NCBI GenBank assembly: GCA_013288885.1
Contig: JABDBA010000001.1
Coordinates: forward strand, 556,025 to 620,024
Source of the DNA: Gammaproteobacteria bacterium
GTDB taxonomy: Bacteria > Pseudomonadota > Gammaproteobacteria > JABDBA01
DNA length: 64,000 nucleotides
Direction of reading: 5' to 3'
In this document: positions 1 through 64,000 of the stretch, piece by piece
How the letters are laid out: each line of letters starts with the position of its first letter
How positions within the stretch are numbered: position 1 is the first letter of the stretch
The notes under the pieces: model-generated
Databases searched by the model: none
Told to the model about the DNA's origin: nothing
Seen by the model: only the letters and a program-made list of their open reading frames with translations
Made by a program: the position numbers and the translations under genes

Positions 1-1581
1 TGTGGGTGGTTGAACGGTTGCAGTTGTGCCGTGTTCTGCCAATGCCGACATTGAACGAGCAAAGGATGAAGGTAAGGGTGGTTCTTGTTCAGGCAACGGG
101 GCATCAGCTTGCTTGAAATATGGGATGGGTAATGGACCTGTATTTTCAGCATTATTATCGGTGCGTAAACGCGCTATATGTGTTTGTAACTCGCCGCTTA
201 AATTGTGCATGCTTTCTTGTGATTTACTGAAACATTTTTCAAGATTATTTTTAATTTCCTTAAGCACTTTTTCTACCGTGCTGTTTTTATAATCTTTAAA
301 TAAGGATTTTTTATCATCAAGCACAACATTAAGAATTCTAAAAATATCAATAATTATATCTGCATTAGTGTGTGGCGTATCTACAGCTTGATTATGAAGT
401 TTATGGAGAATAATTTTTAAATTTTCTAATAATTTATTAACGCGTAGTTTGAGCCCTGCCATCTCCTGTTCAGATTTATTACCTTTAGCTAATTTACCCA
501 CAACGCCTTGAGTGATAGATTTGGTATTTTGGTAGTGCCAGAGCGTATTAATGACGATATAAATTGCGCTAATAAGATCGGTAATAGTAATGCCGTTTTC
601 TTGATAGAATGGCGCGGCTTTATTTTTATTAAGGGTCAGTGATGCAATAAGTTTTTCAAAATGTTTTAGCTCTTTTTTTACTCGATCCTTATTATAGCGG
701 TTGTGTCTGATTTTTTTGGCGGTTTCTAGTTCAGTTGTAGTAGCAAGACTTAACTTTTTGCCATCAGGGCCCGGTTCTTTAACTTCTTTATCTTCGCTAC
801 ATGCTGCATTATGTTTATTAATTATTGGTTGGAATTGGCTTGTTAGATACTCAGTATATGTTCTGCGTTCAACTTGTTCAGCTTCTTGTTTTTTATCTTT
901 CTTGCCTAAGGTAGTTATAACAGTGGGGCAGGTTTTTGAAAATTGATAGTTTATTGTAGCTGTAGTTTTACTAACACCGATTTCTAATAATTGTAAAAGC
1001 TGTACTGCGTGACCATCTTCAGTGGCGCGGTCTACCTGCAATTGTATGTCTTGCAGTTCAATATTTCTAAGCGTACTATTGGAGTTTAATAAAATATTTA
1101 GTTTGCTGCAGGCTGTTCGATCAAGCACTACATCCCTTATCATCATAGAATTTATTGAATTACAAATAGTAAGGTTACCAAGCAATATTTTAATAAGCTC
1201 TGCTTTTTTAACATCTTTTGGGCAAGATAATTGTAGTGTTTCTAGCGCTTCACATTCTGTTAATGAATCAATGACAACTTTAAATTGTTCCGGAGTAAAA
1301 TCTGTGGCGCTTAAGTCAAGAGTTTTAAGATAAGCATTTCCTTCAAAAAACTCATTGAATACTCTTATTAAATGGGGTGATAAAATCCCTTTTGGCGTCT
1401 TGAAATAGGCGATCCTTCCTCTTGCGTTGTTTAAAGCACTATTTAGATTTTCCCAATCTTTAGTGTTTAGCGCTTTAGCATCTAGCTTCCATTCAGTTAT
1501 CTCTAATGTGTTATCGTCAGCATTATTGAGATGATCGATAAGTTTTTGATAGCTTGCTTTTGAGTCTATAATAAATCTCAT
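1..1581 (-). CDS. Partial (runs off window start) hypothetical protein with RI-like leucine-rich repeats; candidate secreted effector
   Basis: Not in the ORF track because there is no stop in the window. Hand translation from ATG 1581 (AAAGGT RBS upstream) is open for 527 codons: MRFIIDSKASYQKL... with LRR-like NAYLKTLDLSATDF, EALETLQLS, NSTLRNIELQDIQL, then a helical region and Pro-rich PLPEQEPPLPSS. Confidence 0.75.
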   Translation of the reverse strand, partial: MRFIIDSKASYQKLIDHLNNADDNTLEITEWKLDAKALNTKDWENLNSALNNARGRIAYFKTPKGILSPHLIRVFNEFFEGNAYLKTLDLSATDFTPEQFKVVIDSLTECEALETLQLSCPKDVKKAELIKILLGNLTICNSINSMMIRDVVLDRTACSKLNILLNSNSTLRNIELQDIQLQVDRATEDGHAVQLLQLLEIGVSKTTATINYQFSKTCPTVITTLGKKDKKQEAEQVERRTYTEYLTSQFQPIINKHNAACSEDKEVKEPGPDGKKLSLATTTELETAKKIRHNRYNKDRVKKELKHFEKLIASLTLNKNKAAPFYQENGITITDLISAIYIVINTLWHYQNTKSITQGVVGKLAKGNKSEQEMAGLKLRVNKLLENLKIILHKLHNQAVDTPHTNADIIIDIFRILNVVLDDKKSLFKDYKNSTVEKVLKEIKNNLEKCFSKSQESMHNLSGELQTHIARLRTDNNAENTGPLPIPYFKQADAPLPEQEPPLPSSFARSMSALAEHGTTATVQPPT

Positions 1582-1661
1582 AATATTACCTTTATTAAAT
1601 GTAGTGAGTGATATGCAAAATGCTACAAGAGGATATCAACAACAATATTTGCTGAAATCTC

Positions 1662-1676
1662 GTAAAAATACGTAAG
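1662..1676. promoter_or_regulatory. CpxR-like direct repeat upstream of LRR gene
   Basis: GTAAA-AATAC-GTAAG, one mismatch to the GTAAA-N5-GTAAA CpxR consensus; short motif in AT-rich DNA. Confidence 0.3.
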
Positions 1677-1700
1677 CAATTAGGGTAATACTAGGAGTGG

Positions 1701-2954
1701 TTATAGAGCATCTGACCGGTAGCGCCAAAATTTAGGCAGTAGATAGCAACAAGCGGCAACGCCGACGATACACAAAACACCGCCGGAAACAATAGAAAAA
1801 GTAACACCAAACGCGGCGGCAACTAAACCGGCTTCGGTGTCGCCGAGTTTGGGGCCGCTTAAATAGCTGATCATTTCAATGCCAGATAAGCGGCCACGAA
1901 AATTATTGGGTATGGTTTCATTCCACATGATGCTACGAAAAATTCCACTTACCGCATCGAAACCACCCGCCAACGCTAAGAAAAATAATGCCATCCAGAG
2001 ATGATGCCCAAGATAATAGGTAAGACCAAATAAAATGATCGCAACACCCCATAATGTGGCTGACAATGCAATTGCCACACCATGGCGTTTTACTTCTTTC
2101 GCCCAACCGCTGAGAAATGAAATAATCAGTGCACCAACAGCCGGTGCTGAATATAATAAACCTAATGTTTGCACACCGCCGTAAGATTGAGCGATAGCAG
2201 GAAATAAAGCCATCGGCATACCAAAAATCATCGCAACAAAATCAACGACATAAGTGCCGATTAATTCTTGGCGTGACATGGCATAACGAAAGCCAGTTTT
2301 TAACGAAGCCAAAGTGGATTCGTCGCTTACAGCAACAGGTTTAGGAATATTGCTGATCATGATCAATGCAAACAGAGAAAATAAAAAACTAAAAAAATCG
2401 GCCATGAAAGTAATAACAACGCCGAAATTTGCAATGATAATACCTGCAATAGCAGGGCCGACGATCATGCATACGCTAAATTTAAAAGTACTTAATGCGC
2501 CTACCACTGAAAAATCTTTTTTATCCACCATTTGCTGCGTAATGCTTTCCAGCGCAGGCCGATGTAACCCATTAAGTGCAGACATGGCAGAAGAAGCTAC
2601 GAATAAGATCCAAATATGTGGTGTAGGCAAAGTGGCATTCCAAGCTAATAATAAACTGCCGCAAGCAAGTGAGGCTTCGGCAATCAATAACAATGTGCGG
2701 CGATGGTAACGATCGGCAAACACACCACCGATTAATGCCGTGAACAGCAATGGGATGAGTTGCGCTAAACTTAATAGACCCACCATCAAAGTAGATTGAG
2801 TTTGATGATAAATTTGATACGGCAACGCCACCATGATTAACATCGTGCCAAGAAATGAAATAAATTGACCGAGAAAAAGCCAGCGATAGTTACGATTGTG
2901 TTTTAATAAGGAAAGGTTAATGAAATAACGCATTGTATGGAAGTGCTCAGCCAC
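1701..2954 (-). CDS. MFS transporter (EntS/DHA3-like)
   Basis: About 12 hydrophobic helices, GGVFADRYHRR motif A, N-terminal RNYRWLFLGQFIS. True start may be the second Met (MRYF). Confidence 0.9.
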   Translation of the reverse strand: MAEHFHTMRYFINLSLLKHNRNYRWLFLGQFISFLGTMLIMVALPYQIYHQTQSTLMVGLLSLAQLIPLLFTALIGGVFADRYHRRTLLLIAEASLACGSLLLAWNATLPTPHIWILFVASSAMSALNGLHRPALESITQQMVDKKDFSVVGALSTFKFSVCMIVGPAIAGIIIANFGVVITFMADFFSFLFSLFALIMISNIPKPVAVSDESTLASLKTGFRYAMSRQELIGTYVVDFVAMIFGMPMALFPAIAQSYGGVQTLGLLYSAPAVGALIISFLSGWAKEVKRHGVAIALSATLWGVAIILFGLTYYLGHHLWMALFFLALAGGFDAVSGIFRSIMWNETIPNNFRGRLSGIEMISYLSGPKLGDTEAGLVAAAFGVTFSIVSGGVLCIVGVAACCYLLPKFWRYRSDAL

Positions 2955-3006
2955 TGGTATTCTGTTTATTTAAGCTATATTATGACATCTCTAAGGGCAT
3001 TTTACC

Positions 3007-3558
3007 ATGCAAAAACTATCACGCAAATTTTACGATCGAGATACCATTACAGTGGCCAAAGAACTGTTAGGTAAATATTTAGTGCACCATACCCATGGCA
3101 TTGAACGTATTGGCAAAATTGTTGAGGTGGAAGCGTATTTAGGGCCTCATGATAACGCTGCGCATTCTGCAAAAGGTTTAACTGATCGCACCAAAGTGAT
3201 GTTCGGGCCACCTGGCCATGCCTATGTTTATTTAATTTATGGCATGTATTATTGTATGAATGTGGTGACAGAACGAGAAGGCCATGCATCCGCTGTATTA
3301 TTGCGTGCGGTTGAGCCTATCAAGAATATCGATCAACGCACCCAAGGCCCAGGGCTTTTGTGCAAAGCACTAGCTATTAATAAACAACTGAATGCTCATG
3401 ATTTGATGAGTGATAATTTTTATATCGCAGCTGCAGACGATAGCGCACGTTTTAGCATTGTGAAAAAACCACGCATTGGAGTAGATTATGCGGGTCATTG
3501 GGCGAAACGATTGCTACGTTTTTATATTAAAGGTAATTGCTTTGTTTCGAAATTATAA
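3007..3558 (+). CDS. mpg: DNA-3-methyladenine glycosylase (MPG/AAG family)
   Basis: IVEVEAYLG, MFGPPGHAYVYLIYGMYYCMNVV, AVLLRA, GPGLLC and PRIGV motifs. Confidence 0.95.
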   Translation: MQKLSRKFYDRDTITVAKELLGKYLVHHTHGIERIGKIVEVEAYLGPHDNAAHSAKGLTDRTKVMFGPPGHAYVYLIYGMYYCMNVVTEREGHASAVLLRAVEPIKNIDQRTQGPGLLCKALAINKQLNAHDLMSDNFYIAAADDSARFSIVKKPRIGVDYAGHWAKRLLRFYIKGNCFVSKL

Positions 3559-3573
3559 AACTAAGGACAAAAT

Positions 3574-4623
3574 ATGAAAATATTAAATCAGCTCACCACC
3601 CAGTTTTTGCATTGCTTTGCGCCAGAAACAGCACATCATTTAGCCATTAAAATGCTACGTCATTTACCAGCGCAAAATGTTCTTAGTGATATTGATAGCA
3701 ATATTTTTTCTCAAGAACTATTAGGCATGAAATTCACTCATCCACTTGGTTTGGCGGCGGGTTTTGATAAAAATGCCGATGTATTTGATAAATTGGGGCA
3801 GTTAGGATTTTCATTTGTAGAAGTGGGATCAGTAACGCCACGCCCACAACCAGGCAACCCTAAACCACGTTTATTTCGTTTGCCAGAACAACAAGCCATT
3901 ATCAATCGTTATGGATTTAATTCCGAAGGTTTGGATTATATGGCACAACATCTACAACAATATCCACGCACCTGTATTACTGGAATAAATTTAGGTAAAA
4001 ATAAAGAAACTACCAATTATGCCGATGATTTTCTGCGTAATGCAGAAGTGTTATGCACACTCGGTGATTATTTTGTTGTCAACGTTTCTTCACCTAATAC
4101 GCCCGGGTTACGTGATTTACAAACACCAGAAGCACTCGCGCCGATCATTGATGGAATCCAAGATATTATTCGCCGTAAAAAACCAGGCTTGCCGCTGTTT
4201 GTAAAAATATCGCCAGATATGACTGTTCCACAAGAAACAGCGTTGCTAGAATTTTTGATCACAAAAGCCGTGAATGGCATTATTATCAGCAATACTACAC
4301 TGAGCCGTGAAGGTGTAGAAGGCAGTAAAAACGCGGCAGAAGCCGGTGGTTTATCAGGGCCGCCATTAAAAGAACGCACCACAGCAATGCTACGTCGCGC
4401 TTATAAAATTACTCAAGGCAAGCTAGTTCTCATTGGTTGTGGTGGTATTAGCAGTGGTTTAGATGCTTATGAGAAACTACGAGCCGGTGCTGATCTCTTG
4501 CAAATTTATACGTCATTTGTTTATCACGGCCCACTGGTGATAAGAAAAATATTGGTCGAACTGGCCGAATTGCTAAAGCGGGATGGGGTTAAAAATGTGA
4601 GGGAGATTATCGGACACTTATAA
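3574..4623 (+). CDS. pyrD: Quinone-dependent dihydroorotate dehydrogenase
   Basis: GLAAGFDKN, PQPGNPKPRLFRL, INRYGFN, NVSSPNTPGLR, VKISPD, SNTT, GGLSG motifs. Confidence 0.97.
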   Translation: MKILNQLTTQFLHCFAPETAHHLAIKMLRHLPAQNVLSDIDSNIFSQELLGMKFTHPLGLAAGFDKNADVFDKLGQLGFSFVEVGSVTPRPQPGNPKPRLFRLPEQQAIINRYGFNSEGLDYMAQHLQQYPRTCITGINLGKNKETTNYADDFLRNAEVLCTLGDYFVVNVSSPNTPGLRDLQTPEALAPIIDGIQDIIRRKKPGLPLFVKISPDMTVPQETALLEFLITKAVNGIIISNTTLSREGVEGSKNAAEAGGLSGPPLKERTTAMLRRAYKITQGKLVLIGCGGISSGLDAYEKLRAGADLLQIYTSFVYHGPLVIRKILVELAELLKRDGVKNVREIIGHL

Positions 4624-4703
4624 GCCCCATATAAGTGTCCGATAATTCCTGTTGCAATGTAATTACCGGACACTTATAATAGGCCTATAAGTGTCCGGTA
4701 ATT
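4606..4703. repeat. Tandem pair of 17-7-17 bp inverted repeats overlapping the ATPase promoter
   Basis: ATTATCGGACACTTATA-AGCCCCA-TATAAGTGTCCGATAAT (4606-4646) and ATTACCGGACACTTATA-ATAGGCC-TATAAGTGTCCGGTAAT (4662-4702); both are perfect inverted repeats. Confidence 0.95.
4652..4680 (+). promoter_or_regulatory. Sigma70 promoter of ATPase-nuclease gene 1
   Basis: TTGCAA (4652-4657)-N17-TATAAT (4675-4680); ATG at 4716. Confidence 0.75.
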
Positions 4704-4715
4704 TGGGGGTGGGCT

Positions 4716-6170
4716 ATGTTGATAGGTAGAAACACTGAAATTCGCAGGTTGGAGAAGCTTTTCCGGTCATCGGAGGCTGAATTTGCTGTTTTGTACGGTA
4801 GGAGAAGAGTCGGGAAAACGTACTTGGTCAGGGAGTTTTTTGCGCAAAAGGACTGCCAATTTTTCCAAGTTACGGGGTCACAAAAGGGAACTCTAAGCAA
4901 GCAACTCACCCATTTCACCGACTCATTATCGGAAACCTTTACTCAGGGTGTGAGAATTACCACGCCGGACTCTTGGGAAGCAGCATTTAAAATGCTTACC
5001 CAATTTATTGATTCCATAAAATTTAAAAGCAAAATGGTTATTTTTTTGGATGAATTACCATGGCTGGCGACCAGGCGTTCAGGGTTGCTAGAAGCGTTAG
5101 ATTATTACTGGAATCAATTTTGGTCGACCAACCCTAAAATTATTTTAATTGTTTGTGGTTCAAGTGCTTCATGGCTGATAAAAAATATTATTTATAATCA
5201 AGGGGGTCTACATAATCGTTGTACCTGTGAGCTTAAATTGGATCCTTTCAATTTGGCAGAAACAAACGATTATCTCATTAGCAAAGGAATTAAGTTAAAC
5301 AAAAATCATGTTTTGGCACTTTATATGGCGCTTGGGGGTATTCCGTATTACTTAAAATATATAGAGCCTGGGTTAACTGCGGATGAAAACATACAAAATA
5401 TTCTTTTTGATAAGAAAGCACCACTTAAGGACGAATTTAAAAAACTTTTTAGTTCACTTTTTAAAAATGCTAATGCTTACATAGAGTTAGTGGAACTAAT
5501 TGCACGGAAGAAAGAGGGAATAAGTCGTACAGAGCTTGAATCATCATCAAAGTTGTCCCGTGGTGGAGGAAGGCTGACGCAACGATTAGGTCAGTTAACC
5601 AATACGAACTTTATTGAAACTTATGTACCTTGGGATAAAGAACGAGGCGAGTATTATAAAGTTATTGATGAATTTTGTTTATTTTATATTTATTGGTTAT
5701 CGACAAAACGAAATAAAAAAATTCTACACGATTACTGGTTAAAACGAACACAAAAACCAATATATCATGTATGGGCAGGATATGCATTTGAAGCAATTTG
5801 CCATAAACATATCGCTCAAATTATTCAAGCATTAAATATAAAAACTGCTGAAAATATTTCATCTTGGAAAATAATTGGCAAGAAAGAGAAAGAGAATGAG
5901 GATGGTGCGCAAATTGATTTGTTAATTGATCGAGATGATGATGCAATAACTATATGTGAGATCAAATATACCGATCAACCATTTGTGATTGATAAATCAT
6001 ATGCAGAGAACCTGAAGAAAAAAATTAATGTTTTTAAAAAAGAAACAAGAACTGACAAACAAGTATTTTTAGTCATAATTTCAGCTAATGGTCTTAAGAA
6101 AACGATGTATTCAGAAGAGTTGATTAATGGTTTGGTAACATTAGCTGATCTATTTAAACAGACTATTTGA
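4716..6170 (+). CDS. AAA+/archaeal-type ATPase with central winged helix and C-terminal PD-(D/E)XK nuclease-like (DUF234-like) domain, paralog 1
   Basis: IGRNTE, Walker A YGRRRVGKT, Walker B IFLDELPW, LIVCGS, GGIPYYL, wHTH-like GISRTELESSSKLSRGGGRLTQRL, GYAFEAIC, QIDLLIDR...ICEIKY. Confidence 0.9.
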   Translation: MLIGRNTEIRRLEKLFRSSEAEFAVLYGRRRVGKTYLVREFFAQKDCQFFQVTGSQKGTLSKQLTHFTDSLSETFTQGVRITTPDSWEAAFKMLTQFIDSIKFKSKMVIFLDELPWLATRRSGLLEALDYYWNQFWSTNPKIILIVCGSSASWLIKNIIYNQGGLHNRCTCELKLDPFNLAETNDYLISKGIKLNKNHVLALYMALGGIPYYLKYIEPGLTADENIQNILFDKKAPLKDEFKKLFSSLFKNANAYIELVELIARKKEGISRTELESSSKLSRGGGRLTQRLGQLTNTNFIETYVPWDKERGEYYKVIDEFCLFYIYWLSTKRNKKILHDYWLKRTQKPIYHVWAGYAFEAICHKHIAQIIQALNIKTAENISSWKIIGKKEKENEDGAQIDLLIDRDDDAITICEIKYTDQPFVIDKSYAENLKKKINVFKKETRTDKQVFLVIISANGLKKTMYSEELINGLVTLADLFKQTI

Positions 6171-6199
6171 ACATTTTTAAAACATGAGGAGCATAGGAA

Positions 6200-7175
6200 A
6201 TGAACAACAGACCCGTTTACATTGATTGAATTCGGTATTGCTGGCGGTGTTGACACCAATAGCGATTTACCCATTACGCTCGCACGATCATTGGTGAAAA
6301 AACTGTTAGGAATGCATTCGGCAAAAACATTGGTCGATAAAACTAAGATTTTCTTTTCAATACGCCCTGCTGATTTTAAATTTAAAACACCTTCTGTTAA
6401 AGAACCGCGTACAGGGCTGTCGATGGGCGAACATTGTGAAAAGATGGTAAAAGAATGGAATATTTCACGACAAGCGCAAGATGAGCTTGCACTTAAGAGC
6501 CATCAAAATGGCAGCAACGCATATAGCGATGGTTTTTATAATGATTTAGTATTTGAATTTTGCGGGTTAAAAAAAGACGCCTTTTTACGCGCTGATACTA
6601 CATTAGAAAAACTCGCCAAACTTAAATCGGCGTTTGATTTTTCTAGCCAAGGTACCTTAACTGCTGGCAATAGCACACCATTGACTGATGGGTCGGCTGC
6701 AGTTTTATTGGCGAGTGAGGAAGAAATCAAACGCAAAAATTGGACGCCTTTAGCACGTTTTGTGGATGCGCAAGTTGCTGGAGTAGATTATGTACATGGC
6801 GATGGCTTACTCATGGCCCCTACAATAGCAGTGCCGAAATTACTTGATCGCAATGGACTTAAATTACAAGATTTTGATTTTTACGAAATCCATGAGGCTT
6901 TTGAAGGCCAGCTACTTTGTACACTAAGAGCTTGGGAATCTGCCAATTATTGCCGGAATGTATTAAAAAGAGAGAATGCGTTGGGTGCTATCGATAAAAC
7001 AAAATTAAATATCAAAGGTGGTAGTGTTGCCATTGGGCATCCCTTTGCAGCTACTGGAGCAAGAATTGTAGCTACACTAGCAAAGATATTGCATCAAAAC
7101 GGAAGAGGTCGCGGTCTCATTTCCATTTGCACCGCAGGTGGAATGGGTGTGACCGCGATATTAGAAGCAGCTTAA
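6200..7175 (+). pseudogene. Acetyl-CoA C-acyltransferase (thiolase, FadI/FadA2-like) with internal deletion and frameshift
   Basis: RBS then ATG 6200 gives the typical thiolase start MNNRPVYI, then stops at 6227-6229. The other frame resumes at IEFGIAGGVD and carries HEAF, GHPFAATG and SICTAGG, but the N-terminal catalytic-Cys region is absent. Confidence 0.8.
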
Positions 7176-7864
7176 GCTTTCTTATTAGCACTCAACGTAA
7201 AATCAACTTTCACATCATCTTTTACAGTGTCTGTTTTGGCCCAATCACCGCGACCTACACCAAACTGCGTGCGTTTTAATAGGGCAGTGCCTTTCGCCAA
7301 TGCTTTAGTGGCGGAATATTGCTGCATGGTGAACGTCAACACAGTCGGCAACGTTTTATCGCGAATGGTCAGTGTGCCATCAGCTTGATAAGTGTTGTCG
7401 CCCGTTTTAGTAAACTTATTGGCAGTGAAAATCGCTTGTGGAAAAAGTTTTACATCAAACCAATCAGGTGTCATCAATGTGGTTGCTACGTCGCCATAAG
7501 AAGCACTAACAGAAGTCATATCCACCACAATTTTAACATTACTACTGGCAAGTTGTGTCGGATCAAAATTAATCGTGCCGCTAAAACTTTTAAATTCACC
7601 CGTGGTAGGAGCACCATTTTGCGTCGCGGTAAATGTAATATGACTTTCACTCGGCACAATTTGCCAAGCAGGCACAGCTGCAGAGGCGGCGATGGGGAAT
7701 GCCATCAGAAAAATTAAACCCCAAATAATGCCCATACCCAAACCAATTGGTTTTTCAGCTAGGCGTCGAGCTGCGAGCAACCGGAGCATATGGGTTATAT
7801 GTGAGGCTTGCGAGCAGCGAAGAGAACAACGCTGAAAAGCCAAGTGGGAAGGGTATGTAATCAT
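7172..7864 (-). CDS. yceI: YceI-family periplasmic lipid/polyisoprenoid-binding protein with in-frame repeat insertion near the N-terminus
   Basis: WQIVPSESHITF, GEFKSFSGTINFD, DWFDVKLFPQAIF, GTLTIRD, RTQFGVG. ATG overlaps the cybB stop (ATGA). Confidence 0.88.
   Translation of the reverse strand: MITYPSHLAFQRCSLRCSQASHITHMLRLLAARRLAEKPIGLGMGIIWGLIFLMAFPIAASAAVPAWQIVPSESHITFTATQNGAPTTGEFKSFSGTINFDPTQLASSNVKIVVDMTSVSASYGDVATTLMTPDWFDVKLFPQAIFTANKFTKTGDNTYQADGTLTIRDKTLPTVLTFTMQQYSATKALAKGTALLKRTQFGVGRGDWAKTDTVKDDVKVDFTLSANKKA
7733..7857. mobile_element. ERIC/Rickettsia-palindromic-element-like miniature repeat (~125 bp)
   Basis: Termini CATACCC...GGGTATG, nested inverted segments (TTGGTTTTTCAGC / GCTGAAAAGCCAA) and central CCGGAGCATAT...ATATGTGAGG core resembling ERIC/RPE cores. 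GC-richer than flanks. Confidence 0.7.
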
Positions 7865-8400
7865 GAGAAAATCCTCCTTAGAACATCGTCTTTATTAATA
7901 AAATGGTGTTTGAGAGCAGCCGCCACGTGGCCACAAATGATAGCGATTAAACCATAACCTAACCATTTGTGGATGAAGGCAAATAAATGCAGCAATTTTT
8001 CATCAGGGGCAACCAGTGTAGGCAATACAAACAAACCAAAGAAAGAAGGCCCTATGCCCGCTGCTGAAGTTACCAGCCAGCCGGTGATTGGCATTGCAAA
8101 CATTAAAAGATAAAAAAGCCAATGCACAAAACGCGCAGCGAATTGTTCCCAATACGGCATTGCTGTTGGCAATGACGGCAACACATTGCTGATGCGCCAT
8201 ACAATACGCACACACACTAACATCAGCACTAAAATTCCAAACTCTTTATGCCATCCAAAAAGTTTTAGTTTCAGTGCGTTATTCGGCAACCCTGTCATGT
8301 AAATGCCTAACGCAAGCATCCCAATGATCAGAATTGCCATCACCCAGTGCAGTAATATATTTATTGATCCATAACGATTTTGTGTATTTGTTAGCTGCAT
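7861..8400 (-). CDS. cybB: Cytochrome b561 (YceJ/CybB family)
   Basis: RY...LLHWVMA, WHKEFG, VHWLFY...PITGW, IHKW...GHVAAALKHHF..KDDVLRRI heme-ligand pattern. Confidence 0.93.
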   Translation of the reverse strand: MQLTNTQNRYGSINILLHWVMAILIIGMLALGIYMTGLPNNALKLKLFGWHKEFGILVLMLVCVRIVWRISNVLPSLPTAMPYWEQFAARFVHWLFYLLMFAMPITGWLVTSAAGIGPSFFGLFVLPTLVAPDEKLLHLFAFIHKWLGYGLIAIICGHVAAALKHHFINKDDVLRRIFS

Positions 8401-8410
8401 TGTTTATCCT

Positions 8411-8995
8411 CTAGCCTGTTTTAGTTGCTTCTGCTTCGATATCAAGTTTCACTGTGTCAGATAAGCCAGGTAGAAATGCGCTCATGCCATAATCGGAACG
8501 TTTCAGCGTTGCCGTTGCTGTGAAGCCAGCGGTTTTTTTATTGGTGATAGGACTAATCGCCAATTTATTTAATTTAACATTAAGGGTGAGCGGTTTAGTA
8601 ACACCATGCACGGTCAGCATGCCTTGTACTTTAGCAGTATCTTTACCCGTGACAATAACTTTATCGCTCACAAAAGTAGCGGTAGGGAATTTGGTGACAT
8701 CAAAAAATTCTGCACTTTTAAGATGAGTCTCTAATTTAGGAATCCCGGTATCCATACTATCAACGTTAATGGTGACATTGATTTTGCTATTTTGTGGATT
8801 AGCTTCATCTAAGGTCAGTGTGCCATCAGCCATCCATTTGCCCGCTGGGTTTGAAAAGCCAAAATGGCTGATATGCCACATTACGTAACTATGTGTGTTA
8901 TCCAATGTATAGGTTTCAGGCGCTGCTTGTGCAGAGGTTACAAAAAACAGCGAAGATGCCAACAACAATGTTGCTAAAATAGAAATGCGTTTCAT
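8411..8995 (-). CDS. yceI: YceI-family protein
   Basis: Signal peptide, YTLDNTHS, HFGFS, HLKSAEFFD..KFPTATF, GMLTVHGVTKP, KRSDYG. Confidence 0.95.
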   Translation of the reverse strand: MKRISILATLLLASSLFFVTSAQAAPETYTLDNTHSYVMWHISHFGFSNPAGKWMADGTLTLDEANPQNSKINVTINVDSMDTGIPKLETHLKSAEFFDVTKFPTATFVSDKVIVTGKDTAKVQGMLTVHGVTKPLTLNVKLNKLAISPITNKKTAGFTATATLKRSDYGMSAFLPGLSDTVKLDIEAEATKTG

Positions 8996-9031
8996 AAATG
9001 TTCTCCTTATATAATATAAAATGGGAATGGT

Positions 9032-9622
9032 TTAACTCGCTTTGCCAGCTTCTGCTTCAATATCGATTTTTACTTCATCACTTATTTTAGGAACATATGT
9101 GCCTAAGCCAAAATCAGAGCGTTTAATGGTGGTGTCTGCGCTAAAACCGGCTGATTTTTTCATCGTGTAAGGATGCATTCCGATAGTGTTTAATTTCACA
9201 TTTAAAATAGCAGGTTTAGAAACACCGTGTATGGTGAGTGTGCCATATACTGTGGCGCTATCTTTACCGGTAACATCCACTTTGGTGCTAGCGAAAGTCG
9301 CAGTAGGGAATTGTGCAGCATCAAAAAAATCTTTGCTTTTAAGATGTTGATCAAATTCAGGAATGCCAGTGGCAAGATCAGCGATGTTAATAATTACATT
9401 GACTTTGCTATTTTGCGGATTCGCTTCGTCTAATACCAGCGAGCCATTGGCGATAAACTTGCCCGATACTTTAGAAAAACCATAATGGTTTACAAACCAC
9501 AGCGCATAGGTATGGTGTGGATCAAGCGTATAAGTTTCGGGTGCTGCTTGCACGGGCACTGTAAAAAATAATACGAAGGGGATTAATAAGGCAATTAATG
9601 GTCGTAAGAAAATAACTTTCAT
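9032..9622 (-). CDS. yceI: YceI-family protein
   Basis: Signal peptide, YTLDPHHT, HYGFS, HLKSKDFFDAAQFPTATF, LTIHGVSKP, KRSDFG. Confidence 0.95.
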   Translation of the reverse strand: MKVIFLRPLIALLIPFVLFFTVPVQAAPETYTLDPHHTYALWFVNHYGFSKVSGKFIANGSLVLDEANPQNSKVNVIINIADLATGIPEFDQHLKSKDFFDAAQFPTATFASTKVDVTGKDSATVYGTLTIHGVSKPAILNVKLNTIGMHPYTMKKSAGFSADTTIKRSDFGLGTYVPKISDEVKIDIEAEAGKAS

Positions 9623-9654
9623 GGGCTCTCCTTGTTATGGTTAATAAGATAAGT

Positions 9655-10242
9655 TTAATTCGTTTTTGCACCTTCAGCTTCTATTTCAATTTTTACATCA
9701 TCACCAACGCCGGGCAATAGAGTAGTGATATCAAAATCAGATCGTTTGATGCTTGTGGTTGCAGTAAAGCCCGCAGTCTTTTTATTGGTAATGGGGCTAA
9801 TATCAATTTTATTCAATTTTACATTTAATGTAACTGGTTTGGTGACGCCATGCACCGTCAACATACCTTGTACTTGCGCAGTATCTTTACCTGTGGTGGT
9901 TATTTTATCGCTCACAAAAGTAGCTGTCGGAAACTTAGCGGCATTGAAAAACAGATCCCCTTTCAGATGTTCATCTAACTCTTTAATGCCAGTGACTAGT
10001 GTATCAACTTGAATTATCACATCGAGCTTACTGTTTTGTGGGTTGGCTTGATCTAATGTCAAGGTGCCATTTGCCATCCATTTACCCGAGGGGTTGGAAA
10101 ACCCAAAATGACTGATGTGCCAAAGTACATAGGTGTGATTCGGGTCGAGGGTATAAGTCTCTGGCGCAGCTTGCACGGGCAATGAAAAAATCAACATTGC
10201 CGACGCAAATAAGATAGATGTTAACTTTAAAATAAATTTCAT
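9655..10242 (-). CDS. yceI: YceI-family protein
   Basis: Signal peptide, YTLDPNHT, HFGFS, FPTATF, GMLTVHGVTKP, KRSDF; AAGGAG RBS. Confidence 0.95.
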   Translation of the reverse strand: MKFILKLTSILFASAMLIFSLPVQAAPETYTLDPNHTYVLWHISHFGFSNPSGKWMANGTLTLDQANPQNSKLDVIIQVDTLVTGIKELDEHLKGDLFFNAAKFPTATFVSDKITTTGKDTAQVQGMLTVHGVTKPVTLNVKLNKIDISPITNKKTAGFTATTSIKRSDFDITTLLPGVGDDVKIEIEAEGAKTN

Positions 10243-10343
10243 GGGGTTTTCTCCTTAGCAAGTTCAATGGCAGCGCGCAGTGTACACTATTTATTAGAAA
10301 AAATTGAGTATATGATAGCAAATAATACGGTTGGGGGATTACC

Positions 10344-12152
10344 ATGACGATTGATTTACTGCACATGCTCAAAGCATGTAAGCTTTTTTCTGCTTTAGAT
10401 GATACTGCGCTCGAAGGATTGATTACAAAATTTGATAAAATTTATCTGCATAAGAATAAAATTTTATTTCGTCAAGGATCGCTGGCCGACGGCCTTTATG
10501 TATTAGTTAGCGGTAAACTTTCGGTTATTTTGCAATCGCAGCATCAAGTTAAAAAAATTATTGGCGAAATTAATGTGGGGGAGACCACCGGCGAATTAGG
10601 TGAGCTTACCCATGGGCGGCGTTCCGCGACCATAAAAGCTCTCGAAGATTCTATTTTACTCAAGTTGTCGAGTAAAGAATTTAAAGAGCTTTGCCAAAAT
10701 TATCCTTCTGTTATCCACGAAATTATTAATACCTTGGCGGCACGTACCCACAATATTCTGCAATTATTTTCATCGGAAGAGGGTACAGTAAAAAAACATA
10801 TTGTTCTTGTGCCCGCTAGTAAAAAAACGGTGTTAAAAGATTTTGCTGAAAAAATCGCCGCACAAGCAGCGCATTTATCGGACGTAGTTGTATTTTCAGA
10901 TTATGACGAGAAATTTCGCGAACATCATAACACCGAAGCAAAATTACAGCGCGCAATAGATGAGTCAGAAAAAAAAGATAAAGCCATTTTATATTTGCTG
11001 GAGTCGTATAGTTCTGCATTAGCAACGGCTGCTTTTAAAAAAGTCGATAAAATTTATATTGTCGGCAATGGTAGTGCTAAGCCTTATATCAGTCGTTTTA
11101 TCCTCGAAAAGTTTACCGCTAAGAAAATAGCGGACCGTATTAAACCGGAACTTATTTTATTGCATGAAAAAACTGAACATCTGCCGCAATATACTTCAAG
11201 ATGGTTAAAGTTAGCAAAATTTGCTTTATATCATCATGTTCGTATCAATCTCGACAAAGATTATCAGCGGGTACTGCGTTTTATACGTGGCAAAGCGCTG
11301 GGGTTGGTATTGGGGGGTGGTGGCATAAGAAGTTGGGCGCATTTGGGAGCACTCAGAGCATTGCACGAATGTAATATTCCTATCGATGCGATCGGTGGCA
11401 CGAGTGGTGGTGCTATTGTGGCAGGTTATTATGCGATGTACGAAAGTTATGAAGATATTCACTCTGCACTTGCAGAGCTTTCGGAAGTGACGCGTAAAAC
11501 AGTGTCGGTAAAAAATTTAACTTGGCCTGCAATTTCACTATTTAGCAGTAAAACTTATACGCAGCAACAGAGAAAAATGTTTGCTAGTGCGCGTATTGAA
11601 AATTTGTGGTTGCCATTCTTTTGTATTTCTTGCAATCTTTCTAACGACACCCAAGTGATTCATCGTGGCGGTTATTTATGGAAAGCCATTCGCAGCAGTA
11701 CATCTGTGCCCGGTGTTTTTCCGCCAGTGGTCATTAAAGGAAAATTGCATTTAGATGGGGGTATCTTAAATAACTTACCGGTTGATATCATGAAAAAATC
11801 TGTCATGGGTATCGAAAATGTAGTCGCGGTTGAATTAACGCACAGTTATCGAGACGATAACGAATATAATTTTCCACCGGTGTTAACATTTGGTAAAGCG
11901 ATGATGGCAAAATTGGGTTGGGGTTATCAGGAATATAAATTCCCGCCTTTTGTCGATACTTTTTTAAAATCGTTATTAGCTGGGTCTTCTGCCAAACAAA
12001 AAGAAAATGGTTTGGTGGCCGATGTATTAATAAGCCCTGATCTCTCGCAATTTGGGTTATTAAATATAAGTAAGAAACACGAAAATGAATTGATTGAGCT
12101 GGGATATCAAGCTGCGCTACAAGCGATTCAGAAATGGCAGCGTAAGAAATAG
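10344..12152 (+). CDS. Cyclic-nucleotide-binding patatin-like phospholipase (NTE-like)
   Basis: N-terminal cNMP domain (LFRQG...LYVLVSG...GETTGEL...RRSATIKA); patatin GGGGIR, GTSGG and DGG motifs. Confidence 0.92.
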   Translation: MTIDLLHMLKACKLFSALDDTALEGLITKFDKIYLHKNKILFRQGSLADGLYVLVSGKLSVILQSQHQVKKIIGEINVGETTGELGELTHGRRSATIKALEDSILLKLSSKEFKELCQNYPSVIHEIINTLAARTHNILQLFSSEEGTVKKHIVLVPASKKTVLKDFAEKIAAQAAHLSDVVVFSDYDEKFREHHNTEAKLQRAIDESEKKDKAILYLLESYSSALATAAFKKVDKIYIVGNGSAKPYISRFILEKFTAKKIADRIKPELILLHEKTEHLPQYTSRWLKLAKFALYHHVRINLDKDYQRVLRFIRGKALGLVLGGGGIRSWAHLGALRALHECNIPIDAIGGTSGGAIVAGYYAMYESYEDIHSALAELSEVTRKTVSVKNLTWPAISLFSSKTYTQQQRKMFASARIENLWLPFFCISCNLSNDTQVIHRGGYLWKAIRSSTSVPGVFPPVVIKGKLHLDGGILNNLPVDIMKKSVMGIENVVAVELTHSYRDDNEYNFPPVLTFGKAMMAKLGWGYQEYKFPPFVDTFLKSLLAGSSAKQKENGLVADVLISPDLSQFGLLNISKKHENELIELGYQAALQAIQKWQRKK

Positions 12153-12165
12153 GGGGCTTCCTATT

Positions 12166-12200
12166 CCCCCCTTTGAAAAAGGGGGGTTAGGGGGGATTTT
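12166..12200. terminator. GC-rich hairpin / REP-like element between convergent genes
   Basis: CCCCCCTTT-GAA-AAAGGGGGG followed by TTAGGGGGGATTTT, between the stops at 12152 and 12221. Confidence 0.55.
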
Positions 12201-12220
12201 AAATTTTAGTTAAGAACCAC

Positions 12221-13069
12221 CTAAGATCCAGGCGACAAAATCCTTACAACATTTGGTTGACATGAAGCCGGGGCAGCTTGCACTACCCTCTGTTGTGACA
12301 CGGCCCGTTCCCTTTCATTCACTTGCGCAACAAATGGTGCCCCATATTGCAGTGGGGGAGTTGTTATTGTAATAGTTTGCCCTGGGGGTGGCATAATCCT
12401 CATAAAACTGTCATTGGATCGTTTAAGGCGTTGGTTCTCAAGCCTTAAAGCAGCTATATCTGCCAATTGTTTTTTATTATGTTTTACCCACTCCATATTG
12501 AATGCATTTGCCTTATCTAAGGTATTTTCCAAATCCATCTTGCTGCTTTCCAGCGCAACAATGAGTGTTGATTTTTTCGCTAATTGTTTTTCAAGCAGTG
12601 CCACTTTTTCTTGTAATTGTCTAATTTTTTCAGACTCATCCTGTTTTTCGTCACTAGCAGAAAATGGGATTGGGCTAGATGTTGCTGAATGCGCAGAGCT
12701 TGTGTCGGATCCCATGCTACCTACTGATACTGATGATTGATTACTGCCAGTTGATTCAAAGCTAGCAGTAGAACTTGCAGGAGTGAGTTTAGCAGGGCTG
12801 AGAGATCTTAGTTGAGCATTAGATTCATTATTAACAGTTCCGGCCTGTGTAGCTACCTTGTTGCCTAGATCGCTAGGTTCATTATCAAACACCCATCCAA
12901 ATACAGCTTTTTCTAAATCTTCATTTGATTCCATCTCTAACAGATGGCGAGGATCATCATGTTCACCAATAGCTAAGTGACTGTTGGGTTGGTTTCTCCC
13001 TGTCTGAGATGCCGGTTGTCTATCACCGTTTTGGTCTGATGGAACATGCCACGGTTGTTCTGGATTCAT
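12221..13069 (-). CDS. Hypothetical Ser-rich/coiled-coil protein; candidate Dot/Icm effector
   Basis: GAGG RBS, low-complexity Ser tract, heptad coiled coil (IRQLQEKVALLEKQL...LRLENQRLKR) and a PmrA-type box upstream. Confidence 0.7.
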   Translation of the reverse strand: MNPEQPWHVPSDQNGDRQPASQTGRNQPNSHLAIGEHDDPRHLLEMESNEDLEKAVFGWVFDNEPSDLGNKVATQAGTVNNESNAQLRSLSPAKLTPASSTASFESTGSNQSSVSVGSMGSDTSSAHSATSSPIPFSASDEKQDESEKIRQLQEKVALLEKQLAKKSTLIVALESSKMDLENTLDKANAFNMEWVKHNKKQLADIAALRLENQRLKRSNDSFMRIMPPPGQTITITTPPLQYGAPFVAQVNERERAVSQQRVVQAAPASCQPNVVRILSPGS

Positions 13070-13103
13070 ATAATGCCTCTTCGATTAAAATAAATAATGA
13101 CCC

Positions 13104-13136
13104 ATATTAGCCGATGAACCTTAAGGTTTCCTTAAG
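13104..13136 (-). promoter_or_regulatory. PmrA-type box with -10 element
   Basis: Minus strand CTTAAGGAA-AC-CTTAAGGTT-N7(CATCGGC)-TAATAT. Matches the Legionella/Coxiella PmrA geometry: cTTAA direct repeat with 11-bp period and -10 seven nt downstream. Confidence 0.7.
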
Positions 13137-13254
13137 GAGAGGTACAATTATACGAATAAATGGCATACCTATAAAAACATGACGCAATCTTGATGAGTTT
13201 GCATTGATTAATCGGTTTAAGGCAGGGAAAAAATAGTAGAATTGTCAAAATCCG

Positions 13255-13935
13255 CTAGGATTTTTCCAATAACTTCACAACCGCCTCACCCAGGCTGGCT
13301 GCCGACTGCGGGTTTTGCCCGGTCACTAAGCGTTCATCGACGACTACTTTATTGCTCCAGTTGGCTGCGGGTTGAAATTTTGCGCCGCGCGCCACTAATT
13401 TTGATTCGAGCAAGAACGGCACTACTTCGGTCAATCCCACTTCTTTTTCTTCGGCATTGGTGAATGAAGAAACTTTTTTTCCGTCGATTAGATATTTTCC
13501 ATTGGCGAGTTTAATATTTATTAAAGCAGCGGGGCCGTGACATACGGCGGCGACTACACCACCGTGTTCATAGATTTGTGCGGCTAAATGCGCAAGATCA
13601 TGATTATCTGGGAAATCCCACATCGTGCCGTGACCACCGGCATATACGATAGCCGAATATTTTTGAAAGTCGATTTCATCGGGCCTAAAGGTGTGTTCGA
13701 TCTTATTCATGTAGACGGGATTTTCTAAAAACTTTTTATTCTCTGGGTCATTGAGATCGCGGCTTTTTTCATCCATCGGTGCTTTGCCGCCTTTAGGGCT
13801 GACAAAATCGATGGTAAAACCGGCGTCGGTTAATTTAAAAAATGGGTGAGTTACTTCGGGCAAATAATAACCAGTCTTTTTTCCTGTAGTCCCTAATTGA
13901 TCATGGCTGGTAACAACGATGAGTATTTTTTTCAT
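13255..13935 (-). CDS. DJ-1/PfpI (Hsp31-like) type 1 glutamine amidotransferase domain protein
   Basis: KKILIVVTSH, TGYYLPEVTHP, SPKGG, GGHGTMWD, AVCHGP, TGQNPQS. Start re-called to ATG 13935 with AGGAG RBS. Confidence 0.93.
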   Translation of the reverse strand: MKKILIVVTSHDQLGTTGKKTGYYLPEVTHPFFKLTDAGFTIDFVSPKGGKAPMDEKSRDLNDPENKKFLENPVYMNKIEHTFRPDEIDFQKYSAIVYAGGHGTMWDFPDNHDLAHLAAQIYEHGGVVAAVCHGPAALINIKLANGKYLIDGKKVSSFTNAEEKEVGLTEVVPFLLESKLVARGAKFQPAANWSNKVVVDERLVTGQNPQSAASLGEAVVKLLEKS

Positions 13936-14161
13936 GACGTTTCTCCTTGTTGACGTAACTGTTGCCATAATACTAACCCTGAAAGCGTTCCTAAGCAAAT
14001 CAGCACTAGCGCTAAAGGTAGCTGGGTGTTATCTGCGGGTATGGCAATGAGCGCGGCGAGTACGCCAGTTAACATCGTTTGTAAGCTACTTAACATCGCA
14101 CTGGCTTTACCGATGAACTTGGCCGTTTTGGTGAAGAAAAACGTACCATGGTGAATTAAAC
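13932..14161 (-). pseudogene. 3' remnant of an MFS (Bcr/CflA-like) transporter
   Basis: Open frame ...IGKASAMLSSLQTMLTGVLAALIAIPADNTQLPLALVLICLGTLSGLVLWQQ...* resembles the last two helices of Bcr/CflA. Its TGA overlaps the DJ-1 ATG. Confidence 0.55.
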
Positions 14162-14256
14162 ATTAAAATTAGTGTATGGTATTTACTGGATTTTTGACCT
14201 TTAAGGTAATGTTATATTTCTAATCTGCTTATTCCACTTTTTTTGGAGGAAAAATC

Positions 14257-14535
14257 ATGACTACGCCATTAGCGCAACACCCCGATTTTAGGTTATCTCC
14301 TTCTCTCACCGATCCTGGCTCAATTATCAACAAACTGTTGGCGTTAGAAGGTGCATCTGAAAGAGCAGAAGCAATACGCCAACAACTTCAACTTAAGGCA
14401 AAAAATCCTGCGCTAAATGCAGGGAGAACAAAAGTTGAAACTTGGAATAATTTTAAAGACGAAGCATTAAAGGAAATAGCCGTTTTGCGGTGTTTATCAG
14501 ATTATTGCCTACAAAAAACCCGTATTTCCATGTAA
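14257..14535 (+). CDS. Small hypothetical protein
   Basis: GGAGG RBS, 92 codons, no recognisable motif. Confidence 0.5.
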   Translation: MTTPLAQHPDFRLSPSLTDPGSIINKLLALEGASERAEAIRQQLQLKAKNPALNAGRTKVETWNNFKDEALKEIAVLRCLSDYCLQKTRISM

Positions 14536-14574
14536 AATAAAATCAGTAGGGTATGTATGTTTGCAAGGGTTAAA

Positions 14575-14958
14575 TTAACGAATGATCTGAATTGTAACCC
14601 CTACATTGACTTTGTTCCAAACTTTATCAGCCGACATCACAGGAAGATTTTTTGCTTTGGCAAGCGAAAGGCAAGCACGATCACCTAAGGATAAACCATA
14701 TTGACGAGTATGTTTCCGAAAAAAAGCGGCGATTAATGCTTGTTCACGGTTAAAAGGTTCTGCATCCTCAATAAGGTCATAAACTATTCTTTCAGCTTCA
14801 TTATCAGGGATACCCAGATTAATAAGAACAGCCATCACTTCAGAAACATTTACAGCCGACATAATGGCATGTGGGAGTGATTTTTCAACTTGTTCATGGC
14901 CACTTTCCTGGTTTATAAGTGCCAATAAAGCTGAAGCATCGAGTACAATTTTACTCAT
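14575..14958 (-). CDS. vapC: VapC PIN-domain toxin
   Basis: IVLDASALLA, SAVNVSEV, GLSLGDRACL, MSAD acidic PIN residues; start re-called to MSKIV. Confidence 0.93.
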   Translation of the reverse strand: MSKIVLDASALLALINQESGHEQVEKSLPHAIMSAVNVSEVMAVLINLGIPDNEAERIVYDLIEDAEPFNREQALIAAFFRKHTRQYGLSLGDRACLSLAKAKNLPVMSADKVWNKVNVGVTIQIIR

Positions 14959-15199
14959 CTTGCGCATCCTTCTGCCGCATTGTTTTAAGGATGGTCAAGA
15001 GCGATTTATTTTTTTTATTATATTTCCGGACTAATTCTTGTGCTTTTTTAAGTGAATGCTTAAGGCTATAAACATGTAACTCTTCGTCATCCATCCGAAT
15101 AACCAATTCTTCCCCCGCTTTTAAGTGAAGTTGGCGGCGACACGAAGCGGGAATAACAACTCGGCCATCTTCCCCTAATCTTGTTCTATATTCAGACAT
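14951..15199 (-). CDS. vapB: AbrB/MazE/SpoVT-family antitoxin
   Basis: RLGEDGRVVIPASCRRQLHLKAGEEL swapped-hairpin motif; overlaps vapC. Confidence 0.9.
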   Translation of the reverse strand: MSEYRTRLGEDGRVVIPASCRRQLHLKAGEELVIRMDDEELHVYSLKHSLKKAQELVRKYNKKNKSLLTILKTMRQKDAQDE

Positions 15200-15215
15200 G
15201 ATTTAATCCCTAATA

Positions 15216-15276
15216 TGACATATTAATCGCAGTATGGCGTATAAATCATTAATTGTCAAATATATAAAATATGTCA
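15216..15276 (-). promoter_or_regulatory. vapBC promoter with flanking inverted operator half-sites
   Basis: Minus strand TTGACA (15259-15254)-N17-CATACT (15236-15231); inverted TGACATATT (15216-15224) / AATATGTCA (15268-15276). Confidence 0.55.
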
Positions 15277-15366
15277 GAAATTTAAATTGGGGGGGGGTGT
15301 TTTGATTGATCTATCTCAATGCGAGTTATTAGCGAGAGCAGTTGCTGAAAAAATTAAAAAGGTAAT

Positions 15367-15633
15367 TTAGTTCGCCTTCCACCGATCTAGCTTTGGTATC
15401 TTACGTGTAAAGAATTTCGCCATGAATTTAGGGAATTTCATATCACACATTATATTTTGCACTTTAGTGACCATTTCATGCACTTTAATGTCAGGTTCGC
15501 TAAACTTGCCGTTTAAATAACAATGACTGCAATATTTAGTGCTTTTTGTGCCATTGGCTTCAGAGCCACCACCTTGGGGATCTTTGCTAAGCGGCATTCC
15601 ACAACTTTGACATTGGTTTCCGAATATACTCAT
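15367..15633 (-). CDS. Zinc-ribbon domain protein
   Basis: CQSCGMPL...GGSEANG...YCSHCY..G.F...IPKLDRW family pattern. Confidence 0.88.
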   Translation of the reverse strand: MSIFGNQCQSCGMPLSKDPQGGGSEANGTKSTKYCSHCYLNGKFSEPDIKVHEMVTKVQNIMCDMKFPKFMAKFFTRKIPKLDRWKAN

Positions 15634-15713
15634 AGTTAGGTTGCTCCTGAGTGATAGTAATTGTAGGGTTTTAGCATATAATATGCTCCAGTTAAATAGC
15701 TAAGAGGAATAAT

Positions 15714-16052
15714 TTATTCCCGCATCTGCTTACGTTTCTTCAGATAACAAGAACCCCATTTTTCTAATTGCTCTAATATCGGGCTTAGAGCTTTACCCAA
15801 TTCACTTAACGAGTATTCTACTTTGGGTGGCACTTGTGCATATATTTTTCTGGTAATTATTTTATCGTCTTCCAGTTCACGCAATTGATTGGTGAGCATA
15901 CGTTGCGTGACATGTGGCATAACGCGGCGTAATTCGTTAAAACGCTTCGTTCCATCGATCAATGAATAAAGAATTAGAATTTTCCATTTGCCACCAAGTA
16001 CTCTAAGTATTGCGCTTTCGGGGCAGTTTTCATTATAAGATTTCTTGGTCAT
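15714..16052 (-). CDS. HxlR-family winged-helix regulator
   Basis: CP...LGGKWKILIL, KRFNELRR, TQRMLTNQLRELE, YAQVPPKVEYSLS. Confidence 0.95.
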   Translation of the reverse strand: MTKKSYNENCPESAILRVLGGKWKILILYSLIDGTKRFNELRRVMPHVTQRMLTNQLRELEDDKIITRKIYAQVPPKVEYSLSELGKALSPILEQLEKWGSCYLKKRKQMRE

Positions 16053-16067
16053 CTATTATCTCCACTA

Positions 16068-16141
16068 AGTATATAAATGTATACTATAGGCTATTTTTGT
16101 GCCTACTTGATTATTATATACCAAGTCATTAAACTGTAAAA
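16068..16141 (+). promoter_or_regulatory. Putative HxlR operator and promoter for a leaderless MFS transcript
   Basis: Near-palindrome AGTATATAAATGTATACT (16068-16085); TTGATT (16107-16112)-N17-TAAACT (16130-16135) ending 6 nt before ATG 16142; no SD. Confidence 0.45.
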
Positions 16142-17512
16142 ATGAACATCTTAACAGAAGCAAATCGCAAATGGTGGATACTGGTCGGCGTGAGCATTGC
16201 CAGCTTTCTAGGTTGCATTGATTTTACTATTGTTAACACTGCATTACCGGCGATCCAAACCGGTTTAAGTGCATCCGTGACACAATTGCAATGGATCATT
16301 AATATTTTTATTTTAGCCTTATCTACTTTTATGGTGATTATGGGGCGTTTGGCGGATATTTATGGGCGCCGTTTGCTACTTTATATTGGTATGACAGTAT
16401 TTGGTGTTGCCTCATTGGGCGCTGGTTTGGCAACTAGCATTGATGGACTTATTTTCTTCAGGTTAATCCAAGGCATCTCTTGCGCAATTTTATATACGGC
16501 ATCTGGTGCCATTGTTTCCAATGCTTTTCCGGTTGAAGAACGTGGTAAAGCAATCGGCACTTTATTTGGTGTTAATGGTATTGGTTTAGCGATAGGGCCG
16601 GTCATCGGTGGAATTTTAGTGAGTGCGTTAAGTTGGCGCTGGATATTTTTGGTTAATGTACCCGCTATTTTAATAAGTTTAACTATTTGTTTTATCAGTG
16701 TGCACGAATCACGCAATCTAGAGTCGAGCAAAATCGATTGGTTTGGATTTGTTGCACTGTTGATAGCGTTGCCGTGCTTGATTTTAGGCCTCACGCAAGG
16801 TGCTGCATGGGGTTGGAGTTCAGTCACAACCTTGAGCATATTTGCTGTTGCAATCCTAATGTTTATTACATTCTATTTTATCGAAATGAAAGTTGATGTA
16901 CCTATTATTCAATTTCATTTATTTATTAACCGCATGTTTATTACCAGCATCGTAGCAACCTTTGCATTGGCTTTATTTTACTGCTTAGCTTTTTTCTTAA
17001 TGCCGTTGTATTTACATAATATTCGTAACGAAACCGGTTATATGATCGGTTTGATGTTGTTGCCAACGACAGCAATGGTAGCATTATTATCACCCATTGT
17101 GGGTAGGGTAGTCGACAAATTCGGCGCTAAATTGCCGTTAGTAATTGGTTTTATCTTTTTTACTTTGTCGGCTTTTTTACAAACGCAATTTGCAGAAAAT
17201 AGTTCGCTATTCTACATTTTGTTAGCATTTATTTTTATGGGAATCGGTTGGGCTTGCATTCTAGGGCCTTCCACCGTGGCGGCACTTTCATCATTGCCCG
17301 AAAGCATGGGCGCAGTCGCTATGGGTTCATCTTGGACTTTACACAATATCGGCGGCGCAGTTGGTTTAGGCGTAGGCGTGGTTGTTTACCGTATTTATGC
17401 GCAACAATCTTTTATCCATGGTTATCAAGCCGCGATGTGGTTGCTCGTCATCAGCTCATTACTAGCGCTGGCGATTATTGGGTTTGGGATGAGGAAATTG
17501 GCATCAAGTTAA
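16142..17512 (+). CDS. DHA2-family (14-TM) MFS efflux transporter
   Basis: DFTIVNTALP, GRLADIYGRR, GPVIGG, WRWIFLVNVP motifs. Confidence 0.93.
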   Translation: MNILTEANRKWWILVGVSIASFLGCIDFTIVNTALPAIQTGLSASVTQLQWIINIFILALSTFMVIMGRLADIYGRRLLLYIGMTVFGVASLGAGLATSIDGLIFFRLIQGISCAILYTASGAIVSNAFPVEERGKAIGTLFGVNGIGLAIGPVIGGILVSALSWRWIFLVNVPAILISLTICFISVHESRNLESSKIDWFGFVALLIALPCLILGLTQGAAWGWSSVTTLSIFAVAILMFITFYFIEMKVDVPIIQFHLFINRMFITSIVATFALALFYCLAFFLMPLYLHNIRNETGYMIGLMLLPTTAMVALLSPIVGRVVDKFGAKLPLVIGFIFFTLSAFLQTQFAENSSLFYILLAFIFMGIGWACILGPSTVAALSSLPESMGAVAMGSSWTLHNIGGAVGLGVGVVVYRIYAQQSFIHGYQAAMWLLVISSLLALAIIGFGMRKLASS

Positions 17513-17551
17513 AGTAGGAAAATTGCTAGTGCGACTAATATATAAAAATAA

Positions 17552-17980
17552 TCAATGCCCCCGCATTTTCTTTTTCTTCTTTTCTTGGCGCAGATCAAAT
17601 TTTCGTTGTAGATGTGCTTCTTTTGCAGCTTTTGAAATTTTCTTTTTTAATTTCTTGTGGGCTTCAAGCTCTAATCTTAAAGCTTCTTGAGCTTTAGATT
17701 CTTTTTTTACTGATACATGTTTTTTCACTTCTTGTCGTACTTCGCGCGATATTCTCTTAAAGTTCTTTCTTTTTATAATAAGTTTAATATTATTATTAGG
17801 TTTGCTGAAATTAAGTACATAAAAATGGCTAGCAACAAATTCATAAAGCTCAGGGTCAGACGGTTCATCACCAAAAACCTGACGGGCAACAGCGTAACCT
17901 TTATCGTCATTTCTTTCGAAAATGGCAACAAAAAATGGGTTTTCGAATAAAACAGTAACTTTAATGGTAGATTGTTCCAT
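17552..17980 (-). CDS. yjdF: YjdF (DUF2992) family protein
   Basis: TVLFENPFFVAIFER, VFGDEPSDPELYEF, SKAQEALRLE, KFDLRQEKKKKKMRGH. Confidence 0.88.
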   Translation of the reverse strand: MEQSTIKVTVLFENPFFVAIFERNDDKGYAVARQVFGDEPSDPELYEFVASHFYVLNFSKPNNNIKLIIKRKNFKRISREVRQEVKKHVSVKKESKAQEALRLELEAHKKLKKKISKAAKEAHLQRKFDLRQEKKKKKMRGH

Positions 17981-18059
17981 TATATTTTATTTTGGAGATA
18001 GCAGAATCAGACGTGCCAAAGATGACTTCGGGTAGGGGTGATGGGATATTTTTTTCCAT
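17961..18059 (-). pseudogene. Short ORF resembling the N-terminus of a large Fic-family protein (remnant)
   Basis: MEKNIPSPLPEVIFGTSDSAISKIK...* (32 aa). Resemblance is from recall of the family, not a search. Confidence 0.35.
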
Positions 18060-18142
18060 TAAGCGTGTTTCTCAGGCGATAAATGTCAAATATTTTCCAT
18101 TAAGAGGGGAAAAATGTCAAATTTTTTAGAATAAGCCTATTA

Positions 18143-19762
18143 TTACTCCGCCAAATGCTTAGTTCGATGATCAAGCCGTTCGACTAATTTGTTACGAACA
18201 GTATAGCTGATTTCTTCTTTGTGCCAGAGCCGCAATAGTTCACCCCTTTCCACTTCGATCACTTGCGATTGCAGGTAAACGGTACTAGCAGCTTCGGCTT
18301 CTTCGGTATGTTCTTTTTCATCGCCTTCTTGATGGTTGGCAATTCTTTCTTTTAGTTGATTTCTGACCATGCGATATTTTTTGATGCGCAATTTTACTTC
18401 GTCTAATAATTTTAGATCATCTTTAATTTGATCTTTGTATTCCGCTAACCAACGTAAAACTGCGCGCGTCATTTTTAACCTTGCCCGTAGTTCACCAACA
18501 TGTTCACAATATTTTTCATGTTGGCCGAAAGATTGTACACCCAAAACTTTTAATAACCAGGGTAGCGTTAAGCCTTGCAATAGCAATGTTGCCGTGATGA
18601 CACAAAATACTAGAAAAATCAGCAAATTTTTTGAGTTTGCTCCATCAATCATTATTGGTAAAGTAGGTACAGCCAGTGCGGCAGCTAATGAAATTCCACC
18701 ACGCATTCCCGCCCATGAAACAATAAATGTTGCTTGCCAAGGTGGATAAGGGTCTTTTTTGCGTAGCGAAGGAATTAAAAATCGTGGTATGAGAGTTGCA
18801 GCAAACACCCAAATAAATCGACCAATAATGACCGCCAAAATAACTGCTACACTATAAATTAATAAAGATTGATAAGATATCGATGAAATGCTTTGCAAAA
18901 CAAAGCGCATATCTAAACCCACTAATAAGAAAAGAATACTTTGAATAGCAAAAGCGGTTGCCGGCCATATGGAGCGACTCACTAAGCGAAATTCGGGAGT
19001 AAAACGCATCGCATAAATGTGCCCAATGACAAAACCTGTCACTACCGTGGCGAGTACACCGCAACCACCCAGTTTTACTGCAGGTAGATAGGCTAAAAAA
19101 GGTGTTAAGAACGATGCCAACACATGTAACATTGGGTTGCGAATTCGGAGCCGTATTTCTGCAATTATATAACCCAGCACTAACCCATAAAGTGTTTCAC
19201 CAATCACTACAGCAAAAAAAGCGGAAACAGCATGTATGGCAGAAAATTGATGAGTGACCACTGCTACCAAAGCGAATCTAAATAAAATAAGTGCAGTGGC
19301 ATCGTTTAACATGCCTTCACCTTCGAGGATAGTGACAATTCGTCGTGGCATACGAATTTTTTCAGCAATAGAAACTATCGCTACGGTATCGGGTGGTGAG
19401 ATCACTGCACCTAAAACGAAAGCCAGTGGCCAACCGATTTGGGGAATAAGAGCATGAATGACAACAGCCACTACGGCTGTGATAAATAGCACATGCCCTA
19501 CTGACATCAATATAACGGGGCGAACATTTTTTTTAAGATCTTGCCATGAAGAATAAGCACTGATTTCGTAGACCAAAACGGGTAGAAAAATATTTAACAC
19601 GATATCTGGATTAAGATTAATTTGTGGAAAATATGGCAAAAAACTTAAGATCATTCCAGTGATCACAAGTAACAATGACGTGGGGATGGAAGATTTATTA
19701 AAGAGCTGGGCTACAGCAACTATAATACCAAATAAAATGACAAATATTTCTATTGTATCCAT
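18143..19762 (-). CDS. Na+/H+ antiporter, CPA1 family (NhaP/YjcE-like)
   Basis: FLPVLVY, GAVISPPDTVA, LEGEGMLNDATAL, SWAGMRGGISLAAAL; start re-called to MDTIEIF at 19762. Confidence 0.93.
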   Translation of the reverse strand: MDTIEIFVILFGIIVAVAQLFNKSSIPTSLLLVITGMILSFLPYFPQINLNPDIVLNIFLPVLVYEISAYSSWQDLKKNVRPVILMSVGHVLFITAVVAVVIHALIPQIGWPLAFVLGAVISPPDTVAIVSIAEKIRMPRRIVTILEGEGMLNDATALILFRFALVAVVTHQFSAIHAVSAFFAVVIGETLYGLVLGYIIAEIRLRIRNPMLHVLASFLTPFLAYLPAVKLGGCGVLATVVTGFVIGHIYAMRFTPEFRLVSRSIWPATAFAIQSILFLLVGLDMRFVLQSISSISYQSLLIYSVAVILAVIIGRFIWVFAATLIPRFLIPSLRKKDPYPPWQATFIVSWAGMRGGISLAAALAVPTLPIMIDGANSKNLLIFLVFCVITATLLLQGLTLPWLLKVLGVQSFGQHEKYCEHVGELRARLKMTRAVLRWLAEYKDQIKDDLKLLDEVKLRIKKYRMVRNQLKERIANHQEGDEKEHTEEAEAASTVYLQSQVIEVERGELLRLWHKEEISYTVRNKLVERLDHRTKHLAE

Positions 19763-19778
19763 AAGCGACTTTACTCTT

Positions 19779-20738
19779 CTAAAGCGGTTGTACTTCATCC
19801 TCAGTTGGTTTTTCTCGTTTACCTTTAGCCATGGCATTAAATACAATGGATGCAATAACGAGTAGCATTCCGAAAAATTGTAATGCGGAGATCGCTTCGT
19901 GCAAAAATAACCAGGCGATGATGAGCGTTGCAATGGGCATTCCCGCAGTGAATAAAGCGGCGGTTGCGCCGCTCACTCGTTTACAACCCGTGCACCAAAA
20001 AACATAAAAAAGTGCTGATGCAGTGCCTATAGCTATTAATACACTTATGCTTTTTAGGGGTAATTGCGCAGGGAAAAAATGGGCAGTTCCTAAGCCGATA
20101 AGTAATAGTATGGGTAAATTTACCGCGTGCATCAGGGCAGACATGAGAAAAATAGGCAATTTATTCACATGGATTTTAGCCATCACATAATAAGCTGCTT
20201 CAGGTAACAGCGATAGTAAAACGATAAAGTCGCCGAATAAATCATGTGAATTTGTTTGACGAAAATTAGTTGCATTAATCACCAGTAAACCTGCGATGGC
20301 AAAACCTACACAGAGTGAACTAAATAAAGTTAAATGTTCGCGCAAGAACAGAATGGATAATATGACAATAATGGCTGGCAATACACTAGAAATAATACCT
20401 GCCGCATTCGCGTTGGTATAGTGCAGCCCGAATAACAACAATAAATTAAAAAATACGCCAGCACAAAGGCCTTGGGCAGTAATAAATAACCAGTCTCTTT
20501 TTGTTAAATCTCTTAACCTTTGCATTTTTTGGTTTGATTGATTCAACGAAGAAAAAAAATGCATGATCAACAAAAAAATAATAGCGATAACAAAGCGCAC
20601 CGTAATAATAAAAATAATTGAAAATTGTGCTACTAAAAATTTCGCGCCGACAATGTTAATACCGACCATCACTTGAGCAATAAAAAGTGAGAGGTAGTAG
20701 GGGGTGAGGTTGCCGCTGGTGTTTTTAGTTTGTGTCAT
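19779..20738 (-). CDS. DMT/EamA-family transporter
   Basis: About 10 TM helices in two EamA halves (GLHYTNANAAGIISSVLP, FLREH; FTAGMP, FLHE); likely start MTQTK. Confidence 0.9.
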   Translation of the reverse strand: MTQTKNTSGNLTPYYLSLFIAQVMVGINIVGAKFLVAQFSIIFIITVRFVIAIIFLLIMHFFSSLNQSNQKMQRLRDLTKRDWLFITAQGLCAGVFFNLLLLFGLHYTNANAAGIISSVLPAIIVILSILFLREHLTLFSSLCVGFAIAGLLVINATNFRQTNSHDLFGDFIVLLSLLPEAAYYVMAKIHVNKLPIFLMSALMHAVNLPILLLIGLGTAHFFPAQLPLKSISVLIAIGTASALFYVFWCTGCKRVSGATAALFTAGMPIATLIIAWLFLHEAISALQFFGMLLVIASIVFNAMAKGKREKPTEDEVQPL

Positions 20739-20796
20739 TGTGTGAGCATAGCCCAACACATGATAAGCGGCAAGCCTCTTGGTTGATCTAATGTGC

Positions 20797-20831
20797 AAAA
20801 AAAGAACACCCCAGAGTAGGTCATGGGGTAT
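20797..20831 (-). terminator. Possible intrinsic terminator after the DUF1328 gene
   Basis: Minus strand ATACCCCA-loop-TGGGGTGT followed by TCTTTTTTT. Confidence 0.4.
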
Positions 20832-20855
20832 CAATTTGTTTGAAATAGCTTAAAC

Positions 20856-21053
20856 TTACTCTGACTTCTTTTTTGCTTTTATTTGAATTCTTTCAATCAT
20901 AATTAAGATAAAAGCCACCATAAAACAGATGAGTGATAATAAGAAAAGAATTTTAGTGAAAAACGAAACTGCTATGGCGATACCCCCAAAAGCGAGAAAC
21001 CCCAGCAAAATAGCAGCAACAAAAAATAGAATTGCCCATAAGATTAATATCAT
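20856..21053 (-). CDS. DUF1328 (YtjA-like) small membrane protein
   Basis: WAILFFVAAILLGFLAFGGIA....TKILF two-helix pattern; GGAG RBS. Confidence 0.75.
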   Translation of the reverse strand: MILILWAILFFVAAILLGFLAFGGIAIAVSFFTKILFLLSLICFMVAFILIMIERIQIKAKKKSE

Positions 21054-21145
21054 TATAAATATCTCCGTGTTTGGTTCATTTTGTTCGATAAAACTTATAT
21101 AATATAGCAGGTAATAAATACTGTGGCAAATACAAAGATAAACTC

Positions 21146-22129
21146 ATGAAAAAACTTAATTCTAATCTGCTAAAAATTGTTAATATACTGAATGATACTC
21201 AGTTTCATGCAGGCGATGAAATTGGCAATAAACTTGGGATCACGCGCAGTGCCATTTGGAAGGCAATTAAAAAACTCAATAAATACCAAATAAAAGTTAC
21301 TTCAATTAAAGGTAAGGGGTATGCAATGCAGGAACCACTCGTTTTATTAGATGACAAAAAGATTAAACAAGTGCTTGACCCAGCAATCAAAAAAGATATA
21401 GACCTCACGCTGCTTGAAACAACTGATTCGACCAATAATTATCTAAAAAAAATTTCGAGTAAAAATCGCTTTAAAATTTGTTTAGCTGAACATTTAACAC
21501 AAGCGCGCGGGCGCTTTCAGCGAGCTTGGCATGCGCCGTTTGGGCAGAATATTTATCTTTCTTGTCAATATCGATTTGCTAAAGACCTAAGCGAGCTAGC
21601 GGGTTTGAGTTTGGTGATAGGGCTTGCCATCATAAAAACACTGCATGAGTTCGGGCTTAACAATAAAATTATGATCAAATGGCCTAATGATATTTTATGG
21701 CAACGCCGAAAATTAGCTGGAACACTGATTGAGGTCAGTGCCGAAACACATGGGCATTGTGAAGCAATGATTGGCATTGGGCTTAATGTCAATATGCTAG
21801 ATGCAGATAATGATGTAGTTTCACAACCGTGGGCTTCGTTGCGGCAGATACAAAATAAATATTTTGACCGTAATGTTGTTGTTGCAGCGCTCATTAATCA
21901 TTTAGTCAATTATATTCAGCAATTTGAATTACACGGGCTTGCTCATTTTATGGAAGAGTGGAACGCTTCTGATTGTTTGCTAGGTCAATCGGTGACGATA
22001 ATTAATGGGAAAGAAGAAGTGCAAGGATTAGCACAAGGCATCAATGAGCAAGGGCATTTATTGCTTAAACTCCCCAACGGAAGGACACACGCATTCTCCT
22101 CCGGCGATGCGAGCGTTAAAAAGACGTAG
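21146..22129 (+). CDS. birA: Bifunctional biotin ligase / biotin operon repressor
   Basis: N-terminal HTH (LGITRSAIWKAI..L...KGKGY), STN, ARGR..RAW, IKWPND, RKLAG, GIGLNV. Confidence 0.96.
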   Translation: MKKLNSNLLKIVNILNDTQFHAGDEIGNKLGITRSAIWKAIKKLNKYQIKVTSIKGKGYAMQEPLVLLDDKKIKQVLDPAIKKDIDLTLLETTDSTNNYLKKISSKNRFKICLAEHLTQARGRFQRAWHAPFGQNIYLSCQYRFAKDLSELAGLSLVIGLAIIKTLHEFGLNNKIMIKWPNDILWQRRKLAGTLIEVSAETHGHCEAMIGIGLNVNMLDADNDVVSQPWASLRQIQNKYFDRNVVVAALINHLVNYIQQFELHGLAHFMEEWNASDCLLGQSVTIINGKEEVQGLAQGINEQGHLLLKLPNGRTHAFSSGDASVKKT

Positions 22130-22152
22130 GCCTGATTATATGAGAACAGAAG

Positions 22153-22782
22153 TTATTGGGTATACGGCACAACCCCCAAGCAAGGTGATTTTAACCAGTG
22201 GCGCAAGGTGGCAATGTTTTCTTCTGCTGCAATCATGTGTGGATCAATACAATTAGCGACCCAACCTAACAAGGGAATTTTACATTGTTTGATCGCTTGA
22301 TAAGTTAATAACGTATGATTCAAACAACCTAAACGAACACCGACGACTAATATCGTGCTAAACTGCATGAGTGTCACAAAATCTGCCATTGTTTCAGTTT
22401 CATTTAATGGGTTAAACCAACCACCCACACCTTCAATAATATGAATATCAGCTGAATGATGTAGTGCATCATGACATTTTTCTTTGAGTAATGCCGCCGA
22501 TAAATTTATTGGTATTTGTGCAGCTGCTATATGCGGGGCAATAGCCGGTTGAAATGCCAATGGATTAATTTGGTCATAAGGCAATTTGATCGAAGATGCT
22601 TGTTGTAAAGCGAGAGCATCATCACTATATAGTTTTCCTTCCACATAATGACACCCAGAAGCTAAGGGTTTGATACCTAATGTTGAATAACCACATTGAT
22701 TAAATTCATGTAGTAATAACGTCGCCACATAAGTTTTACCAATGTTTGTGTCTGTACCTGTAACGAAAATTTTTAAAGACAT
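22153..22782 (-). CDS. bioD: Dethiobiotin synthase
   Basis: FVTGTDTNIGKT, KPLASG, APHIAA, EGVGG, LGCLNH. Confidence 0.97.
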   Translation of the reverse strand: MSLKIFVTGTDTNIGKTYVATLLLHEFNQCGYSTLGIKPLASGCHYVEGKLYSDDALALQQASSIKLPYDQINPLAFQPAIAPHIAAAQIPINLSAALLKEKCHDALHHSADIHIIEGVGGWFNPLNETETMADFVTLMQFSTILVVGVRLGCLNHTLLTYQAIKQCKIPLLGWVANCIDPHMIAAEENIATLRHWLKSPCLGVVPYTQ

Positions 22783-22784
22783 GA

Positions 22785-23576
22785 TTAATTACCTTTTTGA
22801 GCTATAACAGATAAAATCGAATAAGTTAACGGTAACAGATGATTAGTATGGCCAAACTTAGCAAAATAATATTGCTCCAGTTGGTTAAGATAACTTTTAG
22901 TTTTCAGTGTACTATTTAGGTTTTTCACATAATTTGTTCCCGAATTTTTAAGGGATTTAATAAGGTGTAAAATATTTTTAAAATAAATAATATAATTATT
23001 TATTTTTAAATCAATGATATTGAAATCACTCGATTTGAGTTGTTGTATTAATTCTGATGTTGCGGTAAAACGGTCATCATAACTAGTATTATTTATATGT
23101 TGTTGACAGTTTATAAGTTCAATAAAAGTTCCTTTAATGGGAACAGAAAAAGCCAATATGCCACCTGGTGTTAATATGCGCGCTGGTTCTTTAATAATTG
23201 CTGTATTATCGATATTCCAATGTAATGCCATGTTAGAAAATACCAGATCAATACAGTGGTCTTTTAATGGGATATTGGCAAAATCTGCTTGTAAAACTTT
23301 TATAGACAATGGAGTAAGTCTTGATTTTGCTAATGCAAGCAAGTTTTCTGCAATATCTATTGCCATGAAAAAATGATGAGAAATATGACGTGCCAATTCC
23401 ATAGTCAGTTTTCCAGCAGCGCAACCTAAATCGATCAACTGCAGAGATGATTTAGTATGTGGTATCAACATCTTAATCAGCTTATTACCAATGATAGTTT
23501 GCAATCCACTATTATTATCATAAGTATTTGCTGCTTTGTTAAAGCAAGCGCGTATGTGATTCATAAAATTCAGCAA
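22785..23576 (-). CDS. bioC: Malonyl-ACP O-methyltransferase
   Basis: FNKAANTYD...LQ, IDLGCAAG, DLVFSNMALHW, GTFIEL, LPLTY; position in the bio operon. Confidence 0.88.
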   Translation of the reverse strand: MLNFMNHIRACFNKAANTYDNNSGLQTIIGNKLIKMLIPHTKSSLQLIDLGCAAGKLTMELARHISHHFFMAIDIAENLLALAKSRLTPLSIKVLQADFANIPLKDHCIDLVFSNMALHWNIDNTAIIKEPARILTPGGILAFSVPIKGTFIELINCQQHINNTSYDDRFTATSELIQQLKSSDFNIIDLKINNYIIYFKNILHLIKSLKNSGTNYVKNLNSTLKTKSYLNQLEQYYFAKFGHTNHLLPLTYSILSVIAQKGN

Positions 23577-24705
23577 TTAAATCTAAAAGGTCAGTAATTT
23601 GATTTTCGGTATGCTCATAATTCAAAGATATTCGAATTCGTGATGTGTTAACGGGAACAGTAGGTGGACGGATGGCACTAACCAAAAAACCTTTGTTGTA
23701 AAGTAATTTTTGCAACGCTAAGACTTTAGCGCTGCTTTTAATCATAATAGATTGAATGGGAATGGCGCATTCCGATCGAATGGATATATTGCGTTGCTGA
23801 GCAGATTTAATGAAAAACTGAATAAGTTTTGCAAGCTTTTCACGGCGCCAATGTGCATTTTTAATGATCTGTAAAGCTGTTATTGTGGCATGGACTAAAG
23901 CAGGCGGTAGAGCAGTGGTATAAATATAAGTGCGGCCAAATTGCATTAATGCAGTTATTAGCTCTTTGCTGCCAGATACAATAGCACCAAAACTGGCGAA
24001 AGCCTTGCCAAGAGGTGAGACTAGCGCGGGAACTTGTTTTGTTGTCAACGCCAATGCTTCGCATATGCCAGCACCATTTTTTCCTAATACACCCAGACCA
24101 TGGGCATCATCAACTAGTAAAGTGGCATTCGTTTGTTGTACGCAATCAACAATATTTTGTAGTGGGGCAATATCGCCTTCCATACTAAAAATAGATTCTG
24201 TGACGATTAATTTATTTGCACTATCGAATTGATTTAACCGCGATTGTAGATGGGCTACGTCGTTATGTTTATAGCGCCAATGTTTAGCTGCTGATAATTT
24301 AATGGCATCAATCAATGATGCATGGCAGAGTTTATCTGAAAAAATAGTGGAATTCCTTCCAGCTAACACTGTGATGAGACCCAAGTTCGCCAGGTATCCT
24401 GAATTAAATAAGATTGCACTTTCTCTCCCTAAAAAATCGGCGAACTGTTCTTCTAAAACTTGATGCGCTTTATAATAGCCAGAAATTAATGCAGATGAAG
24501 TACTGCCAAAGCCATATATGTCGATACCTTCTTTGAAGGCCTGACATACTTCAGAGTCGGTTGCGATACCTAAATAATCGCTGCTACAAAAATTAATCAG
24601 TAATGAGTCATTTATTTTAATCTTGTTGCCAGATCTAGCACTAATGGCAACGCGGTCGCGCCAAAGATGCAAATCTTTTCTTTCTTTTAATTGTGTCATT
24701 AACAT
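23539..24705 (-). CDS. bioF: 8-amino-7-oxononanoate synthase
   Basis: [49 protein letters not shown]. Confidence 0.97.
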
Positions 24706-25628
24706 GTGGGTGTTATCCCCAGTTTTTTCAGCAAATTTAAATCTTTGTTGCTGGTCGGGTTAGTGGTGGTTAACAAAACTTCGCCAAAATGGATGGAACT
24801 CACCCCAACCATAAAACATAATGCGTGCGTTTCTTCCGACATTTCATTTCTACCAGCAGAAAGGCGAATCACTGAGGTGGGTAACATAATGCGTGCAACT
24901 GCAATAGTGCGAATAAATTCAAAATTATCAATACTAGGGGCATCTGCCAGAGGCGTGCCTTTAATCGGTATTAACCGATTGATCGGTAAACTCTCGGGTG
25001 GTTCGGGTAAGTGAGTGAGCTGTAATAAAAAATTAATGCGATCAGCTCTGCTTTCGCCCATGCCTAGAATACCACCACAACATATTTTTAATTGTGCATC
25101 TCTTATGTTTTTTAAAGTACTTAAACGCTCATCATAATTGCGCGTGCTGATTATTTTTTTATAATATTCAGGTGAAGTATCTAAATTATGATTGTAATAA
25201 TCAAGACCTGCTTCTTTTAAAATATCCGCTTGTTTTTTACTTAACATACCCAAGGTCACGCAAGTTTCTAAACCTAAATCTTTAATGGCTTTAATAATTT
25301 TAGCTATTTTATGCAATTCACGGTCAGGCATATCACGCCAAGCCGCACCCATGCAAAACCGCGTAGCCCCATTTACTTTGGCGCATTTGGCTTTTTCAAT
25401 AATTTCATCAGCATTCATTAAAGCATGTTTTTTGATATTCGTTTTATAGCGCGCACTCTGTGGGCAATAAGCACAATCTTCGGGGCATGACCCCGTTTTG
25501 ATACTGAGCAAAGTGCTTAACTGCATTTTACCCGCCATCTTATGTTCTCTATGAACAGCCTGCGCACGATAAAATAAATCGACGAAGGGCAGATCAAACA
25601 GCTCACTGACCTTTTGGTAATTCCACAT
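24699..25628 (-). CDS. bioB: Biotin synthase
   Basis: [11 protein letters not shown] radical-SAM motif, [23 protein letters not shown]. Confidence 0.98.
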
Positions 25629-25681
25629 ATTATTTTTAGCCCCTATATTTACAAAAAACCTAATTTACGATATCTTTTTTC

Positions 25682-25717
25682 ATTAGTCAACCACTAAAAT
25701 AAAATAGGTCTACTAAT
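25682..25717. promoter_or_regulatory. BirA operator (bioO)
   Basis: ATTAGTCAACC-N14-GGTCTACTAAT between divergent bioB and bioA, matching the TGTAAACC-N14/16-GGTTTACA consensus. Confidence 0.8.
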
Positions 25718-27031
25718 ATGAGCCTCATACAACGCGATTTAAATTGCCTATGGCACCCCTGCGCACAAATGAAAGATTATGAAGTTTTCAAACCGCTAAT
25801 CATCAAACGAGCTAGAGGAAGCATCATTGAATTATCGGATGGCCGTAAAATTATCGATGCCATTGCAAGTTGGTGGTGTAAATCTTTAGGCCATAATCAT
25901 CCACAGCTTAAAAAAGCATTATTGCAGCAGTTAGATAAATTTGAACACGTTCTATTGGCTAATACGACATATGAAACGATTGTACAACTATCTGAAAAAC
26001 TGACAGCGCTTATGCCTTCTTTAAAAAAAGTATTTTATGCCAGTGATGGGTCATCTGCCGTTGAAATCGCTATGAAAATGAGTTTACACACCAGACAAAT
26101 TAAAGGCGAAACAAACCGCAAAAAATTTATTGCACTCAGTAACAGTTATCATGGTGAAACAATAGGAGCACTTAGCGTTAGTGATATGGGCTTGTATCGT
26201 GATCCTTATAAAGAATTGCTATTTGACGTAGCATTTCTTGCACCGTTACCTTATGTACTTACCCGAAATGATCCACTATGGGGTAATTGCCAGCAACACT
26301 GGGATATTCTAAAAAAACAATTAGATTTACTGGCGCATGAAACGACGGCCATTCTTGTTGAGCCGATTGTTCAAGGTGCAGGGGGTATGCGATTGTATAG
26401 CCAAGATTTGTTAAAACGCTTACGTGATTGGACCAAACAACATGGCATTCATCTTATTGCCGATGAAATTATGACAGGAATAGGTCGCACGGGAAAAATG
26501 CTTGCTTGTGAATATGCTAACATCGAACCTGATTTTCTTTGTTTGGCAAAAGGTTTAACTTCAGGATGGTTGCCACTGAGTGCAGTGCTCACCTCAGATG
26601 AAATTTATTATTTATTTTATGATGAGTATGATACTGGTAAAGCTTTTTTACATTCTCACACACATTGTGGTAATGCCCTTGCAGTGAGTATAGCTTTAGC
26701 CACATTGCAGGTGATGGAACAAGAACATATTTGTCGCTATGTCTCTGAATTAGAACCACTCATGTTTAGATATATGAGTGAAATAGCAGAACACACCGGT
26801 AAATTGGAAAATGTGCGCAGTATGGGGGCTATTGTTGCGGCCGATTTTATCGTGCGAGATCCACAGCAACGTGTAGGATTTGAGGTATATAAATCAGCGG
26901 TTAAACTTGGTGCTTTGCTGCGCCCCCTTGGTAACACGATTTATTGGTTTCCACCGCTTAACATAGAGTTTAGTACATTGCAGGAACTTAAAGAAATTAC
27001 GCAAAAGTCGATCGAAATGGTAAAATTTTAA
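25718..27031 (+). CDS. bioA: Adenosylmethionine-8-amino-7-oxononanoate aminotransferase
   Basis: WHPCAQMK, SWWCKSLGH, GSSAVEIAMK, YHGET, EPIVQGAGGM, DEIMTG.GRTG, AKGLTSG, LRPLGN. Confidence 0.98.
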   Translation: MSLIQRDLNCLWHPCAQMKDYEVFKPLIIKRARGSIIELSDGRKIIDAIASWWCKSLGHNHPQLKKALLQQLDKFEHVLLANTTYETIVQLSEKLTALMPSLKKVFYASDGSSAVEIAMKMSLHTRQIKGETNRKKFIALSNSYHGETIGALSVSDMGLYRDPYKELLFDVAFLAPLPYVLTRNDPLWGNCQQHWDILKKQLDLLAHETTAILVEPIVQGAGGMRLYSQDLLKRLRDWTKQHGIHLIADEIMTGIGRTGKMLACEYANIEPDFLCLAKGLTSGWLPLSAVLTSDEIYYLFYDEYDTGKAFLHSHTHCGNALAVSIALATLQVMEQEHICRYVSELEPLMFRYMSEIAEHTGKLENVRSMGAIVAADFIVRDPQQRVGFEVYKSAVKLGALLRPLGNTIYWFPPLNIEFSTLQELKEITQKSIEMVKF

Positions 27032-27100
27032 GCCGCAAAACTCGATAACCCCAAATATCTATACTATAATGGAATAAGGCTAGTAAAAGGAACTTATGGC

Positions 27101-28357
27101 ATGCAAAAAAAATACATACCAATTATGTCTAATGGGGAACCATTTCCTCGTCAGATCATTAACACTATTCAACAAAAAATCTTTATTGCACTCATTGATA
27201 GTGCATTTAAACAAACACTGCTGTCACAGGCGGCATCGATCTTATGTGCGTTGGTTATCCTATTAGGTTTTTTTACACCCAACAGCGATAATACTTTATT
27301 ATTTGATTGGTTTGCATTTTTTATAAGTGTTGCTTTGTTTCGAATTATTCTTAATGTTGTTTATAAAGCGCAAAAAAATACTGAATCTCATTTGCAATTA
27401 TGGACTATTTTATTTTTAGTGGGTGCTACTTTAGGTGGTTGTAGTTGGGGGATTGCAGGAAGTATGTTATTTGCCCATGGTACTGAACTACAGCGGACTT
27501 TTATTATTATATTGTTGGCGGGGGTTACATCCGGTGCCGTAATGGCATTAACAGCCCAACTTGTCGCTGCACTGGTATTTATATCAGCCGCGCTATTGCC
27601 ATTGATTGTCTACCTAATAATGAGAGTGCATGGCGGTATTTATGATGTCTTTGAGGTCGCTGTATCCGCTTATTATCTTTATACCATCGTTATTGCTATT
27701 AAAGCGAATAAGTTAACTACCAATAATTTTAGATTATGTTTTGAAAATGAAGTTTTATTAAATGACTTAACACAAGTACGTAGTCAACTGGAAATTAAAA
27801 ATAAACAATTAGAAGTCGCTGCTACTCATGACCCTTTAACCGGGTTGGCAAACCGTCATCTTTTTGAGGTTTCGCTCAGTTCTGCTATTCAACGTGCCGA
27901 CCGTAATAAAAAATTATTAGCCGTTTTTTATATTGACCTCGATAATTTCAAAAGTGTTAACGATGTTTATGGTCACCAAGTCGGTGATTTATTTTTAAAA
28001 GTCATAGCAGAAAGAATGCGCAATAATATTCGGGCTTCTGACATGATTTCTCGTTTGGGCGGTGATGAATTTACCGTTATCATGGAAGATTTTAAGGATA
28101 CAAAAGATATTAGTAAGGTCGCCAGTCATGTTTGTAAAATCATTTCTGAACCTTTTATCATTGATGGGGTGCAATATGGAATATGTGTCAGTATTGGTAT
28201 CAGCATCTACCCCCTTGATAGCAATGATGCCGATACTCTTATAAAAAATGCCGATGACTCCATGTATGCTGTTAAACAAGCAGGCGGTAATAATTATCGT
28301 TATTTTAGCAACCCTGACGCGACCGAGCATGATCCGGCTATGAATGTTAATTCGTAA
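27101..28357 (+). CDS. Membrane-anchored diguanylate cyclase
   Basis: 5-6 TM helices, HDPLTGLANR, DLDNFK.VND.YGH, intact RLGGDEF with RxxD I-site (RASD). Confidence 0.95.
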   Translation: MQKKYIPIMSNGEPFPRQIINTIQQKIFIALIDSAFKQTLLSQAASILCALVILLGFFTPNSDNTLLFDWFAFFISVALFRIILNVVYKAQKNTESHLQLWTILFLVGATLGGCSWGIAGSMLFAHGTELQRTFIIILLAGVTSGAVMALTAQLVAALVFISAALLPLIVYLIMRVHGGIYDVFEVAVSAYYLYTIVIAIKANKLTTNNFRLCFENEVLLNDLTQVRSQLEIKNKQLEVAATHDPLTGLANRHLFEVSLSSAIQRADRNKKLLAVFYIDLDNFKSVNDVYGHQVGDLFLKVIAERMRNNIRASDMISRLGGDEFTVIMEDFKDTKDISKVASHVCKIISEPFIIDGVQYGICVSIGISIYPLDSNDADTLIKNADDSMYAVKQAGGNNYRYFSNPDATEHDPAMNVNS

Positions 28358-28410
28358 ACCTCTCACTATTTTGGTATGATCAATTACCCTATAGGTCGAT
28401 TGATGCATAC

Positions 28411-28506
28411 AGTTGTGGCTGATTATAAGATGTTTATATTTAGCCACAACTCCTCTGTACATTCGAGTTATGGCTGGCTATAATAGAGGTATAATTAGCC
28501 ACAACC
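28411..28506. repeat. Tandem pair of 17-7-17 bp inverted repeats overlapping the promoter of ATPase paralog 2
   Basis: AGTTGTGGCTGATTATA-AGATGTT-TATATTTAGCCACAACT (28411-28451) and AGTTATGGCTGGCTATA-ATAGAGG-TATAATTAGCCACAACC (28466-28506); imperfect. Contains TGTACA (28456-28461)-N17-TATAAT (28479-28484). Confidence 0.88.
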
Positions 28507-28518
28507 CAGGTACTTGCC

Positions 28519-29994
28519 ATGAAGAAGATGATTGTTGGTCGAAAAATAGAACAGAATATCTTAGCAGCCACCTTAAAATCGAAAAAAGCTGAATTTGTCG
28601 CCGTCTATGGCCGACGCCGGGTCGGTAAAACCTTCCTTATTGAACAATTCTTCATACAAAAACCTTGTTTATATTTTTATTTAACAGGGTTACATAAAGG
28701 AACACTCAAAGAACACCTAACTGTTTTTGCCAAATCTATGAGCACCGCTTTTTTTGCCAATACTGGCATTCAATTGGAAAGCCCCTCAAATTGGTTAAAA
28801 GCATTTGAATTGCTGACCAATGCAATCAATAAATTTTCAAAGCAAAAGAAGGTAGTGTTGTTTTTTGATGAATTGCCTTGGCTGGCCTCGAAAAAATCCG
28901 GCTTTAAAAAAGCGTTGGATTTTTATTGGAATACAAGATGGTCAAAAGATAACAGGATAATTCTTATTGTATGTGGGTCCGCTGCTTCTTGGATAATTAA
29001 AAATATAATTAATGATAAAGGTGGTCTTCATAACCGTATTACTTTACAACTCCCTTTATATCCATTTTCTCTAAAAGAAAGCTATGATTATTTAAATTAT
29101 ATGGGCAATAAATTTAATCAAAAGCAAACATTAGAACTTTATATGGTGTTGGGAGGCATTCCACATTATCTGGAAAAAGTAAAGTCTGATCTTTCCGCAA
29201 TACAAAATATTTCTAAACTTTGTTTTACAAGAAATGGGCAATTATTTAAGGAATTTGATAAATTATTTTCATCACTATTTGATAATGCAGAAACTTATGT
29301 GGAGCTGATTAAAATTATCGCTACTAAAAGAAATGGAATGACACGGAGAGAGCTTGAAAGTAAAGCAAAATTGTCAGAAAGTGGTGGAACTTTAACTGAT
29401 CGCTTAGTGGCATTAGAGCAGGCAGGATTTATAAAAAGTTTTGTGCCGATTGGCTATACCGAAAAAGGTTTGTGCTATAAGTTAATTGATGAATATTGCC
29501 TGTTTTACCTTACCTGGATTAACCCTGTTAAACGGCAAATTGAAAATGAATCTGAGCCTGGTTATTGGGCATCAAAAAATAGTACACCTGCATGGCGTAG
29601 TTGGTCTGGGTATGCATTTGAATCAGTTTGTTTAAAACATGTGGCGCAGATTAAAAAGGCGCTTTTTATTCCCCCAGGAACATTATCAGGGTCATGGTTT
29701 TGCCAACCTGACGGAAAAAATAAATTGGAAGGAGCGCAGATTGATTTGTTGTTTGATAGAGATGATGGAGTGATTACATTATGTGAAATAAAGTATTGTC
29801 AATCACCATTTGAAATTGATAAAAAATATGCCGATGAACTAGTGAGAAAAGTGAAGGTTTTTAAAGAGCGTACTAAAGTCAACAAACAAATATTTTTATC
29901 GATGATTACGGCAAATGCTTTGAAAAAAAACAGGTATTCAGAAGAGCTTATTACTAGTAGAGCAACGCTTGATGATTTGTTTCAAGATGTTTGA
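28519..29994 (+). CDS. AAA+/archaeal-type ATPase-wHTH-PD-(D/E)XK protein, paralog 2
   Basis: VGRKIE, YGRRRVGKT, FFDELPWLA, LIVCGSAASW, GGLHNR, GGIPHYL, GYAFESVC, GAQIDLLFDRDD..ITLCEIKY; colinear with 4716..6170. Confidence 0.9.
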   Translation: MKKMIVGRKIEQNILAATLKSKKAEFVAVYGRRRVGKTFLIEQFFIQKPCLYFYLTGLHKGTLKEHLTVFAKSMSTAFFANTGIQLESPSNWLKAFELLTNAINKFSKQKKVVLFFDELPWLASKKSGFKKALDFYWNTRWSKDNRIILIVCGSAASWIIKNIINDKGGLHNRITLQLPLYPFSLKESYDYLNYMGNKFNQKQTLELYMVLGGIPHYLEKVKSDLSAIQNISKLCFTRNGQLFKEFDKLFSSLFDNAETYVELIKIIATKRNGMTRRELESKAKLSESGGTLTDRLVALEQAGFIKSFVPIGYTEKGLCYKLIDEYCLFYLTWINPVKRQIENESEPGYWASKNSTPAWRSWSGYAFESVCLKHVAQIKKALFIPPGTLSGSWFCQPDGKNKLEGAQIDLLFDRDDGVITLCEIKYCQSPFEIDKKYADELVRKVKVFKERTKVNKQIFLSMITANALKKNRYSEELITSRATLDDLFQDV

Positions 29995-30015
29995 TACGGA
30001 TCTTTTTCAAAAAAC

Positions 30016-30075
30016 TTATTGCGCCATGGGTGTTCCCAGTAAACCTAGACCAATAAAACCGATTTTAGTGTTCAT
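30016..30075 (-). pseudogene. 5' remnant of an NAD(P)-dependent oxidoreductase (3-hydroxyisobutyrate/6PGD-like)
   Basis: GAGGAA RBS then MNTKIGFIGLGLLGTPMAQ*: a Rossmann GxGxxG start that stops after 19 codons, next to the ATPase 3' end. Confidence 0.7.
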
Positions 30076-30176
30076 TTTGTATGATTCCTCTCATAAATAT
30101 TATTTGAAAAATTCTAGCATGGTTACAATCAAAGAGTATATAATATCAATAATCATTAAATATAAGGAGGTTTCGG

Positions 30177-30770
30177 ATGGTCACATTAAAAAAATCTAAG
30201 ACAAAACTCACACAAGCAAGTATAGATGAGTCTATTGATGAATCTTTTCCCGCCAGTGACCCGCCTGCTTGGACGACGGTGTCAAGACAGCATAAAAAAT
30301 CAAGCACAGCTAATACCTTACAAGACAAAGTCACTCTTGAGTGGCAACGTACGAGTGCAAATTTTGATTATGAAACTTATAACCGCGACGCCAAACTAAC
30401 CTTTGCTGGAGGCGCGCGCATTCAGGTTTCAAATTCACCCGTCTATTTTGGTGAAGCCAAACATGCAAATTCGGAAGAGTTAATGATTGCTGCGTTATCG
30501 TGTTGTTATATGCAGACGTTCCTAGCTGTAGCCAGTAAACAAGGTTATAACGTCAAATCCTATAAAGACGAGGCCTTTGGTGTATTAGGCAATGATGAAA
30601 AGGGAAAAATGAGCATGACCGAAGTGAGCCTCAATCCTATTATCAAATTTGAAGGCATTCAACCTAATGATGCTGTATTAGTTAAAATACGCGAAAAAGC
30701 GCACGCTAATTGTTTTATTGCAAATTCTGTCAACTCTATTATTCATATCACTATTAAATTAATCAAATAA
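30177..30770 (+). CDS. OsmC/Ohr-family protein with N-terminal DESFPASDPP extension
   Basis: AAGGAGG RBS; NSEELMIAALSCCYMQTF and AHANCFIANS catalytic Cys motifs. Confidence 0.88.
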   Translation: MVTLKKSKTKLTQASIDESIDESFPASDPPAWTTVSRQHKKSSTANTLQDKVTLEWQRTSANFDYETYNRDAKLTFAGGARIQVSNSPVYFGEAKHANSEELMIAALSCCYMQTFLAVASKQGYNVKSYKDEAFGVLGNDEKGKMSMTEVSLNPIIKFEGIQPNDAVLVKIREKAHANCFIANSVNSIIHITIKLIK

Positions 30771-30783
30771 AAAGGAAATACCT

Positions 30784-33465
30784 GTGACATCCATTAACTC
30801 ACTGAATACCAAACGCACACTCACGGTAAAAGGCACCGACTATGATTATTATAGTTTGCCAGCTGCCGAAGAAGCAGGCCTCAAAGAAATTTCTAAATTA
30901 CCTTATACATTAAAAATTTTATTAGAAAATTTATTACGTTATGAAGACAATGTTTCGGTTACGCAAGCAGATATCATGGCGATTGCAGTGTGGCTTAGAA
31001 AAAAACATTCTGATCATGAAATTGCGTATCGGCCTACACGCGTGTTGATGCAAGATTTTACCGGTGTGCCTGCGATTGTAGATTTAGCGGCAATGCGTGA
31101 TGCGATTAAAAAAATGGGCGGTGATCCCGAACGTATTAATCCACTTTCACCGGTTGATTTAGTCATTGACCATTCGATACAAGTCGATCAGTTTAATACC
31201 AAAGATGCCATGCAAATTAATGCCAGAATGGAAATGGATCGCAATCGCGAACGCTATGAATTTTTACGCTGGGGGCAAAAAGCATTTCGTAATTTTCGTG
31301 TAGTACCGCCGGACACAGGAATTTGTCATCAAGTAAATCTAGAATATCTCGCTAAAGCAGTATGGATACATGAAATCGATGGCAAAAAGATTGCCTGCCC
31401 CGATACATTGGTGGGTACGGATAGCCACACGACAATGATTAATGGTTTAGGTGTTTTAGGGTGGGGCGTCGGTGGTATCGAAGCTGAGGCAGCAATGTTG
31501 GGTCAACCTATTTCCATGGTAATCCCCGAAGTGATTGGAGTTAAAATGACGGGGAAATTGCGCGAAGGTGTAACAGCGACTGATCTGGTATTAACGATCA
31601 CCCAAATATTGCGTAAAAAAGGTGTGGTGGGCAAATTTGTCGAATATTTTGGACCCGGGCTGCATCACCTGCCATTAGCAGATAGAGCAACGATCGGCAA
31701 TATGGCCCCTGAATATGGCGCTACCTGTGGCTTTTTCCCTATCGATCATATTACTTTGGAATATCTCACTCTGACTGGGCGTGATGCACAAACGGTTGCA
31801 TTGGTGGAAGCTTATGCTAAAACGCAAGGCCTTTGGCACGATGAGCACAGCGTTGATCCTTTATTCACTGAAACGTTAGAGCTCGATTTGAATTCAATTG
31901 AACCCTGTGTTGCTGGCCCTAAGCGCCCACAAGATCGTGTTCCATTAGCACAAACAGTTTCTACCTTTGATAAATTACTCGAAGATAATAATAAAGCCAA
32001 AGAAAAAAATATTGCGTTTAAAACCGATGCGGGTTTTGATCTTCGGCATGGTGATGTAGTGATTGCTGCGATCACCAGTTGTACCAATACTTCGAATCCC
32101 AGCATATTAATGGCAGCAGGATTAGTCGCAAAAAAAGCGGTAGAAAAAGGTTTAACCAGTAAACCCTGGGTCAAGACATCATTAGCGCCTGGCTCGCAAG
32201 TGGTAACACGTTATTTAGAAGAGGCGGGTTTACAAAAACATTTAGATGCACTCGGTTTTTCGTTGGTAGCGTATGGATGCACAACTTGTATTGGCAATTC
32301 TGGTCCGTTGCCCGACCCTATCGCAAAAACAATTACGCAGAATGATATGGTTGTTTCTGCGGTGTTATCAGGCAATCGCAATTTTGAAGGGCGTATCCAC
32401 CCGCAAGTAAAAGCAAATTGGTTGGCTTCACCACCACTGGTGGTAGCCTATGCGTTAGCGGGCACGACGCAAATTGATATTAGCAAAGATTCTTTAGGCA
32501 ACGATAAACAAGGTAAACCTGTTTATCTCAAAGATATTTGGCCGACTAATCTTGAGATCGCTCATGCCGTGACGGTGGTGAATAATAAAATGTTTAAAGA
32601 ACAATATGCCGATGTGTTTACCGGTGATCATGATTGGCAAGCGATGAAAATTCCCGAGAGTCAAACCTACGTGTGGCGCAAAGATTCTACTTATATACAA
32701 CACCCTTCATTTTTTGAAACGATGGCCCCTGCGCCAGAACAGATCCATGACTTTATGGGTACACGAGTGTTGGCATTGTTGGGCGATAGCATTACCACCG
32801 ATCATATTTCACCGGCCGGTTCGATTAAAACCGATAGCCCCGCAGGAAAATATTTATTAGAGCACGGAGTTGCTGTGCCAGATTTTAATTCGTATGGCTC
32901 GCGTCGTGGTAATCATGAAGTCATGGTGCGTGGCACTTTTGCAAATATTCGTATTAAAAATGAAATGGTGCCAGGAATCGAAGGCGGCATAACTAAACAT
33001 TTTCCCAGTGGTGAAACGTTGCCAATATATGACGCGGCGATGCGATATAAAAAAGATCATGTGCCACTTGTGGTTATCGCGGGTGCGGAATATGGCACGG
33101 GCTCATCGCGCGATTGGGCGGCCAAAGGTTCTAAATTGCTGGGTGTAGTGGCAGTAATCGCAGAAAGTTTTGAACGTATACACCGATCAAATTTAATCGG
33201 AATGGGTATTTTACCGTTAGAATTTATTGAAGGAACGACGCGTAAAACGTTAAAACTCGATGGTTCAGAAGTGATTGATGTTCTTGGTTTAGATGACCAA
33301 TTAAAACCGCGCATGAATGTAAAAGCGATCATTCATCGTGCTAATGGTGAAACCACAGAAGTTAATTTGCTCTGTTGTTTAGATACGGTCAATGAAGTGG
33401 AATATTATAAAAATGGTGGCATCTTGCAATATGTGTTACGTGGGATGTTGAAGCATGGGGGTTAA
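30784..33465 (+). CDS. acnA: Aconitate hydratase A
   Basis: RVLMQDFTGVP, IDHS, GICHQVNLE, GTDSHT, AITSCTNTSNP, GCTTCIGNSG, GSSRDWAAKG. Confidence 0.99.
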   Translation: MTSINSLNTKRTLTVKGTDYDYYSLPAAEEAGLKEISKLPYTLKILLENLLRYEDNVSVTQADIMAIAVWLRKKHSDHEIAYRPTRVLMQDFTGVPAIVDLAAMRDAIKKMGGDPERINPLSPVDLVIDHSIQVDQFNTKDAMQINARMEMDRNRERYEFLRWGQKAFRNFRVVPPDTGICHQVNLEYLAKAVWIHEIDGKKIACPDTLVGTDSHTTMINGLGVLGWGVGGIEAEAAMLGQPISMVIPEVIGVKMTGKLREGVTATDLVLTITQILRKKGVVGKFVEYFGPGLHHLPLADRATIGNMAPEYGATCGFFPIDHITLEYLTLTGRDAQTVALVEAYAKTQGLWHDEHSVDPLFTETLELDLNSIEPCVAGPKRPQDRVPLAQTVSTFDKLLEDNNKAKEKNIAFKTDAGFDLRHGDVVIAAITSCTNTSNPSILMAAGLVAKKAVEKGLTSKPWVKTSLAPGSQVVTRYLEEAGLQKHLDALGFSLVAYGCTTCIGNSGPLPDPIAKTITQNDMVVSAVLSGNRNFEGRIHPQVKANWLASPPLVVAYALAGTTQIDISKDSLGNDKQGKPVYLKDIWPTNLEIAHAVTVVNNKMFKEQYADVFTGDHDWQAMKIPESQTYVWRKDSTYIQHPSFFETMAPAPEQIHDFMGTRVLALLGDSITTDHISPAGSIKTDSPAGKYLLEHGVAVPDFNSYGSRRGNHEVMVRGTFANIRIKNEMVPGIEGGITKHFPSGETLPIYDAAMRYKKDHVPLVVIAGAEYGTGSSRDWAAKGSKLLGVVAVIAESFERIHRSNLIGMGILPLEFIEGTTRKTLKLDGSEVIDVLGLDDQLKPRMNVKAIIHRANGETTEVNLLCCLDTVNEVEYYKNGGILQYVLRGMLKHGG

Positions 33466-34649
33466 TGAGTAAGTCTATGAAAATCAAACATACTATAAAA
33501 TTACTAGGGTTAACCAGTTTATTGCTATTTAACATGGCTAATGCTGATCCAAAATCCGTTGATGCGAATACAGGTCTAATAAACCAAACGGTCACAGCGT
33601 TCATGAAAAAAAATAATGTGCCGGGTATGACGGTGGAAATTTATTTAGAGGGTCAACCACATTCATACCAGTTTGGTGTGGCGGATCAAGTGAAGAAAAC
33701 ACCAATTACCGATGAAACGATTTTTGAAGTGGGTTCATTTACAAAAGTATTTACCTGTTTACTCATCGCGCAACAAGTTGGTCAAGGTAAGATGAAATTA
33801 AGTGATCCCATCATTGAATACTTACCGCATTTGTTGCCAGCGAATAAAGATTTAAATACTATTACATTACAAAATCTTGCGACGCACACATCAGGTTTGC
33901 CGTTTAAAGCACCTGATATCATTACTTCGCAATCAGGATTACAACAATATTTTGTGGATTGGAAACCTTCTTCACCTATCGGTAGTCAATGGGCTTATTC
34001 TAATATGGGTATTGGTTTGTTGGGTTATGCGTTGGAAGCAAATACTGGCAGAAATTATAATCAACTATTGCGCGAAGAAATTTTAGTACCGTTGGGTATG
34101 GATCCTATCGGCATTAGCGTGGCCAAAGGTTTGCAACCGTATGTGGCGCAGGGTTATGATAAAGATGGTAAAACTGCTTCACCTATCGATATGGTTTTGT
34201 TCCAAGCGGCAGGAGCTATGCGGGCAAGCGGGCATGATATGTTAATGTTCCTTAACGCAGCGATCGGTTTACCAGGAACGCCTGATAATATTTTGCAAGC
34301 GATGCATCTAACACAAACGCCGTATGTAGCAACAGCAGATTCTCTACAAGGCTTAGCGTGGGAAATTCATCCTCTGACTAGCAAAACTTTACCGACATTA
34401 TTGCAGCCACCGGTAGAAATGAATATGGGCCCAATATCTGCAATGCAGCTGAGTGCAAATCAGCAACAATTTGATGGTAACGCGCTCATTGATAAAACAG
34501 GTGCAACCGATGGTTTTCGTGCTTATATGGCGGTGATCCCTAATCGCAAAACCGGTATTGTTATTCTGATGAACCGTTACGTTTCAAATGGAGAAATCGT
34601 AAAATTAGGTAGAACGATATTGTTGAAATTAAATAACTATACCACCTAA
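33465..34649 (+). CDS. Class C beta-lactamase-like serine hydrolase, secreted
   Basis: Signal peptide; FEVGSFTK (SxxK), LATHTSGLP, YSN, DKTGAT.GF. Confidence 0.88.
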   Translation: MSKSMKIKHTIKLLGLTSLLLFNMANADPKSVDANTGLINQTVTAFMKKNNVPGMTVEIYLEGQPHSYQFGVADQVKKTPITDETIFEVGSFTKVFTCLLIAQQVGQGKMKLSDPIIEYLPHLLPANKDLNTITLQNLATHTSGLPFKAPDIITSQSGLQQYFVDWKPSSPIGSQWAYSNMGIGLLGYALEANTGRNYNQLLREEILVPLGMDPIGISVAKGLQPYVAQGYDKDGKTASPIDMVLFQAAGAMRASGHDMLMFLNAAIGLPGTPDNILQAMHLTQTPYVATADSLQGLAWEIHPLTSKTLPTLLQPPVEMNMGPISAMQLSANQQQFDGNALIDKTGATDGFRAYMAVIPNRKTGIVILMNRYVSNGEIVKLGRTILLKLNNYTT

Positions 34650-34651
34650 CT

Positions 34652-34978
34652 CTAGGTTGTTTGTGTTCGCAACAAAGCTCGCACTAGATAGATTGTCATG
34701 TCATTGACAAAATCATTATTGTAACTCAATGCTTTGAGTTGTTTGCGAATTGCCCTGATCAAGCGGATAACACCCAAAATGCCAAAAGGGTTTTGCTTCC
34801 TAAATTTGATCACACGTAAACACGCAACGTTTACAACAGGATTAATGTTTTGGTCATCATTATTACTTAATGCCGTTGGGTTGGCATATTTAGTGCATTC
34901 TTGTGCTACTGCAATAGCTAACTCATGCATTTTTTGCTTTAAATTTACTGCTTGGTTTGTTACTTTAGACGTTGCCAT
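34652..34978 (-). CDS. Hypothetical protein
   Basis: AGGAG RBS, 108 codons, fills the gap between genes; no motif recognised. Confidence 0.55.
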   Translation of the reverse strand: MATSKVTNQAVNLKQKMHELAIAVAQECTKYANPTALSNNDDQNINPVVNVACLRVIKFRKQNPFGILGVIRLIRAIRKQLKALSYNNDFVNDMTIYLVRALLRTQTT

Positions 34979-35022
34979 TTGTAATGCTCCTGAGTTTAAG
35001 TATAAGCCAAGGTAGGTAAACT

Positions 35023-38000
35023 ATGTTAAAAACTGTAACGGTAATAGACCCATTATACCAAAAAATGCAACAAAATCAGCAAATAAAAAATTCTAACAAG
35101 CCTAGCAAAGACCCCGAGCATTACTATGACCTCGGCAATAAACTAACACAGCGCAGTAAATATAAGCAAGCTACCGCCGCTTTTGAAAAAGCGCTCGCGC
35201 TCAAAGCTAATTACCCAGAGGCTCAAGTAGGATTGGGCACCGCTCAAGTCAAGCTTAAAAGATTTGATGAGGCAATATCTGCTTATCAACTTACTATTGC
35301 ACTGGATCCCAATTATTACCAAGCTTATTTTAATTTAGGTTTATTATTGCAAAATTTGGAAAAAAGTGAGGCAGCTATATCAATTTATCAACAAGGGCTT
35401 GCTATAAAAGAAGATGTGAGTGGTTATAATAATTTGGGAGCCATTTTATTTAGTGAAGGGCGACTTGATCAAGCTATTGATGTTTTTAAAAAGGCAATTG
35501 CCCTTGATAAAAAATTTGCTTTGGCTTATTCCAATTTGGGAGGTGCATTGCTGAAGCGAGGAAATTTTGATGAAGCAATACAATATTTAGACCAGGCCAT
35601 TAGTTTAGACCCTACCCTTGAGGATGCCTATATAAGGCAAGGGCTTACTCTATCCTGTCAAACAAAATATACTGAAGCAATAGAAGTATTTAACAAAAAT
35701 ATAGAGAAAAATCCACAATCAGGATATTCGCGTTTTGGTTTAGCGCTGGTGCAGTTGACGCTAGGTCAATATCAAGAAGGTTGGAAAAACTATGAATATC
35801 GCTGGGAAGTGTCGTATTTAAAAAAAGAATACCAAAACCATGCGGCTTATCATCATTTGCAATTAAAGCCTGGCGATGACCTCTGCGGTAAAACCATTGT
35901 ATTACTCGCAGAACAAGGCTTGGGCGATACATTACAGTTTATTCGTTATGTATCGCTCGTGATTGAACAAGGTGCTAGCGTGATTGTGGGATGTCCTCCG
36001 AGTTTGCGCCGTTTATTTAGACAAATTAAAGGGATTAAAGAATTCCTACAAGAAGAAAAAGCAGGAAAAGCATTCCACTTCGATTATTTTTGTCATCTGC
36101 TCAGCTTGCCGAATTATTTTGGAACAACCTTAGAAACAGTACCTGCGGATATTCCTTATTTAACTGCGGAAGCTGAATTGATAAAAAAATGGCAGCCCTT
36201 AATCACCCAAAAAAATGACGATAAAAAAATTAAAATAGGTTTAGTGTGGGCGGGTGATGCCAGAAAAGATAACTATGAAAATGTAGCTTATTATATGGAT
36301 CTTAGGCGCAGTTTGCATTTATCAAAGTTTAGTAAACTTGCAAATATACCTGAAACTATTTTTTATAGTTTACAAAAAGGAGGGCCCAGTCAACAAGTTA
36401 AAGAAGTTCGCAAACAATTTAAAATAATTGATTATACCGATAAAATAACTGATTTTGCCGATACCGCAGCACTGATCGCAAATTTAGATTTAGTGATTAG
36501 TGTCGATACTTCTGTGGCGCATCTGGCCGGTGCGATGGGCAAACCGGTTTGGATATTGAGTCGTTTTGATGGATGCTGGCGTTGGTTAAATCAACGTGAA
36601 GATAACCCATGGTACCCGACCGCGCGCATATTTCATCAAAAACAGCCAGGAGATTGGGATGAAGTAATTGACCGGTTAGTAGAAACATTAGAGCAAGTCG
36701 TTAAAGAAGGTGTGCATAGTCCATTGCTTTATGCGCAAACAGAAAAAATACAAATAAGTGAAGATCCAACAAAAAATGCGGAATATTATTACGATCTGGG
36801 TAACACGCAAATAGAGCAGGCTAAATATAACGTTGCTCGAATTGCGTTTGAAAAAGCGATTTTACTCAAGCCTAATTATTCGGCAGCGCAAGTGGGGCTT
36901 GGTAACGCTTTGACGAAGTTGAATAAAATAGATGAAGCGACTGAGGCTTATCAACTGGCTATTGCATTAGATTCAAATTGTTATGATGCTTTTTTTAGAT
37001 TAGGGGTATTATTGCAAGGTAGAAAACATATAGAAGCGGCTATTCCAATGTATCAGCAAGCGATAGCCTGTAAAGAAACTACCGAAGCTTATAATAATTT
37101 AGGAGTTATACTGACAGATGCTGGGCGTCTTGATGAAGCTATCGTCGTACTTGAACGTGCCATTAGCCTTGATGATCATTATGCGATTTCTTACAATAAT
37201 TTAGGCGCTGCTTTCATTAAAGAAGGGCAATTTGCTGTTGCAGTAGAGTATGTACAACGTGCGGTTGATTTAGATTCAACTTCAATTAGTTTTCTCGGTA
37301 ACCTAGCAGTTGTTTATTGTTCGTTACGTAAACCACAGGAAGCAATCGAAATTTTTAAACAGGCGTTAGTAATTAACCCTAATTCCCAGTTCATATCTTT
37401 TAATTATTCATTAGCTTTATTATTAGCTGGAAATTATCAAGAAGGTTGGAAGTACTATGAAACACGCTTGCAAGCAGCACCGTTGCATGATGGATATTTG
37501 AAAGACTTAGTTAACTATAGGCATTACTTGCAGCCCGGGGATAATATTAGTGGAAAAATTATTTTATTAATTTGTGAACAAGGGTTAGGTGATGCGCTGC
37601 AATTTATTCGTTATTTGCCATTACTTATACGGGGAAAGGCAATTGTTATTTTAAAATGCCACAAAGAACTAAAAAAATTATTCTCACAAATCCCTGGCAT
37701 TAAAAGAATTGTAACTGTGGAAGAAAAAGAAGTAATACACGTCGATTATTTTTGTTATTTATTGAGCCTGCCTTATTTTTTTCAAACAACCATAGCAACA
37801 ATACCGACTAACATTCCTTATTTAAATGCAGATATTGATTTAGTAAAAAAATGGTCGCGATTAATTAGCAAGCAAAAACAAGCCAATAAAATCAAGGTGG
37901 GTTTAGTCTGGGCAGGCGCTGCTCTTAAAGGCTATAACAATAATACTTCCTATTATATTGACCTGAGGCGTAGTTTACATTTATCACGGTTTTTGCCATT

Positions 38001-38388
38001 AGCTAAAATTGCAGGAGTTGTTTTTTATAGTTTGCAAAAAGGGGAAGCACGTCAACAAATTAAAGAAGTGCGCAAAGCCATTAATATAATAGATTATACT
38101 GATCAATTAATTGATTTTTCTGAAACAGCTGCACTGATTGCTAATCTAGATCTAGTGATTACGGTAGATACAGCAGTAGCACATTTAACGGGTGCTTTGG
38201 GTAAACCCGTTTGGATATTAAACCGATATGATGCATGTTGGCGTTGGTTAATTGAACGCAATGATAGCCCTTGGTATCCCACTGCCCGATTATTTTGTCA
38301 GAAACAACCGGGTGCGTGGGAAGAAGTGATTGAGCATGTGGCAATTGCTTTGGAAAGCGAGCTTATGGATGTGGAGGTTACGCGGTAG
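35023..38388 (+). CDS. Tandem-duplicated TPR + GT-B (GT9-like) glycosyltransferase protein
   Basis: Two units, each with 6-7 TPRs then EGW..YE.R, EQGLGD.LQFIRY, LLSLP, IPYL, GLVWAG, FYSLQKG, DLVI.VDT.VAHL.GA.GKP, WRW, PWYPTAR.F.Q. Unit 2 starts near 36760. Confidence 0.9.
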   Translation: MLKTVTVIDPLYQKMQQNQQIKNSNKPSKDPEHYYDLGNKLTQRSKYKQATAAFEKALALKANYPEAQVGLGTAQVKLKRFDEAISAYQLTIALDPNYYQAYFNLGLLLQNLEKSEAAISIYQQGLAIKEDVSGYNNLGAILFSEGRLDQAIDVFKKAIALDKKFALAYSNLGGALLKRGNFDEAIQYLDQAISLDPTLEDAYIRQGLTLSCQTKYTEAIEVFNKNIEKNPQSGYSRFGLALVQLTLGQYQEGWKNYEYRWEVSYLKKEYQNHAAYHHLQLKPGDDLCGKTIVLLAEQGLGDTLQFIRYVSLVIEQGASVIVGCPPSLRRLFRQIKGIKEFLQEEKAGKAFHFDYFCHLLSLPNYFGTTLETVPADIPYLTAEAELIKKWQPLITQKNDDKKIKIGLVWAGDARKDNYENVAYYMDLRRSLHLSKFSKLANIPETIFYSLQKGGPSQQVKEVRKQFKIIDYTDKITDFADTAALIANLDLVISVDTSVAHLAGAMGKPVWILSRFDGCWRWLNQREDNPWYPTARIFHQKQPGDWDEVIDRLVETLEQVVKEGVHSPLLYAQTEKIQISEDPTKNAEYYYDLGNTQIEQAKYNVARIAFEKAILLKPNYSAAQVGLGNALTKLNKIDEATEAYQLAIALDSNCYDAFFRLGVLLQGRKHIEAAIPMYQQAIACKETTEAYNNLGVILTDAGRLDEAIVVLERAISLDDHYAISYNNLGAAFIKEGQFAVAVEYVQRAVDLDSTSISFLGNLAVVYCSLRKPQEAIEIFKQALVINPNSQFISFNYSLALLLAGNYQEGWKYYETRLQAAPLHDGYLKDLVNYRHYLQPGDNISGKIILLICEQGLGDALQFIRYLPLLIRGKAIVILKCHKELKKLFSQIPGIKRIVTVEEKEVIHVDYFCYLLSLPYFFQTTIATIPTNIPYLNADIDLVKKWSRLISKQKQANKIKVGLVWAGAALKGYNNNTSYYIDLRRSLHLSRFLPLAKIAGVVFYSLQKGEARQQIKEVRKAINIIDYTDQLIDFSETAALIANLDLVITVDTAVAHLTGALGKPVWILNRYDACWRWLIERNDSPWYPTARLFCQKQPGAWEEVIEHVAIALESELMDVEVTR

Positions 38389-38566
38389 CAATAAACTTGA
38401 TGATATTGATATCGCGCGACGGTAAACCTTTCATTAGCTTACGGTTTGCTAATACTTCGGTTGCTTTTACGACCATATAAGTATTCAAATTAATATTTTT
38501 AATGACAATAGTATTGTCACGATTTTGTGCAAATAAAGTATAAATTACCTTAGTATTAGCAGACAT
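38378..38566 (-). CDS. Small hypothetical protein
   Basis: AAGGA RBS 11 nt after the response-regulator stop; 62 codons. Confidence 0.6.
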   Translation of the reverse strand: MSANTKVIYTLFAQNRDNTIVIKNINLNTYMVVKATEVLANRKLMKGLPSRDINIIKFIATA

Positions 38567-38577
38567 ATATTTTCCTT

Positions 38578-39048
38578 TTAATTGATTGGTTTTAGTGTGT
38601 CGTGATAGTGTGGCAACCAGCGATTCAATAAATTATAAAGTTCGCTGGATGTGATCGGTTTTACTGCAAAATCATCTACACCTGCGGCACGACATTCAAA
38701 TTCAATAATGTCGCCGAACGCGGTGAGAGCAATAATCGGTGTGCGTTGCTCGCCTTCTTCGTGACGGAGAATGCGACAAACCTCAATACCGCTCATGCCT
38801 GGTAAGCCAATATCAAGCAAAACCAAGGCAGGTTTTTCTGCAAAAAAATCAATCGCTTGTTGGCCATTATTGGCAATGATGACTTCGCAATTCATCAGTT
38901 CAAGAAACCGCATATGTATATGTTGGATCAAAGGGTCATCTTCAACTAATAGAATTTTGGGTTTGACATGACGGGCTTGCTGCACTTTACTAGCTCCTGC
39001 AACATGTTGAGGGGTTTTTTTTCCTGAAAAACGATTGGCATTTAACAT
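38578..39048 (-). CDS. Single-domain response regulator (CheY-like receiver)
   Basis: ILLVEDD, LLDIGLPGMSG, PIIALTA, KP; start re-called to MLNANR with GGAG RBS. Confidence 0.9.
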   Translation of the reverse strand: MLNANRFSGKKTPQHVAGASKVQQARHVKPKILLVEDDPLIQHIHMRFLELMNCEVIIANNGQQAIDFFAEKPALVLLDIGLPGMSGIEVCRILRHEEGEQRTPIIALTAFGDIIEFECRAAGVDDFAVKPITSSELYNLLNRWLPHYHDTLKPIN

Positions 39049-39110
39049 GATCTTTCTCCATTTAAGTAAATACTTCCGGCCAGGATTGGCGTTCATAAGA
39101 TTCAGGTATA

Positions 39111-39157
39111 ACTATACTTGTAAGATATGTCTCAAACATCCGTGAGGATCACGGATG
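39111..39157 (-). promoter_or_regulatory. lux-box-like palindrome and -10 for the leftward promoter
   Basis: Perfect CATCCGTGA-GGA-TCACGGATG (39137-39157). Minus-strand TATAGT at 39116-39111 places its centre near -43. Confidence 0.6.
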
Positions 39158-39255
39158 ATTTGCACAAAATTGTGGATTTTTTAAGCACAAACTGTTCAAA
39201 AATCACCCAAATATGGTATTATTAAGCCCTGTACGGTCTAATAAATGGAGTTGCT

Positions 39256-40089
39256 ATGAGTACTATTTTGTTGTCGGAGTTATCAGAAAAACACTATTCG
39301 AGAAAGATTGCTGGCGATGTGGGGGAGATTTGTGAGCCGTTGCGGGGGTATGGGATTACTCATTTTTTATACTCCAGGTTGTTTTTTAATGATGGATCAA
39401 CTTATTCTCTTACTAACCATTGGGAATCTTATTTCCATCATTGTAAAATGCGTTATTCAGTAAGTCCGCCTGTGTCTGAAAAAATAATGAGCAATAAGTT
39501 TTTTTATCTTCCAGGCATGACGAGAGACTCTGGCTATAACCAAGCATCTTATGATTGGATTAATTTGTTTGACATAGGTCAGCCCATTTATTTTATTGAA
39601 TGCCAGCCAAACTATCTGGATTTTTTCATCTATGGTTCTACACCAGATAATGCCGCGCTTATTAATTTCTATCTTAATAATATTGATATGCTGGAAAAAT
39701 TTAAATTTTATTTTAAAGATAAAGCCAATAAGCTTATTGCAAAATCAATTAAGAATAAAATATTATTGCCTAAAGAAATGTGTTCTGGTTTTAATATAAA
39801 AATGAATGTTGATGAAAGTGTAGTTAACAGACAAAAATTTCTGAAGCAATTAGAAGTAAAAAACTATATCGTGCCGGGACAGCATTGCGATATATCTCTA
39901 TCAAGCAGAGAGCTTGACGTTATCAAAGAATTGGCTAATGGCTGTACCTTGAAAGAGGCAGGAAAATCACTTGAGCTATCTCCGCGCACCGTTGAAACCC
40001 ATTTAAACAATCTTAAATCCAAACTAAAATTGCAAAGAAAGACCGAGATTATTAAATTAATCTCGGATCTGAATTTACTGCGATTATAA
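39256..40089 (+). CDS. LuxR-family regulator (N-terminal sensor domain + C-terminal HTH), copy 1
   Basis: LSSRELDVIKELANGCTLKEAGKSLELSPRTVETHLNNLKSKL HTH. Confidence 0.92.
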   Translation: MSTILLSELSEKHYSRKIAGDVGEICEPLRGYGITHFLYSRLFFNDGSTYSLTNHWESYFHHCKMRYSVSPPVSEKIMSNKFFYLPGMTRDSGYNQASYDWINLFDIGQPIYFIECQPNYLDFFIYGSTPDNAALINFYLNNIDMLEKFKFYFKDKANKLIAKSIKNKILLPKEMCSGFNIKMNVDESVVNRQKFLKQLEVKNYIVPGQHCDISLSSRELDVIKELANGCTLKEAGKSLELSPRTVETHLNNLKSKLKLQRKTEIIKLISDLNLLRL

Positions 40090-40113
40090 CTTTATAGAGG
40101 GAGCGTTGAAAAA

Positions 40114-40944
40114 ATGAGTACTATTTTGTTACCTGAGTTATCAGAAAAACATTATTCAAGAAAGATTGCTGGCGATGTGGGGGAAATTTGTGAGCCGTTG
40201 CGGGGGTACGGGATTACATTTTTTCTTTACGCTAGGCTTTTTAATGACGGCACGCTTCTTCATCTCACCCAAAATTGGGATGCTCTACATTACCATTATA
40301 AAAAACAGCATTTGATTAGTCCGCCTATCTCAAACCAATCGCTTGGTAATAAATTCTTTTTTCTCCCAAGTGTGATAGATCATGAGGGTTTTAACAAAGC
40401 AAATTCGGATTGGAGGAATTTATTTAATATTGATATCCCTATTTATTTTATTGAACATTATCACCAGTATATGGAATTAATTATTTATAGCTCCACTTCT
40501 AATAACCATGAAATTCTAAATTTTTACCTAAATAATATTGATATATTGGAGAAATTTAAATTTTATTTCAGAGACAAAGCAAATAAGTTGATCGCAAAAT
40601 CCAATAAAAACAAAATACAGTTGCCTAAAGAAATGTATTCTAATTTAGGTAATATTAATGTTTCGACTGAGTCTGTGATTGTTAAAAGAAAATTTCTAAA
40701 GCACTTAGAGGTGAAAAATTATATTCTGCCAGGTAAACATCAAGATATATCGCTATCTAGCAGAGAGCTTGATGTAATAAAAGAACTTGCCAATGGTTGT
40801 ACTCTGAAAGAGACTGGGAAAACCCTCGATCTATCACCACGAACTGTTGAAACTCATTTAAATAATCTTAAGTCTAAATTAAAACTGCAAAGAAAAACTG
40901 AAATCATTAAATTAATATCGGATCTGAATTTGTTACGTCTATAA
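40114..40944 (+). CDS. LuxR-family regulator, copy 2
   Basis: Same HTH; tandem paralog of 39256..40089. Confidence 0.92.
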   Translation: MSTILLPELSEKHYSRKIAGDVGEICEPLRGYGITFFLYARLFNDGTLLHLTQNWDALHYHYKKQHLISPPISNQSLGNKFFFLPSVIDHEGFNKANSDWRNLFNIDIPIYFIEHYHQYMELIIYSSTSNNHEILNFYLNNIDILEKFKFYFRDKANKLIAKSNKNKIQLPKEMYSNLGNINVSTESVIVKRKFLKHLEVKNYILPGKHQDISLSSRELDVIKELANGCTLKETGKTLDLSPRTVETHLNNLKSKLKLQRKTEIIKLISDLNLLRL

Positions 40945-41101
40945 ACAATTTATTAATAATTTCATTACTTCATCTGGCCAATAGTAGCAATCCCAATCAT
41001 AGGAAATCCGCTATATTTCTTGTAAGCATTTAGCTAATTGCTGTGTTGAAAAAACTTCTATATCATTGCCGCAATTAAAACTTTAGAAGGAACTTTAAGT
41101 T

Positions 41102-42379
41102 ATGAAAAAAATAGCAATTAATAAGTTAGCTCTTAGTGTTGCCATTTCGTTAGTAGGCATTTCTTCACAAGCGTTCGCTGCAGATTTCAATATTCCCTTT
41201 ATTAACGGCGCAGGGCTTGGCAATCTGTATGCAGGTTGGGCAGCTGAGGGCGCTGATGCTAGTACTGCATTTACAAACCCTGCAGCTTTAGTTTTGATCC
41301 CCACACAACAATTTGAATTTGGTGGCGTTGGGGTGCTCGGCCATACTGAATTTACCGGTACGACTACGCCGCCATTTCCGCCTTCTCCACCACAAACAGG
41401 TACTGCAGGAAGTGAACTGAGAGGGTTGATCCCATCTACTTATTACGCGTTACCTCTTCTTGACAACCGAATTGTTCTTGGCTTTGGAGAAACGATACCA
41501 TTTGGTTTAGGCAATAATTATGGAACTACTTCTCTTGTTCGTTATGCAGCAACCAAATCACAAATTAGCGACATTGATATAGGCCCAAGCGTAGGGGTGA
41601 AAATCACTGATAAATTATCGGCAGGGGTAGGTTTAGACATACAAAGATTGTCTTTTTCGATTAATAATCAGCTTGGGTTCCCTCCTTTTGTGCCAGATTC
41701 TCTTAGTCAAAATAATTTATCAGATTGGGGTACTGGTTGGCACGGTGGATTATTGTATCAATTTACACCAGCGACTAGGGTCGGTGTCGATTATAATTCA
41801 CAAACCGTGTTTCACCTTACTGGTACGAGTCAATTAAGCGGTCCCATTATCCCTGGGAATGGCATTGTAAATTCTAATTTGAATGCAAATGTGACTTTAC
41901 CTGCTTTAGCACAAGTTAGTATCTATCATGATATCAATCAACAATGGAATGTAATGGCGACAGTGTTTTATAGCAACTGGAGTTCTTTTAAACAAGTAAC
42001 TCTTAATAATATTCAAGTTCCAGGTGGTACAGCCATTAGCAATACTGTGCCTTTTAATTATCATAACACTTTCGATTATGCAGGTGGTATTAACTATAAA
42101 CCAACTTGTAACTGGACTTTGCGAGCAGGTGCGGAATATCTTGCGAGCGCAACAGGCAGTCAGTATCGCATTATAGCTGACCCAGTAGGTGCGGGTACAA
42201 TTTTGAGTGTAGGCGCACATTACCAGCAAAATAAAAACATTGGTTATGACCTTGGTTACGCCCATGCTTTCTTCATCGATACCGCATATAATAATACTTC
42301 AGGATTCGGATCAGTCATTGGTAAAAGTAGCCAACAGAATAACGTTATAGGTGCGCAATTGACCTGGAGTATTACATAG
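41102..42379 (+). CDS. fadL: FadL/OmpP1-family outer-membrane long-chain fatty acid channel
   Basis: Signal peptide, GLGNLYAG.AA...DAST.F.NPA hatch motif, PFGL, alternating beta-strand pattern. Confidence 0.88.
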   Translation: MKKIAINKLALSVAISLVGISSQAFAADFNIPFINGAGLGNLYAGWAAEGADASTAFTNPAALVLIPTQQFEFGGVGVLGHTEFTGTTTPPFPPSPPQTGTAGSELRGLIPSTYYALPLLDNRIVLGFGETIPFGLGNNYGTTSLVRYAATKSQISDIDIGPSVGVKITDKLSAGVGLDIQRLSFSINNQLGFPPFVPDSLSQNNLSDWGTGWHGGLLYQFTPATRVGVDYNSQTVFHLTGTSQLSGPIIPGNGIVNSNLNANVTLPALAQVSIYHDINQQWNVMATVFYSNWSSFKQVTLNNIQVPGGTAISNTVPFNYHNTFDYAGGINYKPTCNWTLRAGAEYLASATGSQYRIIADPVGAGTILSVGAHYQQNKNIGYDLGYAHAFFIDTAYNNTSGFGSVIGKSSQQNNVIGAQLTWSIT

Positions 42380-42405
42380 TCGCGCGTAAAATTCTCTAAT
42401 GAGGG

Positions 42406-42437
42406 GGCAAGGAGTGGAAACTCCTTGCCTTTTTTTT
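42406..42437 (+). terminator. Rho-independent terminator of fadL
   Basis: GGCAAGGAGT-GGAA-ACTCCTTGCC followed by T8. Confidence 0.9.
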
Positions 42438-42448
42438 CGATATAAGTA

Positions 42449-43972
42449 TCACCGGCGATGTGAGGGTGATTCAGACCGAGGAGGAACTACCACGGCGGGT
42501 GCTTGTGGATTGACAACAGCCGCTAGTGCAGCAGAAGCAATAGCTGCAGACTCTGAAGCGGATACTTTCGCAAGAAATTCACTCGTGCTCGCAGCAGCGC
42601 CACTCAGTTTTCTTGGCGCGACCGTTCCCCCAGCTAATTTTTCATCAGCTTTAACCTTGTCCGCATTTACAGCGCCGACTTGAGCAGCATCACTCGGGGC
42701 AGATTTTTTCGCTGCAAATACCTTAATCTTTTGAATTAACGCATCAAGCTTTTCTATCAAAGCACTTTGCGGTACACTTTTCAGATGTGCTTCTGTAGTG
42801 ATGATAGCGAGTTCTTGAATTAGTGCAAGTTCCTCATCATTAATTGTTAAGCTCTTTGCTAATATGCGAACTGCGTTTTTTTCTCCCGCTGTTTCGTGGT
42901 CATCATAATTAGCTGTTAATATTGAATCTAAAATAAATTCTTGTTCGGAATAAGCATCAGAGACCCCAACTCCTTTGACTAAAGCAGTATGTTCCGCAAT
43001 AAGATTATTTAATTCTCCTATTTTATCTTTCTCCGAGAGAAGTTTAAAAGGTGCAAGCGCTTTAATATCTTCCGCTAATTGTCTGTCCTGCCATTGAAAT
43101 GCTTTTAGTGTAGGGAATTGATGTTTATGTTGATCAGTAAAGCATTTTACCATATCAGGTACAACATCACGGTCAAATCCTGCAATGCGAATAACGATTT
43201 GGCCGTAATTTCGCATTATTTTTGGTTCGCGCATTATTTTTTTTAAATCGTCAAGATGAATAGGCATTAATAATCTGCGTGCTTCGGTAAGTTTTTGCCG
43301 AATAAGATCTGAGTTCTTAATCGTTTCAGTTAATTTATCAAGTCTTTTTTCCAAGACGTCATCTGTTACTGTTTTTAGGCGCTCTTCTGTAGCAATTACT
43401 GCAAGTTGTTGAACCAATTCCAGTTCATCATCGTCAACATGCTCTTCCATAGCTAGTAATTTTACTGCTTCTATTTCACCTTTGGTTTCTTTAGCGTCAA
43501 CATTAGACACTAACATTGCATCATAAATAAATGCTTTTGCGGCGTTGACATTGATTTCATCGATTTGGGCAATGATTAATGATTTATGTTGCTCTATAGC
43601 TTCGGCTAATACTGCCATTTTTGCATCATCTGACAAGTCTTTATATTTTAAAAATTCAGGATCTTCAGCTATGAATTTTTTTAACCAGCTTTTTTTTGCC
43701 TCAAATGCTTCAGGAGAAGGAAACTCGTTTCTATGTTGTTCAGTAAAACAGTCTATCATGTCAGAAGTAATATCTTTACGGCCAAACAATGCAATCATGA
43801 AAACAATTTTACCGTATAAAGCTGGTATATCTTTATTGCTCATTATTTTCGCTAAAACTTCGGGTGGCGTAGTTGTTAACAGTTTGCGGGTGTCGGTAAT
43901 TTTTTGTTGTAATTTGGTAAGTGTTGCAGCAGGTTTTTCGTCGAGTTTTAGGGGTTGAGCTCCAGGTTGCAT
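42449..43972 (-). CDS. Hypothetical protein with two ~200-aa internal repeats containing TerB-like motifs; candidate effector
   Basis: QKITDTRKLL..LYGKIVFMIA..DMIDCFTEQH..FP vs QKLTEARRLL..NYGQIVIRIA..DMVKCFTDQH..FP; FIYDAMLVSNVD..ETKGE vs FILDSILTANYD..ETAGE; Ala/Ser/Pro-rich tail; AGGAG RBS. Confidence 0.75.
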   Translation of the reverse strand: MQPGAQPLKLDEKPAATLTKLQQKITDTRKLLTTTPPEVLAKIMSNKDIPALYGKIVFMIALFGRKDITSDMIDCFTEQHRNEFPSPEAFEAKKSWLKKFIAEDPEFLKYKDLSDDAKMAVLAEAIEQHKSLIIAQIDEINVNAAKAFIYDAMLVSNVDAKETKGEIEAVKLLAMEEHVDDDELELVQQLAVIATEERLKTVTDDVLEKRLDKLTETIKNSDLIRQKLTEARRLLMPIHLDDLKKIMREPKIMRNYGQIVIRIAGFDRDVVPDMVKCFTDQHKHQFPTLKAFQWQDRQLAEDIKALAPFKLLSEKDKIGELNNLIAEHTALVKGVGVSDAYSEQEFILDSILTANYDDHETAGEKNAVRILAKSLTINDEELALIQELAIITTEAHLKSVPQSALIEKLDALIQKIKVFAAKKSAPSDAAQVGAVNADKVKADEKLAGGTVAPRKLSGAAASTSEFLAKVSASESAAIASAALAAVVNPQAPAVVVPPRSESPSHRR

Positions 43973-44108
43973 ATGTAAACTCCTATATTAAGGTTGGTTT
44001 GGAATGGACACTTAGCTCAAGTAGTTTAAAAAATTGCTAAAGCTAAGCTATTTACATTATATTTGATTTTTTCATTGAATGCTTGTTCTTTAGCAAAATT
44101 ATTCGTTA

Positions 44109-47100
44109 TTAAATGTTAACACCATTAGGCAATAGATGGTGGGCAAGAGCTTGTTTTATTTTTTGAAAAATTTCCTGACGATTTTGATCATCGCGAATAA
44201 AGAGATGCCCTCCATTCAACTCATATGTTTGATATTCGGTTTTGGTATGTGTTACCCATCCTGCCATGTCATTATAAGAAACCCGGCTATCATGCTTTCC
44301 TGAAAATACAGTAATAGGTACTTCCAATGGAGTATCCTCTGTGAATTGATAATTTTTAACTAAGCGCATATCAGCTATTAAAATTGGTAACAATATTTTA
44401 AATAGTTCTTTATTCATAGCAGGGTCATAATTAATATCATTATGTTCATTAAAGATAGAAGCTAATTGGGTTAGCTGCTTGTCGTTCAACAAAGAGATCG
44501 TATCAGCATTATCTAATTCAAGTATGTTTAAATTATTGGTTTTTAATTGCTGCAATAAATTATTTAGACTTCGAGTCGGGGCCCGAGGGTCTGGAAAAGC
44601 CGATGCAAAAAATTGTATAGGTAATGGTAACTGACATTTCCGTAAATAGCGGATTAGCTCAAATGCAATTAATGCACCAAAACTGTGCCCAAAGAATGCA
44701 AAAGGCAAATTAAATTCATTTTTCAGATGCTCTGCTAAATTGTTAATTAAAAGTGCAATATCGGTGGTTATTTGTTCATTCATCCTATTTTCTCTGCCAG
44801 GTAGTTGTATAGGGCATATTTCTATTGTTTCTGGTAATGAGCGTTGCCAATTATTGTAAATGGAAGCACCAGCACCACCATAAGGAAAACAAAATAAACG
44901 TACTTTTGCATTGGGTTGAGTTTTTCTATATGCAATCCAGGAATTACCATTTTTTGTATTTTCTTTTGAATCGAAAGTATGGGTTGAGGGTTGAAGATTG
45001 AGTTGTTTTTGGGTGAGTATGAAATCAGTAATTTCAGCGATTGTTGGTCCTTGCAATAAGTTTTCTACAGAATAGCTTACCCCCAAATTCGTTTCTATTA
45101 TCTTCGTGAATGAGAGGGCCATGAGCGAGTCAATTCCAATCTCTCGTAAAGATTGATGGGTGTTGATATCATTGCTTGGCATAGAAAAAATAGCAGCGAT
45201 TTTTTCTACTAGATAATCAGTAATTTTTCCTTGGCGATGTTCAGGTGGTATAGAGTCTAAATTAAAATCATGCTGAGTATTGATATGCATAATTTGTTCG
45301 AGTGATATTTTATTGTTGAGTCTGGCCATATGCATATCTTTACAAACGGCAACAATGTGATTGTTATTGTCTATTAGGTACCAGTCGCCAATAATCCTTT
45401 CTCCATTTGGACTAATTTCTTTAAGTATAGTTAATAGAGATAAAGATTGGTCTGTGATGCCTGAATACAAAAATTTTCCTATCGTAGAGGCCACATAAGG
45501 TTGGTTAAGTTGTTCGGGTAGCAACATAAATAGAGGTTGTATACAGCCATCAATAATGCCGGGATGGACATTAAGTTTAAATTTGTCATTCACAACTGAA
45601 GCTGGGGTTTTAAATTCACACACCATTACTTTTTCTTCTAGCCAATATTGATGCGTCCAGCGGATACTTTCTCCAGCTGGCATTTCCATTGATGCAATGC
45701 GGTTATAAAGCTTTTCTGCATCATGCGATGAGATAGCTCGTTTTTTTATTTCATCAATGAGAATGGGGAGATCATATTTGATAATACTCAATGTTAATTT
45801 ACAGGTGGAGTTTTTTACCCAGTTGTTTTTATCAATCGGCTGACTGTAAAAAATGCAAGATAGTAAATCATTTCCTAGTTGTTCTAATATTAGATGGATC
45901 CTGATGGTGTTATTATTAGGAACTAATATTGGCGATAAAAAAGTAAGTTCTTCGACATTAAAGGTATGTTGTTGATAAAGATTGTTAACAACAAATGCTA
46001 ACATTTCAATAAAATAACCTGCATGTAATATATTGTAAGTATCTTTTAGTTCTGGTAATTGATTTATATTGAAAATAAATTCAAATTGTAGCAATGATAC
46101 GGGGGAAATAATTTGTTTTCCCTGTAAAGGGTAACTGCCGGTTTGTGCGCTTACTGTAGTATGACTACTATTTAAATTAGGCCAATAACTTTTAGGCTGC
46201 CATGGGTATGAAGGCATTTCAATGTATGGGTAGCTTCTTCTTTCTTCAAATTTAATCCAATTGATGGGGGAATTTTGTACATATAACTTGGCAATTATTT
46301 TTAAATCCAATGAGTTTAAGGGCATATGGGCTATATTTTTATATTCAATTAACAGATTTGGATCGTTACAATTTGTTTTTGTAAAAACGTTAACTGGAAT
46401 TTCAGATGGATTCTCAATTATTGCGCATAATAAATTGTATAGCTCAGCTATGCTGGAAGAAATTATTGCAACTTTATGAGAAAAATGGGCGCGTCTTAAG
46501 TGGGTATTAAAACATAGCTGAGCTAAATTTACGGTTAGATTATTTTTTAAATAATTACGCCAGAGTAGAATTAATTGGTTAAGCGCGACAGGATCTTTAG
46601 CCGATAAAGTAAACAATTCATTATTTGTAGATTCTATAGGCGCAGTTGATAAAGAAATAGACGCGAGCTTTTCTTGTTCGGTTAAATCGCGCACAATAAC
46701 ATGTGCATTGGTTCCACCAAAACCGAAACTACTAATTCCTGCTATACGTTGATCGTTATGTTTCGGCCAACCGATTGTATTTTTGGGGATCTTTAAGTTG
46801 TATTTATTAAATGGAATATGCGGATTTTGATTAATAAAATTAAGGTGGGGTGGTATTTGTGCATTTTTTAAAGCTAATGCTATTTTAATAATGCTGGACA
46901 TACCGGCCGCCGGTTCTAAATGGCCGAGATTAGTTTTTACAGAACCTATCCAACAAGGATTTTCTGGCTTTCGATTTTTGCTTATTATATTGCCCAGAGC
47001 TTGTATTTCTATCGGGTCACCTAAAAAAGTTCCCGTTCCATGACATTCCACATAAGATAACATCAAAGGGTCAATGCCCGCAGCGTTGTATACATCTCGC

Positions 47101-48041
47101 AGTAATTTTTCTTGCTGCAGGCCATTGGGTGCTGTTAATCCATTGGTTCGACCATCTTGATTAATACCACTGCCCGCGATGACGGCATAAATTCTATCTT
47201 TGTCTTCTATGGCTTTTGCTAATGGCTTTAATACAATTACACCAACCCCCTCACCTTGCACATAGCCGTTTGCTTGTGCATCAAATGTTTTGCATTGTCC
47301 ATCTTGCGATAGCATTTTTGCTTTTGATAGCGTTAAATTAATGGAGGGCAGTAAATTTAAACTAATACCACCCACAAGCGATAGATCACAACTATTATTC
47401 TGAATGTTTAAGCAAGCCAAATGTAGTGCTACCAATGATGAAGAGCATGCAGTATCAACAACAAGACTTGGGCCACGAAGATCAAATTGGTATGAGATGC
47501 GATTTGCAGCAATACTTGTGGCATTACCAGTGGGAAGATATAAAGCATCCATTTCTGTTTCAAGTTTTTGTAGATGACCCAATTGGCTTGGATATAAACT
47601 AGCAAATACACCTGTATTAGAGCCTGCCAGAGCCTCCGTCGTTAACCCTGCATCTTCAATTGCCTCATAAGTAACTTCTAACAATAAACGTTGTTGGGGA
47701 TCCATACGTACTGCTTCACGTGGAGTAATGCCAAAAAAATAAGCATCAAAGGCGCTGATGTTTGATAAAAAACCGCCCCAATAAGGGTGGTCTTTTTCGC
47801 GTTTAGTGATTTCATCGGTACCTTCTAATAATTGCCAGCGTTCCTCAGGTATATGCGTAATAACGTTTTTGCCATGAGTCAGTAATTGCCAGTAATCGTC
47901 TTTATTTGCCACTTGGGGAAACCGACAACTTACACCAATAATGGCAATAGGTTGATAAGAGTTAGATTTTTGGGTTTTTAATAAATGCTTGAGTTTATTG
48001 ATAGTATATAATGCTTTATGTAATGTCGTGGCTTCAGTCAT
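44109..48041 (-). CDS. AT-less PKS terminal module: KS-DH-like-ACP-TE
   Basis: DTACSSS/ECHGTGT/GHLE (KS), double-hot-dog region with HPGIIDGCIQ, IGIDSL (ACP), FCFPYGG, GHSFG and GGHLF (TE). Likely start MTEAT at 48041. Confidence 0.93.
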   Translation of the reverse strand: MTEATTLHKALYTINKLKHLLKTQKSNSYQPIAIIGVSCRFPQVANKDDYWQLLTHGKNVITHIPEERWQLLEGTDEITKREKDHPYWGGFLSNISAFDAYFFGITPREAVRMDPQQRLLLEVTYEAIEDAGLTTEALAGSNTGVFASLYPSQLGHLQKLETEMDALYLPTGNATSIAANRISYQFDLRGPSLVVDTACSSSLVALHLACLNIQNNSCDLSLVGGISLNLLPSINLTLSKAKMLSQDGQCKTFDAQANGYVQGEGVGVIVLKPLAKAIEDKDRIYAVIAGSGINQDGRTNGLTAPNGLQQEKLLRDVYNAAGIDPLMLSYVECHGTGTFLGDPIEIQALGNIISKNRKPENPCWIGSVKTNLGHLEPAAGMSSIIKIALALKNAQIPPHLNFINQNPHIPFNKYNLKIPKNTIGWPKHNDQRIAGISSFGFGGTNAHVIVRDLTEQEKLASISLSTAPIESTNNELFTLSAKDPVALNQLILLWRNYLKNNLTVNLAQLCFNTHLRRAHFSHKVAIISSSIAELYNLLCAIIENPSEIPVNVFTKTNCNDPNLLIEYKNIAHMPLNSLDLKIIAKLYVQNSPINWIKFEERRSYPYIEMPSYPWQPKSYWPNLNSSHTTVSAQTGSYPLQGKQIISPVSLLQFEFIFNINQLPELKDTYNILHAGYFIEMLAFVVNNLYQQHTFNVEELTFLSPILVPNNNTIRIHLILEQLGNDLLSCIFYSQPIDKNNWVKNSTCKLTLSIIKYDLPILIDEIKKRAISSHDAEKLYNRIASMEMPAGESIRWTHQYWLEEKVMVCEFKTPASVVNDKFKLNVHPGIIDGCIQPLFMLLPEQLNQPYVASTIGKFLYSGITDQSLSLLTILKEISPNGERIIGDWYLIDNNNHIVAVCKDMHMARLNNKISLEQIMHINTQHDFNLDSIPPEHRQGKITDYLVEKIAAIFSMPSNDINTHQSLREIGIDSLMALSFTKIIETNLGVSYSVENLLQGPTIAEITDFILTQKQLNLQPSTHTFDSKENTKNGNSWIAYRKTQPNAKVRLFCFPYGGAGASIYNNWQRSLPETIEICPIQLPGRENRMNEQITTDIALLINNLAEHLKNEFNLPFAFFGHSFGALIAFELIRYLRKCQLPLPIQFFASAFPDPRAPTRSLNNLLQQLKTNNLNILELDNADTISLLNDKQLTQLASIFNEHNDINYDPAMNKELFKILLPILIADMRLVKNYQFTEDTPLEVPITVFSGKHDSRVSYNDMAGWVTHTKTEYQTYELNGGHLFIRDDQNRQEIFQKIKQALAHHLLPNGVNI

Positions 48042-48060
48042 ATTAAATGCCCTATTATTG

Positions 48061-51000
48061 TCATCGACTAAGCTCATCAACCTGCATGAGCTCTTCTTCT
48101 AACAATTTATTAATTTGCTCATCATTAAGATGAGTCATTTTTTCTAAGAATTCATCCTCACTTAACGTTGACAATATATCCCCATTATTAGCTGCAGATT
48201 TTTGAGTTAGTGCTGGTGTTGTAGGTTGACATGATTGAATGATAAACCCAACCAGTTGATTGATGGTTGTATAACGAAAGAGATCCATGGGTGAAACTAT
48301 ATCCGGGTAAAAATCAGATAATCTACTCACAAAATTGATGCCGTTGATTGAATCAAGGCCATAATCTTGATAAGTACTATTGGTATCCATTTCAGTAATT
48401 TCTAAACCTAATATTTCTGCTAGAGCAGAGGCGACATTAGTGGTTATTTGTTCAGGATCTAAATCAATATTTAATTGCGCTGCTTGATTATTGATAGTAT
48501 GTTGAGCAGCAAAGTTGGCAAAGAGAGGTAATTTTCTGGTATCGGAATTTACTTTGAAGAATTTTTGCCAAAGCATTTTAAATACTGTTACAGTGGTACT
48601 ATGTTTATTATTCAATAAAAACTCTAGTATTTCCATTCCTTTTGGTATCGCAATTGTTGACATACCGACTGCGTCTAAGAAAGCACTGTGATTATATCTA
48701 AAACTCATTCCTTTATCAGCCCATGCAGTCCAGTTAATGCTTGTCGCAGGTAGTCCAAGTTGACGTCTGTAAGCAGCAAATCCATTTAAAAACTCGTTGG
48801 CCATGGCATAGGCGCTCAAACCACTCATGCCAAAATAAGGCATTGCAGCAATTGAAGAAAATAACACGAAGCAATCAAGGTCAGCTTTTTTAAATATCTC
48901 ATGTAATACTAAAGTTCCTTGGACTTTGACAGATAGTACTTTTTGCAGCAATTCTTTAGTCATTTTTGCGATAGGTATACTGTCGGTTGTAATGCCAGCT
49001 AGATGAAAGAGACCTTTAATGGATTTTCCCCATGATTGTTCGGTTTGTTCAATAATAGATTGCATTTTGATTTTATCGCAAACATCAACCGTGGCATATT
49101 TGACTTGAGCACCAAGCTTCTCAAGTGAAATCATATTGGTTAGTTTTTCTTGCAACGATGTCTCATGTGTTTTTGACCATTCGGATCGCTCAGGTAATGG
49201 TGTTGACCCTGTTAAAAGTAAAAACTTAGTGCCTTGTTTTACTAGCCATTGCGCTACTTCTGCCCCAAGTGCACCCAAACCGCCAGTTATTAATGCTGTT
49301 TCAGGAGCACGCCAACTTGTAGTTTTTATGTGGGTTGTCTCTTCCAGATGAGATGCAAGGCGGATCACATAGCGTGATTTTTCTCTAAAAGCCAAATAAT
49401 TTTCACCAGGTTCCAAATTTAGTAATTCTTGTGTGATAGCGCTAGCTTCTTCGCGTAGTCTTTTTTTAGAGTCTAAGTCAAGTAATAGTATTTTATAATC
49501 TGCGTGCTCGACAGAGAAAATGCGCATTAATGACCATAAATGGTGCTGCCATATTTGTATAGGGTCATTTTCAACAACGGGCTGGCTACTTCGTGTGACC
49601 AAACAGAACTTCAGCTTATTTTGCCAGTTTTGTTTTATAAGTCCCTGCAACAAAGAGAATAACTGAAGACTATTTTCAGCTTGTTGATTGTTAGAATATA
49701 AATCAGTTTGTTCTATCATTTGCTGCCGATCTTCTGCGAAATTAGCAAGATAAATTATTCCCTTGAGGTCTTTATTATAAATAGTGAAAATAGATGCAAA
49801 TAATTGGTGGTAATCACTGGAGCTGCTGGGGTTAATATAAAATACATTTTCCTTTAATTGTTCGAATTTTTCGCCAGCAAAACAATAGATACAAGAAGAT
49901 TTTCCTGGGGTATCTTGTAGTAAGCCCCCTAATTCTTTATCACTGAAAATAAGCCAACGTTCTGTTTCGATATTTGAGATACTTGTGTTATCGGTAGACT
50001 TTTGTTCCCAGCGAGTACAATAAAGCCAATCGTTTATATCGTTTGGTATTTCATAGTTTGTATCTTGCTTTTTTTCTTCATGCTGAATTACTGGAGGTGT
50101 TGGTGATTTATCGATAGCTTGCTGTTGTTGGTTTTGTGCGGTTGATGACGGAACCCAACAACGTCTTTTTGCAAACGGGTAAGTTGTTAAAAAAACTCGT
50201 TTTGGTTTATATGGAGTATAAAGTAGTTCCCAGTTTACTTTAGCTCCGTTTGTCCATAATGGTGTTATTTTTTCATATTCTGCTTGTTCTATAAATTCAG
50301 CTAAATTATGTTGAGGTTGTAGGGCTGCTTTATTGTTCTGCACGGGGGAACTTACCCATACTTGATTTATTGCATTGGCAGGATTAGTTAAATATGAATT
50401 AAGTTTATCTATTAAATCATTATATGTGGTTGCAAGAATAGCAAGTCTAGTAGGCATATTTTCGCGACCGACCTGTGAGGTATAACATATATTGCTCAAC
50501 CAGTTTTTTAGATCATCTTCAGTATTTTGTTTTTTACCTTCGCTAAGTAAGAAAGCATAAATTTGCTGCACGTAATCTTGCAGGCGATCGGCATTTTGCG
50601 CAGAGATTAACAATATAAATGGGATCTGTTTAGATTGAGCATCATTATTATTTCTGACGTCTGCAATATATTCTTCAATAATAATATGAATATTAGTACC
50701 GCCAGCACCAAAAGAGCTTACACCTGCTCTTCGTGGAAAGCCTGGTATAGGTGACCAATCACTTAATTCCCGCTGTACAAAGAATGGAGATTGTTTAAAG
50801 TCAATAAAGGGATTTAACTCTTCGGCATGAATAGAAGCCACTAATTTTTTATGCTGCATTTGTAATAATACTTTAGTCAGTTGCGAAATTCCTGCCGCTG
50901 ATTCTAAATGTCCAATGTTTGACTTCACAGAGCCGATCGCACAGAACTGTTTATCTTTAGTATAGTGCTCAAATGCTTCTTGTAGGCCTCTTATTTCTAT

Positions 51001-54000
51001 GGGGTCACCTAACGCCGTACCAGTACCGTGGGCTTCGATGTAAGATATACTGCGTGGGTCAATATTCGCTTTTTCTAATGCGGCTTTGATCACGGCTGCT
51101 TGCGCATTAGGATTGGGGATAGTGTAGCCGCTGGTTTTACCACCGTGGTTCATCGTGCTGCTTTTAATGACACCATAAATGCGATCATTATCTTTAATGG
51201 CTAATGATAGGGGTTTAAGCAGAACGGTACCTACTCCTTCTGAGGGCACATATCCTTGACCACCAGCAGCAAAGCTTGAACAGCGGCCTTGGTCAGACAT
51301 AAAACTTAAACTTCCAAGCATATGATATTTACAAGGGTGTAATGATAAATTAACTCCGCCAGCGATGGCCATAATACATTCGCCACGAAGAATGCTTTCA
51401 CAGGCTAAATGAATGGCAGCCAATGATGAAGAACAAGCGGTATCAACAGGATAACTGGGCCCATTTAAGTTAAAAAAATAGGAAACACGATTGGCAATAG
51501 AGAACATTTGAATATCTAATGGTATACGGTTGCCTTTTGCCCATTCGTCTGCAATAAATAATGGATAAAAATTATAAGTGACACCTGCAAATACGCCTAC
51601 TTTGCCGTTGGTTAAACGTTGTAAGCTTTCACGTGTATAACCTGCATCTTCAAATGTAGTCCAGACAGATTGTAAAAACAACCTTTCTTGTGGGTCGATT
51701 GTGGCTGCATCTGCGGGAGAAATTTTAAAAAGTAGTGGGTCAAACTTATCAATGTCTGGAATAAATCCACCATACTTAAAGTATTTTGTTTCTTCACCTA
51801 ATAAAACAGGATAATCTTTATAGTTCCAGCGCTCGATTGGAACTTCAGATATACAATCTCGTCCTTGCACTAAATTAGTCCATAGTTCATCAATATCTTT
51901 GGCTAAGGGATAAGTGCCGCTGAGGCCTATTATAGCAATGTCATTCGATTCATTAGTTTTTGCTGATTTATCAGGTTGACTTGGAGTAAACGTTTCTTGT
52001 GAAACCGAACAATTAGCATTGAGTTCCTCGCGCGGTTCGCCCAAATCATTATTTTGATTTCCAACTAATTTTAGTAAAGTCGGTTTATGCGATTGTTGAA
52101 AAAATAAGGCCAGATCCGCTATCTTGCTTCGTTCATAGAGTAGTGTTTTAGATAAACTGCCAAAATCTTTTTCTAAGCGTTCGGTAATCTCTAAACCTAT
52201 TAGGGAGTCTATACCATATTCTTCATAGGTTGCATCAGCAGAAATTTGATGTGACTGCAGCTGGAGTTTTTCGGCAAATATTTGTTGTAAATAATTTATA
52301 GTGAGATTTGATAAATCTATAGGTTGTGTTGCATTTTGACTGATAACTATTGGATTAGTTGTGGTTATTTCCGATTTTGCTGTTTGTATGTCAGCATCAA
52401 ACCAATAACGTTGTTTAATAAAAGGATAGGATGGCAGGCCCGCTAAGCGTAATTTTCTTTCTCCCGCATGTAAAATACCCCAGTCTATTTGAAAATTATT
52501 AATATAAAGATCGGCGAGTAATAATAACTTATCGCGATAGATCTCGGGAGGAAGGGCTTCATAGTTCTTTATGGCATCTATGGTCGATTTATATATTTCA
52601 TTAAATAAAGGCCCATTACAATTGTTTGTTGATGTTGTATTTCGTAGGCAATTATTAGGTAACTGGTTTTCCATCAGCAGTTCCAGCGTCTGTAATAAAT
52701 CTTCCAGTGAGGTTACTACTATGGCGCAGCGTGTATTGAAATGACTGCGGCCTGCATTAAGTGTAAAACTTAGATCCGCAAGATTTGTGGTTACTAAATT
52801 CATTTTTAACCAAACATGCAGATCTTTAAACTTCTGTATTAAGCTTGCCTCTTGTTTGGCTGATAGAGTAATTAAATAATAAGGTTTTAGTAGGGCAGAC
52901 GTTGATGAATTTTTAATCTGTGGATATTCTTCGATGACCATGTGTGCATTAGTTCCTCCAAAACCAAAAGAGCTCACTCCTGCGCGCCGTGGTATTTCGG
53001 TTCCAGCTCCATCTTTTAATCGGGGCCATCCCCGTGTTTTTTCAACAATGTAAAAGGGGCTATTAGATAAATCTATATACGGATTTAATTCTTTAAGATG
53101 TAAATTCCCAGGTATTGTTTCATGTTGCATGGCCAGTAGGACTTTAATAACTCCCGCAATCCCAGAAGCAGGTTCTAAGTGACCAATATTTGTTTTGACT
53201 GTACCAAGACCACAAAAAGCTTTTTGCTTTGAGGGCGTGCCTTGTTGCGATACTAATATATTAAACGCTTGTTTTATCCCTTCAATTTCAATAGGGTCAC
53301 CTAATTCAGTGCCAGTGCCGTGCGTTTCAATATAAGAGACAGTATTTATATCAATATTAGTTTGTTTATATGCTTTAACGAGTAGTTCGCTTTGGGCTGT
53401 TGTATTAGGAGCTGTCAATGATTGTGCTTTGCCCCCATGATTTACTGCAGACCCTTTGATAACTCCATAAATATGGTCGCCATCATTCAGAGCCATGTTT
53501 AAAGGTTTTAGCATAATAGTGGCGACACCTTCTCCTTTGACATAGCCGTTAGCAGTTTTATCGAAAGTTTTGCAACGACCATCAGGAGAAAGAGCGCCTA
53601 ATTGGCTGGTTACTACAAACGTTTGTGGATCTAGTATGAGGCTGACTCCACCTGCGATAGCAATATTGCACTCACCATTATGTAGTGCATTGACTGCACG
53701 GTGGATTGCTACTAAGGCACTCGAACAGGCAGTATCAATAGATTCACTGGGGCCATTCAAATTAAGAAAGTATGAAACTCGATTGGTGAGTAAAGCATGT
53801 GAATTACCGGTCGAGATATGCCCATGAAATATTTTATTCTGTTTTTGTATTAGAGTTTGATATTCTTGAAACTCAATTCCTGCAAAGATGCCTACTTCTT
53901 GTGCCGACAGTGAAAACGGGTCATAGCCAGCATCTTCAATGGTTTTCCAAACAATTTCTAAAAATAAGCGATGCTGTGGATCCATCAAATTTGCTTCACG

Positions 54001-57000
54001 GGCAGATATATTAAAAAAAGCTGCATCAAAAGTGTCAGCGCCATCTATAAAGCCACCCCATTTAGAATTGGTTTTAGTAGGGTTTTGTTTGGCATCGCCA
54101 TAATATTCACGCCAATCCCAGCGTTCGATAGGAATTTCAGTCACTAAATCATGGCTCGCTAGTAGATGCGCCCAAAATTCTGTCAGGTCTTTAGATTGAG
54201 GAAAATAGCCTTGCATACCGATAATTGCAATGGGCTCATGGTTAAAAGTCGATTTTATTGGTTTAATATAATTTATCTTTTGAGTTTCATACCGAAAAGA
54301 TGAAAAAACAATTGGAAAGGCTTCTAATAAATATTTACTTAGCGCAGTTATGTTAGTGTGTGTAAAAAAAACGATGGGGGCTAGTTCAATGCCATAGCGA
54401 TTTGCTAATTGCGCAGCCAATTCTTTTTGGACGATTGATTCTAAGCCTTGTTCACTAAATGAAGCTGTTAGATTGATAGCGTAAGTTTCTTTCTTTAATA
54501 ATTGCGCTACAAGCTGGACTAAATCTTGTTTAATTATTTCCAATTTTTCTTGTCTAAAATTGGGTTCTGTTAATTCGACCTTGATTGAAGTTGAATTTAC
54601 AGGTTGATTTAGATTAGGTACCCAATAATAATCTTTAGCAAACGGATATCCGGGCAATGAAACCCGTCGTTTAGGCAGTTTCAATGATTCCCATTCAATA
54701 TTACTGCCTGTTACGTATAAACGCGCTAAGGAGAATTCTTTTGATGACGATAAGCGATTGTTTGTTTGAGCTAAACCATCATTAACAATATAATTTTCAG
54801 GAAACTGATTTTGTTGGATGCGTATTAAAGTTTCTTGCAATTCAGTAATCGATTTTACAATCAGAGCACAGCGTTTATCGAAGTGATTTCGACCTAGATT
54901 CAATGTATAGCTGATTGCCGCCAGATCTGGTGGATCAGTTTTTTTCATTAACCATTCGCTTAAATCATTGATGCGTTGTTTTAGTGCCCCATCTGTTTTT
55001 GCAGATAAAGTAATTAAGTAAGAGGTGGATTCATTTGAGTTTATCGGGTTCTCATTCAAATGATCTCTATATTCTTCAACGATAATATGTGCATTTGTAC
55101 CGCCAAATCCGAACGAGCTTATGCCAGCACGTCGTGGGATTTCAGCACCAGCTGCTGTTTTTAATCGATCCCATGGTTGGGTTTTGTTAACAAGATAAAA
55201 GGGTGTTTTATCTAGATCGATATAAGGGTTTAATTCAGTGAAATTTAAATTGCCAGGTATTTGCCCCTGTTGCATAGACAATACTGTTTTAACTAAACCA
55301 GCAATACCTGCTGCTGCTTCCAAATGACCAATATTCGTTTTGATAGCGCCTAAGCCACAATAATTATTATTCAATGGTTTTGATGTCTGTTCTGCTGATA
55401 AAGTATGAAATGCATTTTTTAGGCCATTTATTTCTATGGGATCACCGATTGAAGTACCCGTACCATGAGTTTCAATATAGCTAATAGTGTCGATCGGAAC
55501 TTGCGCACGTTGACATGCGCTGATGATAACATCTGCTTGTGCATTTGGGTTGGGTACGGTAATTGAACTTACTTGGCCACCATGATTGACTGCAGTACCT
55601 TTGATGACTGCGTAAATATGATCTCCATCGGCTTGTGCTTTATTTAATTGCTTTAAGAGGATTGCCACAATTCCTTCGCCGCGCACATAACCATTCGCTG
55701 CTTTATCGAAAGTTTTGCATTTGCCATCTTCGCTTAATATTCCGGCTTTGCTGGCGTGTAGATGAGGGGTAAATATGGTATTAACTGCACCTGCAAGTGC
55801 AATATCACAATCACCATTATTTATTGCTTGTACCGCTTGATGAATTGCAACAAAAGAGCTGGAACACGCTGTATCAACGGTTGTACTTGGTCCATGTAAA
55901 TCAAGTGTGTAAGAGACGCGATTGGCTAATATTGTGGATGTTATGCCAGTCATCATATAAACATCTGTAATCCCTTTTTTTTGTAAAAGTTCGATATAAT
56001 CATAAGTAAACATACCTACAAAAACACCCGTTTTAAAGTTAGCAAGTGTTTTGGTGCTATAGCCAGCATCTTCTATGGTTTTATATGTTGTTTGTAAAAA
56101 AAGACGTTGCTGCGGGTCGATAAGTTCAGCTTCTCGTGGTGAAATATTAAAAAAGTTTGCATCAAACTCGCCAACTCCATCGATGAAGCCGCCCCAGATA
56201 TCTTTTGTTTTATCATTTTCTAAGAGGGGATCTCCGTAGCAAGCTTTCCAGTCCCAACGATCTTGGGGTATTTCAGTAATTACTTCTTTACCAGATATCA
56301 GATTATTCCAGAAAGTATCTAAATCAGCAGCACCGGGAAAGAGGCCATTCATACCAATGATGGCGATATCATTATCATTGGTTGGAATTGCAATAAACTC
56401 ATTGGTTTTTGCAGGTTCAATTCGCACTACATTCGTGAATTTTTGCGATATTAGATAATTATAAAGCCCATCTAAAGTCGTATATTCAAATAAATTAGCA
56501 GGAGTGAGGTTTACTTGATATTCTCTGTTGATTAACACCATTAGATTGGTTATTGTGATCGAATCAAAACCATATTCATTAACCGAATCACTTAAGTCAA
56601 TTTCATTCGCATCAACATTTAATATGGAGGCAACAAGGTTAATAAAATCTTTTTCAAATTGCTGTAAATCTATTTCCGTAGTTACTTTGATTTCATTATC
56701 TGGGTGTGGATGAGGTTCTTCGATAGTTTGATTGGTTTTAAAATGTTTTCTTACAATTTCTAGTTTTTCTTCGATGAATAATGTTTTGCACAGCGATCGT
56801 TGTAGCTTTCCGCTGGTAGTCTTGGGGATAGCACCGGGTTTGATTAGTATTACTCCATGCAGGTCAATGCCATGATGTTCAGAAATAGCTGCACGTATAG
56901 ATTTAATGATTTCATTTTGCGATGAGTTAGATATATCGTCTTTAATTTCTTGTATGAAAACTAACTCTTCATTTTTATTATTTGATAGGGTGAAACAAGC

Positions 57001-58443
57001 ACAAGGTTTATCCAAATTAAATTGACTGAGCGCATTTTTCACCGTAGCTTCTAAATCTTGCGGGTAATATTTTTTACCATAGATGACAATAAGCTCTTTA
57101 AGCCGACCTGTAAGGTATATTTCATTATTTTTTACAAACCCTAAATCGCCTGTTCGAAAGTAGCATTTTTTAGAATTAGTTAAAGTAGCATAAAATGCCG
57201 ATTTTGTTTCCTCAAGTCGCTGCCAGTAACCACTGGCTAATGATTTACCGGTTATCCAAAGTTCACCTATTTTGTTTTTGTTAACAGGTACCCGTGTATC
57301 AGGGTCTACAACAGTTATTTGCAACCCATTTAGCAAACGCCCACTGCTTACAAATATTTGTTGGGTGGTTTCTTCTCTTGCGGTAATAACTTCATTGTTT
57401 TTTAAAGCTTCTGCGTTTAAGCTTAAAGCTATAGGTTTCTTTTTATTGCGGTTAACAGCAACAGTTCCGGTTACTTCTGACATGCCATATGCCGGACAAA
57501 AATATTTTAACTTAAAACCATAAGCACTTAATTTTTTACTAAAATCATCTAAGGTTTGTTGCCGAACAATTTCGCCGCCATTAATAGCTACTTTCCAACT
57601 TTGTAAATTGAGTCCTATTAATTCGATGGAATTAATCTCTCGTACACACAAATCATAACCAAAATTTGGACAGCCACTGTGGGTGACTCGATATTTTGCA
57701 ATTGCTTCAAGCCAAGACGCGGGTCGTCGAATAAATCTTTCAACCGGCATTAAAATAGCGAGTGATCCATGATAAAGCGGTGTTAATTGGCCGCAAACTA
57801 ATCCGTATACATGTGAATGCGGTGCCCAGGTTAAACTGATACTACTTTTTTTATAGTTCCAGGCTTTTGCATTCTCGACTAAGCTATGGGTCAAGCTTCC
57901 ATGTCGAATAATAGTACCTTTGGGGGCAGAAGTTGAACCAGAGGTATATTGTAAATAGGCGATAGTATCGTCTTGAATAAGCGGCAATTGATACATTATG
58001 GACAATTCATCATTTAAGTCACGCGTATCCAAAATAAGTATAGGCTTATTATTTAACGTTAAATGGTTTTGTGCAGTTAAAATACAGTGAATTTCAGCAT
58101 CATCTGCTATTGCATTTAGTATTGGTAATGATTTTTTAAAATTATCATCATTAGAATAGATAACTGGCACGGCAATAGCGCCAGCATATAAGCAACCCAT
58201 AAAAGCACAAATAAAATCCAAACCCATGGGGTAGAGCAGCAATACGCGTTGCGCAAATAAATCTTTACTCTGCAAATAAACTGCAATGGCGCGCGCTCTT
58301 TTGTCTAATTCACCATAAGTAATAGAAAGAGGTTCTTGTTGGTCATCGTTTAAAAAAAGATAAGCAGATTGGTGGGGTCGGCGTTTAGCTCTATCTTGTA
58401 AGACTAAAACTAAGTTTTTATATTTCTTGTTTAAGATAAACAT
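48061..58443 (-). CDS. trans-AT PKS: FAAL-like acyl-AMP ligase-ACP-KS-ACP-KS-ACP-KS-KR-ACP
   Basis: LQYTSGSTSAPKG, YGMSE, RTGDLG, PKTTSGK (ligase); three intact KS (DTACSS, HGTGT, GHLE); ACPs GFDSI, GLESI, GIDSL, GLDSI; KR TGGLGALG...FSS...YAMAN; no GHSxG AT motif. Confidence 0.95.
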   Translation of the reverse strand: MFILNKKYKNLVLVLQDRAKRRPHQSAYLFLNDDQQEPLSITYGELDKRARAIAVYLQSKDLFAQRVLLLYPMGLDFICAFMGCLYAGAIAVPVIYSNDDNFKKSLPILNAIADDAEIHCILTAQNHLTLNNKPILILDTRDLNDELSIMYQLPLIQDDTIAYLQYTSGSTSAPKGTIIRHGSLTHSLVENAKAWNYKKSSISLTWAPHSHVYGLVCGQLTPLYHGSLAILMPVERFIRRPASWLEAIAKYRVTHSGCPNFGYDLCVREINSIELIGLNLQSWKVAINGGEIVRQQTLDDFSKKLSAYGFKLKYFCPAYGMSEVTGTVAVNRNKKKPIALSLNAEALKNNEVITAREETTQQIFVSSGRLLNGLQITVVDPDTRVPVNKNKIGELWITGKSLASGYWQRLEETKSAFYATLTNSKKCYFRTGDLGFVKNNEIYLTGRLKELIVIYGKKYYPQDLEATVKNALSQFNLDKPCACFTLSNNKNEELVFIQEIKDDISNSSQNEIIKSIRAAISEHHGIDLHGVILIKPGAIPKTTSGKLQRSLCKTLFIEEKLEIVRKHFKTNQTIEEPHPHPDNEIKVTTEIDLQQFEKDFINLVASILNVDANEIDLSDSVNEYGFDSITITNLMVLINREYQVNLTPANLFEYTTLDGLYNYLISQKFTNVVRIEPAKTNEFIAIPTNDNDIAIIGMNGLFPGAADLDTFWNNLISGKEVITEIPQDRWDWKACYGDPLLENDKTKDIWGGFIDGVGEFDANFFNISPREAELIDPQQRLFLQTTYKTIEDAGYSTKTLANFKTGVFVGMFTYDYIELLQKKGITDVYMMTGITSTILANRVSYTLDLHGPSTTVDTACSSSFVAIHQAVQAINNGDCDIALAGAVNTIFTPHLHASKAGILSEDGKCKTFDKAANGYVRGEGIVAILLKQLNKAQADGDHIYAVIKGTAVNHGGQVSSITVPNPNAQADVIISACQRAQVPIDTISYIETHGTGTSIGDPIEINGLKNAFHTLSAEQTSKPLNNNYCGLGAIKTNIGHLEAAAGIAGLVKTVLSMQQGQIPGNLNFTELNPYIDLDKTPFYLVNKTQPWDRLKTAAGAEIPRRAGISSFGFGGTNAHIIVEEYRDHLNENPINSNESTSYLITLSAKTDGALKQRINDLSEWLMKKTDPPDLAAISYTLNLGRNHFDKRCALIVKSITELQETLIRIQQNQFPENYIVNDGLAQTNNRLSSSKEFSLARLYVTGSNIEWESLKLPKRRVSLPGYPFAKDYYWVPNLNQPVNSTSIKVELTEPNFRQEKLEIIKQDLVQLVAQLLKKETYAINLTASFSEQGLESIVQKELAAQLANRYGIELAPIVFFTHTNITALSKYLLEAFPIVFSSFRYETQKINYIKPIKSTFNHEPIAIIGMQGYFPQSKDLTEFWAHLLASHDLVTEIPIERWDWREYYGDAKQNPTKTNSKWGGFIDGADTFDAAFFNISAREANLMDPQHRLFLEIVWKTIEDAGYDPFSLSAQEVGIFAGIEFQEYQTLIQKQNKIFHGHISTGNSHALLTNRVSYFLNLNGPSESIDTACSSALVAIHRAVNALHNGECNIAIAGGVSLILDPQTFVVTSQLGALSPDGRCKTFDKTANGYVKGEGVATIMLKPLNMALNDGDHIYGVIKGSAVNHGGKAQSLTAPNTTAQSELLVKAYKQTNIDINTVSYIETHGTGTELGDPIEIEGIKQAFNILVSQQGTPSKQKAFCGLGTVKTNIGHLEPASGIAGVIKVLLAMQHETIPGNLHLKELNPYIDLSNSPFYIVEKTRGWPRLKDGAGTEIPRRAGVSSFGFGGTNAHMVIEEYPQIKNSSTSALLKPYYLITLSAKQEASLIQKFKDLHVWLKMNLVTTNLADLSFTLNAGRSHFNTRCAIVVTSLEDLLQTLELLMENQLPNNCLRNTTSTNNCNGPLFNEIYKSTIDAIKNYEALPPEIYRDKLLLLADLYINNFQIDWGILHAGERKLRLAGLPSYPFIKQRYWFDADIQTAKSEITTTNPIVISQNATQPIDLSNLTINYLQQIFAEKLQLQSHQISADATYEEYGIDSLIGLEITERLEKDFGSLSKTLLYERSKIADLALFFQQSHKPTLLKLVGNQNNDLGEPREELNANCSVSQETFTPSQPDKSAKTNESNDIAIIGLSGTYPLAKDIDELWTNLVQGRDCISEVPIERWNYKDYPVLLGEETKYFKYGGFIPDIDKFDPLLFKISPADAATIDPQERLFLQSVWTTFEDAGYTRESLQRLTNGKVGVFAGVTYNFYPLFIADEWAKGNRIPLDIQMFSIANRVSYFFNLNGPSYPVDTACSSSLAAIHLACESILRGECIMAIAGGVNLSLHPCKYHMLGSLSFMSDQGRCSSFAAGGQGYVPSEGVGTVLLKPLSLAIKDNDRIYGVIKSSTMNHGGKTSGYTIPNPNAQAAVIKAALEKANIDPRSISYIEAHGTGTALGDPIEIRGLQEAFEHYTKDKQFCAIGSVKSNIGHLESAAGISQLTKVLLQMQHKKLVASIHAEELNPFIDFKQSPFFVQRELSDWSPIPGFPRRAGVSSFGAGGTNIHIIIEEYIADVRNNNDAQSKQIPFILLISAQNADRLQDYVQQIYAFLLSEGKKQNTEDDLKNWLSNICYTSQVGRENMPTRLAILATTYNDLIDKLNSYLTNPANAINQVWVSSPVQNNKAALQPQHNLAEFIEQAEYEKITPLWTNGAKVNWELLYTPYKPKRVFLTTYPFAKRRCWVPSSTAQNQQQQAIDKSPTPPVIQHEEKKQDTNYEIPNDINDWLYCTRWEQKSTDNTSISNIETERWLIFSDKELGGLLQDTPGKSSCIYCFAGEKFEQLKENVFYINPSSSSDYHQLFASIFTIYNKDLKGIIYLANFAEDRQQMIEQTDLYSNNQQAENSLQLFSLLQGLIKQNWQNKLKFCLVTRSSQPVVENDPIQIWQHHLWSLMRIFSVEHADYKILLLDLDSKKRLREEASAITQELLNLEPGENYLAFREKSRYVIRLASHLEETTHIKTTSWRAPETALITGGLGALGAEVAQWLVKQGTKFLLLTGSTPLPERSEWSKTHETSLQEKLTNMISLEKLGAQVKYATVDVCDKIKMQSIIEQTEQSWGKSIKGLFHLAGITTDSIPIAKMTKELLQKVLSVKVQGTLVLHEIFKKADLDCFVLFSSIAAMPYFGMSGLSAYAMANEFLNGFAAYRRQLGLPATSINWTAWADKGMSFRYNHSAFLDAVGMSTIAIPKGMEILEFLLNNKHSTTVTVFKMLWQKFFKVNSDTRKLPLFANFAAQHTINNQAAQLNIDLDPEQITTNVASALAEILGLEITEMDTNSTYQDYGLDSINGINFVSRLSDFYPDIVSPMDLFRYTTINQLVGFIIQSCQPTTPALTQKSAANNGDILSTLSEDEFLEKMTHLNDEQINKLLEEELMQVDELSR

Positions 58444-58615
58444 ATGAAGCTTCCATTCATTATATATTGAGCGATTATACTATAATTTGATCGAAGAAAT
58501 GCGCATATTTATTTTCAGAAAAAATCATTTACATCAATATTAAAGTGTGTCACCATAATAATCATTAGTACAAGTTACAGGAAGTCGCTCTATTAACTAA
58601 GGCAAGGATGAATTT

Positions 58616-60251
58616 ATGATTGATGCTGTAGTGGATAAAACTAAGCACAGCTTTAACATTACTGATAATCAACAAATAACAATTGGCGCGAATAGCAGAT
58701 TAACGCTAGTTAACTCTAAATGTCTTGCCAACAATAATATACCTGTCAAATTAAGTAAAGATTCATATGCGGTGATGAATCAATCGCATCAATTCTTAAA
58801 ATCGTATATTGATCGGCGCGTACCTGTTTACGGCATTAACACGCATTTTGGTGATCAAGTTAATTTGTTAGAGCCACATCTTAAATCCGACGAACAATCT
58901 TATTATCAGGCTATCCAAGCGCGGCAAGAAAATCTTATTCGCTCACACGCGTGCGGATTAGGAAAAATAATACCACCTGAAATAATTAAAGTAACAATGA
59001 TGTTGCGTGCACATTGTTTATCACAGGGATATTCAGGAGTTGCACCCGACCATATAGAAAAGATTTTAAATTTCTTAAATGCAGGTATAGTGCCAATTGT
59101 GCGTTGTTATGGTTCGATAGGTGCAAGTGGAGATTTAATTCCACTGGCAATGATTGCAGCCGCTGTAGTGGGTGAAGATGTAGAAGTATTATATCAAGAT
59201 AAAATAATGCGTGCTCCACAAGCCATTGCGATGGCAGGATTAAAACCATTTAAACTGCAAATGCGCGATGGTTTATCGATGATTAATGGCACTTCTTTTA
59301 TGACGGCAATAGCGAGTGTTGCACTCTATGATCTGAAACGCTTATTTCTGCAGATGATCAGCGCTATTGCAATGACGCTAGAATCTATGATGATTATTAG
59401 TAGTGGCTATCACCCATTGGTTCATCAAGTGAAACATCATGTGGGCCAAATGCGAGTCAATGAGATTATTTTGAGTTTTTGGGAGAACAGCCAATTATTA
59501 TTTAACTTAGATGAATTGCGTATAGCTAATGCCGATCAACATTCGGCAACCGGGAATAGTAATTCTGAATTAAGACCTGTGCAAGATTATTATTCGTTAC
59601 GTGCAATATCGCAAGGGTTTGGGCCCTTTTATGAAAATCTAGATCGTGCAACGGTTTGGGTAGAGAACGAGATGAATTCTGTCAATGATAATCCTATTAT
59701 CGATGCGGTTGGTAAACAAATTCATCAAGGTGCAAATTTTATGGGTTATTATATCACTGATGCTTGTGATATTTTAAAAAATGAATATTGCGCAGGCATC
59801 CACTTGGTTACATGCGTTGCTCGCAAACATGGTGCATCCGCGCAAAAATAATAATTTACCGACAAATCTTATTCAGGACCCTGGCAAATATAATGGCTTC
59901 CGTCCGATTCAATTACTTGCAGCTGCGTTAGCAGTTCAAAATCGAAAATTAGCACAATCACAACAAGCATTTATGCTGCCGACTGAGGGCGATAATCAAG
60001 ATGTAAATAGTTTGGGCACACATGCGGCATTAGATTTTCAAGAAGCAGTAGCGAATTTGGAAAGATTAACGGCCATTTTGATGTTGGCATCAACCCAAGC
60101 ACTAGAGTTTCGTGGCATCGAGAAAGCAAGCCCTAAAGCACAAGCTATTTATCAAACAGTGAGGGGATCTTCACCCACGCTAGCAGCTTGTCGTCCGATG
60201 ACCGAAGAAATGAACGCTGTTGTAGGTTTGTTGCAAGCAGAAAAAATTTGA
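58616..60251 (+). pseudogene. MIO-dependent aromatic amino acid ammonia-lyase/aminomutase, split by a 1-nt frameshift
   Basis: VYGINTHFG, GASGDL (MIO), MINGTS, QDYYSLR, NSVNDNP, GANF in ORF 58616..59851; NQDVNSLG and QALEFR in +1-frame ORF 59781..60251. Removing one A from A6 at 59776-59781 restores ...DILKMNIAQ. May be a sequencing error. Confidence 0.85.
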
Positions 60252-60272
60252 CATTGTTTTAAGGGGATTCTT

Positions 60273-61049
60273 ATGGGGCGTATGCATTTATTTGAGTTTG
60301 AAGATCAATCGTGGTGTCCTCATTTTATAAGAGAGGCCACGACAGATTTTTTATTTACGTTGTATGGTTTGATGGGAATGTACGAATCAGCTTTCGAAAA
60401 GATTGTTGAGGTATTAAATAAAACAAAATTTAATACTATAATTGATTGTTGTTCAGGTAGTGGTGGAGCGGTTCAATATTTGCGTGAGTATCTAGATAAA
60501 ATAGATAACAAGTCAACTACTATAACATTAACTGATAAATTTCCAAATATTAAATCATTTAGAGAATTAGAGGCTTCTTATCCAAATGGAATAATTGCTC
60601 ACGAAGAATCACTTGATGCAACTCAATTGCCGAAAAAGATGAAAGGCATGAGAACTTTTTTTTCTTCATTTCATCATTTTAGGCCTGAAATGGCTGTAAA
60701 AATATTACAAAATGCAGTTAATGCTGATGCACCTATAGGAATTTTCGAGTGTACAAGGCGTCATCCCCTCGAATTTCTGACAGTTTTGTTTAATCCTATT
60801 GTAACATTGTTAGTATTGCCTTTTTCTAAAAAACTAAATTGGTCGAAATTTTTATTTACTTATCTTATCCCAATTACACCATTTACAACAATGTGGGACT
60901 ATTTTGCGTCGAATATGAGGACTTATTCGCCAAAGGAATTAAACGAATTAATATCTAATTTAGATGCTCCAAATTATCAATGGGAGATTGGCAAAATAAA
61001 ATCAAAGAGGGGCAACTGTATTGTAACTTATTTAATTGGTTATAAGTGA
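60273..61049 (+). CDS. Class I SAM-dependent methyltransferase-like protein
   Basis: IIDCCSGSGG SAM-binding-like motif, LTDKFP, LDAT, FFSSFHHF, IGIFE. Confidence 0.7.
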   Translation: MGRMHLFEFEDQSWCPHFIREATTDFLFTLYGLMGMYESAFEKIVEVLNKTKFNTIIDCCSGSGGAVQYLREYLDKIDNKSTTITLTDKFPNIKSFRELEASYPNGIIAHEESLDATQLPKKMKGMRTFFSSFHHFRPEMAVKILQNAVNADAPIGIFECTRRHPLEFLTVLFNPIVTLLVLPFSKKLNWSKFLFTYLIPITPFTTMWDYFASNMRTYSPKELNELISNLDAPNYQWEIGKIKSKRGNCIVTYLIGYK

Positions 61050-61055
61050 TTTTGA

Positions 61056-61913
61056 GTGCTGACTATGCTTGGATATTTATTTCCTGGACAAGGTTCACAA
61101 ATATGCGGAATGGGTAATACTCTGTTTGATGAATTTGCTGAAATTAGTGCTCAAGCGGATGAGATCTTAGGTTACTCCATAAAGAACTTGTGTTTACACG
61201 ATCCATTACAACAATTAAACCAAACTGAATACACACAGCCAGCTTTGTATATAGTTAATGCCATCACTTATTTTAAAAAACTAAAAGATACTCGTTTAAA
61301 GCCAGATTATGTTGCTGGCCACAGTCTGGGTGAATATAATGCATTACTAGCAGCGGAAGTTTTTGATTTTCAAACCGGTTTGCAACTGGTAAAAAAACGC
61401 GGTGAACTTATGAGCCAAGCTACGAATGGGGCTATGGCTGCTATCGTGGGTTTAACCAGCATGGAAATTAAACAATTGTTAGAAGATAATCATTTAACTG
61501 ATATTACTATTGCTAATTACAATTCATATAAGCAATCGGTAATTTCGGGTATAAAAAACGATATCGATCAATCACGTCAAATATTTGAAAAAATAAAAGA
61601 AGTCTCTTTTATCTCACTTAAAGCCAGTGGCGCTTTTCACTCACCTTATATGCTATCGGCACAACAGGAATTTGCTGAATTTTTAAAGGAATTTGAATTT
61701 TCTGTTCCAACAATCCCGGTACTAGCCAATATTGATGCTGATTTTTATCATCCTGCCGCCATGCGATCAAACATGAGTCAGCAAATCACACATTCTGTAC
61801 GATGGATTGATACTGTTGAATATTTGCTCAGCCAAAGTAATGTAGTATTTGAAGAAATAGGGCCGGGGAATGTATTAACTGGGATTATCCGTCGAATAAA
61901 AAATGGTCAATAG
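61056..61913 (+). CDS. Stand-alone malonyl-CoA:ACP transacylase (trans-AT)
   Basis: FPGQGSQ, TQPALY, GHSLGEY, R, GAM, NYNS, SGAFHS (malonyl-type), EIGPG.VL; next to the AT-less PKS. Confidence 0.95.
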   Translation: MLTMLGYLFPGQGSQICGMGNTLFDEFAEISAQADEILGYSIKNLCLHDPLQQLNQTEYTQPALYIVNAITYFKKLKDTRLKPDYVAGHSLGEYNALLAAEVFDFQTGLQLVKKRGELMSQATNGAMAAIVGLTSMEIKQLLEDNHLTDITIANYNSYKQSVISGIKNDIDQSRQIFEKIKEVSFISLKASGAFHSPYMLSAQQEFAEFLKEFEFSVPTIPVLANIDADFYHPAAMRSNMSQQITHSVRWIDTVEYLLSQSNVVFEEIGPGNVLTGIIRRIKNGQ

Positions 61914-62026
61914 TCTTACTTGTCTCTTTTGGTCATTCCATTTACGCATTATACTGGCGAAGTTTCAGTCTATTTGCTACATTTAAGTTATAATCATAAC
62001 AAATAAGACTGAGGGATTAGGAACGC

Positions 62027-64000
62027 ATGGGTAATAAAATCAAATCGGATAAATTTGCCGAAGCTATTCCTCTGAGTGCTAGTGAACTAGCAGAAATTGA
62101 TCAGAAGGTGACTTTGGAACTCAATAATTCCCAAATCCAAATGATCCGGGTGGGTAGTATTGCAAATACCATTTCTGTTATCTTTACCATCTACATGTTA
62201 TATGGCCATACAAAATTATCTTTATTATTAAGTTGGTTTGTAGCTGTTGCTGTAATGAATATAATTAATATTAGTTTTTCGCTCTATTACAAGCATTGTA
62301 ATGTTGCTGCTGATGACCTTAAACCTTGGCGTAATGTCTACCATGTAATTATGGTATTACTATGTTTAACGTTTGGTTGTGGGGCTATTTTATATACATC
62401 AAATGACACTCATCTTCAAATATTTATACTTGCTTTTTTATTGTTTTCGTTAGTAGCTTTTGGATTTGGTACAATTACCGATTTTATTGCATCCGCTATT
62501 TGCATAGTTTGTTTATTAATCCCATACCTCAGCTTTCATATATATGTAGGAATTCAATCGATACAAACTACTGGTGGCGACGCTAACCTGGATGTGGGGA
62601 TTAGCGGGGCATTATTTCTTTTAGGTATTTTTATGTTAGTTACATCTTACATTGGTTATGTACTAATTAAAAAATCATTCAGGCTCAGCTTCATCAACGT
62701 CGCCCTCAGCAAAAAACTCGAAAGCGCTAATAAATTTCTTGAAATCCGCGTGCAAGAGCGTACAGCTGAGTTGCAAGAGTCTTTAAAGAAAGTGACTTAT
62801 CAGGCTACGCATGATTTGTTGACGGAGCTGCCGAATCGACGTTTATTGTTTGAATATATGAAGATGGCGGTTAAAACGGCTAATCAAAATAAAAGCATGT
62901 TTGCAGTGGCGTTTTTCTCGTTAAATGAAATTGAAAAAATTAATGATGCACTGGGTCATCAAGCGGGTGAGCAAGTGATCCAGACGATCGCGCAACGTTT
63001 TAAAGCATTTTGCGAAAGTACAACGAGTGATAATCCAAAAGATGTGCATTATACCGTGACGCTTTCTCGTCGCGATGAGTTTGTCATTTTGTTGGAGCCT
63101 ATTGCGCAGTTAGACGAGGTGGAAGCTAAAGCAGAGCTTTTATTTTCGGTGCTCGATGAATCGGTGAATACGCAAAATCAAGCATTAAAATTAACAGCAA
63201 GTGTGGGCGTGAGTGTTTATCCTAATCATGGCACAGAAATCAGAACTTTATTTATGAACGCCGATGCGGCTAGATTAAGCAAAAAAATCGGCGGTAATAC
63301 CTTGAGTGTTTATAAAGCAGAAGTGAATGCAGATCTGTATAAGCAATTAGAACTGGAATGCGATTTACATACTGCGGTAAAAAACAATGAATTTATTTTG
63401 CAGTACCAACCCTTTGTTGATTTAAAAACCGGCCAAATTTGTGGCATGGAAGCATTGGTGCGTTGGATACATCCCACCCTTGGGTTCATTCCACCGCTTG
63501 AGTTTATTCAATTGGCAGAATCGAATGGCGTTATTATTCCATTGGGCGAGTGGGTATTACGTACAGCGTGTATGCAAACCAAAGTTTGGCATGATCAAGG
63601 GTTTACTACGTTAAAAGTTTCAGTCAATTTATCATCACGCCAGTTGCGGCAAAAAAATATTGTCGGTGTTATTAGTGGCATATTACAAGAAACGGGTCTT
63701 GGGGCTGAATTCGTCGAGTTAGAATTGACTGAATCAGAAGCATTTAAAGACGATGTAATTCCTTATTTACAACAATTAATAGCGATGGGATTAGGGTTAT
63801 CGATTGATGACTTTGGTACAGGTTATTCTGGTTTAACGAATCTTAAGTTATTGACTATTAGCAAATTAAAAATTGATAAGTCCTTTATCGATGACGTAGA
63901 AACGAGTAGTGATTGCCAAGCGATTGTGCAAAACACGATTACTCTAGCAAAAAGCTTGGATATAACCGTGTTAGCAGAAGGTGTTGAGCATAAAGAGCAA
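62027..64000 (+). CDS. Partial (runs off window end) membrane GGDEF(degenerate)-EAL c-di-GMP phosphodiesterase
   Basis: Not in the ORF track. From ATG 62027 (MGNKIKSDKF): TM helices, HDLLTELPNRR, degenerate FFSLNE and SRRDEF, intact EALVRW, VNLS, ELTES, IDDFGTGYS, KIDKSF, AEGVE. Confidence 0.92.
   Translation, partial: MGNKIKSDKFAEAIPLSASELAEIDQKVTLELNNSQIQMIRVGSIANTISVIFTIYMLYGHTKLSLLLSWFVAVAVMNIINISFSLYYKHCNVAADDLKPWRNVYHVIMVLLCLTFGCGAILYTSNDTHLQIFILAFLLFSLVAFGFGTITDFIASAICIVCLLIPYLSFHIYVGIQSIQTTGGDANLDVGISGALFLLGIFMLVTSYIGYVLIKKSFRLSFINVALSKKLESANKFLEIRVQERTAELQESLKKVTYQATHDLLTELPNRRLLFEYMKMAVKTANQNKSMFAVAFFSLNEIEKINDALGHQAGEQVIQTIAQRFKAFCESTTSDNPKDVHYTVTLSRRDEFVILLEPIAQLDEVEAKAELLFSVLDESVNTQNQALKLTASVGVSVYPNHGTEIRTLFMNADAARLSKKIGGNTLSVYKAEVNADLYKQLELECDLHTAVKNNEFILQYQPFVDLKTGQICGMEALVRWIHPTLGFIPPLEFIQLAESNGVIIPLGEWVLRTACMQTKVWHDQGFTTLKVSVNLSSRQLRQKNIVGVISGILQETGLGAEFVELELTESEAFKDDVIPYLQQLIAMGLGLSIDDFGTGYSGLTNLKLLTISKLKIDKSFIDDVETSSDCQAIVQNTITLAKSLDITVLAEGVEHKEQ

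Follow-up and report, generated by a model that had tools for sequence, protein, structure and literature searches.

The C proteins of restriction-modification systems are DNA-binding modules that act on two adjacent palindromic operators (C-boxes) in front of their own gene, and they time and limit the expression of the nuclease after transfer. Likewise, the orc1/cdc6 genes adjoin inverted recognition boxes. WYL-domain BrxR-type repressors are described to bind inverted repeats upstream of defence genes (PMC9122601). In addition, 145 PADLOC candidates (PDCs) have been put forward, for which phage protection is presented as a candidate role (bioRxiv 10.1101/2024.01.29.577857; PMC12988326). One of them, PDC-S27 (COG1672; PF01637 + PF03008), is presented as an ATPase fused to a PD-(D/E)XK domain, which is also the make-up of the proteins studied here, and one survey gives 3503 archaeal and 4562 bacterial instances (PMC12988326). 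DUF234 is listed as a PD-(D/E)XK family (PMC3424549). In the literature searched, supplements aside, no operator, autoregulation or recognition code is described for the PDC-S27/DUF234/COG1672/PF01637 family, in agreement with a preliminary description of this DNA, which knew of no account of such a cis-architecture.

Here, we analysed in silico a window of 64,000 nucleotides (the whole stretch of DNA under study). Upstream of a PDC-S27 gene, we find an array of half-sites that overlaps the predicted promoter and is conserved family-wide, and half-site bases covary with residues of the encoded protein. The protein itself exhibits the folds and catalytic motifs of an ATPase-nuclease.

Half-site array and predicted promoter of the window gene

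The window gene (4716-6170, plus strand) encodes a protein of 484 aa and is preceded by four half-sites between 4606 and 4702. Half-site 1 (4606-4622, plus strand; ATTATCGGACACTTATA) overlaps the pyrD stop codon (4621-4623), and half-site 2 (4630-4646, minus strand) is its perfect inverted partner across a 7-nt spacer. Half-site 3 (4662-4678, plus strand; ATTACCGGACACTTATA) has its perfect inverted partner in half-site 4 (4686-4702, minus strand). The orientation alternates, and the spacers between the four half-sites are 7, 15 and 7 nt, in order. The two inverted pairs have arms of 17 and 18 nt that are 100% complementary, with 7-nt spacers, and the direct-repeat spacing of the palindromes is 56. 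A scan allowing mismatches recovered ATTAYCGGACACTTATA at all four arms with 0 mismatches. At three or fewer mismatches, the scan gave 6 matches against 0.40 expected, a number reached in 0 of 100 shuffles. The four-arm array is real and far beyond chance. The two perfect inverted pairs of 17-bp arms, the 7-bp spacers and the 56-bp period given in the preliminary description all hold.

A -35-like hexamer, TTGCAA (4652-4657, plus strand), lies within the 15-nt stretch that separates the two palindromes. The -10-like hexamer TATAAT (4675-4680, plus strand) is formed by the inner end of half-site 3 together with the spacer. This TTGCAA-17-TATAAT arrangement matches a sigma-70-like promoter at 10 of 12 positions (4652-4680), and the ATG at 4716 begins 13 nt past the last arm, both as originally noted. 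The transcription start of the cassette is only predicted, near 4687. Gene-specific sites and the gene's own predicted promoter overlap at this locus.

Two other candidate identities for the palindromes were dropped. A REP-like genome-wide repeat was ruled out, as the exact window palindrome was found only at its own locus in a genome scan. A pyrD terminator is unsupported, because the terminator scan gave no terminator-like site at the palindromes.

The window contains a second paralog (28519-29994, plus strand; 491 aa, 49% identical to the window protein) with its own half-site, TATAATCAGCCACAACT. Its array (28411-28505, plus strand) consists of two palindromes with 55-nt spacing, and a promoter-like site, TGTACA-17-TATAAT, lies at 28456-28484. 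It had been credited with the same geometry and different arms. The two palindromes and the separate half-site bear this out, but neither palindrome is perfect: complementarity is 89% in the first, and in the second the left arm matches at 12 of 17 positions by eye. In both window copies, the two palindromes flank the predicted -35, and the -10 occupies the middle of the proximal one; the promoter-like site matches at 10 of 12 positions in each copy. The best promoter site is placed similarly in about 10 of 24 gamma-type loci.

Arrays among paralogs, homologs and orthologs

The genome carries 14 full-length paralogs, and the cassette is one of two copies, as first counted, only within the window. 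All 14 show repeated half-sites of their own sequence just upstream of the start. By strict criteria, a 2x2 array (period 54-56) precedes 12 of the 14; of the remaining two, one has a single palindrome and the other has three looser ones (by eye). The 2.59 Mb genome holds 156 strong palindromes, and 16 of them fall in the 300 bp in front of the 14 paralogs. Tandem palindrome pairs spaced by 55-56 bp (4 of the 9 pairs found) occur exclusively upstream of paralogs. Elsewhere in the genome, the half-site words are not in excess (5 matches for 14 words, about 0.8 being expected per word); these searches used 14-mers, since 11-mers at one or fewer mismatches were too loose and gave chance-level counts. 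A regulon operator was ruled out by this lack of excess. The window gene and a paralog on contig C3 have identical half-site bases 1-12, and insulation between the paralogs is therefore incomplete. The specificity that the preliminary description assigned to each paralog is accordingly not entirely private.

The paralogs are old: identity among them peaks at about 55%, and recent copies are absent. They occur one by one in housekeeping surroundings (for example pyrD, upp, malic enzyme, aconitase, gpsA, purH, acs and fabF). The window gene neighbours pyrD and a 5'-truncated thiolase fragment, and the 28519 paralog neighbours GGDEF and OsmC genes. A survey of the flanking genes revealed no defence island around the 14 copies, and there was no methyltransferase among the largest flanking ORFs on each side of all 14.

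We also checked homologs in other genomes, including other phyla. Counting arrays by words, as a first palindrome finder missed the looser ones, we found a 2x2 array in 41 of 83 homolog loci compared to 0 of 291 shuffles; the other 42 loci lack it by strict criteria. In 43 of 78 loci, the 150 bp in front of the gene contain a strong palindrome, as against 1 of 390 shuffles. The control regions at -700 to -550 (0 of 70) and within the gene (0 of 78) had none. The upstream repeats suggested as a check on homologs are thus present, both in the own paralogs and beyond this genome. Across phyla, the half-sites follow a common frame, TATAnnYnGCnnnA. The array keeps a conserved place with respect to promoter hexamers and start codon, and its usual period is 50-56 bp. 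The period of 54-56 bp does not correspond to a whole number of helical turns. The 17-7-17 x2 geometry of the preliminary description is correct for the window gene but is one variant only. What recurs throughout the family is a 17-nt half-site whose spacers alternate between two lengths (about 7 and 15 nt here; in Bacteroidota, about 2 and 15-16 nt). Some small genomes contain 14-21 divergent family copies, each with its own address.

An ortholog, L122, shares 69% protein identity with the window protein. Its four 15-nt arm cores are all identical to those of the window gene, and the 7-nt spacers have diverged. Palindromes also occur alone: solo palindromes without a gene were present at 8 of 19 loci, and decayed cassettes also exist. 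One solo palindrome lies in a genuine phage contig. Two family-like solo palindromes are in this genome. Autoregulation alone does not account for the solo palindromes.

Protein architecture and covariation with half-site bases

Both window proteins match the PDC-S27 profile PDLC04984 in full length. The window protein aligns with E 9e-172 (residues 2-480 on profile positions 4-473 of 474) and the 28519 paralog with E 4e-175. The N-terminal AAA+ ATPase domain (about aa 1-232; 4716-5411, plus strand) belongs to Pfam ATPase_2 (PF01637; 81.7 bits against a cut-off of 33.2, E 9e-23). It contains Walker A (G28-RRRVGK-T35) and Walker B (D112-E113), and GRRRxGK and D112-E113 are conserved. Pfam DUF234 (PF03008) remained just below its cut-off in the window protein (21.0 against 22.5 bits, E 4.5e-4) and gave no hit in the 28519 paralog. 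NCBIfam assigned no family. Among solved structures, a sequence search returned one clear match, 2qen (E 3e-9), and two weak packaging ATPases; the nuclease domain is absent from every solved relative found by this search.

The structure model (pLDDT 94.9) shows a winged helix at about aa 252-330 (5469-5705, plus strand), which fold searches match to STAND proteins and to Orc1/Cdc6 bound to DNA. Its modelled elements are H1 (252-263), H2 (271-277), H3 (286-296) and the wing strands 300-303 and 313-316. Residues 335-484 (5718-6167, plus strand; pLDDT 93.9) are modelled with the alpha-beta-beta-beta-alpha-beta core of PD-(D/E)XK nucleases. Performing VIA-align, we obtained NucS (2vld) and AF1548 (1y88) as the best matches (Z 8.4), followed by AddAB, SdaI, Can2, FokI and McrC. 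Foldseek was weak for this domain, with a best E of 1.4e-3 to McrC. The candidate active site comprises E359, D401 on strand 398-406 and E415-I-K417 on strand 410-417; the last two fit the PD-(D/E)XK pattern of an acidic residue on strand 2 and (D/E)xK on strand 3. Walker A, Walker B, E359, D401 and E415-x-K417 are invariant across the 14 paralogs. Across 94 sequences, E415 and K417 never vary, and conservation of D401 is at least 90%. The ATPase, winged-helix and PD-(D/E)XK reading of the preliminary description is borne out by the ATPase_2 match, the models and the E-I-K motif.

For the covariation of protein and array, half-sites were registered on TATA....GC, so those six positions were selected for. 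The registration was passed by 51 loci, about half of those with a consensus half-site, and 45 entered the covariation analysis; copies from viral contigs were kept outside the code counts, their registration being too poor. Among 2800 residue-base pairs, the top three were residue 286 with base 8 (z 9.1), residue 283 with base 12 (z 7.1) and residue 283 with base 11 (z 5.9). Arg286 goes with G8 at 14 of 14 loci and Thr286 with A8 at 10 of 10, while Ser283 goes with A12 at 17 of 20 and Asp283 with G12 at 5 of 6. The second window paralog has Ser283 and Thr286. A separate set of loci showed the same pairing of residue 286 with base 8 (5/5 and 4/4). In the model, residues 283-296 (5562-5603, plus strand) span the turn and H3, the putative recognition helix of the winged helix. 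Tests on phylogenetically independent pairs all ran in the expected direction (0 to 0.1 opposite); with 4-6 pairs, the medians were 0.125-0.25 and p 0.05 was missed. The covariation of arm sequence with winged-helix residues that had been proposed as a check is thus found, and it speaks for recognition of the sites by the gene product, although the independent-pairs tests have little power.

Proposed mechanism and relation to known systems

The region 4606-6170 is probably an autorepressed, self-contained single-gene cassette made of array, promoter and gene, and addressed by its own protein. The protein joins an Orc1/Cdc6- and STAND-like AAA+ ATPase, through a helical lid and a winged helix, to a C-terminal PD-(D/E)XK nuclease domain. 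The winged helix would probably read the 17-nt half-site TATAAGTGTCCGRTAAT, and residues where the recognition helix begins (283, 286 and probably also 288 and 290) would contact the variable bases 6-8 and 11-12. Presumably, one dimer would occupy each palindrome, and two dimers would cooperate over the conserved 54-56 bp. The half-sites bracket the -35 and cover the -10; bound protein would therefore shut off its own promoter. Such repression could keep a potentially harmful ATP-dependent nuclease low and buffered, and a cassette that enters a naive cell might give a burst of expression. Divergent half-sites would insulate the 14 paralogs from each other, a pattern otherwise known from toxin-antitoxin and two-component systems. 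As for a biological role, the PDC-S27 listing suggests anti-phage or anti-plasmid defence, and the cassette could also be a selfish one.

Could the array mainly serve a mobile or selfish cassette as a cis site, bound by the protein for cutting, recombination, homing or the exclusion of DNA with the same address, with promoter control secondary? The copies stand singly among housekeeping genes, outside defence islands, and orthologous lineages have no flanking genes in common. In the tree, the own paralogs interleave with copies of other taxa, a pattern that requires 9 changes; well-supported branches force at least 4 of these. The similarity between the L122 and window cassettes begins exactly at arm 1 and stops at the stop codon, the 3' flank of the window gene having nothing in common with the ortholog. 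The truncated thiolase next door, the solo palindromes (one in a phage contig, two in this genome) and decayed cassettes, the relatives encoded by 54 viral contigs and the invariant nuclease residues point the same way. However, there is no second end or flanking repeat 3' of the window gene (no arm-like sequence at three or fewer mismatches), unlike the two related ends of a transposon or insertion sequence. The paralogs are old rather than recent, and viral scans for three other specificities returned 0 matches. A pure recombination site would also not need the conserved placement of the array with respect to promoter hexamers and start codon. On balance, we consider this explanation unlikely.

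The palindromes might instead work as RNA or single-strand hairpins (a leader, a read-through insulator or an mRNA stabiliser) with no protein recognition. Indeed, 4600-4718 folds as two hairpins of 17-18 bp (-54 kcal/mol, z -7.1), and arm 1 overlaps the pyrD stop codon. However, the predicted -10 lies inside the proximal palindrome, and the cassette's own transcript would therefore include no more than its right arm. The stems are not followed by a U-tract, the terminator scan was negative there, and no Rfam family matched within the window. Since this explanation also leaves the cross-phylum half-site frame, the 50-56 bp period and the base-residue covariation unaccounted for, we regard it as very improbable. 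A different, host-encoded regulator that binds the arrays in place of the cassette protein appears extremely improbable: the half-site sequence differs per paralog, therefore 14 different host regulators would be required, and the bases track the winged helix of the adjacent gene in this genome as well as in other phyla.

We speculate on a wider scheme for PDC-S27 proteins, which in our judgement is unlikely to hold. They would be long-site, sequence-addressed ATP-dependent nucleases, each paralog having a private address of about 34 bp (read through residue 286 with base 8 and residue 283 with bases 11-12), and small genomes would keep 10-20 orthogonal address-nuclease pairs. The promoter copy would then be a self-address, and the solo addresses in chromosomes, decayed cassettes and one phage genome would be the real substrates, for cutting, exclusion or cassette copying.

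The autorepressed-cassette reading offers a first concrete, testable handle on PDC-S27/COG1672, by naming the DNA that each protein is predicted to bind and the promoter that it should control. The two-residue code predicts a changed base upon an Arg286 to Thr exchange. If the code is true, the family would amount to a natural collection of orthogonal repressor-operator pairs.

Compared to described systems, the window protein resembles Orc1/Cdc6 in having a winged helix behind an AAA+ module (Foldseek to the DNA complexes 2v1u, E 1.8e-9, and 2qby, E 6.5e-9). It differs from archaeal Orc1/Cdc6 by its C-terminal nuclease, its 14 single-gene copies and its promoter-overlapping sites. Nothing suggests a role at a replication origin, and the occurrence of 14 single copies among housekeeping genes argues against it. 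STAND NTPases (MalT, Apaf-1, plant NLRs and Avs) have the ATPase-helical-winged-helix core in common with it (Foldseek E about 1e-9 to 1e-8), and the Avs3 nuclease domain aligns with its PD-(D/E)XK domain (Z 5.2). However, it carries no repeat-type sensor domain behind the winged helix (no repeats in Pfam) and ends at residue 484 with a 150-residue nuclease. It also differs from the C-protein systems: the DNA-binding module is fused to an ATPase-nuclease, and there is no adjacent methyltransferase or separate controller gene. BrxR-type repressors are separate regulators with a ligand domain, whereas here the presumed effector itself has the winged helix. The PDC-S27 listing covers the protein only, and the operator array and the recognition code are the features seen here; since the family already figures among the defence candidates, novelty is confined to the cis-architecture.

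Operator array of the window gene and its conservation

The 17-nt arm ATTAYCGGACACTTATA occurs with 0 mismatches at four places upstream of the window gene, 4606-4622 (+), 4630-4646 (-), 4662-4678 (+) and 4686-4702 (-), hereafter half-sites or arms 1 to 4. The repeat finder joined them into two 100% complementary pairs with spacers of 7 nt and a direct period of 56 nt, exactly as the preliminary description had it. Searching the window for ATTAYCGGACACTTATA at ≤3 mismatches, we obtained 6 matches against 0.40 expected, and 0/100 shuffles reached 6. The upstream gene pyrD (3574-4623) has its stop codon inside arm 1. The sigma-70-like site said to be threaded through the arms, TTGCAA-17-TATAAT, was recovered at 4652-4680 with a 10/12 match. 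Its predicted -35 lies within the 15 nt separating the two palindromes, and its predicted -10 is formed by the inner end of arm 3 and its spacer. The ATG follows at 4716, 13 nt past the last arm, also as described.

The array is shared with L122, a homolog locus in a genome of another family of the same class, whose protein is 69% identical to the window protein. The L122 upstream region aligns with the window from arm 1 onward and nothing aligns past the stop codons; thus, the conserved unit is 4606-6170, the limits originally assigned to the cassette. Window and L122 have identical 15-nt cores at all four arms, and L122 retains the TTGC of the -35. The 7-nt spacers differ (ATGACTC versus AGCCCCA and ATAGGCC), and so do the flanks. 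This comparison indicates that the arms are under purifying selection.

The second window copy, at 28519, encodes a protein 49% identical to the window protein and had been credited with the same geometry. It does have two palindromes spaced by 55 nt, and TGTACA-17-TATAAT in the same relative position as the promoter of the window gene, but its palindromes are imperfect.

Following the first cassette, the thiolase ORF 6222-7175 is without approximately the first 145 profile positions of the N-terminal domain (Thiolase_N matched at 145-260 only). The missing N-terminal piece was not found elsewhere in the genome; a separate thiolase of 35% identity is on contig C31. Its truncation probably dates from the arrival of the cassette or later.

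Arrays of the paralogs and across the family

The cassette was first counted as one of two copies. Two indeed lie in the window, but the genome (2.59 Mb, 49 contigs, 84% complete) has 14 full-length paralogs, nine of them 46-52% and five 27-31% identical to the window protein. Reading 260 nt before each start, we found one to three palindromes upstream of every paralog, with a sequence differing per copy. Periods were 54-56 where measured, and the proximal centre was usually 33-42 nt before the ATG. The 2x2 rule, which requires two 12-mers in each orientation at ≤2 mismatches with one common period, picked out 12 of the 14; of the remaining two, one has a single perfect 21-7-21 palindrome and one has three of a looser kind. 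Scanning the whole genome blind, we obtained 156 non-overlapping strong palindromes, of which 16 fall within 300 nt upstream of the paralogs. Nine palindrome pairs within 120 nt were present genome-wide. The four with a centre distance of 55-56 nt were all at paralogs, and the remaining five were 52-76 nt apart with unrelated arms. The half-site words showed no excess elsewhere in the genome (5 matches for 14 words, ~0.8 expected per word), and therefore no regulon is defined.

The 14 paralogs are dispersed one by one, surrounded by housekeeping genes (pyrD, upp, malic enzyme, aconitase, gpsA, purH, acs, fabF); a few neighbours hint at mobile DNA (Fic, Rep3 initiator, DUF6387, ankyrin repeats). 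Next to the paralog C15:15973-17427 (L020) is a gene for a Rep3-type plasmid replication initiator; contig C15 may thus belong to a plasmid or an integrated element. In another paralog, C3:22175-23626 (L026; 49% identical, three palindromes), half-site bases 1-12 (TATAAGTGTCCG) are those of the window gene, and differences appear only beyond them; the two may cross-regulate. Two adjacent fragments in different frames at C32:3187-3704, corresponding to positions 169-255 and 247-337 of the PDC-S27 profile, are probably a broken fifteenth copy. Apart from the paralogs, C23:18489-18599 and C28:1400-1507 each hold a pair of unrelated GC-rich palindromes ~76 nt apart, of types ...ATTCCCGC... and ...GGGGAGA..., in an order swapped between the two places. 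They may represent another repeated element.

We sampled 80 homolog loci from one-genome-per-species contigs, covering Gammaproteobacteria, Chlamydiota, Bdellovibrionota, Bacteroidota, Bacillota, Spirochaetota, Planctomycetota and Lentisphaerota. A palindrome scoring ≥12 was present within 150 nt upstream of the start at 43/78 loci, as compared to 1/390 dinucleotide shuffles, 0/70 regions at -700 to -550 and 0/78 inside the gene; just downstream of the gene, where terminators are expected, the count was 11/76. The 2x2 rule held for 41/83 loci of other genomes versus 0/291 shuffles. Over all 53 positive loci, the period was 50-56 in 38, 72-85 in 9, 94 in 1 and 107-110 in 5. The commonest Bacteroidota form, TATA..GCC.AAATC-N13-16-GATTT.GGC..TATA, has the orientation and spacing of window arm 2-N15-arm 3, and therefore the unit is the 17-nt half-site. 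Homologs thus do carry upstream arrays, as had been anticipated, but the 17-7-17 geometry is one of two alternating dyads.

Protein domains and the half-site code

The proposed make-up of ATPase, winged helix and PD-(D/E)XK domain was borne out. The window protein matches Pfam ATPase_2 (E 9e-23) and, over its full length, PADLOC family PDC-S27 (E 9e-172; 4e-175 for the second window copy). Its DUF234 match (21.0 bits) is below the cut-off of 22.5, and NCBIfam returned no family. DUF234 is classed among PD-(D/E)XK families (PMC3424549), and PDC-S27 is described as an abundant ATPase fused to a PD-(D/E)XK domain (PMC12988326). Performing AlphaFold2 modelling with a 94-sequence alignment, we obtained pLDDT 94.9 and pTM 0.92. 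The top Foldseek matches were 2qen and 2fna, structures of two proteins from the same Pfam family, followed by STAND proteins and the Orc1/Cdc6-DNA complexes 2v1u and 2qby. The model has a canonical winged helix (H1 252-263, H2 271-277, H3 286-296, wing strands 300-303 and 313-316). Residues 335-484 modelled alone (pLDDT 93.9) aligned best with PD-(D/E)XK nucleases, namely NucS 2vld and AF1548 1y88 (Z 8.4), then AddAB, SdaI, Can2, FokI and McrC; Foldseek was weak for this part (best E 1.4e-3). Walker A (GRRRxGK), D112-E113, E359, D401 and E415-x-K417 are invariant in 14/14 paralogs, and E415 and K417 in 94/94 sequences.

The preliminary description suggested checking arm bases against winged-helix residues, and covariation was found. 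We used consensus half-sites of 51 loci, selected by a TATA-N4-GC fit at ≥5/6 positions; positions outside the selection are also conserved (position 7 pyrimidine in 48/51, position 14 A in 39/51). Mutual information was computed for 10 variable half-site positions and 280 variable protein columns at 45 loci. The top three of the 2800 pairs were residue 286-base 8 (z 9.1), residue 283-base 12 (z 7.1) and residue 283-base 11 (z 5.9). Residues 290 and 288 were within the top ten, and no pair outside the winged helix exceeded z 5.5. Residues 283-290 form the turn and the first turn of helix 3, the part by which a winged helix contacts the major groove. Arg286 goes with G8 at 14/14 loci and Thr286 with A8 at 10/10, while Gly286 is mixed. 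Ser283 goes with C11 at 18/20 and A12 at 17/20 loci, and Asp283 with G11 at 4/6 and G12 at 5/6. Both window genes obey the code, the first with Gly283, Arg286 and half-site TATAAGTGTCCG, the second with Ser283, Thr286 and TATAATCAGCCA. Later-fetched loci from five other genomes (25/30 usable) followed the code for Arg (5/5) and Thr (4/4). At L122, the automatic register took the wrong strand; base 8 is G on either reading. In a phylogenetic pairs test on a tree built without columns 278-298, nearly all independent pairs ran in the predicted direction (0 to 0.1 opposite); with only 4-6 pairs per trait the median p was 0.125-0.25, and so this test alone is not significant.

Predicted autorepression, solo palindromes and repertoires

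We consider it likely, from sequence and models, that 4606-6170 is an autorepressed cassette. The winged helix would read its own half-sites, and the -35 and -10 would be covered once arms 2-4 are occupied. The array period, conserved at 50-56 nt, suggests two units that cooperate. Alternatively, and less probably, the address serves DNA transactions; palindromes without the gene are the main reason to keep this reading. Exact CGGACACTTATA-N7-TATAAGTGTCCG was present at 2 viral and 17 metagenome loci. A homolog (58-70% identity) was found at 11/19, just downstream of the palindrome in ten; at L163, the palindrome comes after the stop codon of the homolog gene. No homolog was found at 8/19, two of which are the same contig. 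The genuine phage contig of L149:1139-1169 (and L150:4586-4616) has one exact, intergenic 12-7-12 palindrome of the window gene and encodes tail spike, small terminase, Mom-like, ParB-like, primase, helicase and exonuclease genes; no PDC-S27 gene was found on it. Two other solo loci are visibly decayed cassettes: at L155:619-760, the array is retained and is followed directly by no more than the final few codons of the gene, and at L160:9980-10070, one and a half palindromes are left with no gene. Others adjoin ordinary genes or HEPN-nucleotidyltransferase, HTH-Mrr-STAND and PIN genes. We read most solo palindromes as scars of lost cassettes.

The solo at L162:6095-6125 is flanked by a HEPN-nucleotidyltransferase gene on one side and a HTH-Mrr_cat-STAND gene of 1246 aa on the other, which is a defence-like neighbourhood. 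The window genome has two family-like solos without their own gene. The one at C6:30509-30539, TCGCCACTTATA-N7-TATAAGCGGCGA, is 28 nt downstream of the stop codon of paralog C6:30567-32015, and the one at C2:116440-116470, TGGCCATTTATA-N7-TATAAGTGGCCA, follows dnaJ and is similar to the C15 paralog's half-site. Searching viral sequences with three other half-site specificities gave no match.

None of the window's flanking genes is shared at homolog loci elsewhere. The genome's own paralogs did not form one clade when 94 sequences were placed in a quick maximum-likelihood tree; 9 changes are needed, and well-supported branches force ≥4 of them. The partner of the window gene is L039 (support 100), and that of another own paralog is L041 (support 97). 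Sampling the class, we found a match at E 1e-30 or better in 41/401 genomes, three candidates being scored per genome. Full PDC-S27 counts at this threshold in five of them were 21, 17, 9, 6 and 4. The first three (G322, G139 and G100, of other families, some matches being fragments) show that large repertoires recur in other small genomes and are not unique to the window genome. The 21-copy genome has its own repeated half-sites at 7/7 fetched loci, and relatives are encoded on 54 viral contigs. The copies are scattered, unlinked and of ancient divergence, a pattern that fits both a repertoire of insulated paralogs and a selfish cassette.

The candidate role in defence is taken from the PDC-S27 listing, and PMC12988326 and bioRxiv 10.1101/2024.01.29.577857 present PDC-S27 only as a candidate defence family. 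The open-access literature searched returned no description of the cis-architecture or the recognition code. What is known is the candidate-defence family PDC-S27; what would be new, as predicted from sequence, is an autoregulatory operator on that family.

Follow-up and report, generated by a model that had tools for sequence, protein, structure and literature searches.

Two tandem palindromes stand directly in front of a gene for a predicted ATPase-nuclease fusion, and a similar pair precedes a second gene of the same kind elsewhere in the window (the whole 64,000-nt stretch analysed here). These loci raise the question of whether such palindromes are read by the protein encoded behind them and, if so, to what end. 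A preliminary description of the window had proposed that the two genes carry different operators recognised by different proteins.

The array and the protein encoded behind it

Four 17-nt arms at 28411-28506 pair into two palindromes, each with a 7-nt spacer, that repeat every 55 bp, as seen by direct reading and by a repeat search. The 40-nt units of the array are 78% identical and lie 55 nt start to start. The features of this locus (28411 onward) and of copy 1 (p07, 4606-6170) are as follows.

28411-28427, no strand: arm 1, left half-site of the distal palindrome, TATA end inward, AGTTGTGGCTGATTATA
28428-28434: spacer of the distal palindrome
28435-28451, no strand: arm 2, right half-site of the distal palindrome, TATATTTAGCCACAACT
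28456-28461, + strand: -35-like hexamer TGTACA between the palindromes (consensus match only)
28466-28482, no strand: arm 3, left half-site of the proximal palindrome, the most degenerate of the four
28479-28484, + strand: -10-like hexamer TATAAT, formed by the inner TATA of arm 3 and two spacer bases
28483-28489: spacer of the proximal palindrome
28490-28506, no strand: arm 4, right half-site of the proximal palindrome, TATAATTAGCCACAAC
28519-29994, + strand: 491-aa ORF, predicted AAA+ ATPase, winged helix and PD-(D/E)xK nuclease-like domain (PDC-S27), alternative start at 28528
28609-28632, + strand: Walker A, G31-T38, GRRRVGKT, invariant or nearly invariant in 87 sequences
28867-28872, + strand: Walker B, D117-E118 (87 sequences)
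29287-29484, + strand: winged-helix domain, residues 257-322 (AlphaFold2 model, pLDDT 95.6)
29374-29421, + strand: loop and recognition helix, residues 286-301, SESGGTLTDRLVALEQ, in which S288 and T291 flank an invariant GG
29524-29991, + strand: C-terminal PD-(D/E)xK nuclease-like domain, residues 336-491
4606-4646, no strand: distal palindrome of copy 1, perfect arms 4606-4622 and 4630-4646
4661-4703, no strand: proximal palindrome of copy 1, perfect arms 4661-4678 and 4686-4703
4716-6170, + strand: ORF of copy 1, 484 aa, 49% identical to the 28519 ORF

The pair TGTACA-17-TATAAT is the top sigma-70-like promoter match of the region (10/12, by consensus scoring only), and the ATG at 28519 lies 12 nt beyond arm 4. 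The layout given in the preliminary description, from arms, spacers and period to the TATAAT and the position of the ATG, is confirmed. The N-termini of paralogs align better with a start at the in-frame ATG 28528 than with one at 28519. No separate regulator ORF was found between the array and the gene. A search of sequencing runs for the locus returned one DNA run, labelled soil metagenome and possibly the source, and no RNA run.

The encoded protein matches the PADLOC model of PDC-S27 (PDLC04984) at full length (E 4.1e-175, protein 4-488 against model 3-473 of 474), and its order of ATPase and PD-(D/E)xK domain is that given for S27 in the available text of PMC12988326; copy 1 matches the same model at E 9e-172. 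Pfam ATPase_2 (PF01637) scores 59.6 bits against a gathering cut-off of 33.2, the isolated C-terminal part stays below the cut-off of DUF234 (PF03008; 17.3 vs 22.5 bits, E 0.0063), and NCBIfam returned no family for the protein. Among 87 sequences, G31-K37 and E118 are invariant and D117 nearly so. Over the ATPase and winged helix, the top matches by both sequence and fold are the solved ATPase_2/DUF234/COG1672 relatives 2QEN (PAB2304, 350 residues) and 2FNA (SSO1545, 352 residues), which, unlike the 28519 protein, have no nuclease domain. In the AlphaFold2 model the winged helix consists of helices 257-268, 276-282 and 290-301 and strands 305-308 and 319-322, and S288 takes the N-cap position of helix 290-301, whose first turn contains T291; K316 is part of the wing. 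Sequence matches of this domain to MarR/PadR are weak. The C-terminal domain, as modelled (pLDDT 94.1), is a restriction-endonuclease-like fold and a putative nuclease. Its top Foldseek matches are all PD-(D/E)xK proteins (1y88, McrC, MspJI, EndoMS and Can2/Card1), with modest scores (TM 0.40-0.48, only 3 matches at E <= 0.001), and the putative catalytic residues E368, D409, E423 and K425 (E...D...ExK) are invariant in 87 and in 60 sequences.

The array of copy 1 (4606-4703) has 7-nt spacers, a period of 56 and a promoter-like consensus match, TTGCAA at 4652-4657 followed after 17 nt by TATAAT at 4675-4680. The geometry said to be common to both copies (inner TATA ends, spacer starts AG.. and ATAG.., and spacing) is indeed present in both. 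The accompanying claim that the outer arms are unrelated needs to be narrowed: some positions differ, but both copies fit one family-wide half-site, and what they have in common is TATA at positions 1-4, a central G/T-C step and an A-rich distal part.

Paralogs, private sites and a family-wide half-site

The genome contains 14 full-length paralogs and one 84-aa fragment. A genome scan for further paralogs, as suggested in the preliminary description, gave 14 rather than two, each with an array of its own (14/14). The period is 54-56 bp in all 13 paralogs having at least two palindromes, and p04 has a single palindrome. When one palindrome score was applied uniformly, a score of at least 12 was reached by 13/14 paralogs and 46/78 homologues of other genomes, compared with 0/390 dinucleotide shuffles and 23/400 regions lying upstream of the genome's other ORFs. 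The earlier argument that the recurrence does not reflect chance hairpins is therefore well founded, since paralogs and homologues lie far above both controls.

The paralogs are non-monophyletic, and supported branches force at least six origins. Recent duplication within the genome was considered as the source of the 14 copies and rejected, because the copies are interleaved with sequences from other organisms. Flanking direct repeats longer than 11 nt are absent in 12/14 cassettes; p03 lies between exact copies of a 23-nt direct repeat found nowhere else in the genome, and an imperfect repeat of ~46 nt brackets p14.

Half-sites across the family share the form TATAwnnnGCCAAAwC. A palindrome fitting it (PWM >=16 bits, the PWM having been trained on the same loci later counted) was found in 100/170 family genes from many phyla, in 0/170 shuffles and in 1/340 other upstream regions. 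No fitting palindrome was found in 70/170 family genes; among the genes fetched later the proportion was 52/65, many of them distant relatives on viral contigs. The spacing follows a lattice, with '<>' gaps of 4-7 nt in 76/92 cases and '><' gaps of 15-17 nt in 115/124; the largest arrays have 9 half-sites on a lattice of ~54 bp, and the distance from array to start codon has a median of 22 nt. A palindrome of the family type also precedes the plasmid gene EMTOL_RS20590 of the culturable Emticicia oligotrophica DSM 17448. The family model further matches in Bacteroides thetaiotaomicron, in a survey that scored 5 candidates per genome and whose copy numbers are therefore lower bounds. Relatives ~60-69% identical in protein sequence in other organisms retain both helix and half-site. 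This is seen for p04 with L112/L117, and for p07 with G089 L251, which have the same GGGRLTQRL helix and the same CCGGACACTTATA-N7.

Within the genome the sites are largely private. With 0-1 mismatches of 16 allowed, an arm sequence is found solely in front of its own gene, or reciprocally for p05 and p07, and all other half-site matches are single sites with 2 mismatches, at about chance level. Inverted pairs of PWM matches number 8 in the 2.59-Mb genome, and 7 of them lie upstream of family genes. The scan for isolated arm copies, which had been proposed as a way to possible targets, thus yielded, beyond these upstream regions, just single 2-mismatch sites. The half-sites of p05 (contig C3) differ by 1 mismatch from those of p07 and by 2 from those of p06. 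Of the proposal that the proteins and arrays form orthogonal pairs, the part concerning cognate, differing specificities is supported computationally across the 14 paralogs, but orthogonality is incomplete because p05 and p07 share sites and would be expected to cross-bind. The top promoter-like site lies inside the array for p01, p06, p07, p09, p10 and p14; in 8/14 paralogs the best consensus promoter match is weak or away from the proximal palindrome.

Covariation between the winged helix and the half-site

Covariation was measured over 95 non-redundant genes, pairing about 480 protein columns with 18 DNA positions. The largest values of mutual information (MI), which are inflated by relatedness, were 0.92 (z 11.6) for T291 and base 8 and 0.78 (z 15.1) for S288 and base 11, and the pair of K316 in the wing with base 13 was also prominent. 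The preliminary description had pointed to differing recognition regions in the two window copies; the helix segments that it quoted are present, and the strongest covarying positions fall within them, at the N-terminus of the recognition helix.

Independent contrasts, for which the wHTH columns were left out of the tree, pointed in the same direction. The T/A contrast gave 7.5 vs 0.2 of 12 pairs (median p 0.016), the wing R/T contrast 6.2 vs 0.2 of 9 (p 0.03), and three S288 contrasts 4.5-5.2 vs 0-0.3 of 8 (p 0.06-0.125); most independent-pair tests are individually at p > 0.05. When the data were split into halves, S288/base 11 ranked 1 of 4140 and 9 of 4956, and T291/base 8 ranked 6 of 4140 and 37 of 4956; in the metagenome half, other columns rank above the helix columns. 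On held-out arms, the base-8 rule (T to A, R to G) was right in 8/8, the base-11 rule (S/T to C, N to T, D to G) in just 8/20 and the base-13 rule in 9/16, the last two being no better than base-frequency expectation. A simple recognition code of three positions was thus only partly upheld, with one of the three single-residue rules generalising.

Probable autoregulation and the alternatives

We infer binding and repression from these comparisons, and consider it likely that the arrays are private autoregulatory operators read by the winged helix of the downstream protein itself. The winged helix would read a half-site of 16-18 bp, 5'-TATAwnnnGCCAAAwC-3', with bases shared family-wide, and the variable bases 8 and 11-13 would be read by S288 and T291 at the start of the recognition helix and by K316 in the wing. 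Half-sites alternate in orientation on a fixed lattice, with TATA ends 4-7 bp and distal ends 15-17 bp apart, and the period of ~5 helical turns would therefore place several subunits on one face of the DNA. The promoter appears to be an integral part of the array: the -35 falls in the gap that separates the palindromes, arm 3 and its spacer supply the -10, and the palindrome centres would fall near -5 (proximal) and near -60 (distal) relative to the predicted start. With the promoter and palindromes so placed, occupancy should silence the gene, and would keep the putative ATP-dependent nuclease low, at a level set by the protein itself. A distal site near -60 also suits activation, so the sign of regulation may be either. 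Because the paralogs would read different bases, each would mostly set its own level. Binding may be cooperative, and insulation between paralogs, earlier put as letting them coexist, may be of benefit.

Among known systems, the C proteins, of which different groups have different box sequences, offer a parallel to such control. According to the available parts of the published accounts, C proteins such as C.PvuII and C.Esp1396I have tandem palindromic operators on their own promoter and exert autogenous control of a nuclease (PMC2175313, PMC2647307, PMC3351150). The likeness lies in tandem palindromes that overlap the regulator's own promoter and in the control of a nuclease-type gene, as proposed here. 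C proteins, however, are small separate Xre-type HTH proteins co-transcribed with the nuclease, whereas here the winged helix lies inside a 491-aa ATPase-nuclease; the half-sites are also longer than C-boxes, in arrays of up to 9 on the ~54 bp lattice. The 28519 protein is not a member of the C-protein family. BrxR/CapW-type wHTH regulators and autoregulating antitoxins are repressors acting on inverted repeats at defence or toxin promoters; these are separate regulators, whereas here the effector is proposed to regulate itself.

The same AAA+ - lid - winged-helix module was found by Foldseek in Orc1/Cdc6 (2v1u, 2qby, 1fnn, 1w5t; E about 1e-8), and in Orc1/Cdc6 structure entries the winged helix equivalent to 257-322 is bound on DNA. 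Repeated inverted binding sites adjoin the protein's own gene in archaeal Orc1/Cdc6. Unlike Orc1/Cdc6, the present family has a fused nuclease domain and promoter sites, with no sign of an origin; a replication-origin role is unlikely because its 14 copies are dispersed in a bacterial chromosome. In the available passages of the literature on PDC-S27, DUF234 and ATPase_2, no winged-helix DNA binding, upstream palindromes or autoregulation were found.

The family is a candidate for phage defence, and PDC-S27 is listed as such a candidate in the available text of the PADLOC sources (10.1101/2024.01.29.577857; PMC12988326). A more ambitious scheme, which we regard as unlikely, would make the winged helix the sensor of a germline repertoire. 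Each small genome would then hold 14-17 sequence-specific, ATP-driven nucleases parked as inactive oligomers on the ~54 bp lattice of their arrays. An encounter with related sites on foreign DNA, or a loss of parking upon infection, would free the AAA+ oligomer or lead to its assembly, and so trigger the nuclease. If this were true, the residue-base code would be an evolvable recognition code of bacterial and archaeal innate immune receptors.

Alternatively, the winged helix could serve mainly to aim or trigger McrBC-like ATP-dependent restriction on foreign DNA with matching sites; the paralogs would be a germline repertoire of specificities, and the sites on their own promoters a secondary, self-limiting use. 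This would fit the listing as a defence candidate, the invariance of the putative ATPase and nuclease residues and the resemblance of the C-terminal domain to McrC, MspJI and other defence nucleases. McrC is its second-best fold match (6hz4_N, E 3.7e-4, TM 0.46), and McrBC likewise combines an AAA+ motor, a DNA-recognition domain and a PD-(D/E)xK nuclease; unlike McrBC, the present protein is one polypeptide, its ATPase is ORC/STAND-like rather than McrB-like by Foldseek ranking, and it apparently recognises long specific sequences instead of modified bases. Copies with diversified helices, 5-17 per small genome, look like a repertoire, and 53 family relatives lie on IMG/VR viral contigs. However, chance would hardly ever produce a half-site with ~10 or more specified bases in a phage genome, and the p07-type palindrome, the one pattern searched, has 0 exact matches in IMG/VR. 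The window copies sit among housekeeping genes (the neighbours are pyrD, a thiolase remnant, a BioA-like aminotransferase, GGDEF, OsmC and aconitase) and outside defence islands, known defence systems other than the PDC-S27 genes being absent at these two inspected loci, and no defence phenotype of PDC-S27 was found reported in the available literature. The defence candidates had been proposed on the grounds that they lie within or beside known defence systems. Autoregulation explains why the sites fall precisely on the promoter of the gene that they precede, in a conserved arrangement; targeting, which we consider a rather poor prospect, does not.

It is very improbable that the palindromes are the ends or recombination sites of mobile cassettes in which the AAA+/nuclease acts TnsC/TnsA-like in excision or insertion. 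The weak profile match to TnsC (E 1e-5), the multiple origins of the non-monophyletic paralogs, the repeats flanking p03 and p14, and two orphan family-type palindromes without a gene would agree with mobility. So would apparent insertion scars at copy 1, where the stop codon of pyrD (dihydroorotate dehydrogenase; 4621-4623) falls inside arm 1 and the thiolase directly downstream is 5'-truncated. Against this, the arrays overlie the promoter and keep a fixed distance to the start codon, and no transposase or integrase lies within the cassette. Transposon ends are rejected as a general explanation because the sites are one-sided, with no cognate half-site downstream of any of the 14 paralogs, and 12/14 cassettes have no flanking repeats.

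That the palindromes have nothing to do with the adjacent protein (being terminators of the upstream gene, REP-like repeats, RNA structures or sites of another regulator) is scarcely credible: palindromes are common upstream of genes, as the 23/400 control regions illustrate, and the distal palindrome of copy 1 abuts the end of pyrD, but each array belongs to a single gene, a transcript from the predicted start would include just arm 4, Rfam has zero matches across the whole window, and covariation with the helix of the adjacent protein is unexpected for a foreign regulator. The terminator reading in particular is ruled out, as the AT-rich TATA centres lack a T-run and a search of the array turned up nothing resembling a terminator.

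Autoregulation by private operators therefore remains the preferred reading, and its reach is that of the family: bacteria and archaea encode thousands of PDC-S27/COG1672 proteins, with 3503 and 4562 systems given in the available text of PMC12988326. For this family the present comparison provides a candidate DNA ligand for each protein, a conserved lattice and candidate specificity residues. If binding proves true, the family would offer a large natural collection of winged-helix/operator pairs that differ from one another and follow at least one transferable residue-base rule. Such pairs would help in studying how cross-talk between paralogs is prevented, and could serve as orthogonal parts. 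This raises the further question whether the enzyme's function, and not just its regulation, may involve the recognition of a sequence.

The two window cassettes and their protein

Both ATPase-nuclease cassettes of the window carry paired palindromes ahead of the gene. Every element given for the cassette at 28519 in the preliminary description (arms, spacers, period, -10 element, distance to the ATG) was confirmed.

Features of the two cassettes (arm, half-site of a palindrome)
28411-28506: four 17-nt arms forming two palindromes with 7-nt spacers
28456-28461: TGTACA, -35-like by consensus match, within the gap separating the two palindromes
28479-28484: TATAAT, -10-like by consensus match, built from the inner TATA end of arm 3 and the first two bases of the spacer
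28519-29994, forward strand: ORF of p01, 491 aa
4606-4622/4630-4646: distal palindrome of copy 1, perfect arms, 7-nt spacer
4661-4678/4686-4703: proximal palindrome of copy 1, perfect arms, 7-nt spacer
4716-6170, forward strand: ORF of copy 1 (p07)

The two 40-nt units of the 28411-28506 array are 78% identical and lie 55 bp apart, and TGTACA-17 nt-TATAAT is the best sigma-70-like site of the region, matching at 10 of 12 positions. The ORF opens 12 nt past arm 4, and an in-frame ATG at 28528 fits the N-termini of the paralogs better. The copy 1 array has a period of 56 bp, with TTGCAA-17-TATAAT at the place equivalent to the promoter of the 28519 gene; the geometry is thus common to both, with the same 7-nt spacers and periods of 55 and 56 bp, and the proteins are 49% identical. 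The stop codon (4621-4623) of the dihydroorotate dehydrogenase gene (3574-4623) falls inside arm 1 of copy 1, so that the array reaches or overlaps the 3' end of a housekeeping gene.

The 28519 protein matches ATPase_2 above the Pfam cut-off and DUF234 only below it; an NCBIfam search with this protein returned no family. DUF234 has been placed among PD-(D/E)xK families (PMC3424549). PADLOC gave full-length matches to the phage-defence candidate PDC-S27 (E 4e-175, and 9e-172 for copy 1), described as a candidate defence system of ATPase plus PD-(D/E)xK architecture that is frequent in bacteria and archaea (PMC12988326; bioRxiv 10.1101/2024.01.29.577857). In an AlphaFold2 model built from 87 sequences (pLDDT 95.6, pTM 0.92), an AAA+ core is followed by a helical lid, then by a winged helix made up of helices 257-268, 276-282 and 290-301 with strands 305-308 and 319-322, and finally by a C-terminal alpha/beta domain. 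For the part up to the winged helix, the first fold neighbours, by sequence too, are the archaeal ATPases 2QEN and 2FNA, followed by the STAND proteins CED-4/Apaf-1/NLR and by ORC/Cdc6, including Orc1 and Cdc6/Orc1 on origin DNA. The best fold matches of the separately modelled C-terminal domain (pLDDT 94.1) are all PD-(D/E)xK proteins (AF1548, McrC, MspJI, EndoMS, Can2/Card1), with modest TM-scores of 0.40-0.48. Across the family sequences, Walker A and E118 are invariant, and so are the nuclease residues E368, D409, E423 and K425.

Elsewhere in the window, two giant ORFs at 44109-58443 on the reverse strand, 3460 and 1323 aa long, make up a modular polyketide synthase with an AMP-binding loading domain, four KS, ACPs, KR, DH and a thioesterase. 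An acyltransferase is absent from this domain listing, so a trans-AT system is possible. An aromatic amino-acid lyase gene (58616-59851) adjoins these ORFs.

Half-sites of fourteen paralogs and of the family

The preliminary description suggested scanning for further paralogs and for isolated arm copies. The genome assembly (2.59 Mb, 49 contigs, 84% complete) holds 14 full-length paralogs, nine about 50% and five 31-34% identical to the query, and all 14 have inverted repeats directly upstream, of a sequence particular to each. The period is 54-56 bp in all 13 with at least two palindromes (p04 has one), and the last arm lies 11-23 nt from the start codon. A uniform palindrome score was passed by 13 of the 14 (p11 fails) and by 46 of the 78 homologues taken from other genomes, against 0/390 dinucleotide shuffles and 23/400 upstream regions of other ORFs. 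At 0-1 mismatches, each 16-nt half-site occurs only in its own upstream region, p05/p07 excepted; remaining genomic matches are isolated 2-mismatch sites, about as many as expected by chance. The orthogonality proposed earlier is incomplete: a single base separates the half-sites of p05 and p07, and two bases those of p05 and p06.

Across the family, we collected 170 genes with their upstream DNA from this genome, metagenomes and GTDB genomes (Gammaproteobacteria, Coxiellaceae, Chlamydiae, Bdellovibrionaceae, Bacteroidota, Firmicutes and others). EM alignment of palindrome arms yielded a common half-site, 5'-TATAwTnnGCCAAAwCT-3'. A palindromic pair fitting the family PWM at 16 bits or more was found in 100 of the 170 genes, the loci on which the PWM was itself trained, and none in the other 70; controls gave 0/170 shuffles and 1/340 natural sequences. 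At 99 fitting loci the half-sites alternate in orientation at fixed spacing, with a TATA-end gap of 4-7 nt in 76/92 cases, a distal-end gap of 15-17 nt in 115/124, and a median of 22 nt from the last half-site to the start codon. Arrays comprise two half-sites in 36 loci, three in 23, four in 31 and five to nine in 9. The repeat geometry noted earlier in two copies is therefore a rule of the family. The apparent single TATA-outward palindrome of Bacteroidota is the counterpart of arms 2 and 3 of the 28519 array. The five distant paralogs of this genome fit the common half-site poorly but keep the 54-bp period.

Genome-wide, the PWM found eight inverted pairs, seven of them upstream of family genes; the eighth (contig C8, 81578-81636) precedes an unrelated 443-aa ORF. 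Two orphan family-type palindromes without an adjacent family gene may be relics of lost paralogs. One, GACTCGCCGCTTATA-N7-TATAAGTGGCGAGTC (locus L004, about 1445-1485, contig C6), lies just downstream of p04, has a half-site resembling none of the 14, and is followed by no family gene, with a HicB-like ORF about 350 nt beyond. The other, TGTTTGGCCATTTATA-N7-TATAAGTGGCCAAACA (contig C2, 116436-116474), is flanked by dnaJ and a 95-aa ORF, and no family gene lies nearby. An 84-aa family fragment (contig C32, 3459-3710; 33% identity to residues 174-257), with no palindromes upstream, is probably a gene remnant. A different 40-bp palindrome, CGTCTGGAATAAGGA-N10-TCCTTATTCCAGACG, occurs at least seven times (contig C1, 520470-533971, and C6, 36973), six copies falling inside a 14-kb stretch that closely precedes the window; this repeat family is unrelated to the arrays of the cassettes.

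Covariation between protein and half-site

Mutual information (MI) was computed between every variable protein column and the 18 half-site positions in 95 non-redundant genes. Three columns gave the largest values, every other column being lower.

Covarying residues (p01 numbering) and half-site bases
T291, directly after the invariant GG: base 8; MI 0.92, z 11.6; T with A, R with G, G with C or T
S288, directly before GG: base 11; MI 0.78, z 15.1; S or T with C, N with T, D with G
K316, wing: base 13; MI 0.44, z 8.2; K with A, R with T

Winged helices usually contact DNA through the wing and through the start (N-cap and first turn) of the recognition helix. In the AlphaFold2 model, S288 and T291 occupy that N-cap and first turn and K316 the wing; S288 and T291 lie inside the putative recognition region said to differ between the two copies. 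Kinship was controlled by independent contrasts on a tree built without the winged-helix columns. Changes in the same direction outnumbered opposite ones for T/A (7.5 vs 0.2, 12 pairs, median P = 0.016), for wing R/T (6.2 vs 0.2, 9 pairs, P = 0.03) and for the S288 rules (4.5-5.2 vs 0-0.3, 8 pairs, P = 0.06-0.125). Between split halves, S288/base 11 ranked 1 of 4140 and 9 of 4956, and T291/base 8 ranked 6 of 4140 and 37 of 4956.

Of 65 held-out genes, drawn from viral contigs, from five further genomes of the class and from one named plasmid, a PWM-fitting palindrome was present in just 13. In these, the base-8 rule was correct in 8/8 arms; the base-13 rule was correct in 9/16 held-out arms and the base-11 rule in only 8/20. 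Several 'S-GG' proteins of the bacterial class, p09 included, have G at base 11. Together with the 8/20 arms, this indicates that no single residue determines how base 11 is read.

Alternative readings, distribution and proposed regulation

The arms could instead be transposon ends or recombination sites. The p03 cassette (gene plus array, about 1.8 kb) does lie between 23-nt exact direct repeats (L003, 1347-1388 and 3168-3209; contig C13, 10433 and 12254), which occur nowhere else in the genome and are the sole such case among the 14. This reading is disfavoured because the sites stand on one side of the gene only and, in 12 of the 14 cassettes, no flanking repeat exceeds 11 nt. The p03 repeat lies among other local repeats, arrayed in units of 66 nt and about 111 nt. 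Flanking p14 (contig C9), an imperfect direct repeat of about 46 nt (exact core 11 nt), about 220 nt upstream and 60 nt downstream, appears by eye to be the upstream gene's 3' end and its decayed copy after the cassette. Directly after copy 1, a forward thiolase ORF (6204-7175) lacks its N-terminal third: its frame opens 34 nt past the cassette's stop, and the Pfam Thiolase_N match begins at profile position 145. To judge by sequence, this truncation looks like a scar of the cassette's arrival. The winged helix as targeting module of an McrBC-like immune nuclease is likewise disfavoured, by the site length and the exact placement on the promoter. Terminators, REP elements and RNA motifs are ruled out by the privacy, composition and position of the arrays.

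The family is present in 2 of 30 relatives, all of the same class, and the PDC-S27 profile PDLC04984 matches 31 of 301 genomes of the class, this one included (only five candidates scored per genome); in five such genomes there are 5-17 copies per genome, whose palindromes are again distinct. The 14 paralogs do not form a single clade: the tree needs 10 label changes, and at least six are forced by supported branches. Half-sites are retained between related proteins: TAGCCCAsTAA is kept in p04 and in L112 and L117, the relatives nearest to it at about 60% identity, and in another family-level genome (G089, locus L251) a protein 69% identical to copy 1 has the same helix, GGGRLTQRL, and the same palindromes, CCGGACACTTATA-N7. 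In the cultured Emticicia oligotrophica DSM 17448, the plasmid gene EMTOL_RS20590 ('ATP-binding protein'; helix A-D-GG-S) has ATTATATTTGGCGGAAT-N18-ATTCCGCCAAGTATAAT upstream, ending 50 nt before the ATG. Relatives occur on 53 IMG/VR contigs and 21 plasmid records, the latter annotated only as ATP-binding or hypothetical proteins. The closest relatives of the window's proteins are in MAGs labelled Coxiellaceae, Chlamydiae, Rickettsiales, Bdellovibrionaceae and Simkaniaceae (L013-L027), with another on a plasmid of the amoeba symbiont Candidatus Paracaedimonas acanthamoebae, which hints at exchange of the family among host-associated bacteria.

Neither the gene family nor the autogenous operator as a principle is new. 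The literature searched, supplements aside, contained no report for PDC-S27 of a built-in winged helix as sequence reader, a family-wide half-site and lattice, private arrays for many paralogs in one genome, or a partly transferable residue-base rule.

Under autogenous regulation, the protein would bind its own promoter array through the winged helix, with alternating subunits on one face of the DNA. The binding itself, whether it represses or activates, and any cooperativity are inferences. With a predicted transcription start near 28491, the proximal palindrome would be centred near -5 and the distal near -60, so that occupancy of the proximal one would obstruct RNA polymerase. The distal palindrome may contribute cooperativity or have a positive effect at low dose, in the manner of R-M controller proteins (PMC2175313 and related papers). 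Because specificities differ, the paralogs would mostly regulate only themselves, and p05 and p07, from their half-sites, should cross-regulate.

Follow-up and report, generated by a model that had tools for sequence, protein, structure and literature searches.

The window, a 64,000-nucleotide stretch of gammaproteobacterial DNA, carries a trans-AT polyketide synthase (PKS) gene cluster at positions 44109–61913. It is probably an uncharacterised, recurrent form within the known legioliulin family, with a product type that is a shorter relative of legioliulin. Our main reading, to which we give a probability of about 60%, is that the locus is a four-extension member of this family and makes a 3-(aryl-vinyl)-8-hydroxyisocoumarin. 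The kind of system is already known, and the window reveals nothing new in kind. A form exactly one module shorter than the legioliulin line recurs in uncultured relatives of Legionella and Coxiella, where KR-less and other forms occur as well. Such a natural module-deletion series could serve to test colinearity and ring formation in trans-AT PKSs, and it leads one to expect several related isocoumarins that fluoresce under UV.

Organisation of the cluster

The limits 44109..61913 given in an earlier note on this DNA proved exact, and the layout it had described, FAAL-ACP, KS-ACP, KS-ACP and KS-KR-ACP on protein 1 and KS-DH*-ACP-TE on protein 2, was borne out by Pfam, NCBIfam and motifs. Both PKS proteins are encoded on the minus strand; on the plus strand lie the lyase, a FabD-type AT and, between them, a protein of 258 aa. 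The MIO lyase, the methyltransferase (by its fold) and the malonyl trans-AT that the note places divergent from the PKS were all found, but a frameshift not mentioned there interrupts the lyase gene.

PKS protein 1 (3460 aa; 48061..58443, minus strand) was delineated by Pfam, NCBIfam and motifs and is colinear with its Legionella and MAG homologues; Pfam finds four PP-binding stretches, three KS and one KR in it. Its loading region comprises a FAAL-type ligase (residues 16–564, with AMP-binding 16–407 and a C-terminal subdomain 450–564) and an ACP (601–664). Module 1 consists of KS1 (~690–1120) and an ACP with the sequence GLES (~1300–1380), module 2 of KS2 (~1400–1835) and an ACP (~2050–2130), and module 3 of KS3 (~2165–2595), a KR (2831–3243; Pfam KR 3049–3243) and an ACP (~3335–3400). 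This KR, the only one in the cluster (48715..49953, minus strand), has the Rossmann motif GGLGALG and its catalytic Tyr in SAYAMAN. PKS protein 2 (44109..48080, minus strand) measures 1323 aa from a TTG codon, but the conservation of Met14 points to 48041 as its start. Pfam, invariant positions in alignment A1, the DH fold and motifs give it KS4 (43–470; Pfam 43–415), DH* (~640–935; PS-DH 785–925), an ACP (955–1021) and a TE (1061–1310, GHSFG).

A motif scan confirmed the intact C-H-H triads claimed for the four KS, with DTACSS, HGTGT and NxGH in 4/4. Pfam gave no PF00698 match, and hence no integrated AT domain, in either PKS protein; remnants of the KS-AT linker (PF22621, PF22336, PF16197) follow every KS. 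The free-standing malonyl-CoA:ACP transacylase (61056..61913, plus strand; 285 aa) is FabD-type, scoring 344 bits against TIGR00128 (cut-off 260.9) with GHSLG and GAFHS motifs. It is a second fabD copy, 33% identical to the housekeeping fabD at G000:C7:9619-10479, and is predicted to be a dedicated trans-AT serving the AT-less modules.

Comparison with the legioliulin cluster and its relatives

Ahrendt and colleagues reportedly established the legioliulin structure and a module model of the lgl cluster in 2013, in the L. parisiensis/L. dumoffii group. Named Legionella species, most of them blue-white-fluorescent and including L. parisiensis (P0132) and L. tucsonensis (L041/L060), carry FAAL-KS-DH-KR-KS-KS-KS-KR followed by KS-DH*-ACP-TE; the first of these arrangements is found in L. 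parisiensis P0132 (4825 aa) and 29 other representatives. Residues 9–1293 of PKS protein 1 align with residues 4–1244 of the L. tucsonensis PKS at 52% identity, and residues 1294–3415 align with residues ~2720–4838. The ~1470 Legionella residues in between (DH-KR-ACP-KS) have no counterpart in the window, where neither a DH nor a KR lies between KS1 and KS2. In a quick IQ-TREE phylogeny of 61 KS domains, KS1 of the window clusters with the first Legionella KS (68% identity), KS2, KS3 and KS4 fall into the clades of Legionella KS3, KS4 and KS5 with support of 100, 100 and 100, and no KS of the window joins the clade of Legionella KS2 (6 rows). On this sequence evidence, window KS1–KS4 are orthologues of Legionella KS1, KS3, KS4 and KS5. 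By both alignment and KS tree, the window lacks exactly one DH-KR-ACP-KS unit, in support of the reasoning in the earlier note. The first extension module of Legionella, KS-DH-KR-ACP, presumably makes the second vinyl unit of legioliulin.

Features in common with the lgl cluster (L066, P0132, L041/L060) are a FAAL-ACP loading region in one protein with the first KS (52% identity), an MIO lyase gene that lies divergently or close by (57–60% identity, with the ASG motif present in the window lyase), the terminal series KS-ACP, KS-ACP, KS-KR-ACP and KS-DH*-ACP-TE with one-to-one KS orthology, the same His-less DH* motif and a FadL-type neighbour. The differences are that the Legionella line performs five extensions and the window line, short of the unit after the first KS, four; that the window has its own AT, whereas none is within view at the blue-white Legionella loci and 7/32 loci have one; and that the window, unlike the lgl cluster, has a methyltransferase-fold gene. 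The lyases differ as well, that of the window being frameshifted and having a Ser-His pair where the Legionella lyases have Ser-Leu.

Legioliulin is described as made by a trans-AT PKS from cinnamic acid as starter, in agreement with the cinnamate-primed origin given in the earlier note; it is the sole characterised product of the cluster family, and beyond fluorescence no biological role was found for it (PMC5126622). The terminal "tetramodular series" of the legioliulin PKS is said to build the benzene ring, a remark that fits the four modules of the window (PMC7586987). The same paper also credits four little-reducing terminal modules of the psymberin and lobatamide trans-AT PKSs with the salicylate or isocoumarin ring and calls these assembly lines otherwise unrelated (PMC7586987).

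The draft genome that contains the window is of the uncultured type, 84% complete and in 49 contigs, and searches for further genomes of its genus, family and order gave this genome alone. Relatives were found by a profile scan of genome contigs with alignment A1; the same scan with the ligase alone gave no relative. The architecture of the window recurs in 16–17 other metagenomic protein clusters of uncultured relatives. The cluster is therefore not a one-off. The module arithmetic of the earlier note, four extensions with a KR in module 3 only, is supported by colinearity with Legionella. A further group lacks the KR (20/120 representatives; G208/L043, G005, UBA6002/L044 and G183/L050, from Gammaproteobacteria/Coxiellaceae MAGs). 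Its members agree with the window in the loading region, in three KS-ACP modules and in KS-DH*-ACP-TE, with 51% identity across PKS protein 1, but lack window residues 2883–3325, which hold the KR, so that the C6 oxygen would stay in their products. Two of them, G005 and G183, resemble the window further in the Ser-His pair of their lyases and in encoding a homologue of its 258-aa protein.

A proposed pathway and its alternatives

We then propose a pathway whose starter, mode of cyclisation, product and methylation are predictions. The MIO lyase would remove the amino group of an aromatic amino acid, and the FAAL-type domain would adenylate the aryl-acrylic acid so formed and load it onto the first ACP. 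The FabD-type AT would supply malonyl units to four AT-less modules, of which modules 1 and 2 would leave their β-ketones in place and module 3, through its KR, would reduce the future C6 carbonyl. In module 4, the DH-fold domain that lacks the His would act with the TE in ring closure, aromatisation and lactone release. Since the DH-KR-ACP-KS unit is missing and the remaining KS are orthologous, the colinear prediction, given cinnamate as starter, is 3-styryl-8-hydroxyisocoumarin. It would fall short of legioliulin by one C2 (vinyl) unit, and the neighbouring methyltransferase may methylate it. Our searches found no literature on styrylisocoumarins.

The first step of this model meets the frameshift. 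The lyase consists of two overlapping plus-strand ORFs created by one extra A in an A6 run (59776..59781; +1), across which the homologues read DILKMNI in a single frame. The N-terminal ORF (58616..59851; 411 aa) has 388 native residues with the MIO motif GSIGASGD and a 23-residue out-of-frame tail, and the C-terminal ORF (59781..60251; 156 aa), in the other frame, has the motif NQDVNSLG. One possible explanation, which we consider unlikely, is that this organism retains the cluster as a relic that lost its function recently, with no starter and no product. Homologous lyases are single frames of 540–590 aa in 20/20 other clusters examined, and the MAG L051/L129 combines the window architecture with an intact lyase. 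The frameshift is probably not a platform artefact, because 50/51 homopolymers of at least six bases in the cluster genes leave their frames intact, which makes a systematic error improbable. The Logan contig of sequencing run X1 (word depth ~700), from a separate assembly, has the same A6 run and 0 differences over 44000–62000; the genome assembly itself was probably made from X1, which is therefore not independent confirmation of it. However, both PKS proteins, the methyltransferase and the AT have open frames and intact motifs, so any loss would be recent. Moreover, the second lyase ORF starts at a native Met exactly at the break, and two fragments might still form. Aryl-acrylic acids could also come from the environment, and a FadL/TodX-type outer-membrane channel identified by Pfam (41102..42379, plus strand) is encoded nearby, as it is near the cluster in 18/32 related loci. 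Given the broken lyase, production by the predicted pathway may need an outside supply of acid or may be lost.

The identity of the aryl starter, phenyl or substituted, is uncertain, because the selectivity pair of the lyase is Ser-His, unlike the Ser-Leu of 15/15 Legionella lyases aligned. Ser-His matches the aligned place in histidine ammonia-lyase. A true histidine ammonia-lyase is nevertheless unlikely: the C-terminal fragment has NQDVNSLG as in aryl lyases and mutases, where histidine ammonia-lyase has Glu at the corresponding place, and among solved structures those of cyanobacterial PALs match best (2nyn, 167 bits).

It is improbable that the primer is something other than an aryl-acrylate, for instance a fatty acid taken up by the FAAL-type domain to give an alkyl-substituted 8-hydroxyisocoumarin or a resorcylic-type product. 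Among NCBIfam models the ligase matches those of fatty-acyl-AMP ligases best, none of which reaches its cut-off, and this naming would count against aryl-acrylate priming. The broken lyase points the same way, as do related proteins of 5285–5821 aa whose loading regions differ, with enoyl-CoA-hydratase-type domains and without FAAL. Against this, the MIO lyase lies divergent to and next to the PKS in the window as well as in G208, G005, G183, G401 and G405, and the ligase is colinear with, and 52% identical to, the Legionella loading region, for which cinnamic acid is reported as starter (PMC5126622).

Colinearity itself is open to exceptions. Modules of trans-AT PKSs are sometimes skipped or used more than once, and domains acting in trans are known, which weighs against a colinear prediction, and a four-KS line in which a module iterates or a KR or DH acts in trans could still yield legioliulin or a longer polyene homologue. 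We regard this as very improbable here. The extra vinyl unit of legioliulin needs KR and DH after the first extension, and module 1 of the window has neither; the only DH-fold domain of the window is without the canonical His. Furthermore, each of three discrete architectures (five KS; four KS and a KR; four KS and no KR) is found many times over, as would be expected if each had a product of its own.

The role of the DH* domain

The DH* domain of the last module (45276..46163, minus strand) has the double hot-dog dehydratase fold and matches the CurJ DH with a TMt of 0.87. The asterisk given to it on first reading was apt: HxxxGxxxxP is absent and HPGIIDxxxQ, with its DxxxQ, is kept. Despite the fold and DxxxQ, the His motif that marks a catalytic PKS dehydratase is therefore missing, its place being taken by Glu or Asp in 7/7 family members for which an alignment with a canonical DH was made. 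The dehydration and aromatisation step thus has no assigned catalyst, which counts against the predicted product. His686, His839, Asp844 and Gln848 are invariant in 22/22 aligned family members, and the same invariant His, Asp and Gln occur in the DH* of at least six lines without a KR in the preceding module. Because these residues are kept even in KR-less lines, DH* could be read as a ring-closing catalyst rather than a dehydratase. It is tempting to speculate, with considerable reserve about the proposal as a whole, that DH* is a ring-closing and aromatising catalyst, the trans-AT counterpart of fungal product-template domains, that the family is a natural combinatorial series made up of five-KS lines, four-KS lines with or without a KR and forms with other loading regions, and that in the subgroup of the window the Ser-His lyase and the cluster-specific methyltransferase give a non-cinnamate starter and a new fluorophore. 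Release without aromatisation, as a pyrone, linear acid or macrolactone rather than an isocoumarin, would agree with the missing His and with the lack of a separate cyclase in the cluster by Pfam, but it is highly improbable given the invariance of the four DH* residues and four terminal modules orthologous, KS by KS, to those of the Legionella PKS credited with the benzene ring (PMC7586987).

The putative methyltransferase and flanking genes

The 258-aa protein (60273..61049, plus strand) is predicted to be a divergent member of the class I SAM-dependent methyltransferase fold. It has the motif DCCSGSGG and no match in Pfam or NCBIfam. Its AF2 model has a pLDDT of 92, and Foldseek gives probability 1.0 to NovO, CouO, Coq5 and PZN methyltransferases at a TM of only ~0.5. 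D58, G62, G65 and D88 are invariant in its family. The family as a whole is not PKS-linked: in a metagenome scan, cluster neighbours were seen in 1/80 loci (L131, 59% identity) and in none of the other 79 (36–46% identity), with 32/80 loci at least 6 kb long. Only a close subfamily is linked to the PKS, comprising G183, G005 and L131 plus 16 by an indirect match, namely equal lengths of the contigs in the homologue and PKS lists. A 260-aa ORF of G005 with an O-methyltransferase dimerisation-domain match was rejected as a homologue at only 22% identity.

Downstream of the TE gene, a 507-aa ORF (42449–43972) belongs to no family, has no counterpart in 32 related loci and was not counted as part of the cluster. 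On the other side, a GGDEF-EAL protein identified by Pfam (62027..64000, plus strand) extends past the end of the window, and its homologue flanks the cluster in several relatives.

Cluster anatomy and the module missing relative to Legionella

The cluster contains two PKS genes on the minus strand. In the 3460-aa product of the first (PKS1; 48061-58443), Pfam and NCBIfam place a FAAL-type ligase, ACP, KS, ACP, KS, ACP, KS, KR and ACP, and in the 1323-aa product of the second (the TE protein; 44109-48080) KS, DH, ACP and TE. The opposite strand encodes a MIO lyase, a protein of 258 aa and a transacylase of the FabD type. The same scans detected no AT domain in either PKS protein. The transacylase scores 344 bits against TIGR00128 (cut-off 260.9) and carries the motifs GHSLG and GAFHS; a second fabD of the genome, 33% identical to it, lies on another contig in fab-gene context. 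The anatomy and coordinates claimed in an earlier note on this DNA are thus borne out by the ORF listing and domain scans, as are the intact C-H-H triads, with DTACSS, HGTGT and NxGH found in all four KS. The KR retains both the Rossmann motif and the catalytic Tyr. The genome, an 84% complete, 2.59-Mb draft, stands alone in its genus, family and order within the set of genomes searched.

Aligned by blastp, PKS1 residues 9-1293 map to residues 4-1244 of the L. tucsonensis counterpart and 1294-3415 to ~2720-4838, leaving ~1470 Legionella residues (DH-KR-ACP-KS) without counterpart in PKS1. In a quick IQ-TREE tree of 61 KS domains, window KS1 sits next to the first KS of Legionella (68% identity; support 97 for a clade of 10). 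Window KS2 joins Legionella KS3 in a clade of 12, window KS3 joins Legionella KS4 in a clade of 15 and window KS4 joins the TE-protein KS in a clade of 15, each with support 100. The Legionella KS2 clade (6 rows) contains no window KS. PKS1 residues 2883-3325 are absent from KR-less relatives.

Predicted product and the atypical dehydratase domain

Legioliulin, the Legionella fluorophore, is 8-hydroxy-3-(4-phenylbuta-1,3-dienyl)isocoumarin, and the title of a 2004 paper names it an isocoumarin. Its assembly would demand cinnamate and five malonates, with KR and DH acting after extension 1, KR after extension 4 and the others unreduced, a pattern that the five-KS Legionella architecture matches exactly. 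One paper describes legioliulin as made by a trans-AT line that starts from cinnamic acid (PMC5126622), and another assigns its benzene ring to a terminal tetramodular series of the PKS (PMC7586987). In the window this tetramodular series comes straight after the loading module, from which colinearity predicts 3-styryl-8-hydroxyisocoumarin (C17), one vinyl unit shorter than legioliulin. For the shortened legioliulin-type product proposed in the earlier note, the module comparison with Legionella supports the logic but not the chemistry. Our literature search found no paper on styrylisocoumarins, and the accessible portions of the literature mentioning legioliulin describe no shorter variant.

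The last module carries a DH-fold domain (DH*) that keeps HPGIIDxxxQ and lacks HxxxGxxxxP, in agreement with the atypical DH claimed earlier. Its model (pLDDT 78) matches the curacin CurJ/CurK dehydratases with TMt up to 0.87. When the canonical DH from the first Legionella module serves as the reference, Glu/Asp replaces the catalytic His in seven of seven family members, including L. parisiensis. His686, His839, Asp844 and Gln848 are invariant across all 22 members in the alignment, and in at least six of these the preceding module has no KR. Together, the loss of His, the invariant residues and the KR-less preceding modules point to a possible part for DH* in closing or aromatising the ring instead of a simple dehydration.

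The lyase and the methyltransferase-fold protein

The closest solved relatives of the window lyase are cyanobacterial PALs, and NQDVNSLG lies in its C-terminal part. At the lyase selectivity pair, PAL has Phe-Leu and TAL has His-Leu. This pair is Ser-His in the window and in genomes G005 and G183, and Ser-Leu in 15 Legionella lyases and those of locus L065 and genomes G208, G401 and G405. The aryl group may be phenyl or a substituted ring.

The lyase is split into two overlapping ORFs. Full-length homologues carry DACDILKMNI within a single frame, and in the window the frame shifts at the Lys of this segment, inside an A6 run (59776-59781) where five A would preserve it. A Logan contig shows 0 differences across 44000-62000 at a word depth of ~700; since its run, the only public one containing the stretch, is flagged as a possible source of the assembly, this is not independent confirmation. 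The two PKS genes keep their frames open across 42 homopolymers of 6-8 bases, and the methyltransferase-fold and AT genes across eight, which makes a platform-wide homopolymer error an unlikely cause. A native Met adjoining the break starts the second ORF. The frameshift may silence the pathway in this genome.

Each of the three Ser-His clusters encodes a homologue of the 258-aa protein (61% identity to the window's in G183, 56% in G005), and none was within view in any Ser-Leu cluster examined. Its AF2 model (pLDDT 92) has a fold that we assign with confidence to the class I methyltransferases; Foldseek gives probability 1.0 to NovO, CouO, Coq5 and others, at a TM of only ~0.5, and motif I reads DCCSGSGG. 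In 16 cases, members of its close subfamily and family PKS proteins come from contigs of equal length, an indirect match. Product methylation is plausible. A PKS linkage of the wider family was rejected, with cluster neighbours at one of 80 metagenome loci.

Related loci and neighbouring genes

A class-wide search recovered full-length TE-protein homologues at 50-55% identity. A named-genome scan yielded 32 related loci (L043-L074), which we sorted by domain tblastn. In 18, three KS and a KR follow an upstream first module that shows a KR, with or without DH; these loci take in all 15 Legionella/Fluoribacter-labelled loci, L. parisiensis, tucsonensis, anisa, bozemanae, steigerwaltii and gormanii among them. 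L051 has the domain order of the window, L052 such a first module without the later KR, three (L043, L044, L050), and probably also L048, no KR, and three (L045-L047) a different upstream region; five were too short to classify.

PKS1 was also searched against 5.8 billion proteins, and the best 120 cluster representatives were domain-scanned. The order FAAL-KS-DH-KR-KS-KS-KS-KR accounts for 30, including all species-named Legionella rows (L. parisiensis P0132 among them), the KR-less FAAL-KS-KS-KS for 20, and the window's FAAL-KS-KS-KS-KR for 18, counting its own protein and P0182, whose KR was found by domain scan and is missing from the precomputed Pfam list. FAAL-KS-KR-KS-KS-KR and FAAL-KS-DH-KR-KS-KS-KS account for four each, and other architectures for 44. 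None of the 18 window-type representatives is a species-named row. The window architecture is thus a recurrent variant of the legioliulin family and not a singular find.

The FAAL-KS-DH-KR-KS-KS-KS variant (P0159 from Aquicella siphonis, 4636 aa; P0156, P0168, P0178; L052) keeps the first reducing module, has a penultimate module without KR and includes a named cultured species. The L045-L047 lines (P0184, P0174, P0169, P0160, P0172; 5285-5821 aa) are related but lack the FAAL ligase; they carry an additional KS upstream as well as enoyl-CoA-hydratase-type domains, a KS of the 'starter' clade is internal, and two of the three genomes lack a close lyase homologue. Two further PKS genes lie outside the window on the same contig (258022-259542 and 298042-299556), in open frames of 2829 and 1612 aa; the 1612-aa frame includes an AT-like stretch.

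A 507-aa ORF (42449-43972, minus), which immediately follows the TE gene on its downstream side, encodes a helical, charged protein with two internal ~200-residue repeats (~20-215, ~225-430) and an Ala/Pro/Ser-rich tail; it has no Pfam/NCBIfam family and no counterpart across the 32 loci. A 1121-aa protein (35023-38388, plus) consists of numerous TPR repeats and, at its C-terminus, a stretch of glycosyltransferase family 9 (heptosyltransferase), and L. tucsonensis has a TPR-methyltransferase fusion upstream of its PKS. Two tandem LuxR/GerE-type regulator paralogues (39256-40089 and 40114-40944, plus), which share ~70% identity by tblastn, are adjacent to the cluster, as is a solitary response-regulator receiver (38578-39096, minus); all three may regulate it. 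The cluster has a GGDEF-EAL protein (62027-64000, plus; also L040:17695-19794, L042:2656-4758, L041:1985-4084 and L131:7805-9745) at its flank in the window, in G005, G183, L. tucsonensis and L131, and at five of the 32 loci surveyed, a recurrence that hints at a conserved c-di-GMP link.
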